From a virus (taxonomy: Duplodnaviria; Caudoviricetes), in the IMG/VR virus record IMGVR_UViG_3300033149_004108, positions 1 to 53,959 of that record: a stretch of 53,959 bases of DNA. The stretch is one strand, 5' to 3'. Numbering within the stretch: the stretch's first letter is position 1; each line of letters starts with the position of its first letter. The notes beneath the pieces were generated by a model. It had not been told where the DNA came from. It worked only from the letters and a program-made list of their open reading frames with translations, and ran no database searches. Positions 1 to 53,959 of this stretch are shown here, piece by piece. The position numbers were made by a program, and so were the translations under genes.

Positions 1-114
1 CTGCCTGGCTTGACCGACGCATTGCAGAAGATAGACGAGCCGTTCGTGTTGGATGCGAGCGTTGGTATCGAACGAGACGGCAAGCCACTGCCGAGAATCG
101 AGCTGATGACGCTG
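1..114. repeat. Terminal direct repeat (copy 1), identical to 53846-53959; circular assembly overlap
   Basis: ctgcctggcttgacc...gatgacgctg occurs at both ends, and the reading frame continues across the join. Confidence 0.97.
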
Positions 115-1926
115 ACTGCGAAGACCCCGCAACTCAAGGAGGGTGATGTTGTCAAGGCCACGGTCTTCGACCTGCCGTATTGGCGCGAATCGCTGGAGGC
201 TCTTCCGTTCGGTGAACGCAGAGAGCGGCTTGAGCAGTTCTTCGAGAAGCACCTTGCGGATGACGAGCACTTCGCTATCAGCCCCCAGAAGAAGATTGAG
301 GACAAGAAAGACCTCGAACAAGCATTCAAGGAGTTCGGGGCGCAACCAGGCTCAGAAGGAGTGGTCTTGAAGGACCTGTCTGGTAAGCCGTACGGCTCTG
401 GCGGCGTATCGTGGATGGCGAAGATAAAGCATACTGCCGAATTGAAGGTAAAGGTTCTGTCTCGTTCGCGCACTGCGATTGGTACATATGTGTATCGGGC
501 GGGGCTACTTCCGAGCATCGGCGACAAGTGGCGCAACCTGACGAACTTCAGAGGCAGGCAGTATATTGACCTCGGCGAGACCTTTGCCACGAAGTTGCTC
601 GCTCAGCCAGGCGATGTATTGACGGTACAGGTGCAAGAACTCATGCCGCGCGATAATGAACTACAATGGCTTGGTGCGAAGGTGGTAGATGTAGACAAGA
701 CGCGCAAGCTGCCGTATTACTCCTCGCAGGCGATTGACATTGCGCGTCGCGCCAATATTCTGCAAGGCGGAACGCAGGATGTGCAAAAGGCCGTTGGTGA
801 TGAAGGTGGAGATGAGACGCGCGCTGGTGCTGCATTGCGGTTCTGGGAAGAATACTGGCATGAACAACCGCCGAAGTCCGGCAAGGGCCGCTGGGTGCTT
901 CAGCATCATTGGCGCGGGCTTACCGAAGAGGAAGCGAAACTCTCCGAGAAGGAACTGATGGAGACAAGGCACTCGGTACACGCCGATATGCGTTTCACCG
1001 ATGATGACGACCACCTATGGGGGTTCTCCATCTTCATCGGAAGAACCGATGACAACAGAGACCTTGACCCGCCATGCAGGGTTGTGCATCTTGGGCCTGA
1101 CGACAAACTGCAATGCCAACCCAAGTTGGAGCAGCCGACCCAATGGCTGAAGGTTGGTGGCGGTGCTGGCGAAGCGATGGAACCTGGCGAACCTGGTAGC
1201 ACTAGCAAGACATGGAGCAAGTTCTTCATCATTGACCAGGGAACCTATGAGGTTGGTGTGTGGCGCGAACATATGCAGGAGGTGTTCGTTGAGGGTCGTC
1301 ATCTGAAAGGGCGCATACTGTTCCAGTACGCTCCGGTTGGCGGCAGGCGCATCTGGCTAATGAGCAAGCCGAAGGACCAGCGGCCATATGCTGAGACCCA
1401 CGATCTTGAGGAGGTGAAGAGAGAACTTGCCAGCAAGGGACAGAAATACCTGGTCTGGTCAAAGCCAGGCGAATGCCCACAATTCATTGAAGTGAAGCGC
1501 GCTGGCTGGTTCACATTCTCGGAGAGCAGAAAGAGAGCGGAGTACTACAGCGATATTCTGAAGGCAGACGAAGAGAAGCAAATCGTCTATGGCGTTGTTC
1601 TCGAGCCGGGAAACCCAGACCAGACAGACGCGCATGGCGATTTCATTACTGCCGAGGATATCGAGCAAGCAGCGCATGACTTTATGATTCGCTGGCGTGC
1701 TCAGAAGGCAAAGATTGGACTCCAGCATCGCAAGCCAGCGAAGTGCGACATTGTCGAGAGTTTCATTGCGCCATCGGACATGCAGCTCGGCGTTGGCAAG
1801 GTGAAGAAAGGCTCCTGGGTAATGGGAGTCAAAGTATACGACCAGCGTATTTGGAAGCAGGTTCGGGACGGCGAGCTGACGGGTTTCAGCATTGGGGCTT
1901 TCGGCGACCGCATAACCGTATCGTGA
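1..1926 (+). CDS. C-terminal part of a 1090-aa multidomain protein starting at 52499: ATP-dependent ligase core/OB fold, LigD-type 3'-phosphoesterase, XkdF-like prohead protease
   Basis: Ligase motifs VFDL, EGVVLK, MAKIK. PE motifs VLQHH, HADMRF, IDQGTYE, LKGRIL, WLMSK. XkdF motifs KADEEKQIVYGVVLEP, DAHGD, GLQH, IVESFIAP, KKGSWVMGVKV, GELTGFSIG. Confidence 0.85.
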   Translation: MPGLTDALQKIDEPFVLDASVGIERDGKPLPRIELMTLTAKTPQLKEGDVVKATVFDLPYWRESLEALPFGERRERLEQFFEKHLADDEHFAISPQKKIEDKKDLEQAFKEFGAQPGSEGVVLKDLSGKPYGSGGVSWMAKIKHTAELKVKVLSRSRTAIGTYVYRAGLLPSIGDKWRNLTNFRGRQYIDLGETFATKLLAQPGDVLTVQVQELMPRDNELQWLGAKVVDVDKTRKLPYYSSQAIDIARRANILQGGTQDVQKAVGDEGGDETRAGAALRFWEEYWHEQPPKSGKGRWVLQHHWRGLTEEEAKLSEKELMETRHSVHADMRFTDDDDHLWGFSIFIGRTDDNRDLDPPCRVVHLGPDDKLQCQPKLEQPTQWLKVGGGAGEAMEPGEPGSTSKTWSKFFIIDQGTYEVGVWREHMQEVFVEGRHLKGRILFQYAPVGGRRIWLMSKPKDQRPYAETHDLEEVKRELASKGQKYLVWSKPGECPQFIEVKRAGWFTFSESRKRAEYYSDILKADEEKQIVYGVVLEPGNPDQTDAHGDFITAEDIEQAAHDFMIRWRAQKAKIGLQHRKPAKCDIVESFIAPSDMQLGVGKVKKGSWVMGVKVYDQRIWKQVRDGELTGFSIGAFGDRITVS

Positions 1927-1935
1927 GGAGGGTGC

Positions 1936-2808
1936 ATGGGAGACCACATTATCGGGGTGAGTCTGCTAGCATGTAACGGTGAGTCCTCGGCGTTGGAGTG
2001 GCCGGCAACATATGCGGCGGTCGAGAGTTTGTTGGCGAGCGACCTGCGCGATACGCGGTTCTTCTTTGCGATGGTAGACAATGGCTCTACCTGCAAGAGA
2101 ACGATACGCTACCTGAAGAAACTTGGTAGGCGGTCGAACTTTGGGTATCTGCGGCAGGATACGAACATCGGCATTGCCCGTGGCCGCAATGTTGCTGCGC
2201 GCTGGCTACTGGAACAAAGCCCGCGTCCGACGCTGTTGCTCGAAGTACACACAGACCACGTGTTTCCCACAAACTGGCTTGGTAATCTGCTTCGATGGAT
2301 TGACGCGAAGAACAACCTGGGCATCATATCTCCTGGCATTCTTACTCCGCGCAGAACATGGGGTACGCCACAGTATCGAGCGAGTTACGCTACGAAGTGG
2401 CAGGTGATTGCGTCCGATATTACACAGTTGAGCGAGAAACTAAGCCGAGCGGTAATAGCGCGCGGTTTGTTTCACCCTGCATTGAAGCGCGTAGCGATGC
2501 TCGACGAGATTGGGCTATACCCAGATGACTGGCCCGCGAACACGAACTTCGAGGATACTGAGGAATGGTATCGCGCAGAACGGGCTGGCTGGATAGTGTG
2601 CGTGTGTTTGGAGTCGTGGGTGTACCATCACTATGGTCTCACGAGACTGGCATCGCCGATACGAAGGCACGCGGCGGCGGTAGACTGGCATAAGAACAGA
2701 GAGTATGTTGTTAGCCTACACAGCGATTGGAATGAATGGGTTGTTGGCGCTCACGCGAGCGAAAGGGCGATATTCGCAAGCACTGCCGTTGGAGATAGTG
2801 GCAAGTGA
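1936..2808 (+). CDS. Glycosyltransferase family 2-like
   Basis: VDNGST, NIGIARGRN and FEDTE motifs; GAGGAGG RBS. Confidence 0.8.
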   Translation: MGDHIIGVSLLACNGESSALEWPATYAAVESLLASDLRDTRFFFAMVDNGSTCKRTIRYLKKLGRRSNFGYLRQDTNIGIARGRNVAARWLLEQSPRPTLLLEVHTDHVFPTNWLGNLLRWIDAKNNLGIISPGILTPRRTWGTPQYRASYATKWQVIASDITQLSEKLSRAVIARGLFHPALKRVAMLDEIGLYPDDWPANTNFEDTEEWYRAERAGWIVCVCLESWVYHHYGLTRLASPIRRHAAAVDWHKNREYVVSLHSDWNEWVVGAHASERAIFASTAVGDSGK

Positions 2809-3785
2809 AGGTCGCATTATACTACCCAGTGCTATACGAAGGCGGGTGCGAAAAGCGGCTGGGCGAACTTGCTCGCTGGCTGTTGGATAATGGCGATGAT
2901 GTATACATCGTTGCCATTAGTGCGAGCCGCGTCAAGGCGGGTGAGGATATTATCTGTCGCAGATGTGGTTTTCCGCGCGAACGCATCATCACCAAGCCGC
3001 TCTACGACACGAGGACGGATGAAGAGTTCATTACGAATGTCATCGGGTGGATGCGACCAGATGTGATAGACTGCCAATGGCATGGCCCGTGGCCCAATGT
3101 AACGCTACCCATTGTGTACACGATGCATGGCGCGGGCCAATTGGTGCCGAACAAGGACATTGCCGCGGTCATCAGCGTAGAAGACCTTCCCGACGGTCAC
3201 GCGGCGTACCGTGTTGCGCCTGTGCATGTAGTGTGGAACTGGGTAGACACGAAGCGATTTCAGTTCGTCAAGGCGTTGGGTTCTGGCGTCGCATTCTTCG
3301 GGCGTGCGTTCAAGATGATTCCGAATGTAATGCATATTGCGCGCAAGTACCCAACTGTGCAGATTGACGCATACGGCTTTGGGCCGGTCCCTGCATTGCC
3401 AGACAATGTAGTGTGGCATGGATATGTTGACCCGCTCAGCGTCATCTACTCTTATCGCGTCGTTTTTGCATCGGCACAGGCCGCGTTGGAAGCGATTGCG
3501 GCGGGCAGGTTGGTAATATGCGGACATGCCCAGGATAACCGCAAGCCACTGGCTGCATTGGCCCTACCGCACAACATTCAATTGCTATCGCGTTCCCAGA
3601 TGTGGTCTAGCAAAGGGAGCGGGGCACCAGATTTCAAGCAATTGAAGAGGGACTTCGAGACTGCTAGGAAAAACAACCTAGCGACTGAGCGTGCCGTTTT
3701 GCGACGCTATATCGAAGAATACCACGACCTCGACACTCAGTGTCGAAAGATACGCGAAATCTACGAAACGGTGGTGCGAAAATGA
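2805..3785 (+). CDS. Glycosyltransferase, GT-B fold (GT4-like)
   Basis: N-terminal GGCE, YTMHG, VWNWVD..RF, ALEAIAAGRLVI; GTGA overlap with the upstream gene. Confidence 0.75.
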   Translation: MKVALYYPVLYEGGCEKRLGELARWLLDNGDDVYIVAISASRVKAGEDIICRRCGFPRERIITKPLYDTRTDEEFITNVIGWMRPDVIDCQWHGPWPNVTLPIVYTMHGAGQLVPNKDIAAVISVEDLPDGHAAYRVAPVHVVWNWVDTKRFQFVKALGSGVAFFGRAFKMIPNVMHIARKYPTVQIDAYGFGPVPALPDNVVWHGYVDPLSVIYSYRVVFASAQAALEAIAAGRLVICGHAQDNRKPLAALALPHNIQLLSRSQMWSSKGSGAPDFKQLKRDFETARKNNLATERAVLRRYIEEYHDLDTQCRKIREIYETVVRK

Positions 3786-4726
3786 ATGTCTGCATGGTAT
3801 GCATTGATGCACTGAGGCTTGACCATGTAACACCCGAGGTGATGCCACACCTTACCAAGCGGCTGGATAGTGGCCTGTGGTACTATGGCGTCAAGACGAA
3901 GACGCCGTGGACCCCATCCTCGGTAGCCGCTATGTTGCTTGGCAAAGACGACGCCTTCAGCGTTGGACCGAAAGCGATGATTGGCCACCCCAGCATTGCC
4001 GGTCGGTTACATGGTACGCACGACACTGGGGCCTTCATTGGCAATGCTACACTGACAACTGAACATGCCATGTGGGTATTCCGCGACTTCGACTATGTGT
4101 GGTCTTGTGCAATGGGAGTCGTGCCGGTATATCGCATGGATGGGGTATGGGCACAGTTCTTTGCCTGGCGCGAGCAACGCACGAGACCGTGGTTTGCTTA
4201 CCTGCACCTATGGGAGACCCATGAACCGTATCAAGTGCCGAATGATGAGGAGCCGCCAGCACCGGACTGTTTGAAGAGATGGCCGTACATGAAGCAGGGG
4301 CTGTTTGCCAGGTACATGGATCTTGATAATGCCGTGTTGCCAGTAGCAGAAGAGGCGAAGGAGTACCTTCGGCAACGATACAAGGTCTACTGCAAGACGA
4401 CGGATAAGAGACTTCGTGGGTACTTTGAGCAGGTGATAGATGACGACACCGTCCTTGTGGTGGTATCTGACCATGGGGACTCGCATGATGACGAAGGCAG
4501 GTGGGGCCATGGGAGCAAGCCATGTTTTGCGACTGAGGCTACATGTCGCGTCCTTTGTGGCATCATTGGGCCTGGCATACAAGCAGATAGGATTGATGCT
4601 TCTATGTTGAGTAACGCAGAGATACCCGATTTGCTGGTGAATAGCATCTTCGGCAACCGTCAGACTAATGCTGTTGACCAGGATAAGGTTGCAGAACAAC
4701 TGCGAGCACTGGGGTATCTAGGATGA
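3782..4726 (+). CDS. Sulfatase/alkaline-phosphatase superfamily protein
   Basis: CIDALRLDH, WTPSS, YLHLWETHEPY, VVSDHG, C-terminal QLRALGYL; ATGA overlap start at 3782. Confidence 0.8.
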   Translation: MNVCMVCIDALRLDHVTPEVMPHLTKRLDSGLWYYGVKTKTPWTPSSVAAMLLGKDDAFSVGPKAMIGHPSIAGRLHGTHDTGAFIGNATLTTEHAMWVFRDFDYVWSCAMGVVPVYRMDGVWAQFFAWREQRTRPWFAYLHLWETHEPYQVPNDEEPPAPDCLKRWPYMKQGLFARYMDLDNAVLPVAEEAKEYLRQRYKVYCKTTDKRLRGYFEQVIDDDTVLVVVSDHGDSHDDEGRWGHGSKPCFATEATCRVLCGIIGPGIQADRIDASMLSNAEIPDLLVNSIFGNRQTNAVDQDKVAEQLRALGYLG

Positions 4727-5703
4727 GTACCAACCTGACCATCTTCATGCTTGATGATTTCCTTGCTCCGTTCTTCGAGTCAATCGCTGGCTGTAATGTG
4801 ATTGTGATAGGTGGGACAAGGCAAAAACGCGCGGCTCGTCTGCGCGAGGCAGTGCGAGATGTATCTGGCAATGCCATTCTGTTGACCCTACCGACGCCGG
4901 TTACCTCACACCATATGCTATCAGAATGCTATCGTGTGTGTAAGGAAGCCGGTGTGCCAACAGTATACTGGGCTATCGAGGACCCAAACTTCTGCTCTCA
5001 ATTTCTACCACAGGCGAAGATGGTAGACTTCGTGTTCACGACAGATGCCTGCTGCATTGATGCATATCTGGAGGGCTGCAACAAGAAGGCATATTGGCTG
5101 CCGCTCGCTGCATCGCCGGAATATCACGGCCCCATTTCGCAGAAGCCGAAGTTCGATTTCGTATTCTCTGGCAATTGGTATCCCAATAAGGCGCGCATTT
5201 GGGCGACAGAAACGCTCATCATACCGATTGCCGAGAAGTACGATGTTCTCGTGTTCAGTTATCGCAAGCCGCAGAACCCAGCATTGGCGAAGAACTATGC
5301 CGGCGCGCCTTCATACCTCACGACGGCGCAACAGTACGCAAACGGGCGCATCATACTTGGGGCGAACAATCAGCGAAGTGGATTTGACGGCATCGAGAAG
5401 ACCGTAATGACGAGTATGCGCACCTTTGAGGCTTTGGCGTGTGGCAAGCCGTTTCTTACTACATCGAGCGATGCATACCAGGCACTCGGCATGACGAATG
5501 GCGTGCACTTGGTGGCTGTCAACAGCAAGCAAGAGGCGCTTGAGAAGGCGAAGGCGTTGCTGAGGAACAAGCGCATGGCGAAGAACATTGGTGACAACGG
5601 ACGCACCCTCGTACTAAGCAACCATACATACAAGCATCGGCTTGAGCGCATACTTAGAGTGGTGAGAGGAGAGAATGCAGAACAGTTCTGTTACCGATAC
5701 TGA
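4723..5703 (+). CDS. CgeB-like glycosyltransferase (Glyco_trans_1_2 type)
   Basis: YWAIEDP, DFVFTTD, WLPLAA, DFVFSG, SMRTFEALACG, HTYKHR. Confidence 0.85.
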   Translation: MSTNLTIFMLDDFLAPFFESIAGCNVIVIGGTRQKRAARLREAVRDVSGNAILLTLPTPVTSHHMLSECYRVCKEAGVPTVYWAIEDPNFCSQFLPQAKMVDFVFTTDACCIDAYLEGCNKKAYWLPLAASPEYHGPISQKPKFDFVFSGNWYPNKARIWATETLIIPIAEKYDVLVFSYRKPQNPALAKNYAGAPSYLTTAQQYANGRIILGANNQRSGFDGIEKTVMTSMRTFEALACGKPFLTTSSDAYQALGMTNGVHLVAVNSKQEALEKAKALLRNKRMAKNIGDNGRTLVLSNHTYKHRLERILRVVRGENAEQFCYRY

Positions 5704-5893
5704 GAGGTACATACGCCTTCAATGCCGACACAATCCAGAGCGGAAGGGTTGTGTGCATATTGCAAACGAAGATGGCGGCCCGCTTTGTGGCTACACACCG
5801 CGCAGCAGGCGCGTTGAGTGGGTAACGGTTGACGAGAGACCACTACAGCATGAGCTGTGTCATAACTGCTGGCTGGAGGCGTCTCGGAAATGA
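5675..5893 (+). CDS. Small Cys/His-rich hypothetical protein
   Basis: VHI...LCG...CHNC; GAGAGGAG upstream; overlaps both neighbours. Confidence 0.55.
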   Translation: MQNSSVTDTERYIRLQCRHNPERKGCVHIANEDGGPLCGYTPRSRRVEWVTVDERPLQHELCHNCWLEASRK

Positions 5894-6615
5894 GAATTGT
5901 GGTCGGCGGCATCATTCATTACAGAGCGACGATACAACAGCATCTGCGGTCTGTACTTGCACTCGATAATGGAAAACATGAGTTGAAACACGCGTGGGTT
6001 GTTGACAACTCTCCAGAGGTGGTGCGACTGTTGGAGGGCGACGCCGATGCTATTGTTGACGCAAGGATACCAGGCGATAGATATAAGCGCGAGCAGTTGC
6101 CCGCAAGCAGGCGGAGGCCAATCTATGCCAGGCTTGCTGCGTTGAGGAACATGCTTGCCGAAGTTGCTATCAGCCTTGGCGCTGACGCGCTGCTTTCGAT
6201 TGACTCCGATATTGTGGTGCCAAAGCATCTTCTGGTGAAACTTGCCGATGTTGATGTTGACTGGGTTGCGGCACTGGTGCGCAACGGTGCGGAGCCTACC
6301 ATCTACAATGTGTTCAAACTCGTCAACAATCATGTGAAGCGGTTTGCCCCCATTGTATACGAGGGTGGCTTTCAGAGGCCCACGAGTGCTGTTTGGTATG
6401 ACCCGCAAGACGAGGGAAAGAAGCCGTGTCTTGCTGCGGGTGCGGTATGCATGTATTCACGCAGACTGCTGGAATCTGCGCGGTGGAGCACGGACGGAAG
6501 GGGCTGCCAAGAAGATGTTGGCTTCGCCCGCAATGCTCACGCAGAGGGGTTCAGCGCGTGGTATGTTCCTGTAATATGTAGACACCTTACGGTTGGTGGT
6601 GCTGATGGGAACTGA
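5890..6615 (+). CDS. GT-A fold glycosyltransferase-like protein
   Basis: VVDNS, LAALRN, LLSIDSD (DxD), EDVGF, CRH. Confidence 0.7.
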   Translation: MRIVVGGIIHYRATIQQHLRSVLALDNGKHELKHAWVVDNSPEVVRLLEGDADAIVDARIPGDRYKREQLPASRRRPIYARLAALRNMLAEVAISLGADALLSIDSDIVVPKHLLVKLADVDVDWVAALVRNGAEPTIYNVFKLVNNHVKRFAPIVYEGGFQRPTSAVWYDPQDEGKKPCLAAGAVCMYSRRLLESARWSTDGRGCQEDVGFARNAHAEGFSAWYVPVICRHLTVGGADGN

Positions 6616-6847
6616 TCTTGACAAGCAAGCGGGTTTGCAGCCCACCCTGATAGCACTGAGGTGTCCAGAGGTAACGCCGAAAGGTCGGTTGTGCAACAGG
6701 CTTTTGCTTCGTGTGGTGCAGAAATCTGGTGTCTCCGTGTTGGAGACATACTGCCCGAATTGCGGGACATGGGCGCAATGGCAGGTAGAACATGGCAGAA
6801 GGCCAATCTACAAGATGGTCCGAAAAAAGTGGGGAAGAGGGGGTTGA
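6605..6847 (+). CDS. Mu Com-like zinc-ribbon regulator
   Basis: LRC...CNRLL...ETYCPNCG pattern and a basic tail; directly upstream of the capsid operon leader. Confidence 0.55.
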   Translation: MGTDLDKQAGLQPTLIALRCPEVTPKGRLCNRLLLRVVQKSGVSVLETYCPNCGTWAQWQVEHGRRPIYKMVRKKWGRGG

Positions 6848-6873
6848 CAAATAACCGACTTCGTACTTAGAAT
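6844..6873 (+). promoter_or_regulatory. Sigma70-type promoter of the scaffold/capsid operon
   Basis: TTGACA (6844-6849), 18 nt spacer, TAGAAT (6868-6873). Confidence 0.7.
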
Positions 6874-6935
6874 TGCCATGTAAGCAATCGAATAGAGGTC
6901 TGTGGCCAGTTGCGCCCAGGAAGTAGCGGCCTAAT

Positions 6936-6972
6936 AAGCGGCCCGTGCGCTAAGCGTGCGGACCGCTTTTTT
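6936..6972 (+). terminator. Intrinsic terminator/attenuator in the capsid operon leader
   Basis: AAGCGGCCCGTGCGC-TAA-GCGTGCGGACCGCTT stem (two G:U pairs, one mismatch) followed by a T-run. Confidence 0.7.
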
Positions 6973-7006
6973 GGCATATCCTTCATAGACGGTAGGTGCG
7001 TAGGCG

Positions 7007-7996
7007 ATGGTGTGGTTTGCTAGGCAGGCGATTGAGAAGGCACGGCAGTTGCGGCGGCTTGCCGTGTACGAAGTATCGCTTGTGGGCAAGCCGGCCAATC
7101 GGCGGCGCTTCCTGCTGTTCAAGTCAGAAGGAGGTAATAGCGATATGGACAGGTTGACAGAAGATGATGCCCTGGACCTGGAGGAGCGTCTGAACACGCC
7201 TGCCAGCAAGGAAGAGGATGTAATGTCTGCGCTTGAGAAAGCGGAGGGACTCTCCGACAAGGAGAAGAACGCCGTGCGCGGCGCAATGCGTCTGCTGGGG
7301 AGTCTCAAGGACAACAAGGTGATTGCAAAGGTGTTGCAGTCCCTTGCAAGCATTGCTGGCTATGGCTATGCTGCTCCAACGAAGGGCACTGGCGACAAGG
7401 ACGAGGAAGAGGAAGACAAGGATAAGAACACGGACACTCCCGTGAACAAGAGCGATAAGTTTGCGATTCCAGAGGAGATTGCCAGCCTCTCCAAGTCCGC
7501 GAAGCCCGATGAGTACGAGGCGATGCTGAAGGCAGCGCGCGAGAATCCTGGTGTGGTGGCCCTGCTTCTCCCCATTGTGAAGGCCCGCGATATGGAGATC
7601 GAGCGTCAGGCCCAAGTTCTCAAGGAGATGAAGGAGCGCGAGGAGATGGCGCAGATTGAGAAGATGGTTGACGAGGTCAATCTGCCTGGCACCTCGCGCG
7701 AGGACCAGGTCAAGTTCCTGAAGGCGTTGACTCCAGAGCAGCGCGATGCTTGGCTCAATCAGATGAAGGCTGTTGCCGCCGCTGTGGACGTTGCGAATCT
7801 GACTTCGGAGATTGGCACGTCCCGCAAGCCCGATTCTGACAAGGACTCTCCGATGGCGCAACTGGCCAAGATGGTTGACGAAGCCATCGAGAAGTCAGAG
7901 GGCAAACTGACGAAGGGCGAAGCCTGGGATCGCGTGTTGAGCACGCCCGAGGGCCAGAAACTCTATGAGACCTACGAAGCGAAGGTCGGGAGGTAA
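7007..7996 (+). CDS. Capsid scaffolding protein with an N-terminal prohead-protease strand
   Basis: LAVYEVSLVGKPAN at the N-terminus, then an acidic helical body; lies before the capsid genes; internal GGAGGT RBS with ATG at 7145. Confidence 0.75.
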   Translation: MVWFARQAIEKARQLRRLAVYEVSLVGKPANRRRFLLFKSEGGNSDMDRLTEDDALDLEERLNTPASKEEDVMSALEKAEGLSDKEKNAVRGAMRLLGSLKDNKVIAKVLQSLASIAGYGYAAPTKGTGDKDEEEEDKDKNTDTPVNKSDKFAIPEEIASLSKSAKPDEYEAMLKAARENPGVVALLLPIVKARDMEIERQAQVLKEMKEREEMAQIEKMVDEVNLPGTSREDQVKFLKALTPEQRDAWLNQMKAVAAAVDVANLTSEIGTSRKPDSDKDSPMAQLAKMVDEAIEKSEGKLTKGEAWDRVLSTPEGQKLYETYEAKVGR

Positions 7997-8002
7997 GGTG
8001 TT

Positions 8003-8428
8003 ATGGGTCTGGAACTAGGCGTGTGCTATCACACATTCGTTGCCGGTGAGGACCTAACCGATGCACAGTACCACGTGGTGAAGATTAGCGGCTTCGATTC
8101 GGCGGCTAACGCGCCGAAGGTGGCCCTATGCGGCGACGGCGAGAAGATGTGCGGCATCCTTCAGAATGACCCCGATGACGGAGAGGCTGCGCTGGTCATG
8201 CGCGTTGGCAAGTCTCCTGCGGTCATTGCTGCGGCCATTGACGCCGGTACTTCGTGGGCGTCCGATTCCAACGGGCATATCAAGGCAGTTGACGAACTTG
8301 AGTGGGTCGGTGGAATGGTACACGAAGCCGGCGTTACTTCGCCCACGACTACTGGCTCGGAACTGACCACGGTTGATGTTGAAGCACTCAACCCGTGGAA
8401 GACCCCGTCTGGCTTCACTGACGAGTAA
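8003..8428 (+). CDS. Capsid cement/decoration protein (DUF2190-like)
   Basis: AGEDL..AQYHVVK, GILQN.P..GEAA.V; between scaffold and major capsid gene. Confidence 0.65.
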   Translation: MGLELGVCYHTFVAGEDLTDAQYHVVKISGFDSAANAPKVALCGDGEKMCGILQNDPDDGEAALVMRVGKSPAVIAAAIDAGTSWASDSNGHIKAVDELEWVGGMVHEAGVTSPTTTGSELTTVDVEALNPWKTPSGFTDE

Positions 8429-8464
8429 GCGGGGCCAGGAGAGGACATAAGGAGGTAGCAACAT

Positions 8465-9472
8465 ATGCCACTACCGACATATAGCGATGTGCATGTGAAT
8501 GTGCCGCTGACCAACATCGCTGAATCGTGGCTGGTCCGCGAAGACCAGTACATCGCAACCCGCGTCTTCCCCGTGGTGCCGGTTCAGCAAGCCAGCGGTA
8601 AGGTTGTGCGGTACTGCCGCAAGGACTTCTTCAACGCCGAGATTGTGCGGCCGCGTGCACCTGGTGCGAAGAGCCAGGGCACTGGCTTCCACGTGGACAC
8701 CGATACCACCTATAACTGCATGAACTATGCGCATAGGTGGGAGTTGCCCGATAGGATTCGCCAGGCTGCTACCAGCCCAATCAATCTTGAGCGGACTGGC
8801 GTCGGCATCATCATGCAGCGCCTGAAACTCAAGATGGAGATTCTGTTCGCGCAGGCTGCATTCCAAACCGGCATATGGGGGTCGCAGGTAACTGTTGGTC
8901 TGCCGTGGAACAACGCGAATGCCACTCCGATTACCGATGTTCGGGATGCCAAGTTGCGCATGGCGTTGGCGACCGGCTTCGAGCCGAATACCTTGGTGGT
9001 GAATACGCAGGTCTTCGAGTATCTGCGTACGCACCCGACAATTACGGCGGTATACCGGAACAACGCCGAGCCTCAGCCGAACCTCTCTGCTTCGCAGGTG
9101 GCGGCGGTGTTGGACATCGAGCGGTTGCTCGTTGGCCGCGCCGTCTATGACGCCGGGCCGATGCAGGGGCAGTGGGAAGGAAACTTCGTGTTCGGCAACC
9201 ACGCGTTGCTATGCTACACCACGTCCGCCCCGTCCTTGCAGGAGCCAAGCGCGGGCTATGTTCTCGGATATGTTGGCGGTTCTTCATCTGGTACTGTCGT
9301 GAAGATTTCGCAGTACCGTGGTGAAGAAGACACCAACAAGGACATCTTCGTCGGCGAGTTTGACATTGATACGAAGGTCGTTGAGCCTGACCTTGGCGTG
9401 TTCTTCCCGAATGTCATCAGCGGCGACGATGTTCTGACCGAGGTAGTCATGGATGTTGACATCTGCGAGTAG
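8465..9472 (+). CDS. Major capsid protein (HK97 fold)
   Basis: 335 aa; VHVNVPLTNIA, IATRVFPVVPV, PNTLVV, PSAGY; strong AAGGAGGT RBS; synteny. Confidence 0.85.
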   Translation: MPLPTYSDVHVNVPLTNIAESWLVREDQYIATRVFPVVPVQQASGKVVRYCRKDFFNAEIVRPRAPGAKSQGTGFHVDTDTTYNCMNYAHRWELPDRIRQAATSPINLERTGVGIIMQRLKLKMEILFAQAAFQTGIWGSQVTVGLPWNNANATPITDVRDAKLRMALATGFEPNTLVVNTQVFEYLRTHPTITAVYRNNAEPQPNLSASQVAAVLDIERLLVGRAVYDAGPMQGQWEGNFVFGNHALLCYTTSAPSLQEPSAGYVLGYVGGSSSGTVVKISQYRGEEDTNKDIFVGEFDIDTKVVEPDLGVFFPNVISGDDVLTEVVMDVDICE

Positions 9473-9586
9473 GGGGTGATACGCTAGCACTACAAGGGGG
9501 GCTGGTAATGGTGCCACCGCTGGTCTGAGCGCCCCCGGCCCCCCTTCTTCAACACAACTCGAAAAACATAGGTGAGGAGAGACACG

Positions 9587-10012
9587 ATGCCATGGTGTGT
9601 TGTGTGTCGCGACAAGATTTACCTAATGGTGGACGGGGTTCAACAGAAGTTCGAGAGGGGCGAACTCGTGCGTCTTGCACCACGCGATCCCTTGATTGTC
9701 GCAGAGGATGTTGAACCTCTCTCTGATGCCGACCTTGAGGAATGCGTTACTTGTGTGTGCGGTAGGCGGTTCTATGGCACCTCAGTAGCGCATTTCGCAT
9801 TTGACGGGCACAAGCCCGCAGGTTCTCAGGCCGCATTAGAGCAAGACGAGGAGCAGGCAGAGGAGATAGAGCTGGAGCAAGAGGAGGAGCAAGCGGAACA
9901 GGTAGCACTAGAGCAAAAGGAACAGGTAGTCGAAGGTGAGGCCCAGGCCGAAGCAAGCGAAGAGACCGATGCAATGCCAAAGCGACGCGGTAGGAAGAAG
10001 GTCGCGGCATGA
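9587..10012 (+). CDS. Hypothetical protein with acidic E/Q repeats and a basic tail
   Basis: GAGGAG RBS; CxxC/CxC motifs; LEQ.EEQAE repeats; typical position after the capsid gene. Confidence 0.6.
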   Translation: MPWCVVCRDKIYLMVDGVQQKFERGELVRLAPRDPLIVAEDVEPLSDADLEECVTCVCGRRFYGTSVAHFAFDGHKPAGSQAALEQDEEQAEEIELEQEEEQAEQVALEQKEQVVEGEAQAEASEETDAMPKRRGRKKVAA

Positions 10013-10392
10013 CCGATGTCGAATGGATACGCCTCTACATTGGTGATTCTGGCGACGCCGAGGTCTTCACGGACGCCGAGATTCAGCAAGTATTGACCGA
10101 TGCCAACGGCAACAAGTGGCTAGCGTCGGCATGGCTGCTGCAAATCTGGGCGCAGAACCTTGGTAAGAATCCGAAGTTCACCATTGGGCGTTTCTCTGAG
10201 GACTTCACGGCGGCGGCGGAGTTCCTGATGGAACGAGCGCGTGAGATTCTGAATGGCCCCCATGTTAGCGCCACTGGCGTCTATGTTGGCGGCATTAGCG
10301 AGGTAGATAAGCAAACTAAGGAGGCAGACTCGGACAGAGTATCGCCAGCGTTCAAGCGGGGTATGTTTGATAACCCAAACTCTGGATGGTGA
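10009..10392 (+). CDS. Head-tail adaptor
   Basis: IRLYIGD....FTDAEIQQVL pattern; synteny. Confidence 0.7.
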   Translation: MTDVEWIRLYIGDSGDAEVFTDAEIQQVLTDANGNKWLASAWLLQIWAQNLGKNPKFTIGRFSEDFTAAAEFLMERAREILNGPHVSATGVYVGGISEVDKQTKEADSDRVSPAFKRGMFDNPNSGW

Positions 10393-10398
10393 TACACG

Positions 10399-10767
10399 GT
10401 GAGAACCGACCCCCTAGACTACATGTTCGTTCAGAGCGCTGATGTGTATCACCTTGACCAGTCAGAGGAGACAGACGGGCAGTTGGTTGAGGGTTACCCG
10501 GACACACCAGATATTGATGACCTAGCGTGTCTCATCGGCGACACGGACATCATGTATCTGGAATCTGACGCTGGCGTAATCACTCAGATGACAGCGCTGA
10601 TGTACTGCAAGGGAGACGCAGACATTCAAGTGCGTGATAGGATTGAGGTGGATGGCAAAACCTACTATGTTGCAGGTCAGCCACGCAAGATAATCAATCC
10701 GTGGCTTGCTGGGCACAAGAGCCCTTGGGTGCTCGAAGTTGAACTGCAACGCGAGATTCCAGGATGA
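10399..10767 (+). CDS. Head closure/head-tail joining protein
   Basis: ADIQVRDRIEVDGKTYYV pattern; synteny. Confidence 0.65.
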   Translation: MRTDPLDYMFVQSADVYHLDQSEETDGQLVEGYPDTPDIDDLACLIGDTDIMYLESDAGVITQMTALMYCKGDADIQVRDRIEVDGKTYYVAGQPRKIINPWLAGHKSPWVLEVELQREIPG

Positions 10768-11411
10768 CAGCACCAGTTGCGCTACAGATAAAGATGGAAG
10801 TGCGCAACATGCGACAGGTAACTCGCCTTGCTCGCATGATGCCGGATGCCGTCAATGCCAGGATGATACGCTTGGTTGGCAAATATGGCAGACGTGTTGA
10901 GCGTGATGCCAAGCGTGCAGCGCCAGTGAATACTGGTCAACTGAAATCGAGCATCAATACCATCCTGGAAGTGGGGCGATACGATATACGAGCGAGGGTT
11001 GGAACTGATGTAGAGCATGGATGGTATCAGGAGTACGGTACTGGTCTGCATGGTCCGCGCAAGAGAAGGTATCCAATTGTTCCGAAGCGGGCAAAGGTGC
11101 TTGCGATTCCCATTCGCGCTGGCAGAACAAAGGCCGGGAAGGTTAAGTACCTACGCATCACGAAGCGTGGACGCGTTTCTACCACAACGCGATATGAGCG
11201 CGCACAAAAGATATTCAGGAAGTCTGTGATGCATCCTGGTGTTGCGCCGAGGCCATTCTTGCGTCCTGCTTTCTGGAAGAATGTGCGCGGCTTCCGAAGG
11301 GAATTGTCGCAAATCATTGCTCGCTTCTGGTCTCGGCGGATGCGTGCATATGAGAGAGTCGTCGAACCTGCCGGAGAGAAGCGACGGTTTGCGCGCAGGT
11401 TCAGAGCGTAG
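10764..11411 (+). CDS. HK97 gp10-like tail component
   Basis: APVNTGQLKSSI, YQEYGTG, HPGVAPRPFLRPA. Confidence 0.85.
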   Translation: MTAPVALQIKMEVRNMRQVTRLARMMPDAVNARMIRLVGKYGRRVERDAKRAAPVNTGQLKSSINTILEVGRYDIRARVGTDVEHGWYQEYGTGLHGPRKRRYPIVPKRAKVLAIPIRAGRTKAGKVKYLRITKRGRVSTTTRYERAQKIFRKSVMHPGVAPRPFLRPAFWKNVRGFRRELSQIIARFWSRRMRAYERVVEPAGEKRRFARRFRA

Positions 11412-11413
11412 CA

Positions 11414-11878
11414 ATGGCGGAAACGACTGGCTACAACAGCAAAGCGCAAGCGGCGGAGATTCTATCTGAGCTCTCCGATAGCCTTGATGCTATGGGCGTC
11501 GCCCATATCACAAGGGCGCGCATATGGCAACTGCCGTCGCGCCCTTGCGTCGTGTTGGTGGGGCCGTCAATTGAAGTGATGCCACTCAGCCTTGGCCAAG
11601 ATGAGGCAGTATACAACTGGCTGATACTGGTGGCGCGCGATATTGACGACAATGATAGGCGGGCAGATACCCTTGATGACTGGGCTGATGTCGTGATGGC
11701 GGTTATCTCCGACTTGAGTAGGACAGCGACTACCTTCCAGATGCAGGCAGGGGACGGACCGCGTAGGTTAGAGGACCATGCTCTCGCGGGGCTTCTGGAG
11801 CGAACTCCAGAGAAGATGGATGCTACTGCAATAGCATTCAATACCCGCGTGTTCATACAACCTCCGTGTTCGGAATAA
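11414..11878 (+). CDS. Putative tail terminator
   Basis: Size and position between the gp10-like and tail tube genes. Confidence 0.5.
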   Translation: MAETTGYNSKAQAAEILSELSDSLDAMGVAHITRARIWQLPSRPCVVLVGPSIEVMPLSLGQDEAVYNWLILVARDIDDNDRRADTLDDWADVVMAVISDLSRTATTFQMQAGDGPRRLEDHALAGLLERTPEKMDATAIAFNTRVFIQPPCSE

Positions 11879-11897
11879 GCAAAGTGAGGGATGTACC

Positions 11898-12761
11898 ATG
11901 AGGTCAAGTTATGCGAGAGTGATGTATGGTGTTCAGGCGAGCAAGGGTACAGAAGCAGCGTCTTACAGCGCGTTGGGCATCGTTGACCGCCCGCACACTG
12001 AGATAGACGCTGGTGTTGAGCGTCTGTACTCTGTAGGCGACCGAAATCCAATGCAACTCAGCGAAGGGCTGACGCTGGCGAATGTCGGCCTCTCGATTGT
12101 GGCATTGCAGAACTTCGACTTCCTTTCGCACGCACGAGTAGACGACACGAGCGGCGAACTCGATTGGCTGTCTATCAAATGGGGTTACACAAAGGGTTCT
12201 CACAACCTAACGGTAACCGTGATTGACTGCAAGATAGACAACTTCACGCTTCGCTGCGAGGCTGGGGGACGCGTTGAGGTTGACGCTGCTCTCATTGGCG
12301 GCAAGGTAACGAAGGTCGCTTCGTCTCCTGGTGCGATGCCAACGCTGTCAGAACAGGCATACAGGTGGTTTGAACTGCAATGGGACGAGGTGCGCGACCT
12401 GCTGTCATTCGAGATGACAGTTCGCAACAATCTCAACGCACAGCCGGTGATTGCCGGTTCTGGCACTACCAGAGACCCCGAACGCATTTGGGACTACCTC
12501 GACGAGGGCCAGAACGAAGTCGAGGGCACCTTGGCATACTTCCTGGGAGATGCCAATGTGGACCTGCAAGACTGCCTGGTGTCTGAGGCTGACCATACCC
12601 TGACCCTAGCATCCTGCTCAGATATTTCGCCGGCTCAGAGTGCTACCATCACGCTGAGCGACCTGAAATTGACGAGCGAGGACCACCAGGCGAATGTTGG
12701 CGCGAACATCGTTGTACAGACCCCGTTCATGGCCACTGACTGGCAGGTGAGCGAGTCCTAA
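11898..12761 (+). CDS. Major tail (tube) protein
   Basis: 287 aa, beta-rich; DCKIDNFTL and MTVRNNL patterns; synteny. Confidence 0.7.
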   Translation: MRSSYARVMYGVQASKGTEAASYSALGIVDRPHTEIDAGVERLYSVGDRNPMQLSEGLTLANVGLSIVALQNFDFLSHARVDDTSGELDWLSIKWGYTKGSHNLTVTVIDCKIDNFTLRCEAGGRVEVDAALIGGKVTKVASSPGAMPTLSEQAYRWFELQWDEVRDLLSFEMTVRNNLNAQPVIAGSGTTRDPERIWDYLDEGQNEVEGTLAYFLGDANVDLQDCLVSEADHTLTLASCSDISPAQSATITLSDLKLTSEDHQANVGANIVVQTPFMATDWQVSES

Positions 12762-12789
12762 GCAAACCAACAATGAGGAGGTTGGGAGA

Positions 12790-13281
12790 ATGGTAGATGA
12801 CCAGATGGACCAGCAACAGGCTACGCCGGAGGATGAAGCGGCTATCACGCCGGAAGAGGACATGAATCTTGTCGCCCTGCTCGATGCAGAACGGCCAGTG
12901 CAAAGGTTTCCGCTACCTGGCGAGGGGGGCCAACCCAGCGAGACCTATTACATTGAGGCTCGCCGGTGGACCTTCGCGCAGGAACAGAAGTACCTCATGG
13001 CCGGGATGCAACTCTCGATGCCCGTTACGGGCGGAAGAAAACGCCAGCCAGATATGGCGAACTTCAACATCAACTCGTTGGAGCAGTACCGCGTGTTGGT
13101 AGAGGAAAGCATTGTTGGCTTTCACCTGAAACGCGGTGGCAAAGATGTGCAATACACCGGCCACTCGTCAGTATGGCCCGTGTTCCGCGACCTGCCGCCC
13201 GCTGTGGCGCGATGGGTTCAGAGGACTCTACAAGAGTTCCAGGGCCTTGAGATAGTCGAGGGCGAGCAGGGGGAAGCCTAA
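12790..13281 (+). CDS. Tail assembly chaperone (G)
   Basis: Between tail tube and tape measure genes; ends CAG GGG GAA GCC TAA. Confidence 0.7.
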   Translation: MVDDQMDQQQATPEDEAAITPEEDMNLVALLDAERPVQRFPLPGEGGQPSETYYIEARRWTFAQEQKYLMAGMQLSMPVTGGRKRQPDMANFNINSLEQYRVLVEESIVGFHLKRGGKDVQYTGHSSVWPVFRDLPPAVARWVQRTLQEFQGLEIVEGEQGEA

Positions 13282-13628
13282 GAGGGCGGTTTCTCGAATT
13301 CCTGTATGACCAGGTGAGGGCCGCCCTCGCTGGCGACAAGGCGAGGCCGAGTATGGCGGTGCAGATGGTACTCGCGTACTACCGTCAGTACCGTGCAGGT
13401 TTTCTTCCGTGTGCCGGAGGTGTTGCCGACCAACCCGCGTTTCTGATGAAAGCAATCGAAGCGGCGGACAATGCGCGAGTTGACCACGAGAAACTGGAAG
13501 CGCAACAACGGGACCAGGAAATGCGCGCAACTTCCGGCTCAAGAAAACCCGCCGCTCCGGTTGTGCTCGGAAAACTGGACCCAGAGGATGTTGGCCCTGG
13601 ATGGCGCAGGAAGTTGAAGCCACTATGA
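13269..13628 (+). CDS. Tail assembly chaperone -1 frameshift extension (GT)
   Basis: GGGGGAA at 13269-13275; the -1 frame is open from there to 13628 (GSLRGRFLEFLYDQVR...LPCAGGVADQP). Confidence 0.7.
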   Translation, partial: GGSLRGRFLEFLYDQVRAALAGDKARPSMAVQMVLAYYRQYRAGFLPCAGGVADQPAFLMKAIEAADNARVDHEKLEAQQRDQEMRATSGSRKPAAPVVLGKLDPEDVGPGWRRKLKPL

Positions 13629-13643
13629 GACTGGTAGTAATTC

Positions 13644-16325
13644 ATGGAACGCCAGCGCCTTGAAGTAATCCTCAGTGCGCGAGACCAAGCCAGTGCGGTG
13701 TTGATGCGCTTTGGCGAACGAATGCTTGCCACAAGCGCGATGGCAAACCGCGCAGTCAACCGTATCAGCAGGTCCATTCGCCAGGCTGGTATGGACCTTT
13801 CGCTAATGGCCGGTAGTGCGCGGGGCCTTGGGCGAACATTCATCTGGGTTGGTACTGCTATTCGTTCGCCGTTCCTTGCCATTCTGAGCCTTGCTCAATT
13901 AGGCGTCATCTACTTCACGAAGTTTGCTCGCGCTGTTGCTGACGCCGCAATGGGCGTCGTGCGCTTTGCGATGGCGGTGGTGAGGTGGTTGGGCACTACC
14001 GTCATCAATATCATTAGTCGCGTTACACGCATGGCGACATTGATGGGGCTGGCATTCGCCGCGGCTGCCGCAATGACGGCGCGTTCTGTGTTGTCAGCGG
14101 CGGGGCAGATGGAACGGTACGAATCGCAGTTCGCAGTTCTCGTTGGCGGAATTGACAGGGCGAGGGAACACCTCGATACGCTGCTGCGCTTCGCGGCTAC
14201 GACGCCCTTCGAGATTGAAGGAGTAGTAGAGGCCAGCCTGCTTCTGGAGGCATTCAACATTCGCCTTGGAGATGTCGAGAACACTTTGCGCCTTGTTGGC
14301 GACGCGGCGATCGCGATGCATGTGCCGCTCGACCAGGTGATTCGTGTTCTGGCGAAGGCGAAGGCTGGCATCTTCACGATTCGGGAGTTTGCTCCGGTTG
14401 GTGTTACGCGTGAGAGGCTGCAACAGTACGGCGTGCAGTTCAGTGCTCGCGGGCAAGTGCTCAATCGGGCACAACTCTTCCCCGCAACTATTGCCGTACT
14501 CTCAAGGTTCTCCGGCATGATGGAACGCATGATGGGGAACCTGGAGCAACGGACTGCGAACCTTGCTGACCAGTTCTTCAGGTTGCGTTCCGCTGCTGGA
14601 GAGGGTCTGCTGGAGGGCGCGAAGGTTGGACTCGCTGCGTTGGATAGGGCTATCGGCGACCTCATTCCACGCGTCCGAGAACTCTTCAGAGCGATTGGGC
14701 AGATGTTCGGCCCTGTCGTACTCCGCCTTGCAGAGGGCATGATTGACACCTTCAAGCGAATCGTGGATGTCATTACCACGATTACTTCCAGCGGTAGGTG
14801 GCGCCGATTCGTTACTGTCATCCTGGCGATATTCCAGCTTGTGCAACGGATTATCGCCAAATGGCTGGCATGGCTACAAGAGAACTGGACAAGTGTATGG
14901 GACGCCATTGCAAGCCGGTTCTTTGTCGCCGCCCAACGCATTGTTGAGTTCGTCTATGGCATCGTGGACTCGATACGCGAGCTGTGGAACTCTCGCCAGA
15001 TGATATGGGAATGGGCAAGGGAGGTGGCGCGAGCTGCTGTGCAGGTCGGTACTGCCATCCAAGAGTTCGTCATCAATCAGGTGAACGCAATGATAGAGTG
15101 GGGGCGACAACACGGATGGAAAGGGCCTGCCCTTATCGCTGGTTATCAAGGTGCAAAATTGGGCCTCAAGATAGGCTCCAGATTCGGCCCAATTCCAGCC
15201 GGTGCTGGCTTGGTGATTGGTACTGGCGCTGGTATTGCCGCTGCTTATTATGGCCATCGCAAAGTAATGGACATAGCCGGTTCCAAGATAGAGGATTTTC
15301 GGTCAACGATTGTTGACGCTGGGCATCAGTTCCTCAACACAATCACCTCTCGCATAGGGCCGATTGGCCGCGGTGTTGAAGCTGCATTCCAGACTGGTCG
15401 AGGCCGTGGTGTCACCGCCTTCGGTCAGTTTGTCCGCACGGTTCAAGACCTAGAACAGACAGTAAAGATGGAAGCGGCCGGTCTATACATGAGACGCGTT
15501 GCCCCTGGCGTGTGGATGCTTGAACGCGCATCGGATTCCTTGGCGCGCGCCGGTCATGGTCTCGAAGAGAATGCCGACCAGATGCAGAACGTGTTGAACA
15601 TATTGGAGAATGCCGGCGAGGATCTCGGCAGTGCTAGCGATGCCCTAGAAGGGACGGCCGCAACGCTCGGCAGTGCTGCACAAGCCGCGCAGAGAATGCA
15701 CGAGGCGCTTCAGCGCGTATATGAACAACAAGCACAGGTTGGCTTGCCGGAAGATGTGCAGTTCCTCGGCTTGCTATCGCGTTGGTTTGAGGCGCAAGGC
15801 TTGCCAGGTGCAGCGAGGGTTATGCGTATTCGCCAGGCGGGTCTCATGCGCCAGTACACGCAACAACTAACAGAGCCGATGGTGGAGGCTCTGCGCCAGG
15901 GCATCATGCCGTCGCTAACCGCCTTCGAGAATGCGGTTGAGGCACAGGAACGGTTGCGTCAGTTACTAGAGGCGATTGGTGCTGGCGTTGAGGGGGCTGG
16001 GCCGCGTATTGGGCAGGGCAGGCTTACCGGCATTCCCGCTATGCAGGCGGGCCTAAGAACACTAAGCGAGTGGCTGCGCGCCGGCCATCCCCTGGCCTGG
16101 CGACCAATGCCGCCGGAACCTCCACAGTTGGCACCGTTGACGCGGGACCAGATAGAAGCACTACTTCGGGAACCGTATACTGGCGGCGTCCCGATTGTCA
16201 GCGTGAATATCAACGGGGATGTGAACGACCTTACAACCCTCAAGGCGCATGTGAATCGTGCACTTGAGGAGTTCTGGGATGAGCAGGTGAGGCTCGAAAG
16301 CGTAGACGCAGGGTGGCGACAGTGA
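13644..16325 (+). CDS. Tape measure protein
   Basis: 893 aa, Ala-rich and helical; N-terminal LSARDQAS; FAATTPFE tape-measure motif. Confidence 0.9.
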   Translation: MERQRLEVILSARDQASAVLMRFGERMLATSAMANRAVNRISRSIRQAGMDLSLMAGSARGLGRTFIWVGTAIRSPFLAILSLAQLGVIYFTKFARAVADAAMGVVRFAMAVVRWLGTTVINIISRVTRMATLMGLAFAAAAAMTARSVLSAAGQMERYESQFAVLVGGIDRAREHLDTLLRFAATTPFEIEGVVEASLLLEAFNIRLGDVENTLRLVGDAAIAMHVPLDQVIRVLAKAKAGIFTIREFAPVGVTRERLQQYGVQFSARGQVLNRAQLFPATIAVLSRFSGMMERMMGNLEQRTANLADQFFRLRSAAGEGLLEGAKVGLAALDRAIGDLIPRVRELFRAIGQMFGPVVLRLAEGMIDTFKRIVDVITTITSSGRWRRFVTVILAIFQLVQRIIAKWLAWLQENWTSVWDAIASRFFVAAQRIVEFVYGIVDSIRELWNSRQMIWEWAREVARAAVQVGTAIQEFVINQVNAMIEWGRQHGWKGPALIAGYQGAKLGLKIGSRFGPIPAGAGLVIGTGAGIAAAYYGHRKVMDIAGSKIEDFRSTIVDAGHQFLNTITSRIGPIGRGVEAAFQTGRGRGVTAFGQFVRTVQDLEQTVKMEAAGLYMRRVAPGVWMLERASDSLARAGHGLEENADQMQNVLNILENAGEDLGSASDALEGTAATLGSAAQAAQRMHEALQRVYEQQAQVGLPEDVQFLGLLSRWFEAQGLPGAARVMRIRQAGLMRQYTQQLTEPMVEALRQGIMPSLTAFENAVEAQERLRQLLEAIGAGVEGAGPRIGQGRLTGIPAMQAGLRTLSEWLRAGHPLAWRPMPPEPPQLAPLTRDQIEALLREPYTGGVPIVSVNINGDVNDLTTLKAHVNRALEEFWDEQVRLESVDAGWRQ

Positions 16326-16329
16326 TTAT

Positions 16330-18042
16330 GTGGTCGAGAGGTCTATAAGGGTGGCCGTACACGTCGCAGAGTTCAAATTACGGCCAGTTACTTGCGAGAC
16401 TAATGGGTTCAGCCCAGGTGGCTATCCATATACTGCGCCGCTTGGCGATGCTAGCATTAGCTTGAACAGTACAACAACATATATACATGACCGAGTAATT
16501 TTGCGCGTAGAGCTGGGTGTGCATTGGGACGGCGTAACATGGGATTCATATGAAAGAGTCTACATGCCCGATGGTTTGACAGCGTTCTATCAACCAGTGC
16601 CATTCAAGTTGCAGAATTGGCGTATCTCCTATGACGATGGTACTGGTGAGTGGCAGGTCATACGGAATGGGATACTACTAGCAAGTGGCATAATAGCGTC
16701 GCCGTGGCCCGCTGGGTTATTTCAATGGACGGCGGATTTGTATAACCCACCGATGGTGACCATTCCAGTAGTGGGGCTAATATGCTATCTGGAGTTTCAC
16801 GTTGACGATGTAAGATACTCTGGTGATGGTGGTAACACGTGGGACATCGAAGAAGGCTTTGCAGACTTGGACTTTTCTGCTGACCCTGCGTGGGACTCAT
16901 ATAATGTTGAGACTGGACTGGCACCCTATGCCGAGGTGCTAGCGTCGTGGGCGCAATGGGCTATAGGGCCTGTCCTGAAAGTAATTATGCGCTCGCAATG
17001 GCCTGGCATGAGGGCTGGCGCAAGGGCACAAAAAGAAATTGCATCATATGTTCAAGACGAGGAAGTTATCGGCGTTAGCATTCAACGGCTCGATACCTGC
17101 CGTTTTGCTGTTGCTAGGTCGCCGCGAGATGGTGCGGGCAGTCATAGCATCTGGATAAAGTACACCGAGGTTGATGGTGCTGGCATCGTGGACTCGTATC
17201 TGCCAACTGGATACATCCGTGGTAGTTCTGCTTCGTACATTTTCTGGCATGTTCGCCCACGATTGGCAAAGTGCGAACCGTATCTCGTATGTGCGATGAT
17301 TGTTCCGCGGTGGCAAGAAGTTGGTGGGGAACGAGTAATGCAGGATGTCGGTTCGGTTGCTATCCACCACCTCAACGACCGTGCGCTGGTCGAAATAGGC
17401 ACCATTGGCTCGCCTGGCGCGAACGATTACGCGCATGTCGAGGTGGCGGCTTTTCCTGGCAATCGCGCTCTGCTGCTGATGATACTCGACGCGCCAGGGA
17501 CCGGAGATGCATGGAAGCAATCCGTCGCAACATGGGACGCTTCGTCAGAGTGGCTTGATACGACAACGCCAGCGTCGTCAGGACTGGCAACGCCACATAT
17601 CGCAGCCGGTTGCCTTCGCTCATTGCGCGACGGCGGGTTCGCGTTTCTGATGATTGATTCATCGCAAGATGTGAAGGCATATGTGTGCGACAACATGCCA
17701 CTTGATGGCTCCGGCACCTGGTCCTTGGAGGCCACGCTGTCATGTAGCGCAGAGCAGGTATCGTTTGCTTTCTGGCCAGGCATGGCGAAGGCACTCGTCA
17801 TGGTCCTGGAGGATGTGAGCGGTACGCTGACCTGGAAGCAAACAACGCTGGAACTATCTGGCGGCACCTGGTCGTTTGGCGCGCTTGCTGTTGCTACCGG
17901 AATTGCGGCAGGGCAAGACGCGGCGGCCGAAGTATGCTCCGATATGGCTGGGGGCTTTGCGTTTGCGATGATTGACGAGAATGGGAACACGCGTATCTAC
18001 CGTTGCGATGACCCCGTTGGCTCGTGGACAGAGGTAACCTAA
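16330..18042 (+). CDS. Minor tail/baseplate protein
   Basis: Long beta- and Trp-rich ORF immediately after the tape measure gene. Confidence 0.55.
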   Translation: MVERSIRVAVHVAEFKLRPVTCETNGFSPGGYPYTAPLGDASISLNSTTTYIHDRVILRVELGVHWDGVTWDSYERVYMPDGLTAFYQPVPFKLQNWRISYDDGTGEWQVIRNGILLASGIIASPWPAGLFQWTADLYNPPMVTIPVVGLICYLEFHVDDVRYSGDGGNTWDIEEGFADLDFSADPAWDSYNVETGLAPYAEVLASWAQWAIGPVLKVIMRSQWPGMRAGARAQKEIASYVQDEEVIGVSIQRLDTCRFAVARSPRDGAGSHSIWIKYTEVDGAGIVDSYLPTGYIRGSSASYIFWHVRPRLAKCEPYLVCAMIVPRWQEVGGERVMQDVGSVAIHHLNDRALVEIGTIGSPGANDYAHVEVAAFPGNRALLLMILDAPGTGDAWKQSVATWDASSEWLDTTTPASSGLATPHIAAGCLRSLRDGGFAFLMIDSSQDVKAYVCDNMPLDGSGTWSLEATLSCSAEQVSFAFWPGMAKALVMVLEDVSGTLTWKQTTLELSGGTWSFGALAVATGIAAGQDAAAEVCSDMAGGFAFAMIDENGNTRIYRCDDPVGSWTEVT

Positions 18043-20202
18043 ATGGCGGAACGAGTCATTCCAATCAGCAGGATTCGGATATACAATGTCGGTTCAGAAG
18101 GGTACTGCACCGACCCAGGATGGGCATGGTACTCGCCCCTGTCTGTTGACCTAACAGGCGATGAAGCGGTGTGGTCAATCCCCAGCGCGTACGAGTGGGG
18201 CGCGACCGGCTCGCCGCCATCTGTGCCAGCATTTCAGAGCATTCAACTTGGCAAGCGCACATCTGTGATTCCGCGTTTCAGCGTCAATCGCTGGGATATG
18301 GACCTTGACGATTGGACAGAGAGCGGTTCATGGTCTGAGTTGCAGGCGATTGATGCACCCGTCGTATTCGCATACAACGCGAACCCGTCTGGCAGTCTCA
18401 CGGCGGATTTCTCGCATCCAGAGGGGCCGAATGTCGTGCTGGCTGTCCAGCCGCTTGCAGTTGGGGCTGATGCGGATATTACCAACACGCCGCCACAATG
18501 GACCTTCGGTTGGGGGCCATCGTCTCCTGGTGCGGGCGAGTATCGGTATGAACTGCGAGTCAACGCTGATGGGCGCGCAGAACTATGGCAGATTGGAACA
18601 GGAGGCACCGCGAGCGTCCTTGGGGCAGTAGACATTGGCTGGAAATGGCCACAGATTGGTGAAGAAGCGCACGCGCTCCAGTTGGCGATTCTCCACCTGT
18701 CAGATGGTATTGTGCTACACAATGTAGAGGCTGGAACCTGGCAGTTCATTTCCGCTGATGACCCAATCTGGCCCACTAGCGGCACCTTCGTATTCTCACA
18801 CAGTGGCAGCCGTATGTACTTCGCGCTGTGGGGAGTATTGGGGCCTGTCCCCAGCGTCGGGAGCACGAATACCCAGCATACTCTCACGAGTGCAGAGATA
18901 GATACCGACAGGACGCGCTCAACGAACCCGACGGTCGAGACTTGGGATAATGTACCGTCTGTATCCTCACCAGATGTTGCCCCAAACATCAGCGCGTCTG
19001 CGATTGACCATACTGGCACAGCAAAGGCGCAATGTGAGGTGGATGTTACCTGGGGCTACAAGGATGTAAGCGGGACCACGAATACCTACCGCTTCACATA
19101 TCTGCCGGAACTCTATGCGGTTCAGATGTACTGGGACCCTACGATTCAGTCAGCGAACCTGGCGTATTCAACCGAGTATGCCAATCAGATTGCCGAGGCG
19201 CGCGTCGAGTTACCAGACGAGAACTCTGTATCGCGTGCGCGGATTCGCCTCTATTGGAACACGAACGAATATGGCGCATTTGCCGACTGGCTATACATGC
19301 GCTTCATTGACCTCGCGCTCGGCTGGAAACATGACGATGATAGCGAAACGCTAACGGTTGTGTTCACCGGCTATGTTGCCGAGAATGATGTAGTGCAAGA
19401 ACAGCCGAATGTGGTGATTGCCAACCTGGGCGCGGTTGACCCGACTGTAAGATTGCGCTCCCACGAGTGCGATGATACATGGCCGGTGATGGACGGGTGG
19501 ACCTCGCAAGACGCTGTAACATACATTCTGAAGAGGTGCGGTTGGGACCCAACACGCGCAGATGCGACTGCCCTTACTGATACACTAAGCGAAGGCATAG
19601 CAGAACAGCCACTTTGGAGGCCGCAGCCAGGACAATCTCCTTGGGACTTTCTGGAGAAGGTTGCGCGATACAATGGGTGCGAGTGGGCGGTCAATGCTGA
19701 CGGCACAATCACTGCCAGAAGCATCGCCACCTGGACGGCAACAATGCACAATATTGCGGCCACCTCGATGTTGAGTCCAGCAGTAGACATTCGCCGTCGC
19801 AATGCATGGCAATACACAGGCGTAATTGTGGTGGGCAGAACTACGAATGGCAAGAAGTTGACCTCGATTCAGTCAAATGCCGACGCGGAAAGCAATCCTG
19901 CTGCGGCCAACTTCAGGGGCTTCCGGCGGTTAGAACGAATCGAAGATTACGCGTTCACCACACAGAGCAAGTGTGATGCCCTAGCCACCACATTCTACAA
20001 TTCCCTGGTATACCGCATGGGGGATATTGCCAAGTGGCGGACGGTTGGATACGAAACCGCAGTAAGGAGGGACAAGGCGAACATATCCGGCCTAAGCATC
20101 TCGCTGACCACCAGCACCTGGGGGATTGTCGCGTTGACCCACTACTGGAGTGCTCGCAAGCCTGGGTGCTATACTGAATGGGAGGCAGTCCCAATTACAT
20201 AG
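18043..20202 (+). CDS. Tail tip/hub protein
   Basis: C-terminal hub-like segment (VFTGYV...SPWDFLEKVA...NADG). Confidence 0.6.
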   Translation: MAERVIPISRIRIYNVGSEGYCTDPGWAWYSPLSVDLTGDEAVWSIPSAYEWGATGSPPSVPAFQSIQLGKRTSVIPRFSVNRWDMDLDDWTESGSWSELQAIDAPVVFAYNANPSGSLTADFSHPEGPNVVLAVQPLAVGADADITNTPPQWTFGWGPSSPGAGEYRYELRVNADGRAELWQIGTGGTASVLGAVDIGWKWPQIGEEAHALQLAILHLSDGIVLHNVEAGTWQFISADDPIWPTSGTFVFSHSGSRMYFALWGVLGPVPSVGSTNTQHTLTSAEIDTDRTRSTNPTVETWDNVPSVSSPDVAPNISASAIDHTGTAKAQCEVDVTWGYKDVSGTTNTYRFTYLPELYAVQMYWDPTIQSANLAYSTEYANQIAEARVELPDENSVSRARIRLYWNTNEYGAFADWLYMRFIDLALGWKHDDDSETLTVVFTGYVAENDVVQEQPNVVIANLGAVDPTVRLRSHECDDTWPVMDGWTSQDAVTYILKRCGWDPTRADATALTDTLSEGIAEQPLWRPQPGQSPWDFLEKVARYNGCEWAVNADGTITARSIATWTATMHNIAATSMLSPAVDIRRRNAWQYTGVIVVGRTTNGKKLTSIQSNADAESNPAAANFRGFRRLERIEDYAFTTQSKCDALATTFYNSLVYRMGDIAKWRTVGYETAVRRDKANISGLSISLTTSTWGIVALTHYWSARKPGCYTEWEAVPIT

Positions 20203-20214
20203 GGTGTTTGTGAT

Positions 20215-22398
20215 ATGCGAAGAAGCATCACAAAGCAAACACAACCTAGCAGGTATGCGCGACAGGTACTCTCTCCAGAACCGGAGAGTTACTACGGTCT
20301 CACCGCACTTGGCACATACGCTGCTGGTGGCATTGCCGCCCACACGCACGACCACGGTGCATTGACTGGTCTTGGCGATGATGACCATACGCAATACCTT
20401 CTTGCTGACGGTTCTCGGTATCTTGGTGGGGACCTGTTGCCAGACGGGAGTGGCAACAGAAGCATAGGCAGCTCAACCCGTGAGCTCGCTGCTGTCTGGC
20501 TTGACGGCGACCCGACATACAATCACGAAGCCGCCACCAAGGGATATGTGGACAGGGCGGTAACTTCCCTTGGGGCAGTGTACTTCGCCTATGACGATGA
20601 CTCCGGCATCTCCGATTACAAACTATGCGAACTCATACCCTCCAGTGGCGGTACGCAAAGCGTGTCAAAGGCCAGCCTATCGGATGGCGATTACATTCAG
20701 GGCTGGATTTCGACCGCTGATAATACTCCACCGATTTTGCTCGCTGGCGTGTACGATTTCACCATATACGCCGAAAAGACCGCAGGCACCAAGACCCTTC
20801 AGATATACTGGGAGTTGTACGAACGGAAGTCGGATGACTCGGAGGTGCTGATTGCTACCTCGGCTGACTCCGATGAGGTTGGGGGGAGCATCACCAAGTT
20901 TGCTCCGCCGATAGTGCTGACCGATGACTACTACCCCGATGCAGGAAGCCGGATTGTCGGCAAGATTCGGGCACGGGTAAGCGGTTCGGGTAACGCTCCG
21001 AGCATCACGCTCTATTACGAGGGAGACTATGACTCCAGGTGGGAGATTCCCGCGTCGAGTGAAGTCCTGCGATACTTGTTTGTCCCCTACGAGAATGCGG
21101 TCAGCGATGTAGACCTTGGCGCCTATGGGTTGACCGCACAGGATATTACGGTAACCGGCCTCACGCAGGGGAGCGTACCGTTCATAGGTTCGGGCGGGCT
21201 TCTATCCGAGGATAACGACAACCTTTACTGGGACAACACCAATAAGCGGCTCGGAATCGGGACGGACAGCCCCGCGACAGGCCTGCATATCTACGGAACA
21301 GGCCGAAGGGAAGCGCGGGTGGAGACCACGGGAGCCACCAGCGACGCCATTCTAAGCCTGGGCACGGACAACGCATCTCGCGCCGCGTACCTCATCGCCT
21401 ATGGTTCCAGCCACGCCAGCGCAGCCAATGACTTCGCCATGAAGAACGCGTACGGCGATATTGCGTGGTTCACTGATACCGGAGGCTCACCATCCGAGAG
21501 AATGCGCCTGAGCGGGTACGCGCTGACGCTCGGCACCTACTCGGCGACAGATGTCACCATTTGGCTACAGACCCAGGCTGGCTCCTATGACAGTTTCCTC
21601 AAGCATCGGGAGTCCGACGCAAACTACGGCTTCACCGTCGGATATGACGGTGGCCTGAATCAATACATCTGGCGTCGGCACAACAACAGCGAGGCGGGTT
21701 CAATCGTGATGAGCCTGTACCGCGACAAGGACCTGCTCAACCTCACGCCGGGGACGGACGCGCCGAGCGCGGAGGGCGACTTGGGGATGGATAGCGCGCT
21801 CCCCTCACTGCGTTACTACATCGGCGGAGATGAACATCGCGTTACGGCCAGCCTCTACGAGTTGTCTGCCCCTGTCCAACAGTCTGGCGCAGGCGGCTAT
21901 GACGATGATGTAGTATCCTACACCATCCCACACGAACTGCGTAAGGCGGGTTCTAAGTTCCGCGTTGTGGCGCGGGGAACGGCATACATCGCCGAGAACA
22001 ATAATGGGATGGCTGGCATAACGATTTACCTGAACCTTGAGAAGAGCGATGGCACGGTAGTCGTAACCTTCTGGAGTGGTAGTACAAACATCGACCAGGG
22101 GTTCGGAGGCTCCGCCAAGTGGATTGACTGGCAGATGGAGGGAGAGTTTGTGGCCGAATCCACTACGGAGATTCATCCGAACGGAAACGGTCATTTCACT
22201 GTGTCCAATTCAGACCCTGGTTGGCCGTCGCAGAAGACTTCCGATTGGAAGCGAAGGACCTTCGAGGACGCAGATTCGATTACCTTGGACGCGGCGACCG
22301 ACTACGACCTGACCGTTCACGCGCAATTCAGCGCGACTCCAGGGGCAGGAGCCTATGTCGAGGTAACTGGATTCTCGGTAGCCGTGAACAACAACTAG
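20215..22398 (+). CDS. Tail fiber/receptor-binding protein
   Basis: HGALTGLGDDDHTQY, AATKGYVD and LYWDNTNKRLGIGT fiber-type motifs. Confidence 0.75.
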   Translation: MRRSITKQTQPSRYARQVLSPEPESYYGLTALGTYAAGGIAAHTHDHGALTGLGDDDHTQYLLADGSRYLGGDLLPDGSGNRSIGSSTRELAAVWLDGDPTYNHEAATKGYVDRAVTSLGAVYFAYDDDSGISDYKLCELIPSSGGTQSVSKASLSDGDYIQGWISTADNTPPILLAGVYDFTIYAEKTAGTKTLQIYWELYERKSDDSEVLIATSADSDEVGGSITKFAPPIVLTDDYYPDAGSRIVGKIRARVSGSGNAPSITLYYEGDYDSRWEIPASSEVLRYLFVPYENAVSDVDLGAYGLTAQDITVTGLTQGSVPFIGSGGLLSEDNDNLYWDNTNKRLGIGTDSPATGLHIYGTGRREARVETTGATSDAILSLGTDNASRAAYLIAYGSSHASAANDFAMKNAYGDIAWFTDTGGSPSERMRLSGYALTLGTYSATDVTIWLQTQAGSYDSFLKHRESDANYGFTVGYDGGLNQYIWRRHNNSEAGSIVMSLYRDKDLLNLTPGTDAPSAEGDLGMDSALPSLRYYIGGDEHRVTASLYELSAPVQQSGAGGYDDDVVSYTIPHELRKAGSKFRVVARGTAYIAENNNGMAGITIYLNLEKSDGTVVVTFWSGSTNIDQGFGGSAKWIDWQMEGEFVAESTTEIHPNGNGHFTVSNSDPGWPSQKTSDWKRRTFEDADSITLDAATDYDLTVHAQFSATPGAGAYVEVTGFSVAVNNN

Positions 22399-22409
22399 AG
22401 GAGCGAGTG

Positions 22410-22667
22410 ATGTTCAAGACCCGAATGCACGCACGGCTATATGCGCTGCGAAGAATTGTGGGAAATGACAGCCAGGTCATTCCACTTCTGCGCGACATGC
22501 AGAAGGAACACCCGCGGGCTTTCGCGTGGCTAATGAACCGGCTCGACGCGAAGGTATCGGCGATTCGCGAGGAACGGTTGGCGGAAGTGCCACCGCCCTT
22601 GACTGAGTTGCCGGAAGGCAAACTTGAAACGCGGCTGATGCCGGAGATAGAGGAGGTGCCACTGTGA
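22410..22667 (+). CDS. Hypothetical protein
   Basis: GAGGAG RBS before ATG at 22410; coupled to the next gene. Confidence 0.55.
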   Translation: MFKTRMHARLYALRRIVGNDSQVIPLLRDMQKEHPRAFAWLMNRLDAKVSAIREERLAEVPPPLTELPEGKLETRLMPEIEEVPL

Positions 22668-22891
22668 GCGAGAAGAACGACGAACTCACTGACGACGAGT
22701 TGGAGGCGTTGCGCGCGGAGCGTTTCAAGGAACGCGTGCAGAGGGTTTTTGGGAAGATGGTCGAGGAAGGTGTAGATTTTCAGGCGGTGCCTGGATTCGT
22801 GCCGGACGGCACTGGCGGCTGGCGAATTGTGCTTCGTATCGTTCCCGTTGACACTCGGTTGCAGAACCATCGGCCGGAGAAGAAACCATGA
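22664..22891 (+). CDS. Hypothetical protein
   Basis: GGAGGT RBS; GTGA and ATGA overlaps. Confidence 0.55.
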   Translation: MSEKNDELTDDELEALRAERFKERVQRVFGKMVEEGVDFQAVPGFVPDGTGGWRIVLRIVPVDTRLQNHRPEKKP

Positions 22892-23397
22892 TGAAAGGAT
22901 GGAATGACATGCTTTGCGAGTTTGCTTCCGCATCGGCAGAGCGTGCGAGCACCCTCGTACACACAGGTAAGTGGGGCTGGACAGCCGCGCTCGTCGCTGG
23001 CGGCACTTCTTTTGTGCTAGACGCGCCGAATATCTGGCGCACGGCCGGTGTAGTTCTGCTGCTCTGCCTTGGCATGGACATGTTGACGGGGATGGTCGCC
23101 GCCGTCTTCGTGCACGGCCGCCACATCACCAGCGGGGCGATGGCCCGTACGATGGCCAAGGGGTTCTGCTATGGCGTGCTCCTCATCGTGGCCGCGTGTC
23201 TTGACGAAATCGCCGGAAGCCGGTACGCCCTCTCGACCACCGTGCTCACCCTTGGTGCCTTCTTGGAGATGACCAGCGTGCTGGAGAACACGCGGGCCAT
23301 CTGGGAAAAGTTGGGGCTGTCATGGCCCTTCGGCTTCCTCGGAGACAGGTTGCGCGAGTTGGGCAAGGAGGAGAGAGAGAAGCATGAAGACCAGTAA
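22888..23397 (+). CDS. Holin (phage holin 4-like)
   Basis: Several TM segments; MDMLTG, ITS..M, EMTSVLEN motifs; precedes the amidase. Confidence 0.8.
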   Translation: MMKGWNDMLCEFASASAERASTLVHTGKWGWTAALVAGGTSFVLDAPNIWRTAGVVLLLCLGMDMLTGMVAAVFVHGRHITSGAMARTMAKGFCYGVLLIVAACLDEIAGSRYALSTTVLTLGAFLEMTSVLENTRAIWEKLGLSWPFGFLGDRLRELGKEEREKHEDQ

Positions 23398-23986
23398 ACT
23401 GCGCGTCGTCATCAACCCAGGCCACGGCCCACGCGGCGGCGACCCTGGGGCAGGCCGCGAAGGTGTGTGGGAGGCCGACATCGTCCGCGCTATCGCTCTG
23501 GAGATGAAGAAACTGCCCACCCCCAAGGGCGTCCGCATCGAGTACAAGAGGCAACCAAAGCAGGGCAAGGATGGACTCTCCGCCCTTGGTATCCTCTGCC
23601 AAACTCTCCGGCGCAACAAGCCGGATGTTCTCATCTCCCTGCACCTGAACTCCACAAGGGAAAAAGAGACAAGGGCATCCTACTGCCTCATCATCCGCCC
23701 TGCTCCTGAACGCGTTCCCCACAAGGTCTGGGTGAACTCCGGTCTCCTGGCGAATCTCGTCAGCGTGGAACTGAGCGCGGCTGGCCTGTTCAAGGGGTGT
23801 CAGAGGTGGGACAGAGGGCTGGCCATTCTCCGGCGCACGGCGAAGAGCGCAGCGGTGCTCGTCGAACTTGGCTTCATCAATAACCCCTCACAGCGGGCGA
23901 AAATGCTTACAAGTACCTGGAGAAAACAGGTCGCCCGTGCTATCCTGAAGGCCGTGGGGGAATATGCTAAGGAGGAGTCCACATGA
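23384..23986 (+). CDS. Endolysin, N-acetylmuramoyl-L-alanine amidase (Amidase_3)
   Basis: INPGHG, ISLHLNS, LAILR, AVLVELGFINN. Confidence 0.92.
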   Translation: MKTSKLRVVINPGHGPRGGDPGAGREGVWEADIVRAIALEMKKLPTPKGVRIEYKRQPKQGKDGLSALGILCQTLRRNKPDVLISLHLNSTREKETRASYCLIIRPAPERVPHKVWVNSGLLANLVSVELSAAGLFKGCQRWDRGLAILRRTAKSAAVLVELGFINNPSQRAKMLTSTWRKQVARAILKAVGEYAKEEST

Positions 23987-24138
23987 GAAAGGGCTATGGT
24001 CTGAAGAACGGAAGTGGCAAAGGGCGCGGCGTCCCTGGCGGAGGCCGGCGGAACCGTAACACTGGCGGGTGCTCCAGGGGTGGCCCTGGGCATGGCCGCG
24101 GCGGTGGTCGCGGTAAGGGCACTGGTCGAAAGGGATAG
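23983..24138 (+). CDS. 51-aa Gly/Arg/Lys-rich peptide (not in the ORF track)
   Basis: AAGGAGGAG RBS; ATGA overlap with the amidase stop; MRKGYGLKNGSGKGRGVPGGGRRNRNTGGCSRGGPGHGRGGGRGKGTGRKG. Confidence 0.7.
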   Translation: MRKGYGLKNGSGKGRGVPGGGRRNRNTGGCSRGGPGHGRGGGRGKGTGRKG

Positions 24139-24141
24139 CGG

Positions 24142-24438
24142 ATGCTGAACTTCAACCGCGCTCAAGAGGCGATTGAATCCCTCGCGCAGAATTTCGGGCC
24201 GGAGGGGAAAGCCGCCCTCCAGGAAGCCCGCAAGACCCTAGAGAGATTGCAGGCCGAAGTAGAACCCCTGGATATTGCCCGTATTCAGGACGCGCTGTGT
24301 CTGCTCCTCAGCCGGTGGGAGCGCGTCGGGCTGAAGAGCAAGGAGGTGATGGAGAAACTACTGGAGGACGGTATCGTCTTTGAGCTCGGCGAGGGGAAGT
24401 ATCCTGTGTTGGTGAGGAAGGCGAGGAAAGGAGAGTGA
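24142..24438 (+). CDS. Hypothetical helical protein
   Basis: Tightly packed ORF in the lysis operon. Confidence 0.55.
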   Translation: MLNFNRAQEAIESLAQNFGPEGKAALQEARKTLERLQAEVEPLDIARIQDALCLLLSRWERVGLKSKEVMEKLLEDGIVFELGEGKYPVLVRKARKGE

Positions 24439-24439
24439 G

Positions 24440-24859
24440 ATGAAACTGCTAACGCTGTTACTGTGTCTGATTGTCGCATGTTCTGTCGTGAGTGTGTCGT
24501 GGGCGGGGCTTACTATCCCCCTTGAGGGCGCAGATGTTGGGCCGGCTGTAATCACGCCTCTTGGGGATGATGACCCGTTCGTGGCATTGGACATCACACT
24601 GCACCCGTTCAAACCGTCTGAGAAGCGGGTGGACACGCCGACCAATCTGAACGAAGTGCTGGCGTGGTCAAAGGACAACTTAGGCGTTGATATTCCCTTC
24701 GAGGGAGACGCCGACACGCTAATCAAGCCGCTGGGACTCGGTGTGAGCGAAGCGGTAAAGGTAGGGACCGTTGGCGGCGCCCCCGTTCGGTTTGGGCTCG
24801 TCTATCTATTCGGGAGGGATGCCGCGTACTTCATCAAGACGGACCTAGTACAGCTCTGA
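24440..24859 (+). CDS. Exported protein with a signal peptide
   Basis: MKLLTLLLCLIVACSVVSVSWA signal peptide; AAAGGAG RBS. Confidence 0.65.
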   Translation: MKLLTLLLCLIVACSVVSVSWAGLTIPLEGADVGPAVITPLGDDDPFVALDITLHPFKPSEKRVDTPTNLNEVLAWSKDNLGVDIPFEGDADTLIKPLGLGVSEAVKVGTVGGAPVRFGLVYLFGRDAAYFIKTDLVQL

Positions 24860-24892
24860 CCACTTCCCGCCCACCTCCTCACCACCACCGAG

Positions 24893-24930
24893 GGTGGCCC
24901 TGCTGGCATTGCTGGCGGGGCCATCCGCTT
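24893..24930 (+). terminator. Hairpin after the last late gene
   Basis: GGTGGCCCTGCTGGC-ATT-GCTGGCGGGGCCATC, a 15-bp stem with G:U pairs; weak T tail. Confidence 0.45.
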
Positions 24931-24944
24931 TCGAGCGCGTGAAG

Positions 24945-25052
24945 ATACAAAGAGCGAGAGGCCCCCACCACTGCGGGATGTAGTGGAGGCCTCTCCAGCC
25001 GCACGAACCGCAACACCAGAAAGGAGGGAGGCGATGACGACAACACCGCTCC
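24945..25052 (-). ncRNA. Candidate ~105-nt small RNA with anti-SD/anti-start-codon sequence
   Basis: Lies downstream of a consensus promoter, ends in a GAGAGGCC...GGCCTCTC hairpin, and contains GUCGUCAUCGCCUCCCUCCUUUC. Confidence 0.5.
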
Positions 25053-25058
25053 AATATC

Positions 25059-25087
25059 ATCATATCATGCCGTTTACTTGGTGTCAA
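25059..25087 (-). promoter_or_regulatory. Sigma70 promoter (leftward)
   Basis: Minus strand TTGACA-17 nt-TATGAT with an extended -10 TGn. Confidence 0.8.
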
Positions 25088-25166
25088 TCCCCCTCTCTCC
25101 TCGCTCACACGCGCGAAGACCCTCGCCTTTAGACGAAGGGCCTCGCGTTGGGGGTATCGAACGACT

Positions 25167-25481
25167 TCACTGTGCTGTGTCGTTCTTGTCTTCTTGGTCA
25201 GTTAGCATCGTCTCTAGAAGGCACAATTGTTGTTCTGTCTCTCCGATAGTCTCCAGTAGAGTCCGTGACATCTCGCTGAGTTTGGTTAGAGTTCCACTCT
25301 TTGATTCTATGGCTTGGGCTGTTTCTTGCTGTGATTCGCGAGGTGGTTCCTCTTGCAAGGTAAGGCAGAGGGTCGCTAGTCTTTCGTTTACGGCGTGCAA
25401 ATGGTCAAGTGCCACTACGAGTCGCTTGACCGCGAGGGGCAAAGATTCGAAAGCAACTGATGCCACATGGTCTTCGCTCAT
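25167..25481 (-). CDS. Hypothetical coiled-coil protein
   Basis: GGAGGTGAG RBS; last gene of the leftward arm. Confidence 0.55.
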   Translation of the reverse strand: MSEDHVASVAFESLPLAVKRLVVALDHLHAVNERLATLCLTLQEEPPRESQQETAQAIESKSGTLTKLSEMSRTLLETIGETEQQLCLLETMLTDQEDKNDTAQ

Positions 25482-25485
25482 GTTC

Positions 25486-25821
25486 TCACCTCCCTTCCCG
25501 AATCCTAATCACCCGCAACTTCCCGCCCACGGTTTGCTGACAGATGATTACTACATACCTGTCCAGCGGGATGGCGGCCCCAGCCACGCTTGTTACTTGC
25601 AGGGCCACCCCGTCATCCATGAACAGGCACCCGTCGCGGTAGTCGCGAATCACTCCGCGGAATCTCTGCGGGCTTGAGTTGTCGGTTGGCTGAGTCTCCG
25701 TGCGCACTACCGGCGTGTAGGCTGGCAGTTGCGGATGAAACAATGGTCGCCAGAGACCCCAGGCGCGGGCCGCGGTCGCGAGGACCGCGACGAACAACAA
25801 TGCGACGATGAGACGCTTCAT
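25486..25821 (-). CDS. Exported protein with a signal peptide
   Basis: AAGGAGGAG RBS; MKRLIVALLFVAVLATAARA. Confidence 0.65.
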   Translation of the reverse strand: MKRLIVALLFVAVLATAARAWGLWRPLFHPQLPAYTPVVRTETQPTDNSSPQRFRGVIRDYRDGCLFMDDGVALQVTSVAGAAIPLDRYVVIICQQTVGGKLRVIRIREGR

Positions 25822-26096
25822 TCCTTCTCCTCCTTTGCGAGTTCCTCCAGCATTATGCGCCACCGCTTGGGCAATCCCTGAGCGGCGTACTTCTCGGCGA
25901 GACTGTTCATTATGGCTTGCACCACCTCTATGGCACAGTGAACGTCTGCCGCCTCCCGCCACAGATGGCTGTACTATCTCCGGCGTACCATCTCATCTTT
26001 CATACCACGCAAGGTTCCCGACAATGCGGAGGCAGACAGCCCAAGGATGTGCGCGACTCTCCTCTCAAGCGGACTAACCTGCTTCTCTTTGTTCAT
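25818..26096 (-). pseudogene. 92-codon ORF interrupted by an in-frame TAG
   Basis: AAAGGAG RBS and ATG at 26096; TAG at 25976-25974; the frame continues to a TGA that overlaps the next ATG. Confidence 0.5.
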
Positions 26097-26264
26097 CCTT
26101 CGTTCTCCTTTCCTCTGCTTGCTTTCTCACGAGTTCCTGCGCTGTTGCCAAGTCAACATCGCGCAACGCGCAGAGCACACGGCCGCGACGAGCGCGCGCC
26201 AGCCGTCGTCGAGCACTGGCCTGCTTGCGGTCTTCGGCTGGATGCGGTAGTCAACGACCGGCAC

Positions 26265-26938
26265 CTAGAGGCCTCCGATGTCGAGTTTCATCTGTGCGCG
26301 TTCGCGGTCAATACGCTTCTGGGCTATCGCCGCGTATTCGGGGTTGATTTCCGCGCCTATCCAACGGCGACCTTCTCGCTCACAAGCAACAGCCGTGGTG
26401 CCGGAGCCAAGATAACAATCAAGCACCCGTCCTTCTATATGGCGCACCAACTTTCGTATAACCCATAAGGGCTTCACGGTTGGATGTCCTTCTACTTCCT
26501 CCATTCCGACTCTCCGGTGAATATAGCAATCATGGTCGAATCCATTTCCCGGTTCTAACCACCGTTTCGGTTTACCTTTTGAGAAGAGCAGGATGGCTTC
26601 TGAAGTCAGAAGCCATCCCCGCCAGGGGTAAGTGCAATCTGCGGGCTTATACATCCATAGCATTCGTTGAAAGTCGAGCGGCACACACGCTCCCAAGTCA
26701 ATCACTTTAGCGGTTCCGCTGAAGATACAACACATGCCCCCCCCTCTCAGTAATCGCGCTGCCTCAGTTAATCGTTCCTTCACCGCGAAAGGTAATCTTT
26801 ACCGTCCGTTTCGAATCTCCCGAAGCCATACGGCGGGTCGGTCACCACCGCGTCCACGCAGCCATCCGGTAACTGCCGCATGAACTCCAGGCAGTCGCCA
26901 ACCCATATCTTCCCTTCCCAATCGCGGGGGTCAATCAT
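26265..26938 (-). pseudogene. N4/N6 DNA methyltransferase (beta class) split into two frames near 26780
   Basis: GDCLE...VVTDPPYG in 26938-26780; HPTVKP, VLDCYLGSGTT and IGAEINPEY in 26783-26265. Confidence 0.8.
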
Positions 26939-28345
26939 GCTCTTTTCCTCGGATGCTTCTTCTTTCTTGGGTCCTTTAGTTTCCATGAAGAATCATCATC
27001 TAGCGGTGTTCTCGTTGCTGCCTTTGGTGCTTCGAGCATCGCTTCAAGGTTGTCGTTCAGTCGGGTCATCTCATACACCATTGCTATCACTACGCACCGT
27101 TGCAGGTGTGGTGAGTACCATGCGCAATCGTTCCCTTTGCACACTTTGCCATCAATTGGGCACTTTAGAATCATCTCACTTCGCCTTCCGAATCTTCTCT
27201 ATCGCGCGGCAGAGTGCGCGCTTGGCGGAGGCACCGTTTCTGTGGATACAGTGGAAGGCATTGTCAGCACTATCATGTAGTGCTAGGGTAGCCACCCATT
27301 GTGCACCAGTAGCGAAACATCCCGTGTATACTTCCATCCCATTCCTCTCCGCCCATTCGGTCAACTCTTTCCAGGTCATGGTCTCCTCCTCTTTAGTGCC
27401 TCATCCCCATATACTCGCCAACCACCAAGCAGGCCCCTTGACTTCCTCTTCCCATGCCTGTGCCTTTTGTAGCAAGCCTGTCTTAACAAGAAACTCTCGG
27501 AGGTGTTCGTCCCATCTCGTCAAAGTCTTTTCGTCCACGCATATGAGGATCGGCGAAATCTCCTCTGGATAGCCGCGTGCAGCATTCTTGATTGTTTCAC
27601 TAATTGCCACCGCAAGCATAGGATAGCTCCAAGCACAATGGACTACTACCTCACAATGTTCGTCCTTCATATCATTCACGGTGTCAAGGTCCATCTGTAC
27701 CTCTTCCGGTAACACGTAACCGTAGAAAAGAAGCCCATCTGTGCTAATTCCCATCTTCTTCCTCCTTGTTTTTACCTTCAGAAGCCCGCTCAACCCACCC
27801 ATTCCTCTCCGCCCATTCGGTCAACTCTTTCCAGGTCATCTGGCGTCTCCTTCTACCTCCAACTCTAGACTTGCCCCCTCGACATACAGAAAGTGCCGCT
27901 TACCGCGAAGGCTCCAGGTGCGGCCGCCCCAATCGGGGCCGACCGGCAGGATGTTCAGGCCCGCCTTGTCTGCGCTCAGGTAGTATGTGGATACTCCCCT
28001 ATTCCCCATACTGTAGGTGCCGATGATTTCCTGGTCTTCAGGCTTGCCGCCGTGCACGACTCCCCATTCTGCGCCCAGGATGCCGAAGCGGATGTATCGC
28101 AGGGGGTAGATGTCGCTGTCGTTCGCCATGAACCACAGGTCGCACCACGACGGCGCGTCCTTGATTGCCGAGAGCCGCTTCACCTTCAGTTTCAGCGGCT
28201 GCATCTCTTCTGGTCTCGGCAGGTCGCGCACCTCGGCCAGCGCGCTGCCGATGCCGTCGGGCGCGTCATCTGGTGCGGCGAACACCCAGGCGTTTGTCGT
28301 GAGCAGAGGCTTCAGTTCATCCCAGATGCGAATGAGTATCATGAT
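26935..28345 (-). other. Run of small hypothetical ORFs (26935-27174, 27176-27379, 27401-~27754, ~27744-27839, 27836-~28345)
   Basis: Abutting ORFs with SD-like motifs; no family recognised. Confidence 0.5.
27338..27839. repeat. 42-bp exact direct repeat (27338-27379 and 27798-27839)
   Basis: cccattcctctccgcccattcggtcaactctttccaggtcat; both copies encode the gene start MTWKELTEWAERNG on the - strand. Confidence 0.92.
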
Positions 28346-28737
28346 GACCTCCTCTTCGGCCTTGCTTCTAACACCTCCCGAATCACCTCCGCATGGCAGG
28401 GCCGTTTGCCCTTCCCTGTCTCGGAGTCGAAGCACCAGCAGACCAACACGAGCTTGCCGGGCTTCCTCAGGAGGGTACGGAGGCGCTTGAGTTCGCCTGT
28501 ATCGGCGTCACGCGGTCGCCGCATTTCCAGGTAACGTCGGTACAGGGAAACGGACTTCGCTTGTGACGCCCTGTATCTGTCATCACGGAGGTGGGGCCCC
28601 CAAGGATTCGCCAGCGGGCTCGCCCTCAGCCCATACCGCGGTGCCGCCCGCCCCACGTACACGACCCACTCCGGCCACTCTGCAGGCGGGCCGAACTCCT
28701 TGATCGCTCGGGGAACCGTGGTGATGCGGATGGTCAT
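28339..28737 (-). CDS. DUF4326-like protein
   Basis: VYVGR, SPLANPW, LVCWC, CHAEVI. Confidence 0.8.
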   Translation of the reverse strand: MTIRITTVPRAIKEFGPPAEWPEWVVYVGRAAPRYGLRASPLANPWGPHLRDDRYRASQAKSVSLYRRYLEMRRPRDADTGELKRLRTLLRKPGKLVLVCWCFDSETGKGKRPCHAEVIREVLEARPKRRSS

Positions 28738-29014
28738 GTGGACCGCTCCTTTTCCAGTTCTCGCAGGGTGCGCTTCGCCCTTCTGATTGCTCGGCGCATT
28801 TTCCAAAGCCAGATGCGATGGCGGATTCTCTCGGCCCAGTTTCGGGGGTAGGTCACTACCACTTTCTCCACCGGCCCATACTCCCCCCATTGGACCACAC
28901 ACTGTATCCAGCCCTGAGAAGCATAGCGATGGAAGGCCGTTTCTAGCATCTGCTCAACTTTCCCCGCCCGCAAAGCACTCATTTCCGCTATGATTCTGTT
29001 TATCTCTTCGGATA

Positions 29015-29779
29015 TCATGGCAACCTCCACGCCAAGTCCCCAGGCGTCGGTTCAAAGTGAATCACTTTCGGTTCCCCTTCTTCTCCCGACACCTGCTTTA
29101 CATAGCAAGGGACGCCCGCTTCGCGACACTGCTCTTGTATGGAGCGAAACCATGCGCACTTGGCGCGTCGAGCAGCTGGCCCGCTCTCGCAACCCGCAAT
29201 CACCTGGTCAAGTGAGTGGCAGTAGTCGGTGATATCTACCGGCTCCAGCAACGGTTCCAGGCTAACTCCCCGGTGCGCGGCTGGCGTCTCCAACAGCAAC
29301 GGCACCCTCTCGTCGACCTCTGCCTGCGTCGAGCAGGAGACGAAGAGCCAGACGTTTTTTGGGGGCCATTTGCCTGACGCTTTCGCCGCGGGTGAGTATC
29401 GGCTTCGGTATAGCATGTACTGCTTCATACGCTCGGCGCGCTTGGTGAACACCAGGAATGTGTGTTTGTCGGCCTCCATCATGGTGGACACAACCTTATC
29501 AATGAACTCGAAAGGGACGCGTGCATGAAACAAATCACCCATCGAGCACACAAACACCACCCGCGGCTTCCGCCACTGCAACGGCTCCTCAAGGCGTTCG
29601 GGGTGGTAGACAATCTCGGAGAAGGGGACGCCTGGCCCGCCGTGAATGTACGGCAGGTTCCTCCGCGCCAGCCGCGCGGCCCAGCACCTCTCCCTACACG
29701 CTTCATTGTGCTGGTCAGGCGGACAGCCCGTAACGGGATTGAAGGTGTGCGTGCAGAACGGTATGTCGGATTTGCTCAT
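29015..29779 (-). CDS. Phage Gp37Gp68 (DUF5131) radical-SAM-like protein
   Basis: TFNPVTGC...C..CWA, VFVCSMGDLFH, TKR, SLEPLL, GCESG, YVKQ. Confidence 0.9.
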   Translation of the reverse strand: MSKSDIPFCTHTFNPVTGCPPDQHNEACRERCWAARLARRNLPYIHGGPGVPFSEIVYHPERLEEPLQWRKPRVVFVCSMGDLFHARVPFEFIDKVVSTMMEADKHTFLVFTKRAERMKQYMLYRSRYSPAAKASGKWPPKNVWLFVSCSTQAEVDERVPLLLETPAAHRGVSLEPLLEPVDITDYCHSLDQVIAGCESGPAARRAKCAWFRSIQEQCREAGVPCYVKQVSGEEGEPKVIHFEPTPGDLAWRLP

Positions 29780-29798
29780 CTTGCCCTTCTCCCTTTGA

Positions 29799-32467
29799 TT
29801 ACTCTGTCTCATCGCCTATGGCACAGACCGGCTTCCCGCAATGGGGGCATAGCCGTGGCCTGAACTTCGGGTCGTCCGTCCACTGGTCGCAGGCTTCCGT
29901 ATCCGGCTGTTCATAACTATCGTGCAGGCGGCAGTAGAAGAGACCTTCTTCTTCAGCAGGCCACAGATGCGAACAGGTGCCGCAGGTTTTCTTGCCAGCC
30001 ATGTTCAGCCTCCTCACCACGGCGGCAACGCGTCGGCCCGCTCCGGTTCCTTCTCCGGCGCGGCATTCACTTGGTCCTCCAACGCTTGCCGGAGGTTGTT
30101 GTAGTACGCGGCTTCAACCGTGTTCCGCGCGTCCCACGATACGCAGGCTTCACTGGCCAGCCAAGCAAGGCGGGCCACCGACAAGGCGGCAAGAATCAAG
30201 GCGAGCACTAAGGCGCGGTGTAGTAGACGGTCCATTAGTCCTTCTCCTTCTGGTACTTCTCGCAGAGGGATTCGTGGGCGCGGAGAGCGCTTTCCCTTTG
30301 TTGAAACGCCCACCCGCGCAACTTCTCACCAGCGGCACAACATGGGCGAACGGTGCACTCTTGGTCGTGAAGCGAAACTTCCTTCGCCGCCTCAAGTGCT
30401 TCTGCCAACCTCTCCGCGTCATCCCGCCAGGCATCGCGCTCGGCGATGATGTGGCCGAGAGCGTGGGCTAAATCGAATATCCATCCAGAAACGCTGCGCA
30501 ATCTACGGGCCGCGCATTCCGCCGTCTCCAGCGGTTTGTAGTCAATTCCGTGCACTGGGCACTCGTAATGCTGAGTTACGGGATGTTCGTCATCGTGAAA
30601 GTCCCCGATGCCCTTTACGACCAGTTCCCTTCCACACCAACACTTAGGCATTGTTCTGCTCCTTTCCGCCGAGAGCGCGGAGGGCAGACTTCGCATGGCT
30701 TACAAGCATCGCCACCTCTCGATACACGTCCTGCGATTGGCGCAATTCAGGGATTTCTGCCGCCTTGTCTATGATGAGACGAAGACGAGCCCGCGCCTTC
30801 CTCACAGCATCTTTCTCCACTTCTTCCTCGATATTGACGAGACTATGCCTATCAACAACTTGCGCGAACTCCGCGTCGGTGTATGCGGGAGGGGACCCAA
30901 TCAACGCCCTTGCTTGGTTCTCACCCATCATGCCACAGAACTCTCCAAACGCAGCCACGGCGTGGGCGAACCTACGGACAGTCCACTCGAACCGCTCGAT
31001 GTCGTCACTCGTCATCGCGTGTCTCCTTTCCGCTGAGGGCGCGGAGTGCTTCCTCTACGCATTTCATCATTTGGGTATGCGTGGAGTGAACACTTAGTGC
31101 TTGCAGCCTTTCCCGCGCCTTCCTCACGCACCCCTCCTCCGGCTCGCCCTCGAAGCCGAGGTAGGAGAGAGCCGCGCGGGCGATTGCCAGCGCTAAATCC
31201 CTCCACTTTTCATCAAGGCCCTCATACGAGACAAGTTCGCACTCATTCACTAGTCCCAAAAGAAGGGCTTCCTCAGACCCAGCATCATGGATTACCTTCG
31301 CCATCTCCTCAACGCTCATTTCCTTCCTCCAGTGCCTTCGCCAGTTTCACCGCGGTTTCCGCCACTAGGCGACGGCCCTCACGACGGGATAGGCCTTGCT
31401 TCCATGCCCAAATGTGGTACTCGACGGACACGCCGTCATACCAGGGCTTCTTCCAGATAATTACACTCTGTCGGTCCCAGGGCGTTTTCATTACCCATCC
31501 CATCTTCTTCAGTTCTGCGCGCGCCTCGCTAATGGTCATGGCTTTCCTCCCCGTTCACTATCTTGTTCAAGCACCTGGTGCATACCATGAACGCCATCTC
31601 GAATAGTGACTGTTCAAGACGAAACTCCAAGTATGGCGGCTCATGTCTACCGTCAAAGACACAATAACCTATGCTTTCCTTGTCCAATAGGCGCACCTCA
31701 ATGCTGCCCGCGCTCAGGTATCGTTTCACTTCAACGCCTCCAGCAGTAGGTTCGCGGCCGCGCGCTTGGCGGCAAGTTCGGAAGGGTGGTCGTCAATGAC
31801 CTCCCATTGGGTTTCAGCCCAAACACCAGATACGCCGCGCCGCCATGCATATGCTCGCACACTCGTCCACGCTCCATCCTCATCTTTTTCAAACAACACC
31901 GGACCCCACTTTCCGCTCTTCCTCAGCTCCTCGTTGACCTGCTTGATTGTCAGCATCGCTATCTCCCGTGTCGCTCCAATCTTGCGCACTCCCTCCTCAA
32001 TTGCCTATGCACCATTTTCACCAACATGGAGAGAGCAGCATAGTTTTCCCATATGATGGCCCGTTCGATAACATCGTAGTCCACATATAGTCTTGCGATA
32101 GCCTTATCTGGACGCCGGAGCCATACCTCTATTTCTTCGGGCAGCGTTAGTGCTAAATGGTCTCGCACTACGATTCCGCAATCTGCACACGCGTCCCGGA
32201 AGATGCGTAGGACTTCAAAAACCGTCACTTCATTCCTCCGCACCGCTTGCAGATTCGCCAGCCCTTATCCAGCAGCCGCTGCGCCTGCTTCTGCGTGATG
32301 CGAATTGGGTGGCACCAAGTGAGGGCCGTACACCTCTCCGCTTCGTGGATGGCGTATCTGTGGCCCCACAGGCTCTTGCCCCCATGATTGGGCATCATGT
32401 AGTACCATCTCCTAGTCGCTCTCATCTGACTTCTCCTTTCCGGCAAGGCGGACGGGACACGGGGCAC
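29799..32467 (-). other. Cluster of about 9 small coupled hypothetical ORFs, several with CxxC motifs
   Basis: Overlapping start/stop codons and SD motifs (e.g. 30644-31015, 31005-31319, 31309-31539, 31529-31729). Confidence 0.55.
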
Positions 32468-32503
32468 CGCCCCTTTGCGCGCTTCGTTTCACAGGCGCGG
32501 AAG

Positions 32504-33046
32504 TTATTGCGCCGTCCCGTCCGCCTCGTCTTCTACATACTGCACCCCGATGAAGTACGCACCGCAGTATGAACATCGAATGTCAGATTCATTTCCGGGC
32601 GTCCCGCACAGTTTGCATACCACGACAGATTGCGGCTTTACATCGTAAAGTTCGCCATGAACAACCGTGCGCCTATGTGGGGCAAGTTGTTCGCGACGCT
32701 CTTTGGGCCATACCAATCGCCGCGTGGTTTTGGGAGTCTCTGTGCATAGTTGACAGATACGAAACACGCCAGGTTTATCGAATCCCCAACGAGACAGGGG
32801 GTGATATGCCTCTCTTCTTGGGGCGGCTGAATCATCCTCGACAATCCACCAACAATCTTCAGTTTGTATTACGCTTACCACCCTCTCGTTTTGCACTTCT
32901 GCACTGTCCAGTTCGGCTTCCAATGCGTCAAGTAATTCCATGACGCACGGGAGGTCGCTAACTAGATAGGTAGACTTGCCCAGTGCTACTTCATCTAGGT
33001 GGCGAACAATCCTGCGGATGCGTTCAATCCTCTGCTTTCCCGTCAT
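32504..33046 (-). CDS. Hypothetical protein with a C-terminal zinc ribbon
   Basis: GGAGGT RBS; CKLCG...CSYCGA; shares a module with 39393-39872. Confidence 0.6.
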   Translation of the reverse strand: MTGKQRIERIRRIVRHLDEVALGKSTYLVSDLPCVMELLDALEAELDSAEVQNERVVSVIQTEDCWWIVEDDSAAPRREAYHPLSRWGFDKPGVFRICQLCTETPKTTRRLVWPKERREQLAPHRRTVVHGELYDVKPQSVVVCKLCGTPGNESDIRCSYCGAYFIGVQYVEDEADGTAQ

Positions 33047-33059
33047 CGCTTTACCTCCC

Positions 33060-33611
33060 TCACTCCTCGATTTCGGTGAAGCCGTATCGTTCATACGCCC
33101 GTACGCGTTCACCCTCTGTATCGGCCGCCATCATGTTGCGTCGGCAGGCTTCGGCAATCCAACACGCCTCTGCGCGTCCATCCAGCAATCGTCCCCGTTC
33201 TGTCCGAAAGGCGCCATTCGGCCATTGGCGTTCAGCGAGTTCAACGAGTAGCCGTTTGCGGTCCCTCTTGTCTCGCGGGAGGGTTTGAGGCACTACCTTG
33301 CGCCACTTGGCTGGCGATACCTCAGAGAATGGTATACACAGGGCGGTGAACACCCCTCGCCAGTACCCGCAGGCAACGCCCACTTTGAAGTTGGTAGTAG
33401 CGGGGGTCTTGGGGAACGCGTGCTGTGCTTCGATGAAGGCACAGACCGGCCCGTTCACCTCTACCCGTTCATTGCCGCGCACTATCGCCAGACAATCATT
33501 CTTTCGGTGTAGGCGAAGCCCATCCGTGTCAGCGAGTGCCTGTAATGTCCCAGTTTCGTCTACAACCGCCAGCGCGCCCTGCGCTCCTGGGTCTATGCCG
33601 ATGTAGTTCAT
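33060..33611 (-). CDS. RuvC-like Holliday junction resolvase
   Basis: YIGIDPGAQGALA, FIE, VSPAKW, DGRAEA..IA. Confidence 0.85.
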   Translation of the reverse strand: MNYIGIDPGAQGALAVVDETGTLQALADTDGLRLHRKNDCLAIVRGNERVEVNGPVCAFIEAQHAFPKTPATTNFKVGVACGYWRGVFTALCIPFSEVSPAKWRKVVPQTLPRDKRDRKRLLVELAERQWPNGAFRTERGRLLDGRAEACWIAEACRRNMMAADTEGERVRAYERYGFTEIEE

Positions 33612-33746
33612 TTCCCATACCTCCAAGGCGGCACAAAGAGTGAGAATAGACACCCAACTGCTATCGCTGCCCACCAGGGCCACCCATACATGCTGTGGGC
33701 AATGATAGCGACCAGGGGAACTGATAATAGTGCTCCCGCGTTGATG

Positions 33747-34470
33747 CTAATCCGCATTATGCCATCTCCTTTCCGAGAGCGAAAACAGGGCCCTCTGTGT
33801 CGGCTTGTTCTTACGCTTTCTCGGTCGCTCCTGTCCGTAAGCGCAAGTGATACCTACCCAATCCCTCACCGTGCCGTACCAGGGCGAGTCTGGATTGACG
33901 CAGGTTCTATCCTTCCTTCGCCACCATCGGCAGTATCCACAACAGCTGGGTTCGCCTGCCATTGTGTACCCTCCCTTGTCTTACTGCATCCTTTCCAGTC
34001 CTGGCTCGCGTGATAACATCGTCTGCGCCAGCACAAGGTGCGTGGCCTGCATGGAGAATTGCCATCGTTCCTCTGTCAATAACCCCTCGTTCAGCAAGTC
34101 GTCAAGGGCCTGGCAAACGCAACCAGCGACTGTCGCCCAAAACAGTCCCCTCTTTTCTGCATCAGCGTCTTTATCAAGGAGCTCGTTAGCTATGGCCATT
34201 ACAGCCTCTTTTGTTCGCTGTTCCCTGTTATTCATTGCCGCGTTCCTTTGTGTCGCGCAGGGCAAGACAGTCTTCTACCGAGTGAAGAGCGTCCGCCTCT
34301 GCCTCTGTTATCTGCCACTCCCTGTTGCCAGCAGGCGACCTGTGCATGAGGAACAACATGCCCTTTGTCCTGCGTTGCACAATCCAGATGCCTTCGTGTT
34401 CGCTGCCAACGAAGGCGGCGATTGGCTCTCCGTTATTCCCAGGGTTCGGGTTCTGCGTTGCTGTCGTCAT
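33747..34470 (-). other. Three small hypothetical ORFs (33747-33962, 33981-~34234, 34228-34470)
   Basis: SD motifs and tight packing. Confidence 0.5.
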
Positions 34471-36115
34471 CGGATGCACCTCCTTCCTCTTGTTCGGGTT
34501 CTGGCTCATCCTTTGGTAGCAAGTAGTATTCGGCGTAACGACCTGCCTGCCGAGACGCTAGCACCTTCTGCTTGCGGAGCATGGCCAACGCCTCGTCAAA
34601 GGTCCGCACCGAACAAGGGATGTCTGCCTGTACTGCACCAAGGAGGTCCCTTCTGGACATTGGCGAAGTGGACAAGAGGGTGTAGATGACTTCCTTCACC
34701 TGGTCGGTAACCGCTTCGATTGACTGCGAGACGGTTCCGCCATAGACGAAGGTGGTCCCTTCGCCATTCGGCCCCGATTCTTCGAGTATCTGGAAACGAG
34801 GCTCATATTGCTTCGGGTGTCGCGCCTTGCGGTGTTCGAGTACGCGCGTTCCCTGGCCCGTCTTTATCATCAGCATCATACTGTCCGCCAGGTGAGCAAT
34901 CGCGCCGCTTCCAGACACACCGCGGTTGCCCAATTGTTCTCCAGGTTGCAGTTTCGGCGGGTGGGCAATCACGAGAACATGGCAGAAGTGTTGCTCGGCG
35001 AATAGGCGAAGGCGGTTGAAGATAGGCGCTACCACCTCTCGCTTATTCAAGTCGGCAGTACCACTCAGGCTTGCCATCGAGTCCAGAATCACGAGACGCG
35101 CCTTCGTTTGTCGCACTGGCCCAATCAGGATATTGACCGCCGACAGCAGAGGTCTGTTGTGTAGCACCTTCGCCAGGGTCTCGCCGAAGATGAACTCGAT
35201 GCGCCTCTTTGGGGGAGGAGCATCATCGGAATCGCTCTGTTCCTGTTCTTCGCCTTCAATCCCGAACACTTCTATTGCCTGCTTGTGCCTCATATGCAGA
35301 ACATAGTCTGATGATACTCCTGACCCCTTGTCGAGGTCCTCAACACGCTCAGTGTTCCCTGCCCGGCCGGTTTCGGCATCCACGAAGATGACGCCGCCCT
35401 CCTGTTCGAACTTGAACTTGCCGAGCCACTTGTGGCCATGCACGTATGCATGGGCTAGCGACAGCGCAATCAGGCTCTTGCCGCACCCCTCGGGGCCAAA
35501 GAGCACTGATACCCCAGGTATGGGCAGAAGCGGATACATGAGATATTTCACCTTGTTTCCCTCCAGGATTAGGTCATCAACATTCACCAGTTCGAGTTGT
35601 TCACCGCAACCCTGGTCGAGGAGTTCGCGCAGATATGACACGCGGTCTGGGTCGGACTTCAGTAGTACCGAACACAGGGCGTCCCGCAGGCGTCTACGGT
35701 CGGCAGCGACCTTCACGGCACGAGCGTATTCGCCGACAAGCGCCGCTGTCGAACAGTCATTCGTCAACTCCACGAGGTAGTCAATGCCGCCGCAGGCTTG
35801 CAATGCGTCGGGGGCTAGGTCTGACTGGAGCACGATGTAGTCCACCGGCCTCCCCTCGTTGTAGATGCGCAGGATATGGGAGTACAGATATCGGTGGGCG
35901 GGTTCGCCGAAGTCCTCTGGCATCAGCCATGATGCGACGGAGGTAATGGCGGCCCGCTCTGTCAAACACGCCCCTAGGACGGCCCGCTCTGCGTTTATGT
36001 CAGCCAGTTGGCGGCTCGCCTTGATTGTGGCTATGATGGCCTCGGCGTCGTTGCCGAGCAAGGCTTCGGGATCGAACTCTGGCCGTTCCTTTTGTCGCTT
36101 TTTTCGAGCCATCAC
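34433..36115 (-). CDS. Replicative helicase: DnaB N-terminal domain, RepA/AAA_25-type ATPase and probable C-terminal winged helix
   Basis: AERAVLGACL, L.PEDF, GGIDYLVEL; Walker A GPEGCGKS; FVDAE; VILDS; VIAH; GSGAI. Confidence 0.85.
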   Translation of the reverse strand: MMARKKRQKERPEFDPEALLGNDAEAIIATIKASRQLADINAERAVLGACLTERAAITSVASWLMPEDFGEPAHRYLYSHILRIYNEGRPVDYIVLQSDLAPDALQACGGIDYLVELTNDCSTAALVGEYARAVKVAADRRRLRDALCSVLLKSDPDRVSYLRELLDQGCGEQLELVNVDDLILEGNKVKYLMYPLLPIPGVSVLFGPEGCGKSLIALSLAHAYVHGHKWLGKFKFEQEGGVIFVDAETGRAGNTERVEDLDKGSGVSSDYVLHMRHKQAIEVFGIEGEEQEQSDSDDAPPPKRRIEFIFGETLAKVLHNRPLLSAVNILIGPVRQTKARLVILDSMASLSGTADLNKREVVAPIFNRLRLFAEQHFCHVLVIAHPPKLQPGEQLGNRGVSGSGAIAHLADSMMLMIKTGQGTRVLEHRKARHPKQYEPRFQILEESGPNGEGTTFVYGGTVSQSIEAVTDQVKEVIYTLLSTSPMSRRDLLGAVQADIPCSVRTFDEALAMLRKQKVLASRQAGRYAEYYLLPKDEPEPEQEEGGASDDDSNAEPEPWE

Positions 36116-36119
36116 CTCA

Positions 36120-36411
36120 ACCTTTGCAGGTGTTTTGCACTTGTATTGTACTGCTTTTGCAATACCTTTGCATTGCAGGACCTTTGCAGGGAAAACCCTT
36201 GTTTTGCGCTACCTTTGCAGGCTTCACTGCAAAGGTCCGACCTTTGCAATAGCAGGCGAGCGGCAGTCTAGCACTCTGCAAAGGTCGTTTTTGGGCCAGA
36301 AGCCCTCTAGATTGCCCCAGGAGACGATTTCGCTCGACCTTTGCACCTTTGCAAATACTATAATAGACTGCAATCCTGCAAAGGTCGTGCTCAGAGGGTC
36401 TAACCTTTGCA
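36120..36411. repeat. Iteron array, probable replication origin
   Basis: ACCTTTGCA at 36120, 36164, 36180, 36211, 36240, 36337, 36345 and 36403; inverted TGCAAAGGT at 36228, 36277 and 36377; noncoding gap next to the helicase gene. Confidence 0.8.
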
Positions 36412-36427
36412 GAGCACTATTGCAGAA

Positions 36428-37921
36428 TCATGCCGATTTTTCACCTCCGACAAGGCCCAATTCCTGGGCCGCCTGCAACAGTTCTGACCTGTCGAGTTGC
36501 CCAACGGCCTTCTTCTTGAACCGCTTGGCAAGCCAGTCCATCGCCCGCTTCGGGTTCGCCTCTGTAGCATCTCTCAAAGCGTGGCCCACCATCTGTCGAA
36601 GGGTAGGGTCGTTCAGGTCAGGGAATGGGTCCTCGTCGGACCCTTCAGATTCCTGCGTCTCCTGGGGCGTCTCTGCTCCACTTTCTGACGAAGCCCCCTT
36701 CTGAGGCGATTCTACGCCCTCGTTTGGGGTCTCAGGCTGTTCTGCTTCGGCGTTCTCGACAACAGCACTGTCTTCCCCGAAGGTCTCAGCCACCGCGTCC
36801 CACACAGAACCCTGTTCTGCGCCCTCAGCGTCCGCAGGAGCGTCGCTTTCGGCGGGAGGTGGGCTACCCCCCGTCTTCCCCTGTTTGCTCTCGTCTGAGG
36901 GCGTGCTAGAGGCATTTTCCGGCTTCTTAGCATCGCCCTCCAGGTCGTAAACATATCTGCACTTGGGATAGCCGGAACACCCCAGAAAACGGCCATACTT
37001 GCCAGTACGCTCCTTCAGGGGCTTTCCGCAGTTCGGGCAGACGGTGGGGGCATCCTCAGCACCCTCGATTTCGCCCGTATTTTCGCTCTGAGCGGCGTTC
37101 GGAGGTGGAGACGGGTTACCCCCCATGTCGGCCCCTTCCGCCGTCTCCTGCGAAGGCTGAGGGGCTTCTGCGGGGCTTACAGTCATCGGTTCGCTGTACT
37201 CAGCACCACCGCCAGCCGTCGTGGTGTCGGCTGTCTGCGCTAGGGACGGCATAGGGGCGAACTCCACTTGCTCGGCAATATCACGATATTCGGGGGTGGG
37301 TTCGCCAGACGCAACGCCGAACTCTTCGGGGGCATACCCCGTCAGGCCGGTGGCAATGCGGAACGCCCTGCGCAAGAGAGTTACCTGGAACATGTGATGC
37401 CAACCGACCCTGTCCTCTGACCACGAACCACCGATACGGTCCTTGTATCGCTTGACGACCGAACCCAAGTAGGCAGTATAGTGCAGGGGGTCCAAAGGCG
37501 GCTTTCTTCTGATGATGATGGTGGCCTGGAAATCATCACCAGGATACTCCCGCGGCCATTCTGACGGGTCGGGCTTGATAGTGTAGCCGAGGATTTCGCC
37601 ACCCTTCACCGCCAGTTTGAGGTAGATTTGGTACGCCAGTCCCATTTCCCACTTCACATACTTCCTGCCGTTGTATTCGACCTCGAAGGGGATTAGGTAG
37701 GCTTCCTTGGTGCGCGGGTCTACGCCGTATCCCGCACAGTACAGCAGGAACTGTCGGGCCGTATCAATGCCTGGCGCGCCATGCCGAGAACGGAAAAGCA
37801 GTTGCACATCGCGCACAGAGACCGCGACCTTCCGCCCTGGCATGATTGCCGATTCCCACAGGACTGGCTTGTCGAGCGCGATGCCCGTCGTCTCCTCTGG
37901 GTGTTTCTGGATATTTCGCAT
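36428..37921 (-). CDS. RecT/Bet-like single-strand annealing protein with a topoisomerase-type C4 zinc ribbon
   Basis: FLLYC...[15 protein letters not shown].....HM....LRRAF; [29 protein letters not shown]. Confidence 0.75.
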
Positions 37922-37940
37922 GGGTGTTGCACCTCCTCTG

Positions 37941-38915
37941 TTATTCGGCGTCGTCCACCACCAAGCGGCGCACGGTGCTGAAGGTGGCGTACTTGTCTTT
38001 GATTTCCTGGGGAAGGGCTTTGGTGTCAACGCGGGTCTGTTCGTGGACCTTCACAAAGAAAACCTTGCCGTTGTGCTCGATGCAATTATCTTCGCGGGCG
38101 AGCACGATTTCCTGTGCCGCCTTCTTTGCAGCATCGAATGCCTTGATTCGCTCTCTGTGCTGGTCGTACCATTCGCTCAGTTCGAGGAACAGGTCGAGTT
38201 GGCGTTTCTCGTAGTCGTTCAGTTCAGATGCTTTGCGCGCACCGAAGCAATCCGTGCACGACCACTCGCTACGGGCACACGCTTCTGGATTGTGTGGTAG
38301 GTCCGCAATGAGGTTCGCCAATGCCGCAAGAACATCGGGGTCGTCTTGTGGGACACCGTCTTTGGCGAATCGGTCGCGAATCGCCTGCCCCTCTTTCACA
38401 ATCGGGGCGAGCATATCCGCCCATTCCCTCAGAACGGAGGTCAGTTCTGGCGGGGGACCATCCAGGCGCATTTCCGTGCGTGCACCCATCTGGCCGTAAA
38501 CGGCGAAGGTGATGGGCACACCGTCATACCGCAGGGAATAGGTCCCCGCCTGGTACAGCCACGCAAGGGGCGGACTTGCGGGCGGCGTGGTGCGAAACTT
38601 GACTTCCCGTACCTCGACTACCTTGCCGCCTTCACGAATCAGAAAGTCAGGGGTCCCCCGAACCGGCAGCGCGAGTCCCAGTAGAACGACCTGTCTGCCG
38701 CGGTAGAAGTCAACGCCGTCTGCCTTCAGGCGTTCTGCCTCTACCTCTTCCCAGTATTTGCCCATTGCCATCCATCGCTTTTGGGCGGGGGAGAACGGGC
38801 GCGTTTTTGGTAGCCCTAATAGGCGCGCTCCCACACAATGTGGGCAACTGGTGAGTTCTGACGGCGCGATTGCGCCTTCGTGATGTGCCTCCCAAGGGGC
38901 TTGGTGTTGCGTCAT
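37941..38915 (-). CDS. PD-(D/E)xK exonuclease (YqaJ/Cas4-like), probable RecT partner
   Basis: PSEL..C, G...E, GTPDFL, REVK, QAGTY, distal Cys cluster. Confidence 0.75.
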
Positions 38916-38934
38916 CTTTCCTCTCCTTTCTCAG

Positions 38935-39180
38935 TTACGGTGCTGGTGCTGGCGTATTCTCTTTGGGATATCCGAACCGCCGCACTTCGGCCGCGATTCT
39001 GTTGGAGCCGTAGATGAGGGCCTCCAGCAGGGCGTTCCTAAGTTTGGTGGCGAAGTAGTCATCATCGCTAGCACTAGTGCGCCTGATGATTGACAGCACC
39101 TCTTCCGCGTCGAGTTCGATTTCGACGCGATCGATGGCGTCCTTGGGGTACGAGGTACGTCGGACGATAGTAATTTCCAT
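38935..39180 (-). CDS. Hypothetical protein
   Basis: AAGGAGAGAGGAG RBS. Confidence 0.55.
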   Translation of the reverse strand: MEITIVRRTSYPKDAIDRVEIELDAEEVLSIIRRTSASDDDYFATKLRNALLEALIYGSNRIAAEVRRFGYPKENTPAPAP

Positions 39181-39392
39181 CTCCTCTCTCCTTTTGTGTG
39201 GGGCCGGGCGTGGGATGGAACCCGGCCCCGTGTCTGGGGCGGCTAAAGCCGCGGAGGTAGGCGCCCTCCGTGGAGAACGGGGGCAGAGGGGTGGCCTAGT
39301 CTCGTCCCCCCCTCGTACCCGCTGGTCTGACTAGACAGTTTTCCGCTCTCCACGCAGGGGGCGGCTTGCGGACAGCGACGCCGCCTCCCTCG

Positions 39393-39872
39393 CTATTCAG
39401 TTGTCATTCCAGCTGGCCGGAAACCTAATTCTTCCTCGCCCATCTGCTTATCGCCCATGAATCGGGCACCGCAGAAGTGGCAGGTGGGGTCCTCGGCGTA
39501 CGAATCCCACAGAGCAGAGCCGCATCCTCCACAAATCACCAACCTCTCTGCTTTGTTTCCGTAACGCTCTCGCGTTTCCGCACTCCACACCAACCTTTTC
39601 GCTGTCTTCTCTGGCTCGTCGGGAAGGCGCAGTATGGCGTAGCGGCCGGGCTTGTCCATGCCGAGGTCTCGGAGGGTGCTACGAGAAGCCGAGAGGCTTA
39701 TGGTCTCGCCGCCCTTCGCCTCAATGCTCTCATTTTTCCCCAATACTACTCGCAATCCAGGATTCAGATGCGGTTTTATCAGCACCACCCTCACATCCTT
39801 CACATCATCCACATGGCATCCCAGAGCGCAGCATATAGAGCCATCTTGCGACAGATGCTTACACGAAGGCAT
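39393..39872 (-). CDS. Hypothetical Cys-rich protein with a C-terminal zinc ribbon
   Basis: AAAGGAGG RBS; CGGCG...CHFCGA. Confidence 0.6.
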   Translation of the reverse strand: MPSCKHLSQDGSICCALGCHVDDVKDVRVVLIKPHLNPGLRVVLGKNESIEAKGGETISLSASRSTLRDLGMDKPGRYAILRLPDEPEKTAKRLVWSAETRERYGNKAERLVICGGCGSALWDSYAEDPTCHFCGARFMGDKQMGEEELGFRPAGMTTE

Positions 39873-40011
39873 CGCCACCCTCCTTTCAGATTTTCATTGC
39901 GACCGGGCCGGGTTCCCCAACCGGCTCCCAATTCGGTAGTCCTTCACGGTCTACCACCAACCCAGGTCGCCGCCTAGGGAGCGACGCCTCCGGCCGGAAA
40001 ACTTACTAGAC

Positions 40012-40290
40012 TCATTCCCCACTCCGTGAAGCAGTTTCCCTTTCCCTCACTTCTTCATTCTCGCCCTCTTCGGCTTCGTCTAGATAGAGCACCTCCTTCG
40101 GCTCTTCAAGTTTCGCTTGTCGTTCCGCTTGAGCGACCCAGGCTTCGACTTGTTCGCGAATCACAGCACCCATTGAGGTGCCAACGCGCGTAACCGCCGC
40201 TTTGAAACGGGCGTGTAGGTCGGTTGGCAGCAACACCAACAGGGGTTGAATATCCTTTTCTTCTTTCGTTCGTGCATACACAGTCTTCAT
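40012..40290 (-). CDS. Ribbon-helix-helix DNA-binding regulator
   Basis: LLVLLPTDLHARFKAAV...GTSMGAVIREQVEAWV. Confidence 0.75.
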   Translation of the reverse strand: MKTVYARTKEEKDIQPLLVLLPTDLHARFKAAVTRVGTSMGAVIREQVEAWVAQAERQAKLEEPKEVLYLDEAEEGENEEVRERETASRSGE

Positions 40291-40401
40291 TCGATTTCGC
40301 CTTGAGCAAAGAGGAAGGGGCGCAGGCAGAGGTTGTTTGGATTCAAGGGTGCGAGCGTGGCGAAGAGCACCCCTGGGAAGGGTCGTCATGCCGAGACTTG
40401 C

Positions 40402-40521
40402 CTACTGTCCAGAGAGGAGGTGACTCGGCTGTCTCTTTTGTCGCGCTGTGGGGAGCAACAGCAGCAAAGGAGAAAACGCCCTGCCTGCGCCTTGTTCGCT
40501 ATTCCGATGCCATTGTCGCAC
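40402..40521 (-). CDS. 39-aa leader ORF (not in the ORF track)
   Basis: First AAGGAGG-GTG after the promoter; MRQWHRNSEQGAGRAFSPLLLLLPTARQKRQPSHLLSGQ. Confidence 0.35.
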   Translation of the reverse strand: MRQWHRNSEQGAGRAFSPLLLLLPTARQKRQPSHLLSGQ

Positions 40522-40555
40522 GGCCTCCTTATCTGGTCATTGCGATTCTGCATGG

Positions 40556-40584
40556 ATTATATATCACATATATATCTAGGTCAA
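40556..40584 (-). promoter_or_regulatory. Sigma70 promoter with an AT-alternating operator-like spacer
   Basis: Minus strand TTGACC-17 nt-TATAAT. Confidence 0.8.
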
Positions 40585-41846
40585 GAGCCCTCGTAATGAA
40601 CCTTTGTGAAGTTCTTCGCACATGGGTAGACGGGTGCTAAGAGCGCCGCATGTCGTTCGCCAATCAACAAAACCCGTGGCGGGTTATCGTCGGTCAATCC
40701 TAGCACCAGATACTCTTGTTCCCGAAACGGCATGATAGCGTCGAGCAGATACCGCGCGTTGACTCCGAACGATACCTGTCGGCGCGGGTCTTTACCGCCC
40801 ACTGCCCTACACGCCATGCTCAGCGTTAGCGGACTGCCTCCCGCCAAGATCATCGTCATATTCAGGTTCCGCTTTGTTCTAGTGCAGTATAGCGTTTGCC
40901 CGCTAGTGGCAATGCGCATACTGCTGGACAAGTGGCGGCACAGCCGCCTGACCGAGAGCCGCAGTTTCACGGCGATGTTTGCGCGCGCCCTGTTCAGCAT
41001 GTTGATAGCGGAGGTGGCGGCCTTCTGCGGCAGGTTGTGCTTGACTGCGAGGAGGCCGATGCTACCCTCTACGACCGTCCAACCTGGAGGTTTGGATACA
41101 TAGCACGAGACCCCGCTATCAAACTCCTGCCTGAATGATGCTGCGACCGCAGGTAGGCTTCTATGCGGCCAGATGCAAGCGGCCTTTTCATCTACTGGGG
41201 CTTCACCTATATGCACGGCGTGGATACGCCTGCCGTCGGTAGCAAGGCAGACGAGATTGCCGCCGTCCGGCACAATGCACCCGAACGATTGGTCTTCAGG
41301 GTCTCTGAAGACCGCGCGGCGCACCCACACCAGGTCGGGATGCAACGAACGGGTATCGTCTATGCGATAGACGAATCGCAGGTCTGGCTTCGGCGGCCCC
41401 TTGGGTTCAGTTGTGGCGTGCAGGAGGGCGCGCGTTTTGTCTATCGCCTCGATTGCGAGCATGGGCTTCGTCCCATCTTCCCACCAATCGAGGGAGAAGT
41501 TCAGCCCCCTGCGGTATCGCATGATGCGCGCGGCTTGTCTCCACGGCAACAGATAGACGCCCACAAAGCCCTCGCCGTCTTTTGCTACCCGTCCGGGCAC
41601 CCGTTGCGAACACAGAACTCTGTTGCCAACATACCGCAAGATTGGCTGGCCGTCGTAGCCACCTAGTTGTATGACGGTGTTCTTATCGAGTTCCGCACCG
41701 TCGGCCTTCACCGCCTGCCACAATACACGCCAGCGTTGCCACATGTAGCGAGCGTACATGTTGAATTTCACTTGCGGCTTGGTGGGCGGTTTCGGCGCGG
41801 CCTTCAGTGCGGCTCTTCGTATCGTGTCCAGGCTCATGTTCACCAT
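40581..41846 (-). CDS. Divergent DNA polymerase III beta-clamp-like protein
   Basis: LATDGRRIH, FGVNARYLLDAI and terminal ALLAPV resemble DnaN ATDGHRL, FNxxYLxD and LIMP. Confidence 0.65.
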   Translation of the reverse strand: MVNMSLDTIRRAALKAAPKPPTKPQVKFNMYARYMWQRWRVLWQAVKADGAELDKNTVIQLGGYDGQPILRYVGNRVLCSQRVPGRVAKDGEGFVGVYLLPWRQAARIMRYRRGLNFSLDWWEDGTKPMLAIEAIDKTRALLHATTEPKGPPKPDLRFVYRIDDTRSLHPDLVWVRRAVFRDPEDQSFGCIVPDGGNLVCLATDGRRIHAVHIGEAPVDEKAACIWPHRSLPAVAASFRQEFDSGVSCYVSKPPGWTVVEGSIGLLAVKHNLPQKAATSAINMLNRARANIAVKLRLSVRRLCRHLSSSMRIATSGQTLYCTRTKRNLNMTMILAGGSPLTLSMACRAVGGKDPRRQVSFGVNARYLLDAIMPFREQEYLVLGLTDDNPPRVLLIGERHAALLAPVYPCAKNFTKVHYEGS

Positions 41847-42049
41847 TTCGGTTTCTCGTCTTCGGGGGCGGGCACGAATCGCACCCACCCGCCGTACTTG
41901 TTGTTGGCGTTGCCAACGCGAATGGGGATGTAGCCCCCGAAGTTCACGGGTTCGCCTTGTTCCCACGCCTTTACCCAGCGCAGGATTGTCCCTTTGGTAA
42001 CGCCGAGCAGTTCGGCCATTTCGCCCGGCGTCAGAAGGAGGGAGGGCAC
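41840..42049 (-). CDS. Excisionase/MerR-like HTH protein
   Basis: LLTPGEMAELLGVTKGTILRWV. Confidence 0.8.
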   Translation of the reverse strand: MPSLLLTPGEMAELLGVTKGTILRWVKAWEQGEPVNFGGYIPIRVGNANNKYGGWVRFVPAPEDEKPKW

Positions 42050-42063
42050 AGGAGCATCACCAC

Positions 42064-45000
42064 CTATGGGACGGGCGGCTTCGGCATTCCTCGGTCAATG
42101 CAGGTCATCAGGTACAGCATTGCAGCGAGGATACTGCCCACCACCAGCCCCACGAATCCGCAGTATATCGTATGTTTGTTTTCAGCGAGCCACTTTCCCA
42201 TCGGCTTTCTCCTTTCGGTTCGCTCCAAGCACCTGCACAATCGAGGGGCGACGGAGGCGAAGCACCCCATCGAAGCCCCTTTCTAGCGGCAGGTTGCCAT
42301 ACACGAAGCGGATACACAAGCGACACAGAGTACGGGTTGAGCCAGCGACAACTTCCATAGTTTCGCTCGCATGGCCACCGCAGTAATAACAACGCATTGT
42401 CAATCTCCCTTCCATGTCCAGGTATCCCAGGACTCGATTGCCTCCCTTATCGTGTTGGGCGACACCTCTCTGTGCCGCAGTAGTCCGCAGAACGCCACAC
42501 GGCCGTTGTCATCAATCGCTTGAAGTGCGGTCGCTTCCGCCAGGAGAACCGCTCGGAAGCGATTCGCGTTGACTAAGAGGCCACGCCAGAGAATGCCCCG
42601 CTCCGCGACGCTTACCCCCTCTCCGAGACTCGTGAAGTTCGGTAACATGACCTTGCTCCTGTCGCATATACGCCGCATTTCCCGCTAGGGCGATGCCCAG
42701 CAGGACGTCCACCAGTTCGTTGGCGCGCCTTTCACTCATCTTCACACCTCCAGTTTCTCCAGGTCTTGCACTACTTGTCGGAGGGCGGCGAGAGCGGATT
42801 CGGGGGTGATGAAGCCATGTAGGGCTCGCCAAGCAATGCCAAAAGGCGGTGAGGGGAAGGCATCGCCGTTGGGTGTCTTCGTCGGATAATTCCTACTGCA
42901 GATTTTGCGGGCGACGCATTGGCGGCACCATCCCTCGACTCGACAAAACGCGCAAGTATTTGAGTCCGTCAGGCCTTTCGCTTCTTTCCAATCCCCCCTC
43001 TCGCCCGCCTTGACAGCCTCCCTATATGCCCGCAGCGCAAGTCGCTTGGCGGTCTTATATGTCATCCGCCCGATCTGGCCGTTCCGTTTCTCTCCCATCG
43101 TCCTCTCTCCTTATGGCATCTTCGTCTACCTGTGCGTGATATGCGGCATCTCCCTCGTCGAACAGTCGGCACAGGGCTGGGTTGAACCCGCAGGTGCGCG
43201 GGGACAGCGCGCACCTGTAGCAGATGTCTGAGGTGTTACGGGTTATCGTCTCTTTCGTCACCTTGACTCTCATTCTCTCCTTCCTCCTCTCATACACGAA
43301 AGATTTCCACCGCGGGGTTCTCAGGGGCGCGATAGTAGAGATTTGAAGGACTCCATGTCTCCAAATGAACTGTGGCGCGATCTATCACGAGTGCACCACG
43401 GCCAGGATGACAGCGAGCGTACTCTGATGCTAGGTGCTTTGCTCGCCGACCACTGTTAGTTGCAGCGACCATTTTGCGGAAGTGCCTAGAAGGTTCAGGT
43501 CGTCCCCCCGCTGTGTTTACGTCTACGTCATGGATTGCGTATCTCATCTGTCTTTCCTTTCTCCTCCCCTTCCACTTCGACGGTCGAAGCGTACCGCTCT
43601 ATTATCGCCCTCAGGATTCCCGTCATGGTCTGCCCCTCTGCCGCGCAGGCGGCCTTGAATCGCCTGCGCAGGTCTTGGGAATCCACAGGACTAATTGCAC
43701 CTTCCCGTTTCTCATTGCTCCTCCTTCGCCTTCCTCATTTCCCGCAGGGCTTTGCGCTCACGCGCAGAGCGTTCTTCGGCGTGCTGGACGGTCTCCCGTG
43801 CGCTGATCCCGCACACCTTGCAGGACCAGATGACCTCCGAATCATCCCCCTGTATGAAGGTCATGTACTGTCCGCAGTGGCGGGGTGCGTGGTACATGGC
43901 AACTCTCCTTCCCCCAGTATCTCCCGCACAATTCTTGCCACTGTCTCGCGTCGCACCAAGTGGCTCTGGTACTCCCCCCTGTGTGGGTCTACCACAATCA
44001 CCACCATCAAGTTCTTCGGCAGGTCGTCAACGTTCAATCCTAGGAATTTTGGCGTAGTCGTCATTCCTCTTCTCCTTCTAACCTAGCATCACTTGCAGTT
44101 CATGCGGTCTCGGCATCGGGTGCTCTTCGCACAGCCGCCGCTCTTCTGCATACACCTTATCCTCACCCCATGATGGATGCGCGAGGTGCAGCACTTCGTG
44201 GCAGGCGGTGCGCCAGGCCTCTTTGCGCGACAGCCTCTTGCGAATGTATATGCCGTTGCAGTCTATGCACGATACACCGGCAATCACCCCTGCCGCTCGC
44301 GTTTGCGAATCGAGCAGCATATTCAGCGCCTTGCAACTGTTCGGTCGCCGCGTATCATGTTCCTCATTCCACACCCTTACAGAGCAAGTTACCCACGGCC
44401 AGTTCTCGCGTTTGCGCCGTCGCAGAAGCCGTTCGCACCAGAAGTCAACGGCCATCTTTGCGTACTCGTCAGGCGTCATGGCTAGGAGTCCTCCGCCAGT
44501 CGTTTGATCTCTGCCCAAAAGCGGTGAGTAGTGATAGAGAATGCCGCGGTTGCGGCGGAGAGTATCGCTCTTGTGGCATCTTCCAGCGCCTCTCTGATGC
44601 GCTTGTTGTCCTTCGCCCAATCATTGTATGCAGCATCCGTGGCCCTCGGGTCGCGTTCCTGGCGCGGGAGAGTAGCTTCTGTCGTTCTGCGTCTGTCATG
44701 TTTCACCCCTCCTTCCACGTGAACTGTCTGCCGCTCTTGGTGTAGCCGAAGAGCGCAGCGCACCGGCGGCACTGGTATCGGCGTTCGCGGAATATAGCGT
44801 CTGTATCGCCGGTTCGCATGTACTCCCGCATCCACAACCGTTCGGCACCATTCAACGGGTGCCCGAACAGCCAGCACAGCAATTTACCGAGCATTGGTGG
44901 CCTCCCTTTGGTCTTCTCCCCACTCTTTTAGAATCATGAGGGCTTTTTCCACCGCGGCCACGGCTTCCATTCCTCGTGCCTCTAGGCGATCCACCTCTTT

Positions 45001-47272
45001 ATCATATCGTGGGGAGTTCGGCAGGCTATCTATGCGGCGAGCGTAAGCGGTGTCCATTCTGTCAAGGGCCGCTCGTAACGCGCGCTCTACCTCTTCGTAT
45101 GTCGCCATCTCTACCTCCCTTATGCTGACTCGCGCGACGGTTTGGTCCCAGATGCCCTCACGTGCGCAGTCTCCGCACCAGTATTGCCCCTTGCGCTTTG
45201 GGTTCTCAAGGTCTTTACGCAACAGGACTAGGTATCGTTCCTTCTTGATGGGCCTTCCGCACTTTTGGCATATCCCTTTGCATGACTTCGCCATCTTACA
45301 TCCTCCTCTCTCTCCTTGCGGCCTCGAGCAGCCTCCTGGCCGCGGGATGTTCGCTCCTCTTCATCATGGACTCTGCTGCGAGAAACGCCATGTGCAGGCA
45401 GATGTCCGACAGTCGTAACCAGCACCACCATTCGGCATAGAACAGGGCCTTCAGGAGTTCGCGGTGCATAGTTCCCTTTCCCTGGCTTTGATTTCCCAAC
45501 GCGCTATTTTTTCTGCACGAATGGCCTTCTCCAGTTCCTTCTCCACCCGCGACTCGTGAGCCCAACGGTTGCGGCGACGGCACGGTCTGCCACCTATCTC
45601 TTCGTCAAACAGGCAAGAACAGAGGCGATACTTTTGGGCCAAAGGGGGAGCGCACTCTCGGCATACGCGAGGCCCAGCATCGCAAGAGGGGCATACATTT
45701 CGGCCGCATACACGGCACCAGGTCAAGTCTTCTGCTGATTCCAGTTCTCCGCACAGATCGCAGGGCCTTAATATGCCCAACCGCACCTGCTCTTCGGTAG
45801 TCAGATTCAGGAGTTCATGCGGAAGTTCCCGCAAGGCATCAGGGGCGACGCCGTATTTTAGGCATAGACGGGCATACCATTCAGCACGCTCTTTGCGCTG
45901 AGCGGCGGAGTAGCCCTCCATGCCCCGCGGTTCAGGAAACGGTTGGTAGTAATACTGCAAGGCGGTCGCCATCGCCTCGTGTTGGTCTTCGCCAACGGTG
46001 ATGTGACCGCCCTCCTTCCGAACCCTGCGCAGTAGTTTGCGGAAGTCGGCGCGCGTCATGCCACCGCGTCCCACCTTGCCGACAGTCATGGTTATCATGG
46101 CCCCCTCCTCTACACCTTCTCCGCGATCTCGCCCCTCAGTTCGTCAGCCTGTCCGCCGATCTGCGAGATGATCATCTCCAGATCGTCTCTCGTGTCGTTG
46201 GTGGCGAGGATCGCCAGGCGGCAGAATTTGTCTGTCGCCCTATCCAGCGCGTCCAACGCCTCGCCCAACAGTTGGTGTCGCCTCTCCCGTCTCGTCATCG
46301 CTCTACCTCCTCTCTGTAATTCCCCCTGCCTCATCAGGCCCTGGCTGGGGAGTCCGGGGCGACGGGCCTAACGGCCCGTTTCGGCTAGGGTCATAACCCT
46401 GCTGCCGCCCAGATGGACTCCTGGGCAAGGACCGTTACCGCTTCCGGGATAGTCCGCGGCGCATTCGGCGCGTCCCGGAGGTAGTCGGGGATCACCTCCG
46501 GGATGGTTGCATCGCCACGGAGAAGGGCGAGGGCCTTCGCGGCCAAATCGCGCGCATAGAGCCGCAAGAGCGCGCGATTTTCCAAATATGCGCGCCCACA
46601 AGCGGCCGCAGTATCCTGCGTCCATGCCTGCATATCGCGGGCATTGGGGAACAACCGCGCGGCATACCGCGCGACGTCCCCCCAGGGATGATACGGAGCG
46701 TACATCTCAAACCTATTCTCCATAGTTACCTCTCCCCTGCAAACATAGATTTCGGTCCGTTTCGGCCCGGCCATACGCCTCGCATGTCATCGACGAGCCC
46801 TTTCTCTGCAACACACGCCGCACCACGCGGATCTCGCCACCGCGCTCAACGGTGCGGACGTGGGCCAGGGTGGCCGGCCCAGGGCACCCCTCGTATTCGC
46901 GGCGCGCTTCCCCCTCGGTCTCATATTCCGCAAAGGTCGCTGCCGTTTCGACATGATAACGAATCATCTCCACTACCTCCTCTCTCCTCTCTCTGACTGA
47001 ATCCGGTCCTCTACCGATTCTCCTCGATCTCGCGCTCGACGTCATCGGCATCGGTCGTTTTGCCCATCGCCGCCCGGTTGCCGAGGCAGGGGCAGGATTT
47101 CCAGCGTCACCCCGTCCAGGGATGGATTTCCTCCCATGATGCCGTCCCTGATTCCCGCCTGGAGTTCCCGCGCACACTCCTCGCACAGGTTCCACTCCTG
47201 CCCCTCCAGATAGCACGTTGCTGCCCGTTTGACGCCAGCCTCCAGACACGAATCGCACAGCACTGGTCTCAT
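42064..47272 (-). other. Early region of about 18 small hypothetical ORFs, many with CxxC motifs
   Basis: Coupled ORFs with strong SD motifs downstream of the promoter at 47352-47379. Confidence 0.55.
44078..44479 (-). CDS. Small zincin-like metallopeptidase domain protein
   Basis: IYIRKRL...TACHEVLHLAHP...E (HExxH). Confidence 0.6.
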   Translation of the reverse strand: MTPDEYAKMAVDFWCERLLRRRKRENWPWVTCSVRVWNEEHDTRRPNSCKALNMLLDSQTRAAGVIAGVSCIDCNGIYIRKRLSRKEAWRTACHEVLHLAHPSWGEDKVYAEERRLCEEHPMPRPHELQVMLG

Positions 47273-47351
47273 TCTCTCTACCTCCTCTCTGTTCTCTGCC
47301 CTCTCCCTGCCCCCTCACCCCTCACATATATACCACATATCCACCGTCCCC

Positions 47352-47379
47352 ATTATACATATATATATCACCAGGTCAA
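47352..47379 (-). promoter_or_regulatory. Main leftward early promoter
   Basis: Minus strand TTGACC-16 nt-TATAAT; spacer resembles that of the 40556-40584 promoter. Confidence 0.7.
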
Positions 47380-48510
47380 CCCCCAGGGGCCCTTTTTCAC
47401 GACATAGCAGCAAAAAATAGCAGTTCGGGTGGTTGGAGGGGTAGCACCCGCTCGCTTGCTCTCGCCTTGTAATATAGCGGGGGGCGCCGAGATAGTGCCG
47501 AGGGGCACAAGGTTTTAGTGGGCGTTAGAGGGGCTTGTGAGGCGTTTTACGAGGGGTTGGGGAAAGAAAGTGCCGGCCGGCACAAAGTTTGCGAGGGGCG
47601 TGGAGTGCGGGGTGTGGGGGCGGGGGTGCTGGTGGGTTGGCCGCGTGCAAGGGTTCTGCAAGCGTTCTGCGAAGCCCTGTTGGGCGCGCAGGTCCATCCG
47701 CCCAGCATCGAGAGGGTGGCCGTCAACGGCCCTGCCCTAGCCGAAGGCGCTCGTTGCGGCCCCCGTTCCCTCCTGGTGGCGGGATCGTAAGCCCCGGCCG
47801 GCCGCCTGCGCTCCAGGAGGTGATTGGCCAGGGAGGCGGCATAGGTCATCGCCAGCTCTACCCCGCCGCTCTACCTCGGCCTAGGGCCCCGCGTAGTCCG
47901 TCCGCCTTACCACGGACATTGCCGCCTCCTGCCCCGCTCTGGTATGGGCGCACCCCCACCACCTGGCTGGGGTCCTCGAAGGCGCGCGGCCTGGCTCTTA
48001 CCTCCAGGACGGCCCGCCGCGAGACGGGGGCGCGCTCGACCACCCGCCGCCGCCTGCTTCTCCCTCTCCGCCAGCCAGAATAGGTCCCCTGGTCCTGGCC
48101 CTAGTCTCGTAGGCCCTGGCCCCTGGCCGAGGGATACCCCCCTGCCTCGCCTCTAGCGCGCACGAGAACCGGAACTGCGCCGCCCCCGCCATGCCTCTCC
48201 ACCTATCGCCACCTCGCGCAGTCCCCTCCCTCGACGCAAACACAGGCCTGCCCCTTACCCCCATCCCCACTTGCTTGCCCGCCATGCGACCACCACGCTC
48301 CCTGGACAGTCAACGCCCCCGCCGAGGGTTCGGCCGACGCCTCGCCGAGGGGGCAAGCAAGGGGAGTCTCAGGGATTTTGCCAGGACCCGCTTGTGCCTC
48401 CGAAAACACCCTCCGACCCCCTCTCGCGGCCGAAGCGGGTTTTATTGCGGTTCAATGGGTTGCGCGAGGGATATATAAGTGATAGTCTGGGGGATAGGAG
48501 GAAGAGAGAC

Positions 48511-49245
48511 ATGGCGGAACAGTGCACGGCGATACTGAGCAATGGCGAGCGGTGCAAGCAACCGGCGTTGAAGGGATTTGACAAGTGTCGGCATCATAGT
48601 GGGATGAAGGGGGAGAAGTGGCTGAAGAATCCTGGGTCGATATTGGGGAAGTATCGTCATGGGTTGTATGCGAAGTTGCTGCCGAAGTTAGAGGCGGAGA
48701 TATACAAAGAGACGCAAGATGCGGACCTAGCGGCGGAGGGGGCGAGGTTATTGGCGGCGAAGTTGGGGGCGTACATGGCGATGCAGCGGGACAGGGTGAT
48801 GAGGGGAGAGGAGGACCTATCGAACGATGCTGAAGTGATGGAGTTGTTGAGCAGGGTGGCGCATCGGATGGGGTCGTTGCAGAAGATGAGCAAAGAGATG
48901 CAGGAGGGGAAGTTGAGTGGCAGCAACACGGTGAATGTGGCGATTATCTGGGGAGGTGAAGGAGGGGCGGGGATGCCGCCTGCGGTGATGGCGAGGGTAG
49001 AGGAAGTGAAGGGGGAACTGGGGGATGGGAGTGATGACGGGGTAGTAGAGGGTGAGGTATTGAGCAAGGCGCCGGGGGCTGAGGAAGTTGGGGAGATGGT
49101 GAAGGAGGTTGAGAAGCGGCCGGTAAAGCGGAAGCGTCGGAAGCCGAGGAGCAGGGGGGTGGGAGGCGTGCGGAAGCGGCAGAGGGATATGGCGGTTGGG
49201 TTAGACCCGCGGGTAGTGGCGAGGACGGCGAAGCGGGCTGTGTGA
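48511..49245 (+). CDS. Terminase small subunit-like protein (HGGxSTG-type N-terminus)
   Basis: AGGAGG RBS and ATG at 48511; C.A....G.RCK.PA.....CRHHSG and RHGLY; directly before TerL. Confidence 0.65.
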   Translation: MAEQCTAILSNGERCKQPALKGFDKCRHHSGMKGEKWLKNPGSILGKYRHGLYAKLLPKLEAEIYKETQDADLAAEGARLLAAKLGAYMAMQRDRVMRGEEDLSNDAEVMELLSRVAHRMGSLQKMSKEMQEGKLSGSNTVNVAIIWGGEGGAGMPPAVMARVEEVKGELGDGSDDGVVEGEVLSKAPGAEEVGEMVKEVEKRPVKRKRRKPRSRGVGGVRKRQRDMAVGLDPRVVARTAKRAV

Positions 49246-49252
49246 GCGTGTG

Positions 49253-50749
49253 ATGGGCAAGGGCCAGATACCGGAAGCGGTACGGATATACCATCAAGCG
49301 AAGGAAGCGGGGCAGTTTCTCATTGCAGGGACGGTGCCGTACACGCCGCATCCTGGGCAGAGGGTGTTCCACGAATCGGCGGCGAGGATACGGGTACTGG
49401 CGTGTGGGGCGCGCTGGGGGAAAGACCGCTCGTGTGTGAACGAAGCGATACGGGTGGCGGCGGCGGCGATGCAGTTGCCTGGGAGGGAGTTGCTGGTTCC
49501 GAAGGTACACGTCTGGTTTGTTGCGCCGAACTACCCGTTGGCGAAGCAGTTGTGGCGGGAGTTGAAAGCGTTTACGCCGCCGGAGGTGATATTGGGCGCG
49601 CCGAACGAGACGGAGCGCACGATTCACTGGCGTGGGGATGTGCTGATGGAGGTGAAATCGGCGGATGATCCTCGTTCCTTGCTGGCGGTGGGGCTGGACC
49701 TGGTGGTGGTGATTGAGGCGGCGTTGTTGCGGCCGGAGGCGTGGGAGATGGCATTGTATCCGCGGCTGACTTCTCCTGGGAGGTTGGGTTTGGCGATACT
49801 GAATGGGACGCCGAAGGGGAGGAACTGGTACTGGCGATTGTTCCACCGTGGGCAGGACCCGAACGACCCAGAGGTTGAATCGTGGAACTTTCCGACGCGC
49901 GCGATACCGACGCCCGATGGTGGGTGGGAGGACCATCCGTATGGAAACCCGCATATATCGCTTGACGAGATAGAGAATGCGCGGAAGGAGATGCCCGACC
50001 GGTGGTTCCGGCAGGAGTTTCTGGCGGAGTTTCTGACGGAGGGTGGTGCGGTATTTCGCAATGTGCGCCAGAGGGTATCGTTGCCGCCGCCGAATCCGAG
50101 GCGACCGATTGTGGTGGGGGTTGACCTGGCGAAGACCGAGGACTACACAGTATTCGTTGCGATGGACGCTGATGGCCGCATGGTGGCGATGGAGCGGATG
50201 CAAAGGATACCATACGACATACAAGCGGAACGCCTGTGCGAGTTTGTGAAGCGAGTTGGCGCGCCCAGGGTGTATATCGAGAAGAACGGGCCTGGGGAAA
50301 CATTTATTGACATGGCGGAAGGTGTGTTTGGTCGTAATGCTGTGAATTGTAGCCTTATCGGACAAGCAACATCGGCACAATCGAAGCGTCAGATGATTGG
50401 GTCACTGATTGTGGGTTTCGAGCAAGGCGACAGCGGTCTTACGATATTAGACGACCCGGTGTTGTTGAACGAGTTGGAGGCATTCTCTGCCGAGCAATTG
50501 CCGTCTGGCAATGAACGATATTCTGCGCCGCAGGGATTCCACGATGACTGTGTGATGGCGTTGGCGTTTGCGTGGTCGGCGGTGCGCGACAGCGGTCGTT
50601 TCGTGCAACGCGTTGGAACGGTGCCGAAGCGTGGTGCGAACGTGTTTGTGGGATTGAAGAAACTCCCTTATACTGGTGGCACGGGCCGTGGGCCTGGTGC
50701 ATATCGGTTCCGGCCATTGCGACGGAGGTTTGCGAACCATGCCAGATAA
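49253..50749 (+). CDS. terL: Terminase large subunit
   Basis: PHPGQ, Walker A GARWGKD, FVAPNY, GTPKGRNW, FRQEFLAEF, GVDLA, HDDCVMALA. Confidence 0.95.
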   Translation: MGKGQIPEAVRIYHQAKEAGQFLIAGTVPYTPHPGQRVFHESAARIRVLACGARWGKDRSCVNEAIRVAAAAMQLPGRELLVPKVHVWFVAPNYPLAKQLWRELKAFTPPEVILGAPNETERTIHWRGDVLMEVKSADDPRSLLAVGLDLVVVIEAALLRPEAWEMALYPRLTSPGRLGLAILNGTPKGRNWYWRLFHRGQDPNDPEVESWNFPTRAIPTPDGGWEDHPYGNPHISLDEIENARKEMPDRWFRQEFLAEFLTEGGAVFRNVRQRVSLPPPNPRRPIVVGVDLAKTEDYTVFVAMDADGRMVAMERMQRIPYDIQAERLCEFVKRVGAPRVYIEKNGPGETFIDMAEGVFGRNAVNCSLIGQATSAQSKRQMIGSLIVGFEQGDSGLTILDDPVLLNELEAFSAEQLPSGNERYSAPQGFHDDCVMALAFAWSAVRDSGRFVQRVGTVPKRGANVFVGLKKLPYTGGTGRGPGAYRFRPLRRRFANHAR

Positions 50750-52199
50750 CGCAAAGCGAACGCCGAAGAAAAGGAAGAAGGCGACAACCGCTACTGGTGG
50801 CTTTGCGAAACCGCGCGTGTTCAACTTCAGCAAGGCGTTGAACGCAGAAGCGCAACGCGTAGACACATTTGCCGGCCAGATTGGGACCACTGGTCTGCGC
50901 AGGATGGGGCCGTATGTCGTCGAGGAGTATCTGACCGAACTGCGCGGGAAGCAGGGGCGCGCCCGCTATCAAGAGATGTACAACACGGATGTTGTGCGCC
51001 GCGCCTTGCGAGCGATTCTGCTGCCGATGTTGCAAGCGTCGTGGCGGGTTGAAGGCGGTGCGGGTGCGGATGCTGAGCGGGCGCGTGAGTTTGTCGCACA
51101 GTGTATGGACGACATGTCGCATACCTGGCGCGAGTGGCTACAGGATGCGTTGATTGGTACTGCGGTGTATGGCGCGTCATGGTATCAGACGATATACAAG
51201 CGTCGGTTGGGGCCGAATCAGCGCGATGCAAAGAAGCGGAGCAAGTTCAACGATGGCTTGTGGGGGTGGCGGAAGTTCAGCCCTCGCTATCAGAACACAT
51301 GGGAAGGTTGGGAATGGGATGACGACGGGGATATGAAGGCGCTGATTCAGAGCGACCCGTATTCCGGCAGAGGCAAAGTAGTAATCCCGCTGGATATTTC
51401 ATTGCACTTCACATTGGAGGGGCGGCTTGGCAACCCAGAGGGGGAAAGTTTGTTGCGCGCAGCGTACCAGCCGTGGTACGGCTATCGCCACGCCGAGATA
51501 TGGACCGGCATCCTCATCGAGCGCATGGGCGGTATCCCTGAGTTTGCGGTAGAGGACGCGAATCTGCCGTTGTTCTCGGATGATATTCCAGAGATGCAGA
51601 ATCTGCGCTCGTACCTTGAGGATGCGGGCACTGCGTTCCGATTGGACGAACAGACCTGCATCATCACGCCGCCTGGCATCAAGTTCAACTTGCACACGCC
51701 TGCGGTGAGGGTGAACGACCTCATTCGCTACATGCAGTTCTGCGCCTGGAGAATCATGGGGTGTTTGCTGGCACAGTTTCTCGAACTCGGCCAGACGCCG
51801 TATGGCTCTTACGCGAAGACCGAGAGTGAAAAGGACTTCTTCCTGCAATCGTGCCAAGCGATGTTGCAGGCGATTGCTGATGTGCTGAACAGGTATGAGT
51901 TGCCGAGACTCTTCAAGTTGAACGCCGGTTCGTTTACTCAGCTCGAAGAGTTGCCGCAGTTAGTGCCCACCGATACGCGAGCACCTGACTTGACGACGGT
52001 TGCTGAGCCGTTGGCGAGACTCGTGCGCGCTGGTGTGATGGAGCCGTATCCTGCGTTGCAGGCGTATCTGCGTCAGATTGGTCATCTGCCCGAACCTGAT
52101 GAAGAGGAAGAGGATGGACCAACGACGCGGATTGAAGAGGAACCAAACGGTGAGGAGGAGGAAGCACAACATGCGAACGAGGTTGCAAACAGAACTTGA
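50739..52199 (+). CDS. Portal protein (DUF935 / Mu gp29-like)
   Basis: GGAGGT RBS; IGTTGL, GNPEGESLLRAAYQPW, IERMGG.P, LAQFLELG..GSYA. Confidence 0.85.
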   Translation: MPDNAKRTPKKRKKATTATGGFAKPRVFNFSKALNAEAQRVDTFAGQIGTTGLRRMGPYVVEEYLTELRGKQGRARYQEMYNTDVVRRALRAILLPMLQASWRVEGGAGADAERAREFVAQCMDDMSHTWREWLQDALIGTAVYGASWYQTIYKRRLGPNQRDAKKRSKFNDGLWGWRKFSPRYQNTWEGWEWDDDGDMKALIQSDPYSGRGKVVIPLDISLHFTLEGRLGNPEGESLLRAAYQPWYGYRHAEIWTGILIERMGGIPEFAVEDANLPLFSDDIPEMQNLRSYLEDAGTAFRLDEQTCIITPPGIKFNLHTPAVRVNDLIRYMQFCAWRIMGCLLAQFLELGQTPYGSYAKTESEKDFFLQSCQAMLQAIADVLNRYELPRLFKLNAGSFTQLEELPQLVPTDTRAPDLTTVAEPLARLVRAGVMEPYPALQAYLRQIGHLPEPDEEEEDGPTTRIEEEPNGEEEEAQHANEVANRT

Positions 52200-52491
52200 C
52201 GACAGAGAGTTCATGCAGCGATACCCGCGCGCATGGCTAGATGATGTTGACGAGTGGCTTCGTTGGGGCGGCGTTGACCTGACGAAGTATCTGAAGCAGG
52301 CTCGCCAACTCGGCGACAGATTGGCGCGGGAGCGCGGTCTGGTGATGGCGCTGGAGGAACGCGACGGCGATGAAGTTGTGAGGTACTACCTACGGCCGGG
52401 CAGCATGAACTGGTATCGCTTGCCGATATTGCAACGCATACGGGCAAGGTTGGGGATGGCGAACCTGAAACCGCAGAAGAAGGTGTGGTGA
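52171..52491 (+). CDS. Hypothetical protein
   Basis: GAGGAGG RBS and ATG at 52171. Confidence 0.55.
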   Translation: MRTRLQTELDDREFMQRYPRAWLDDVDEWLRWGGVDLTKYLKQARQLGDRLARERGLVMALEERDGDEVVRYYLRPGSMNWYRLPILQRIRARLGMANLKPQKKVW

Positions 52492-52498
52492 TTGCGTC

Positions 52499-53959
52499 AT
52501 GGCGAGAAGCCAACGATTCCTTGAAGCCTGGTATCAGCGTGTCAGTCCCTGGGTAAAGCGGTATCTGCCAGGCATTGCAGACAGGTTGTTGCGCCAAGCG
52601 AGGGGCGAAGCCGGCGGGCGTTCATCGCCATTGAAGGTTGATGCGGTTGAGAAGATGGCGTTGGGCGTTTTGAACGAGAAGAATGTGCGCAGCCTATCTC
52701 GCAACGAAGTCTTGAATCTTCATCGCCGTTGTCATCAGTTGGTAGCGCGCGCCAAAACATCGGCCGATATTGACACTGCCGAACTTGCCCGCGCCCATTC
52801 GCTACTCGTTTCCGAGATGAAGCGGCGCGGTATGTTCCACAGGTCGCCGTTGCAGGCGTGCATGTTGAAGTCGGAAGTAGTATCAGATGATGTTCCAGAG
52901 GAACTGGTAGTCATTCCCGACTTCGTTTCTGTGGTGGGTTCATCTGTCGCCGACGCAGAGAAGGCGAACGATATAGATGTGCTGTTTCGCGCTACGCGTG
53001 GAGCGAAGGGCTTCACGATACCTGCCAAAGGCATTGAGGTGCTCGCACGCAAGGCTATTGCGCCGCGCAAAGATAAGGAACTCCACTATATCGACGAACC
53101 GACTGGGCCGCATGCTGATTACATCCCGTTGTACGACCTCGTGTTGCGGCGCAGTAAGAGGCCCAAGCAAGTCGTGAAGGGGGATGGCGAGCACGACAAG
53201 GTTGACCTCGGTTGCGGAGATAACAAGCCCGCCGGCTACTTTGGCATTGACAAGCAGCCAGGTGATGCTGTTGATCTTGTTGCTGACCTGGAGTTTGGGA
53301 TTCCATTGCCCAGTGAATCTGCTGAAGTAGTGCGCGCTCATCACATACTGGAGCATCTACCCGACAAGGAATCAATCATGGCGGAGATTTGGCGCGTGCT
53401 CAAGCCAGGAGGGATTGCCGATATTGTCGTTCCGTCATCCGAGGGGATTGGTGCTGATGCAGACCCGACGCACAAGAGCAGATGGAACTCTGCATCATTC
53501 GCGTTCTGGACTGAAGAGAGTCTGCTTGCAGACCGCCCTCGTTTTGAGGAGGTGTCTGTTGAGTCAAAGTTGCAGCCGAACGGCAGCATATGGGTGTTTG
53601 CGAAGTTGCGCAAACCTGTTGAGAAGGCGGTAGCACCACTCAAGACATTTACTCCGCCGAAGCCGAGTATGGCGGCAATCACCGAAGTATTCTCGGTTGA
53701 TGAAATCTGGGATGCGTGGGTGAAGAAGCATCTTGACGGCGGCGTTGTCGCTGAACCGAAGTACAATGGCTTCCGCGCGATCCTCACTGGCGATGGCAAG
53801 GGTAGCGTCTCCATCTGGTTCGAGGACGCGAAACGGGAACACGAACTGCCTGGCTTGACCGACGCATTGCAGAAGATAGACGAGCCGTTCGTGTTGGATG
53901 CGAGCGTTGGTATCGAACGAGACGGCAAGCCACTGCCGAGAATCGAGCTGATGACGCTG
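52499..53959 (+). CDS. N-terminal part of the 1090-aa multidomain protein: small helical domain, Pol-beta-type nucleotidyltransferase, class I SAM methyltransferase, ligase adenylation motif; continues at position 115
   Basis: Hand translation from ATG 52499 has no stop; VVGSS...NDIDVLF; DLGCG, HILEHL, WRVLKPGG, DPTH; EPKYNGFR; in frame with 1..1926. Confidence 0.88.
   Translation, partial: MARSQRFLEAWYQRVSPWVKRYLPGIADRLLRQARGEAGGRSSPLKVDAVEKMALGVLNEKNVRSLSRNEVLNLHRRCHQLVARAKTSADIDTAELARAHSLLVSEMKRRGMFHRSPLQACMLKSEVVSDDVPEELVVIPDFVSVVGSSVADAEKANDIDVLFRATRGAKGFTIPAKGIEVLARKAIAPRKDKELHYIDEPTGPHADYIPLYDLVLRRSKRPKQVVKGDGEHDKVDLGCGDNKPAGYFGIDKQPGDAVDLVADLEFGIPLPSESAEVVRAHHILEHLPDKESIMAEIWRVLKPGGIADIVVPSSEGIGADADPTHKSRWNSASFAFWTEESLLADRPRFEEVSVESKLQPNGSIWVFAKLRKPVEKAVAPLKTFTPPKPSMAAITEVFSVDEIWDAWVKKHLDGGVVAEPKYNGFRAILTGDGKGSVSIWFEDAKREHELPGLTDALQKIDEPFVLDASVGIERDGKPLPRIELMTL
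53846..53959. repeat. Terminal direct repeat (copy 2)
   Basis: Identical to 1-114. Confidence 0.97.

Follow-up and report, generated by a model that had tools for sequence, protein, structure and literature searches.

The locus described here raises the question of what becomes of a phage head protein in which several enzymes are fused to a protease, and in particular whether a short lysine motif, found at the joints of this protein and repeatedly in the scaffold, marks the places at which that protease cuts. The window, by which we mean the whole 53,959-nt record IMGVR_UViG_3300033149_004108, comes from an uncultured phage (Caudoviricetes) with genes in the order terminase, portal, polyprotein, scaffold, decoration, capsid (Pfam, PHROG). 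To our knowledge, head-protease codes are known for few phage groups only: the T4 and phiKZ-like head proteases cut after Glu, and that of HK97 cuts at one site after Lys. Our literature search returned no XkdF-type protease whose cut site had been determined by experiment, and the Lys cleavage code considered here was not found in print, including the passages on hand of Iyer et al. 2017 (PMC5512222). We propose that the motif is the recognition site of the phage's own XkdF-type protease, a reading to which, together with the docking and cutting sequence described below, we give a probability of roughly 0.68.

As 114 bases are directly repeated at the ends of the record (bases 1–114 repeat 53846–53959), the polyprotein is encoded by 52499–53959 joined to 115–1926, and allowing for the repeat its length is 1090 residues, not 1128. 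A leader (residues 1–52) and a helical module (53–124) are followed by a nucleotidyltransferase (NTase)-like stretch (125–227), a SAM methyltransferase (228–376; Pfam Methyltransf_11, 37.9 bits), an ATP-dependent DNA ligase reaching to residue 712 (a Pfam DNA_ligase_A_M match and Foldseek matches to DNA ligases, E 4e-8), a LigD-type 3'-phosphoesterase-like domain at about 723–949 (Foldseek match to the LigD phosphoesterase 3p43, TM 0.79 by target) and, last, the protease. The AF2 alignments for the polyprotein were shallow (19 rows); confident blocks in its first part cover residues 53–115, 231–375 and 423–487, with 116–230 at low confidence. A domain is probably present within this last segment despite the low confidence, and the NTase label within it is a tentative reading of the motif GS...DIDVLF. 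With a methyltransferase, a DNA ligase, a LigD-phosphoesterase-like domain and a protease in one polypeptide, encoded among the head genes of a terminase-portal phage with the peptidase at the C-terminus, the product has the composition of a polyvalent protein. The protease match ends at most 20 residues from the C-terminus in all but 4 of the 150 relatives listed.

The protease itself matches PF14550 with 105.1 bits against a cut-off of 24, over profile positions 4–125 of 126, and PHROG 3017 (head maturation protease) with E 2.9e-38; its relatives number 7234 at E 0.001 or better. All 38 sequences compared, among them that of the window, have D50, H83, E93 and S137 (numbered on the 148-aa piece), and some of these residues may be catalytic. 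An HK97-type (S78) identity was rejected, since PF04586 has no match at E 0.01 or better and PF14550 fits instead. Such domains are called assemblin-like in the parts of Iyer et al. 2017 (PMC5512222) that concern them, and XkdF is called unrelated to SH peptidases in Iyer 2021.

Table 1. Features of the window that bear on the proposed cleavage code; a slash marks the predicted cut.
Feature	Position	Strand	Basis or remark
Cargo polyprotein, part 1 (residues 1–487 of 1090)	52499..53959	+	ORF, Pfam, AF2
Cargo polyprotein, part 2, protease stop at 1926	1..1926	+	terminal repeat, Pfam, Foldseek
VEK/M (K52), N-terminal leader end	52646..52657	+	motif scan, AF2
MLK/S (K124), after helical module	52862..52873	+	motif scan, AF2
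VVK/G (K227), joint ahead of methyltransferase	53171..53182	+	motif scan, AF2
VEK/A (K376), methyltransferase/ligase joint	53618..53629	+	motif scan, AF2
VQK/A (K712), ligase/phosphoesterase-like joint	781..792	+	motif scan, AF2
ILK/A (K970), seven residues ahead of protease core	1555..1566	+	motif scan
XkdF-type prohead protease domain	1552..1914	+	PF14550 (Peptidase_S78_2), PHROG 3017
Five-gene sugar-modification cassette (GT2, GT4, sulfatase-family, GT1-like, unnamed)	1936..6615	+	Pfam
Scaffold protein, 329 aa, 12 motif sites	7007..7996	+	motif scan; alignment to relatives
Predicted scaffold docking peptide, residues 11–39 (...LAVYEVSLVGKPANRRRFLLFK)	7037..7123	+	ends in invariant LFK/S
AGGAGG, 10-base spacer, in-frame ATG (Met47)	7129..7147	+	sequence reading
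Major capsid protein (lambda gpE-like), without motif	8465..9472	+	PF03864, PHROG 1005
FSK/A, portal N-terminal extension (residues 51–54)	50826..50837	+	motif scan

The scaffold carries the clearest signal. A scan for [VILMF]-x-K-[ASGM], with expectations from shuffled sequences, finds the same 12 sites that the initial annotation had listed (K11, 39, 78, 148, 163, 175, 192, 219, 239, 288, 296 and 303), where 2.17 are expected and none of 5000 shuffles reaches 12; cutting at all of them would give fragments between 7 and 70 residues long. When about 16,800 three-position patterns are scanned blindly in this protein, the motif ranks first (Poisson 3e-6), and any pattern as extreme turns up in 1 of 1000 shuffled scaffolds. 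An entirely different reading takes the motif for a habit of structure or composition in Lys-rich helical proteins, serving helix packing or capsid or DNA contacts, with no proteolysis, and gives the linker lysines some other role. The prediction for the scaffold is indeed helical, K, E and A are abundant in it, shuffling is blind to local structure, and the ILK strand and the VKKGSW motif illustrate that structure or catalysis can be the reason why h-x-K (h, hydrophobic) is conserved. However, the frame h-x-x-[ASGM] without the lysine is not enriched in the scaffold (24 vs 21), and E, D or R do not substitute for K, the counts being 2, 0 and 0. The E form, [VILMF]-x-E-[ASGM], is expected 2.47 times in the scaffold and stands at 0.97 of expectation in 87 cargo regions, so a code of the T4 gp21 type (L/I-x-E) was also rejected.

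The predicted enrichment over shuffled sequences thus holds for the window's scaffold, and it extends to relatives. The scaffold is 27–34% identical to the post-protease gene of related loci and aligns with it along the whole length; the gene after the protease gene in those loci is the scaffold. Across 62 non-identical loci out of 80, of varied sources, this gene has 364 matches against 111.8 expected (3.26-fold) and the protease-bearing gene 441 against 180.7 (2.44-fold), sums that overstate the independent evidence because the loci are related to one another, while every other gene position lies between 0.44 and 1.38 of expectation. Individually, 35 of 58 downstream genes reach P < 0.05. 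In 17 scaffolds less than 50% identical to each other, the position two residues before Lys favours I (3.4-fold), V (2.4-fold) and L (1.5-fold), and the position after it S (1.9-fold) and A (1.6-fold); around E or R, the profiles of the same 17 are flat, which is at odds with a mere habit of Lys-rich helical proteins. Where protease and scaffold are fused in one protein, its tail has 7 to 10 sites.

Scaffolds of phages without such a protease have no excess (observed/expected: P22 gp8, 1/1.21; T7 gp9, 1/0.54; SPP1 gp11, 2/1.37). T4 gp22 has 2 matches to the K motif against 1.93 expected, but 16 to [LI]-x-E against 5.70, so the counting method recovers the known code of that phage. A host trypsin-like protease, or some other lysine-directed modification, could also be what the sites mark. 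Cutting after Lys is a common specificity, and nothing more specific favours this explanation; as the excess in the 62 loci does not extend beyond the protease gene and the gene next to it, and tracks the XkdF protease across phages, we regard it as very improbable. The sugar-modification cassette, which lies between the protease and scaffold genes, has motif counts of 0, 1, 0, 1 and 0, equal to expectation, and is outside the cut-site system. The protease-scaffold interval is likewise occupied in the relatives L003 and L006.

The capsid proteins of these phages have the opposite tendency. The window's major capsid protein is empty of the motif, as had been claimed, which by itself says nothing with only 0.58 sites expected, but 38 of its homologues together have 13 against 34.8 (0.37-fold, P = 2e-5), a depletion confined to the form with a small residue after Lys, plain h-x-K being found 154 times against 137.9 expected. 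This depletion, the flat control scaffolds and the recurrence of the same signal at unstructured joints between unrelated enzyme domains lead us to judge the structural habit a poor explanation, with a chance of about one in ten. The initial annotation also noted FSK/A near the portal N-terminus, and the site is there, one against 1.09 expected, a count equally uninformative by itself; across portals in general there is no enrichment (45 vs 47.3). Some related portals have a site within their first 40 residues, and the closest relative, L003, has none.

In the polyprotein, all six linker matches of the initial annotation are found at the positions it gave, together with its two in-domain matches (VVK/A and VKK/G). 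These eight do not significantly exceed expectation for the polyprotein as a whole (5.19, P = 0.14), and it is where the sites lie and how well they are conserved, rather than their number, that supports them. Five of the eight fall in the 20% of residues with pLDDT below 50 (binomial 0.010). The surroundings of sites are barely less hydrophobic than those of other lysines (0.299 vs 0.312, P = 0.016), which weighs against the proposal. K52 closes a low-pLDDT segment (34–52), K124 lies within another (116–230), K227 stands just ahead of the confident methyltransferase fold that begins at 231, K376 is the first residue of segment 376–400, and K712 is at the centre of segment 706–722.

Among homologues that carry different cargo, the claim that the linker sites are conserved stands for five of the six (10–18 of 15–18 homologues): h-x-K is kept at K52 in 10 of 17, at K227 in 12 of 15, at K376 in 15 of 18 (nearly invariant in alignment A4), at K712 in 13 of 16 and at K970 in 18 of 18. 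It fails for MLK/S, which is kept within two columns in only 3 of 18, most homologues having h-x-K a few residues off. The in-domain VVK/A is kept in none of 16. Whole inserted domains are flanked by h-x-K sites: an Acb1 domain directly follows the K227 site in two homologues, and a UDG domain sits at the K712 joint in three, with h-x-K on both sides. At K970, h-x-K-[AVST]-[DE] is present in nearly all of 119 anchored homologues; since the site is predicted to form the first β-strand of the protease domain (E517–523 of the 641-aa piece), its invariance may be structural, and ILK/A may be cut or may simply be a strand of the fold.

These observations bear on a narrower version of the hypothesis, in which the code is real and the scaffold, perhaps together with its link to the protease, is all that is degraded, the polyprotein remaining whole, or being cut in no more than one or two places, and reaching the host as a single polyvalent protein. 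The absence of an overall excess in the window's polyprotein agrees with this, as does the residue after Lys, which at the joints varies among homologues (Q, E, K, N, L or V, and at K52 always the hydrophobic M, L or V); because avoidance in capsid proteins is limited to the form with a small residue, a joint that lacks one may be a poor site. Some polyvalent proteins travel full length, according to the relevant passages of Iyer et al. 2017 (PMC5512222). Against it, h-x-K is kept at K227, K376 and K712 amid unconserved neighbours, inserted domains come with flanking sites, and the 87 cargo regions are enriched 1.74-fold (279 against 160.1) with flat controls for E and for R (1.12). We therefore consider delivery of an essentially uncut polyprotein unlikely, at something like one chance in six. 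Enrichment and joint conservation together favour the maturation cleavage code that the initial annotation had predicted, as far as sequence can speak to it.

The start of the scaffold may provide the link to the protease. In its putative docking peptide, E22, S24, V26, A30, N31, F35 and K39 are invariant in 22 scaffolds, and the motif opens 37 of 51 downstream proteins; in 44 of the 62 loci, no more than 450 bases separate the protease stop from the start of the scaffold gene. A complex model predicts that scaffold residues 11–29 pair with the last strand of the protease. The model scores 0.74, against 0.00 for the best control. Of 157 solved complexes 116 come up to this mark, and of 215 mismatched pairs 2 do, but the pass may reflect likeness to single-chain relatives (L063), as the arrangement is in effect a split gene. 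The partner has a pLDDT of at least 49, and runs agree in at least 64% of contacts. Met47, preceded by a ribosome-binding site, is likely an internal start that yields a short scaffold without the docking peptide. A Shine-Dalgarno-like site precedes the first ATG after the invariant Lys in 25 of 39 docking-motif scaffolds, compared with 36 of 220 other internal ATGs, so the candidate start is in frame, equipped for ribosome binding and conserved in relatives, as expected of a nested scaffold gene.

From these data we infer the following course of assembly, its docking step from the model. The polyprotein would be made with cargo modules first and the protease as its last domain, and a minority long scaffold would begin with the conserved β-strand peptide EVSLV..PAN..F..K. 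By pairing with the protease's last strand, which holds the invariant serine, this peptide would hook protease and cargo to the scaffold and so bring them into the procapsid, while the bulk of the scaffold, probably begun at Met47, would lack the hook. Inside the procapsid the protease would cut after motif lysines, first at LFK/S behind the hook and then at about ten more scaffold sites, leaving pieces of at most 70 residues; it would also cut the polyprotein joints, setting free separate enzymes that may be ready to enter the host along with the DNA. The capsid protein avoids the motif.

Taken more broadly, the odds seem to us slightly better than even that XkdF-type head proteases, a family with thousands of members, in general recognise [I/V/L]-x-K with A, S or G after it, and that the protease here is a split enzyme hooked, and perhaps switched on, by the long-form scaffold strand. 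Sequence alone would then reveal which mature proteins these phage heads contain, including ligases, methyltransferases, UDG-like, Acb1-like and 2H enzymes, ADP-ribosyltransferases and NUDIX enzymes, and a split protease would tie the loading of cargo and the removal of the scaffold to its own activation. Annotators could predict which enzymes are released in the capsid and injected with the DNA, and would have exact boundaries for expressing them; the hook would be a simple rule for loading foreign cargo, of interest for engineered phage or capsid delivery. The code and these uses rest on statistics and models. Many of the cargo enzymes (ligase, phosphoesterase, methyltransferase, UDG-like, Acb1-like) look like counter-defence or DNA-repair tools.

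The architecture of cargo plus C-terminal protease is already in print: in the passages concerned, Iyer, Burroughs, Anand, de Souza and Aravind 2017 (PMC5512222) describe polyvalent proteins with a C-terminal assemblin-like peptidase and propose that it processes the polyvalent protein during virion assembly. Theirs, too, have several unrelated enzyme domains, a late or head-gene location and the peptidase always last, whereas those passages describe no cleavage motif, scaffold link or docking mechanism. Also close to the window are the single-chain XkdF-type protease-scaffold proteins (PF14550; PHROG 3017; L052–L081), which share the protease domain and have scaffold tails with 7 to 10 motif sites; in L063 the EVSLV peptide is in the same chain. 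Here, in contrast, the protease is the last domain of a cargo polyprotein, and a gene of its own, 5 kb away behind the sugar-modification cassette, encodes the scaffold.

The T4 prohead protease gp21 acts at L/I-x-E sites in the scaffold gp22, in gp23, in internal proteins and in Alt, and gp22 is annotated in the database as 'degraded by gp21'. The two systems share a short code with an aliphatic residue two positions before the cut, a scaffold crowded with sites and packaged proteins that are released, or would be here; they differ in the residue before the cut (Glu vs Lys), in the protease family (S77 vs PF14550) and in the cargo, which in T4 has separate N-terminal targeting peptides and here is fused to the protease. 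In HK97, the gp4 protease cuts gp5 at K103/S104 (PMC10275583, in the part that concerns the site). This cut likewise falls after Lys and before a small residue, and a scaffolding part is removed, but that scaffold is a domain of the capsid protein, the protease belongs to S78 (PF04586) and there is no cargo fusion. Lambda C/Nu3, finally, is a pair of nested long and short head genes. There, as proposed here, an in-frame start inside the gene supplies an abundant short scaffold, and a less frequent long form connects scaffold to protease. The lambda long form includes the protease, whereas here, if the internal start is used as its sequence suggests, the long form would hold only the strand that binds the protease.

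The lysine motif [VILMF]-x-K-[ASGM], with a cut predicted after the lysine, occurs in the 329-residue scaffold well beyond chance: 12 matches are found against 2.17 expected, a count reached in none of 5000 shuffles. This confirms the enrichment noted in the initial annotation, whose account of the sites in the polyprotein, scaffold, portal and capsid protein was reproduced position for position. Of 24 other proteins in the window, none departs from its expected motif count (lowest P = 0.135). Lysine is required for the scaffold excess, because replacing it with E, D or R in the pattern gives counts of 2, 0 and 0, while hydrophobic-x-x-small spacing by itself shows no enrichment (24 versus 21). 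Helical periodicity as the source of the excess is ruled out by the E, D and R controls and by the frame controls. As the motif had been picked post hoc, the scaffold was scanned blindly with about 16,800 equally shaped patterns; the motif ranks first (Poisson 3e-6), and an equally extreme pattern arose in only one of 1000 shuffled scaffolds.

The scaffold has no family match, a search of annotated phages found no close relatives, and the only match in a word-indexed protein database was the scaffold protein itself. That it is an orphan was nevertheless rejected, as blastp against the proteins of related loci gives 27–34% identity, and the homologues, encoded downstream of the protease, align end to end. 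These loci come from a scan of viral contigs with an 8-row protease alignment, which gave 80 loci, 62 of them non-identical. Counted by gene position, the protease gene holds 441 motif matches against 180.7 expected (ratio 2.44) and the next gene downstream 364 against 111.8 (3.26), with ratios of 0.44 to 1.38 at all other positions from -4 to +8, although such pooled counts overstate independence because the loci are related to one another. Taken individually, 35 of 58 downstream genes are enriched at P < 0.05, and proteins in which protease and scaffold are fused carry 7 to 10 sites in the tail. Among 17 scaffolds of less than 50% mutual identity, the residue two before the lysine is enriched for I (3.4-fold), V (2.4-fold) and L (1.5-fold) and the residue after it for S (1.9-fold) and A (1.6-fold), while profiles built around Glu or Arg stay flat. 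When viral contigs were screened with the capsid protein, no relative was confirmed. In 38 capsid-protein homologues the motif is depleted (13 matches versus 34.8 expected, P = 2e-5), whereas plain hydrophobic-x-Lys (h-x-K) is not (154 versus 137.9), and the small residue after the lysine therefore seems to matter.

The T4 head protease degrades the scaffold protein gp22 at L/I-x-E, and the same counting recovers this code, with 16 [LI]-x-E matches in gp22 against 5.70 expected (P = 3e-4), while the lysine motif is at background there (2 versus 1.93). In phages that lack a head protease, the scaffolds likewise give null results for the lysine motif: 1 versus 1.21 in P22 gp8, 1 versus 0.54 in T7 gp9 and 2 versus 1.37 in SPP1 gp11. 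Recovery of the known code, together with the null in protease-less scaffolds, indicates that the lysine code goes with the XkdF protease.

A physical link between protease and scaffold, by which the cargo would enter the head, is suggested by the scaffold's N-terminal docking peptide, or hook. A gene with the opening ...EVSLV..(P/A)AN..F..K starts at most 450 bases past the protease stop in 44 of 62 loci. Across these 44 loci the three possible offsets between scaffold and protease frames occur 15, 16 and 13 times, so the scaffold is a separate gene, and stop-codon read-through or a frameshift joining the two is ruled out. Across 22 scaffolds, seven residues of the docking peptide do not vary, one being the lysine of an h-x-K (LFKS in the window), and in one related locus, L063, docking peptide and protease lie in one chain. 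When the window's protease domain was modelled in complex with scaffold residues 1–60, the score was 0.74 against 0.00 for the best control. Among solved complexes 116 of 157 attain this mark, and among mismatched pairs 2 of 215; as the pair is in effect a split gene, the pass may reflect likeness to the single-chain relatives. The partner has a pLDDT of 49 or more in this model, the runs share 64% or more of their contacts, and scaffold residues 19–26 pair with protease residues 133–141, the strand carrying the invariant serine (GFSIG). The model supports a putative binding of the docking peptide to the protease domain. The scaffold gene also has a potential internal start (see table); a comparable arrangement is present in 25 of 39 relatives, as compared with 36 of 220 other internal ATGs, which suggests that an abundant short scaffold would be made along with a rarer, hook-bearing long form. 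The 'E-G-G' residues found in relatives may be conserved partly because they encode the ribosome-binding site.

The polyprotein contains a SAM methyltransferase and an ATP-dependent DNA ligase recognised by Pfam, the latter also by fold (E 4e-8), and a LigD 3'-phosphoesterase fold (3p43, TM 0.79 by target, E 8.8e-6), and its last 120 residues are an XkdF-type prohead protease (PF14550, 105 bits against a cut-off of 24; PHROG 3017). A sequence search of solved structures returned methyltransferase matches only. Searching the full library with the protease domain gave 7234 relatives; among the best 150, which are 128 to 1507 residues long, the match stops no more than 20 residues short of the C-terminus, with four exceptions. 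The cargo ahead of the protease varies, and a Pfam scan of 48 proteins of at least 450 residues found methyltransferases, DNA ligase, UDG-superfamily, Acb1, 2H phosphoesterases, ChaB, a Dam-type methylase, NUDIX, an ADP-ribosyltransferase and others.

The joints between cargo domains were assessed by aligning the window polyprotein with 18 homologues and folding its two halves with those alignments; the folds rest on 19 rows, and region 116–230 is poorly modelled. The initial annotation proposed checking whether linker motifs persist in homologues with differing cargo. Support is strongest for the joints at K227, K376 and K712, and K52, K124 and K970 are weaker. K124 is not conserved. At K52 the next residue in homologues is always M, L or V, and the invariance of K970 may be structural, since it lies in the predicted first strand of the protease domain. 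Elsewhere, a conserved h-x-K either has Pro after it or forms part of a catalytic motif already known (ligase K573, protease VKKGSW). As a crude stand-in for linker-likeness, the local content of hydrophobic residues and of Pro/Gly sets motif lysines only slightly apart from other lysines and so adds little.

Features of the polyprotein, scaffold and surrounding region
Feature	Position	Homologues with h-x-K within two columns	Setting
Claimed joint K52	polyprotein residue 52	10/17	ends low-confidence segment 34-52
Claimed joint K124	polyprotein residue 124	3/18	within low-confidence segment 116-230
Claimed joint K227	polyprotein residue 227	12/15	4 residues ahead of confident methyltransferase fold 231-375
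Claimed joint K376	polyprotein residue 376	15/18	opens low-confidence segment 376-400
Claimed joint K712	polyprotein residue 712	13/16	middle of low-confidence segment 706-722
Claimed joint K970	polyprotein residue 970	18/18	predicted strand of protease domain
In-domain match VVKA, K501	polyprotein residue 501	0/16	predicted strand
Direct terminal repeat, 114 bases	window 1-114 and 53846-53959		inside polyprotein gene
Sugar-modification cassette	window 1936-6615		between protease gene and scaffold gene; GT2, GT4, sulfatase-family, GT1-like/CgeB-like, unnamed 241-aa protein
Internal start	window 7129-7147		perfect AGGAGG (7129-7134), 10 bases, in-frame ATG (Met47); directly after invariant Lys and docking peptide
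Leader	polyprotein residues 1-52, window 52499-52654
GS...D-x-D region	polyprotein residues 125-227, window 52871-53179
324-aa ORF	window 48271-49245		ahead of large terminase

The main rival reading, that only the scaffold is cut, is one we consider rather unlikely. It would fit the polyprotein as a whole, in which the motif is not enriched (8 versus 5.19, P = 0.14), and the variation among homologues of the residue after the lysine at joints, which counts against cleavage there. Release of the cargo enzymes is favoured by the placement of the sites: five of the eight polyprotein matches fall within the 20% of residues with pLDDT below 50 (binomial 0.010), and homologues have whole extra domains inserted at joints (Acb1 after K227, UDG at K712) with h-x-K on both flanks. 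Additionally, the motif stands at 1.74 times expectation over 87 cargo regions, as compared with 0.97 and 1.12 for the E and R controls.

The leader of the polyprotein (MARSQRFLEAWYQ...) is a separate 87-aa gene in two related loci, L006 (6276–6536) and L008 (4414–4674), where V-D-K-A likewise follows it, and it may be a module in its own right, for targeting or for binding the portal. The GS...D-x-D pattern is typical of Pol-beta-type nucleotidyltransferases; the region bearing it lacks a Pfam match and was modelled by AF2 at low confidence. Combined with the polyprotein's methyltransferase, ligase and 3'-phosphoesterase, such a putative nucleotidyltransferase would give a toolkit for healing and sealing ends that recalls DNA or RNA repair systems.

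The first 114 bases of the window repeat the last 114 and the record of 53,959 bases is complete, the repeat probably arising where the assembly of a circular or circularly permuted genome overlaps itself. The polyprotein ORF crosses the record end and resumes at its start, and a linear reading would split or lengthen the gene; it encodes 1090 residues, not 1128, once the repeat is removed. On the + strand the head module runs large terminase, Mu-type portal, polyprotein ORF, five sugar-modification genes, scaffold, decoration-like protein and lambda gpE-like capsid protein. Separation of protease and scaffold by 5 kb of sugar-modification genes is unusual, and is common to loci L003 and L006, which have larger cassettes of like kind at the same position. 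Possible roles of the cassette are glycosylation of virion proteins or of a polymer on the host surface. GC content reaches 0.63 across 46000–50000, and leftward and rightward gene blocks switch strand near 48 kb. The 324-aa ORF matches no family and could encode the small terminase.

The N-terminal portal site is present as first described, while portals as a class show no excess (45 versus 47.3). A site occurs in the first 40 residues of 11 portal-like ORFs among 46 listed upstream ORFs (400–620 aa, portals and terminases mixed); the portal of the closest relative, L003, has none in that interval. In the portal genes of loci L027, L042, L050, L052, L054, L064 and L074–L081 an h-x-K-[AS] lies within the first 40 residues, just ahead of the conserved portal core, hinting that some portals may be trimmed too.

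We thus propose, at odds of roughly two in three, that the lysine motif is the predicted cleavage code of an XkdF-type head protease that would degrade the scaffold and probably separate the cargo enzymes. Literature searches found no published measured cut site for an XkdF-type protease, and the available portion of Iyer et al. contains no cleavage motif. The Felix O1 protease is of the S49 type, hence irrelevant as a comparison. Cultured phages with XkdF proteases include ICP1 and the PAK_P1/JG004-like and rV5-like phages. For ICP1, the scaffold is described as yielding fragments of about 23 and 17 kDa, with the site not given in the accessible text (PMC10945586). The window's protease differs from that of HK97, whose family profile it does not match; according to the accessible part of the source, HK97 cuts its own capsid protein at K103/S104 (PMC10275583).
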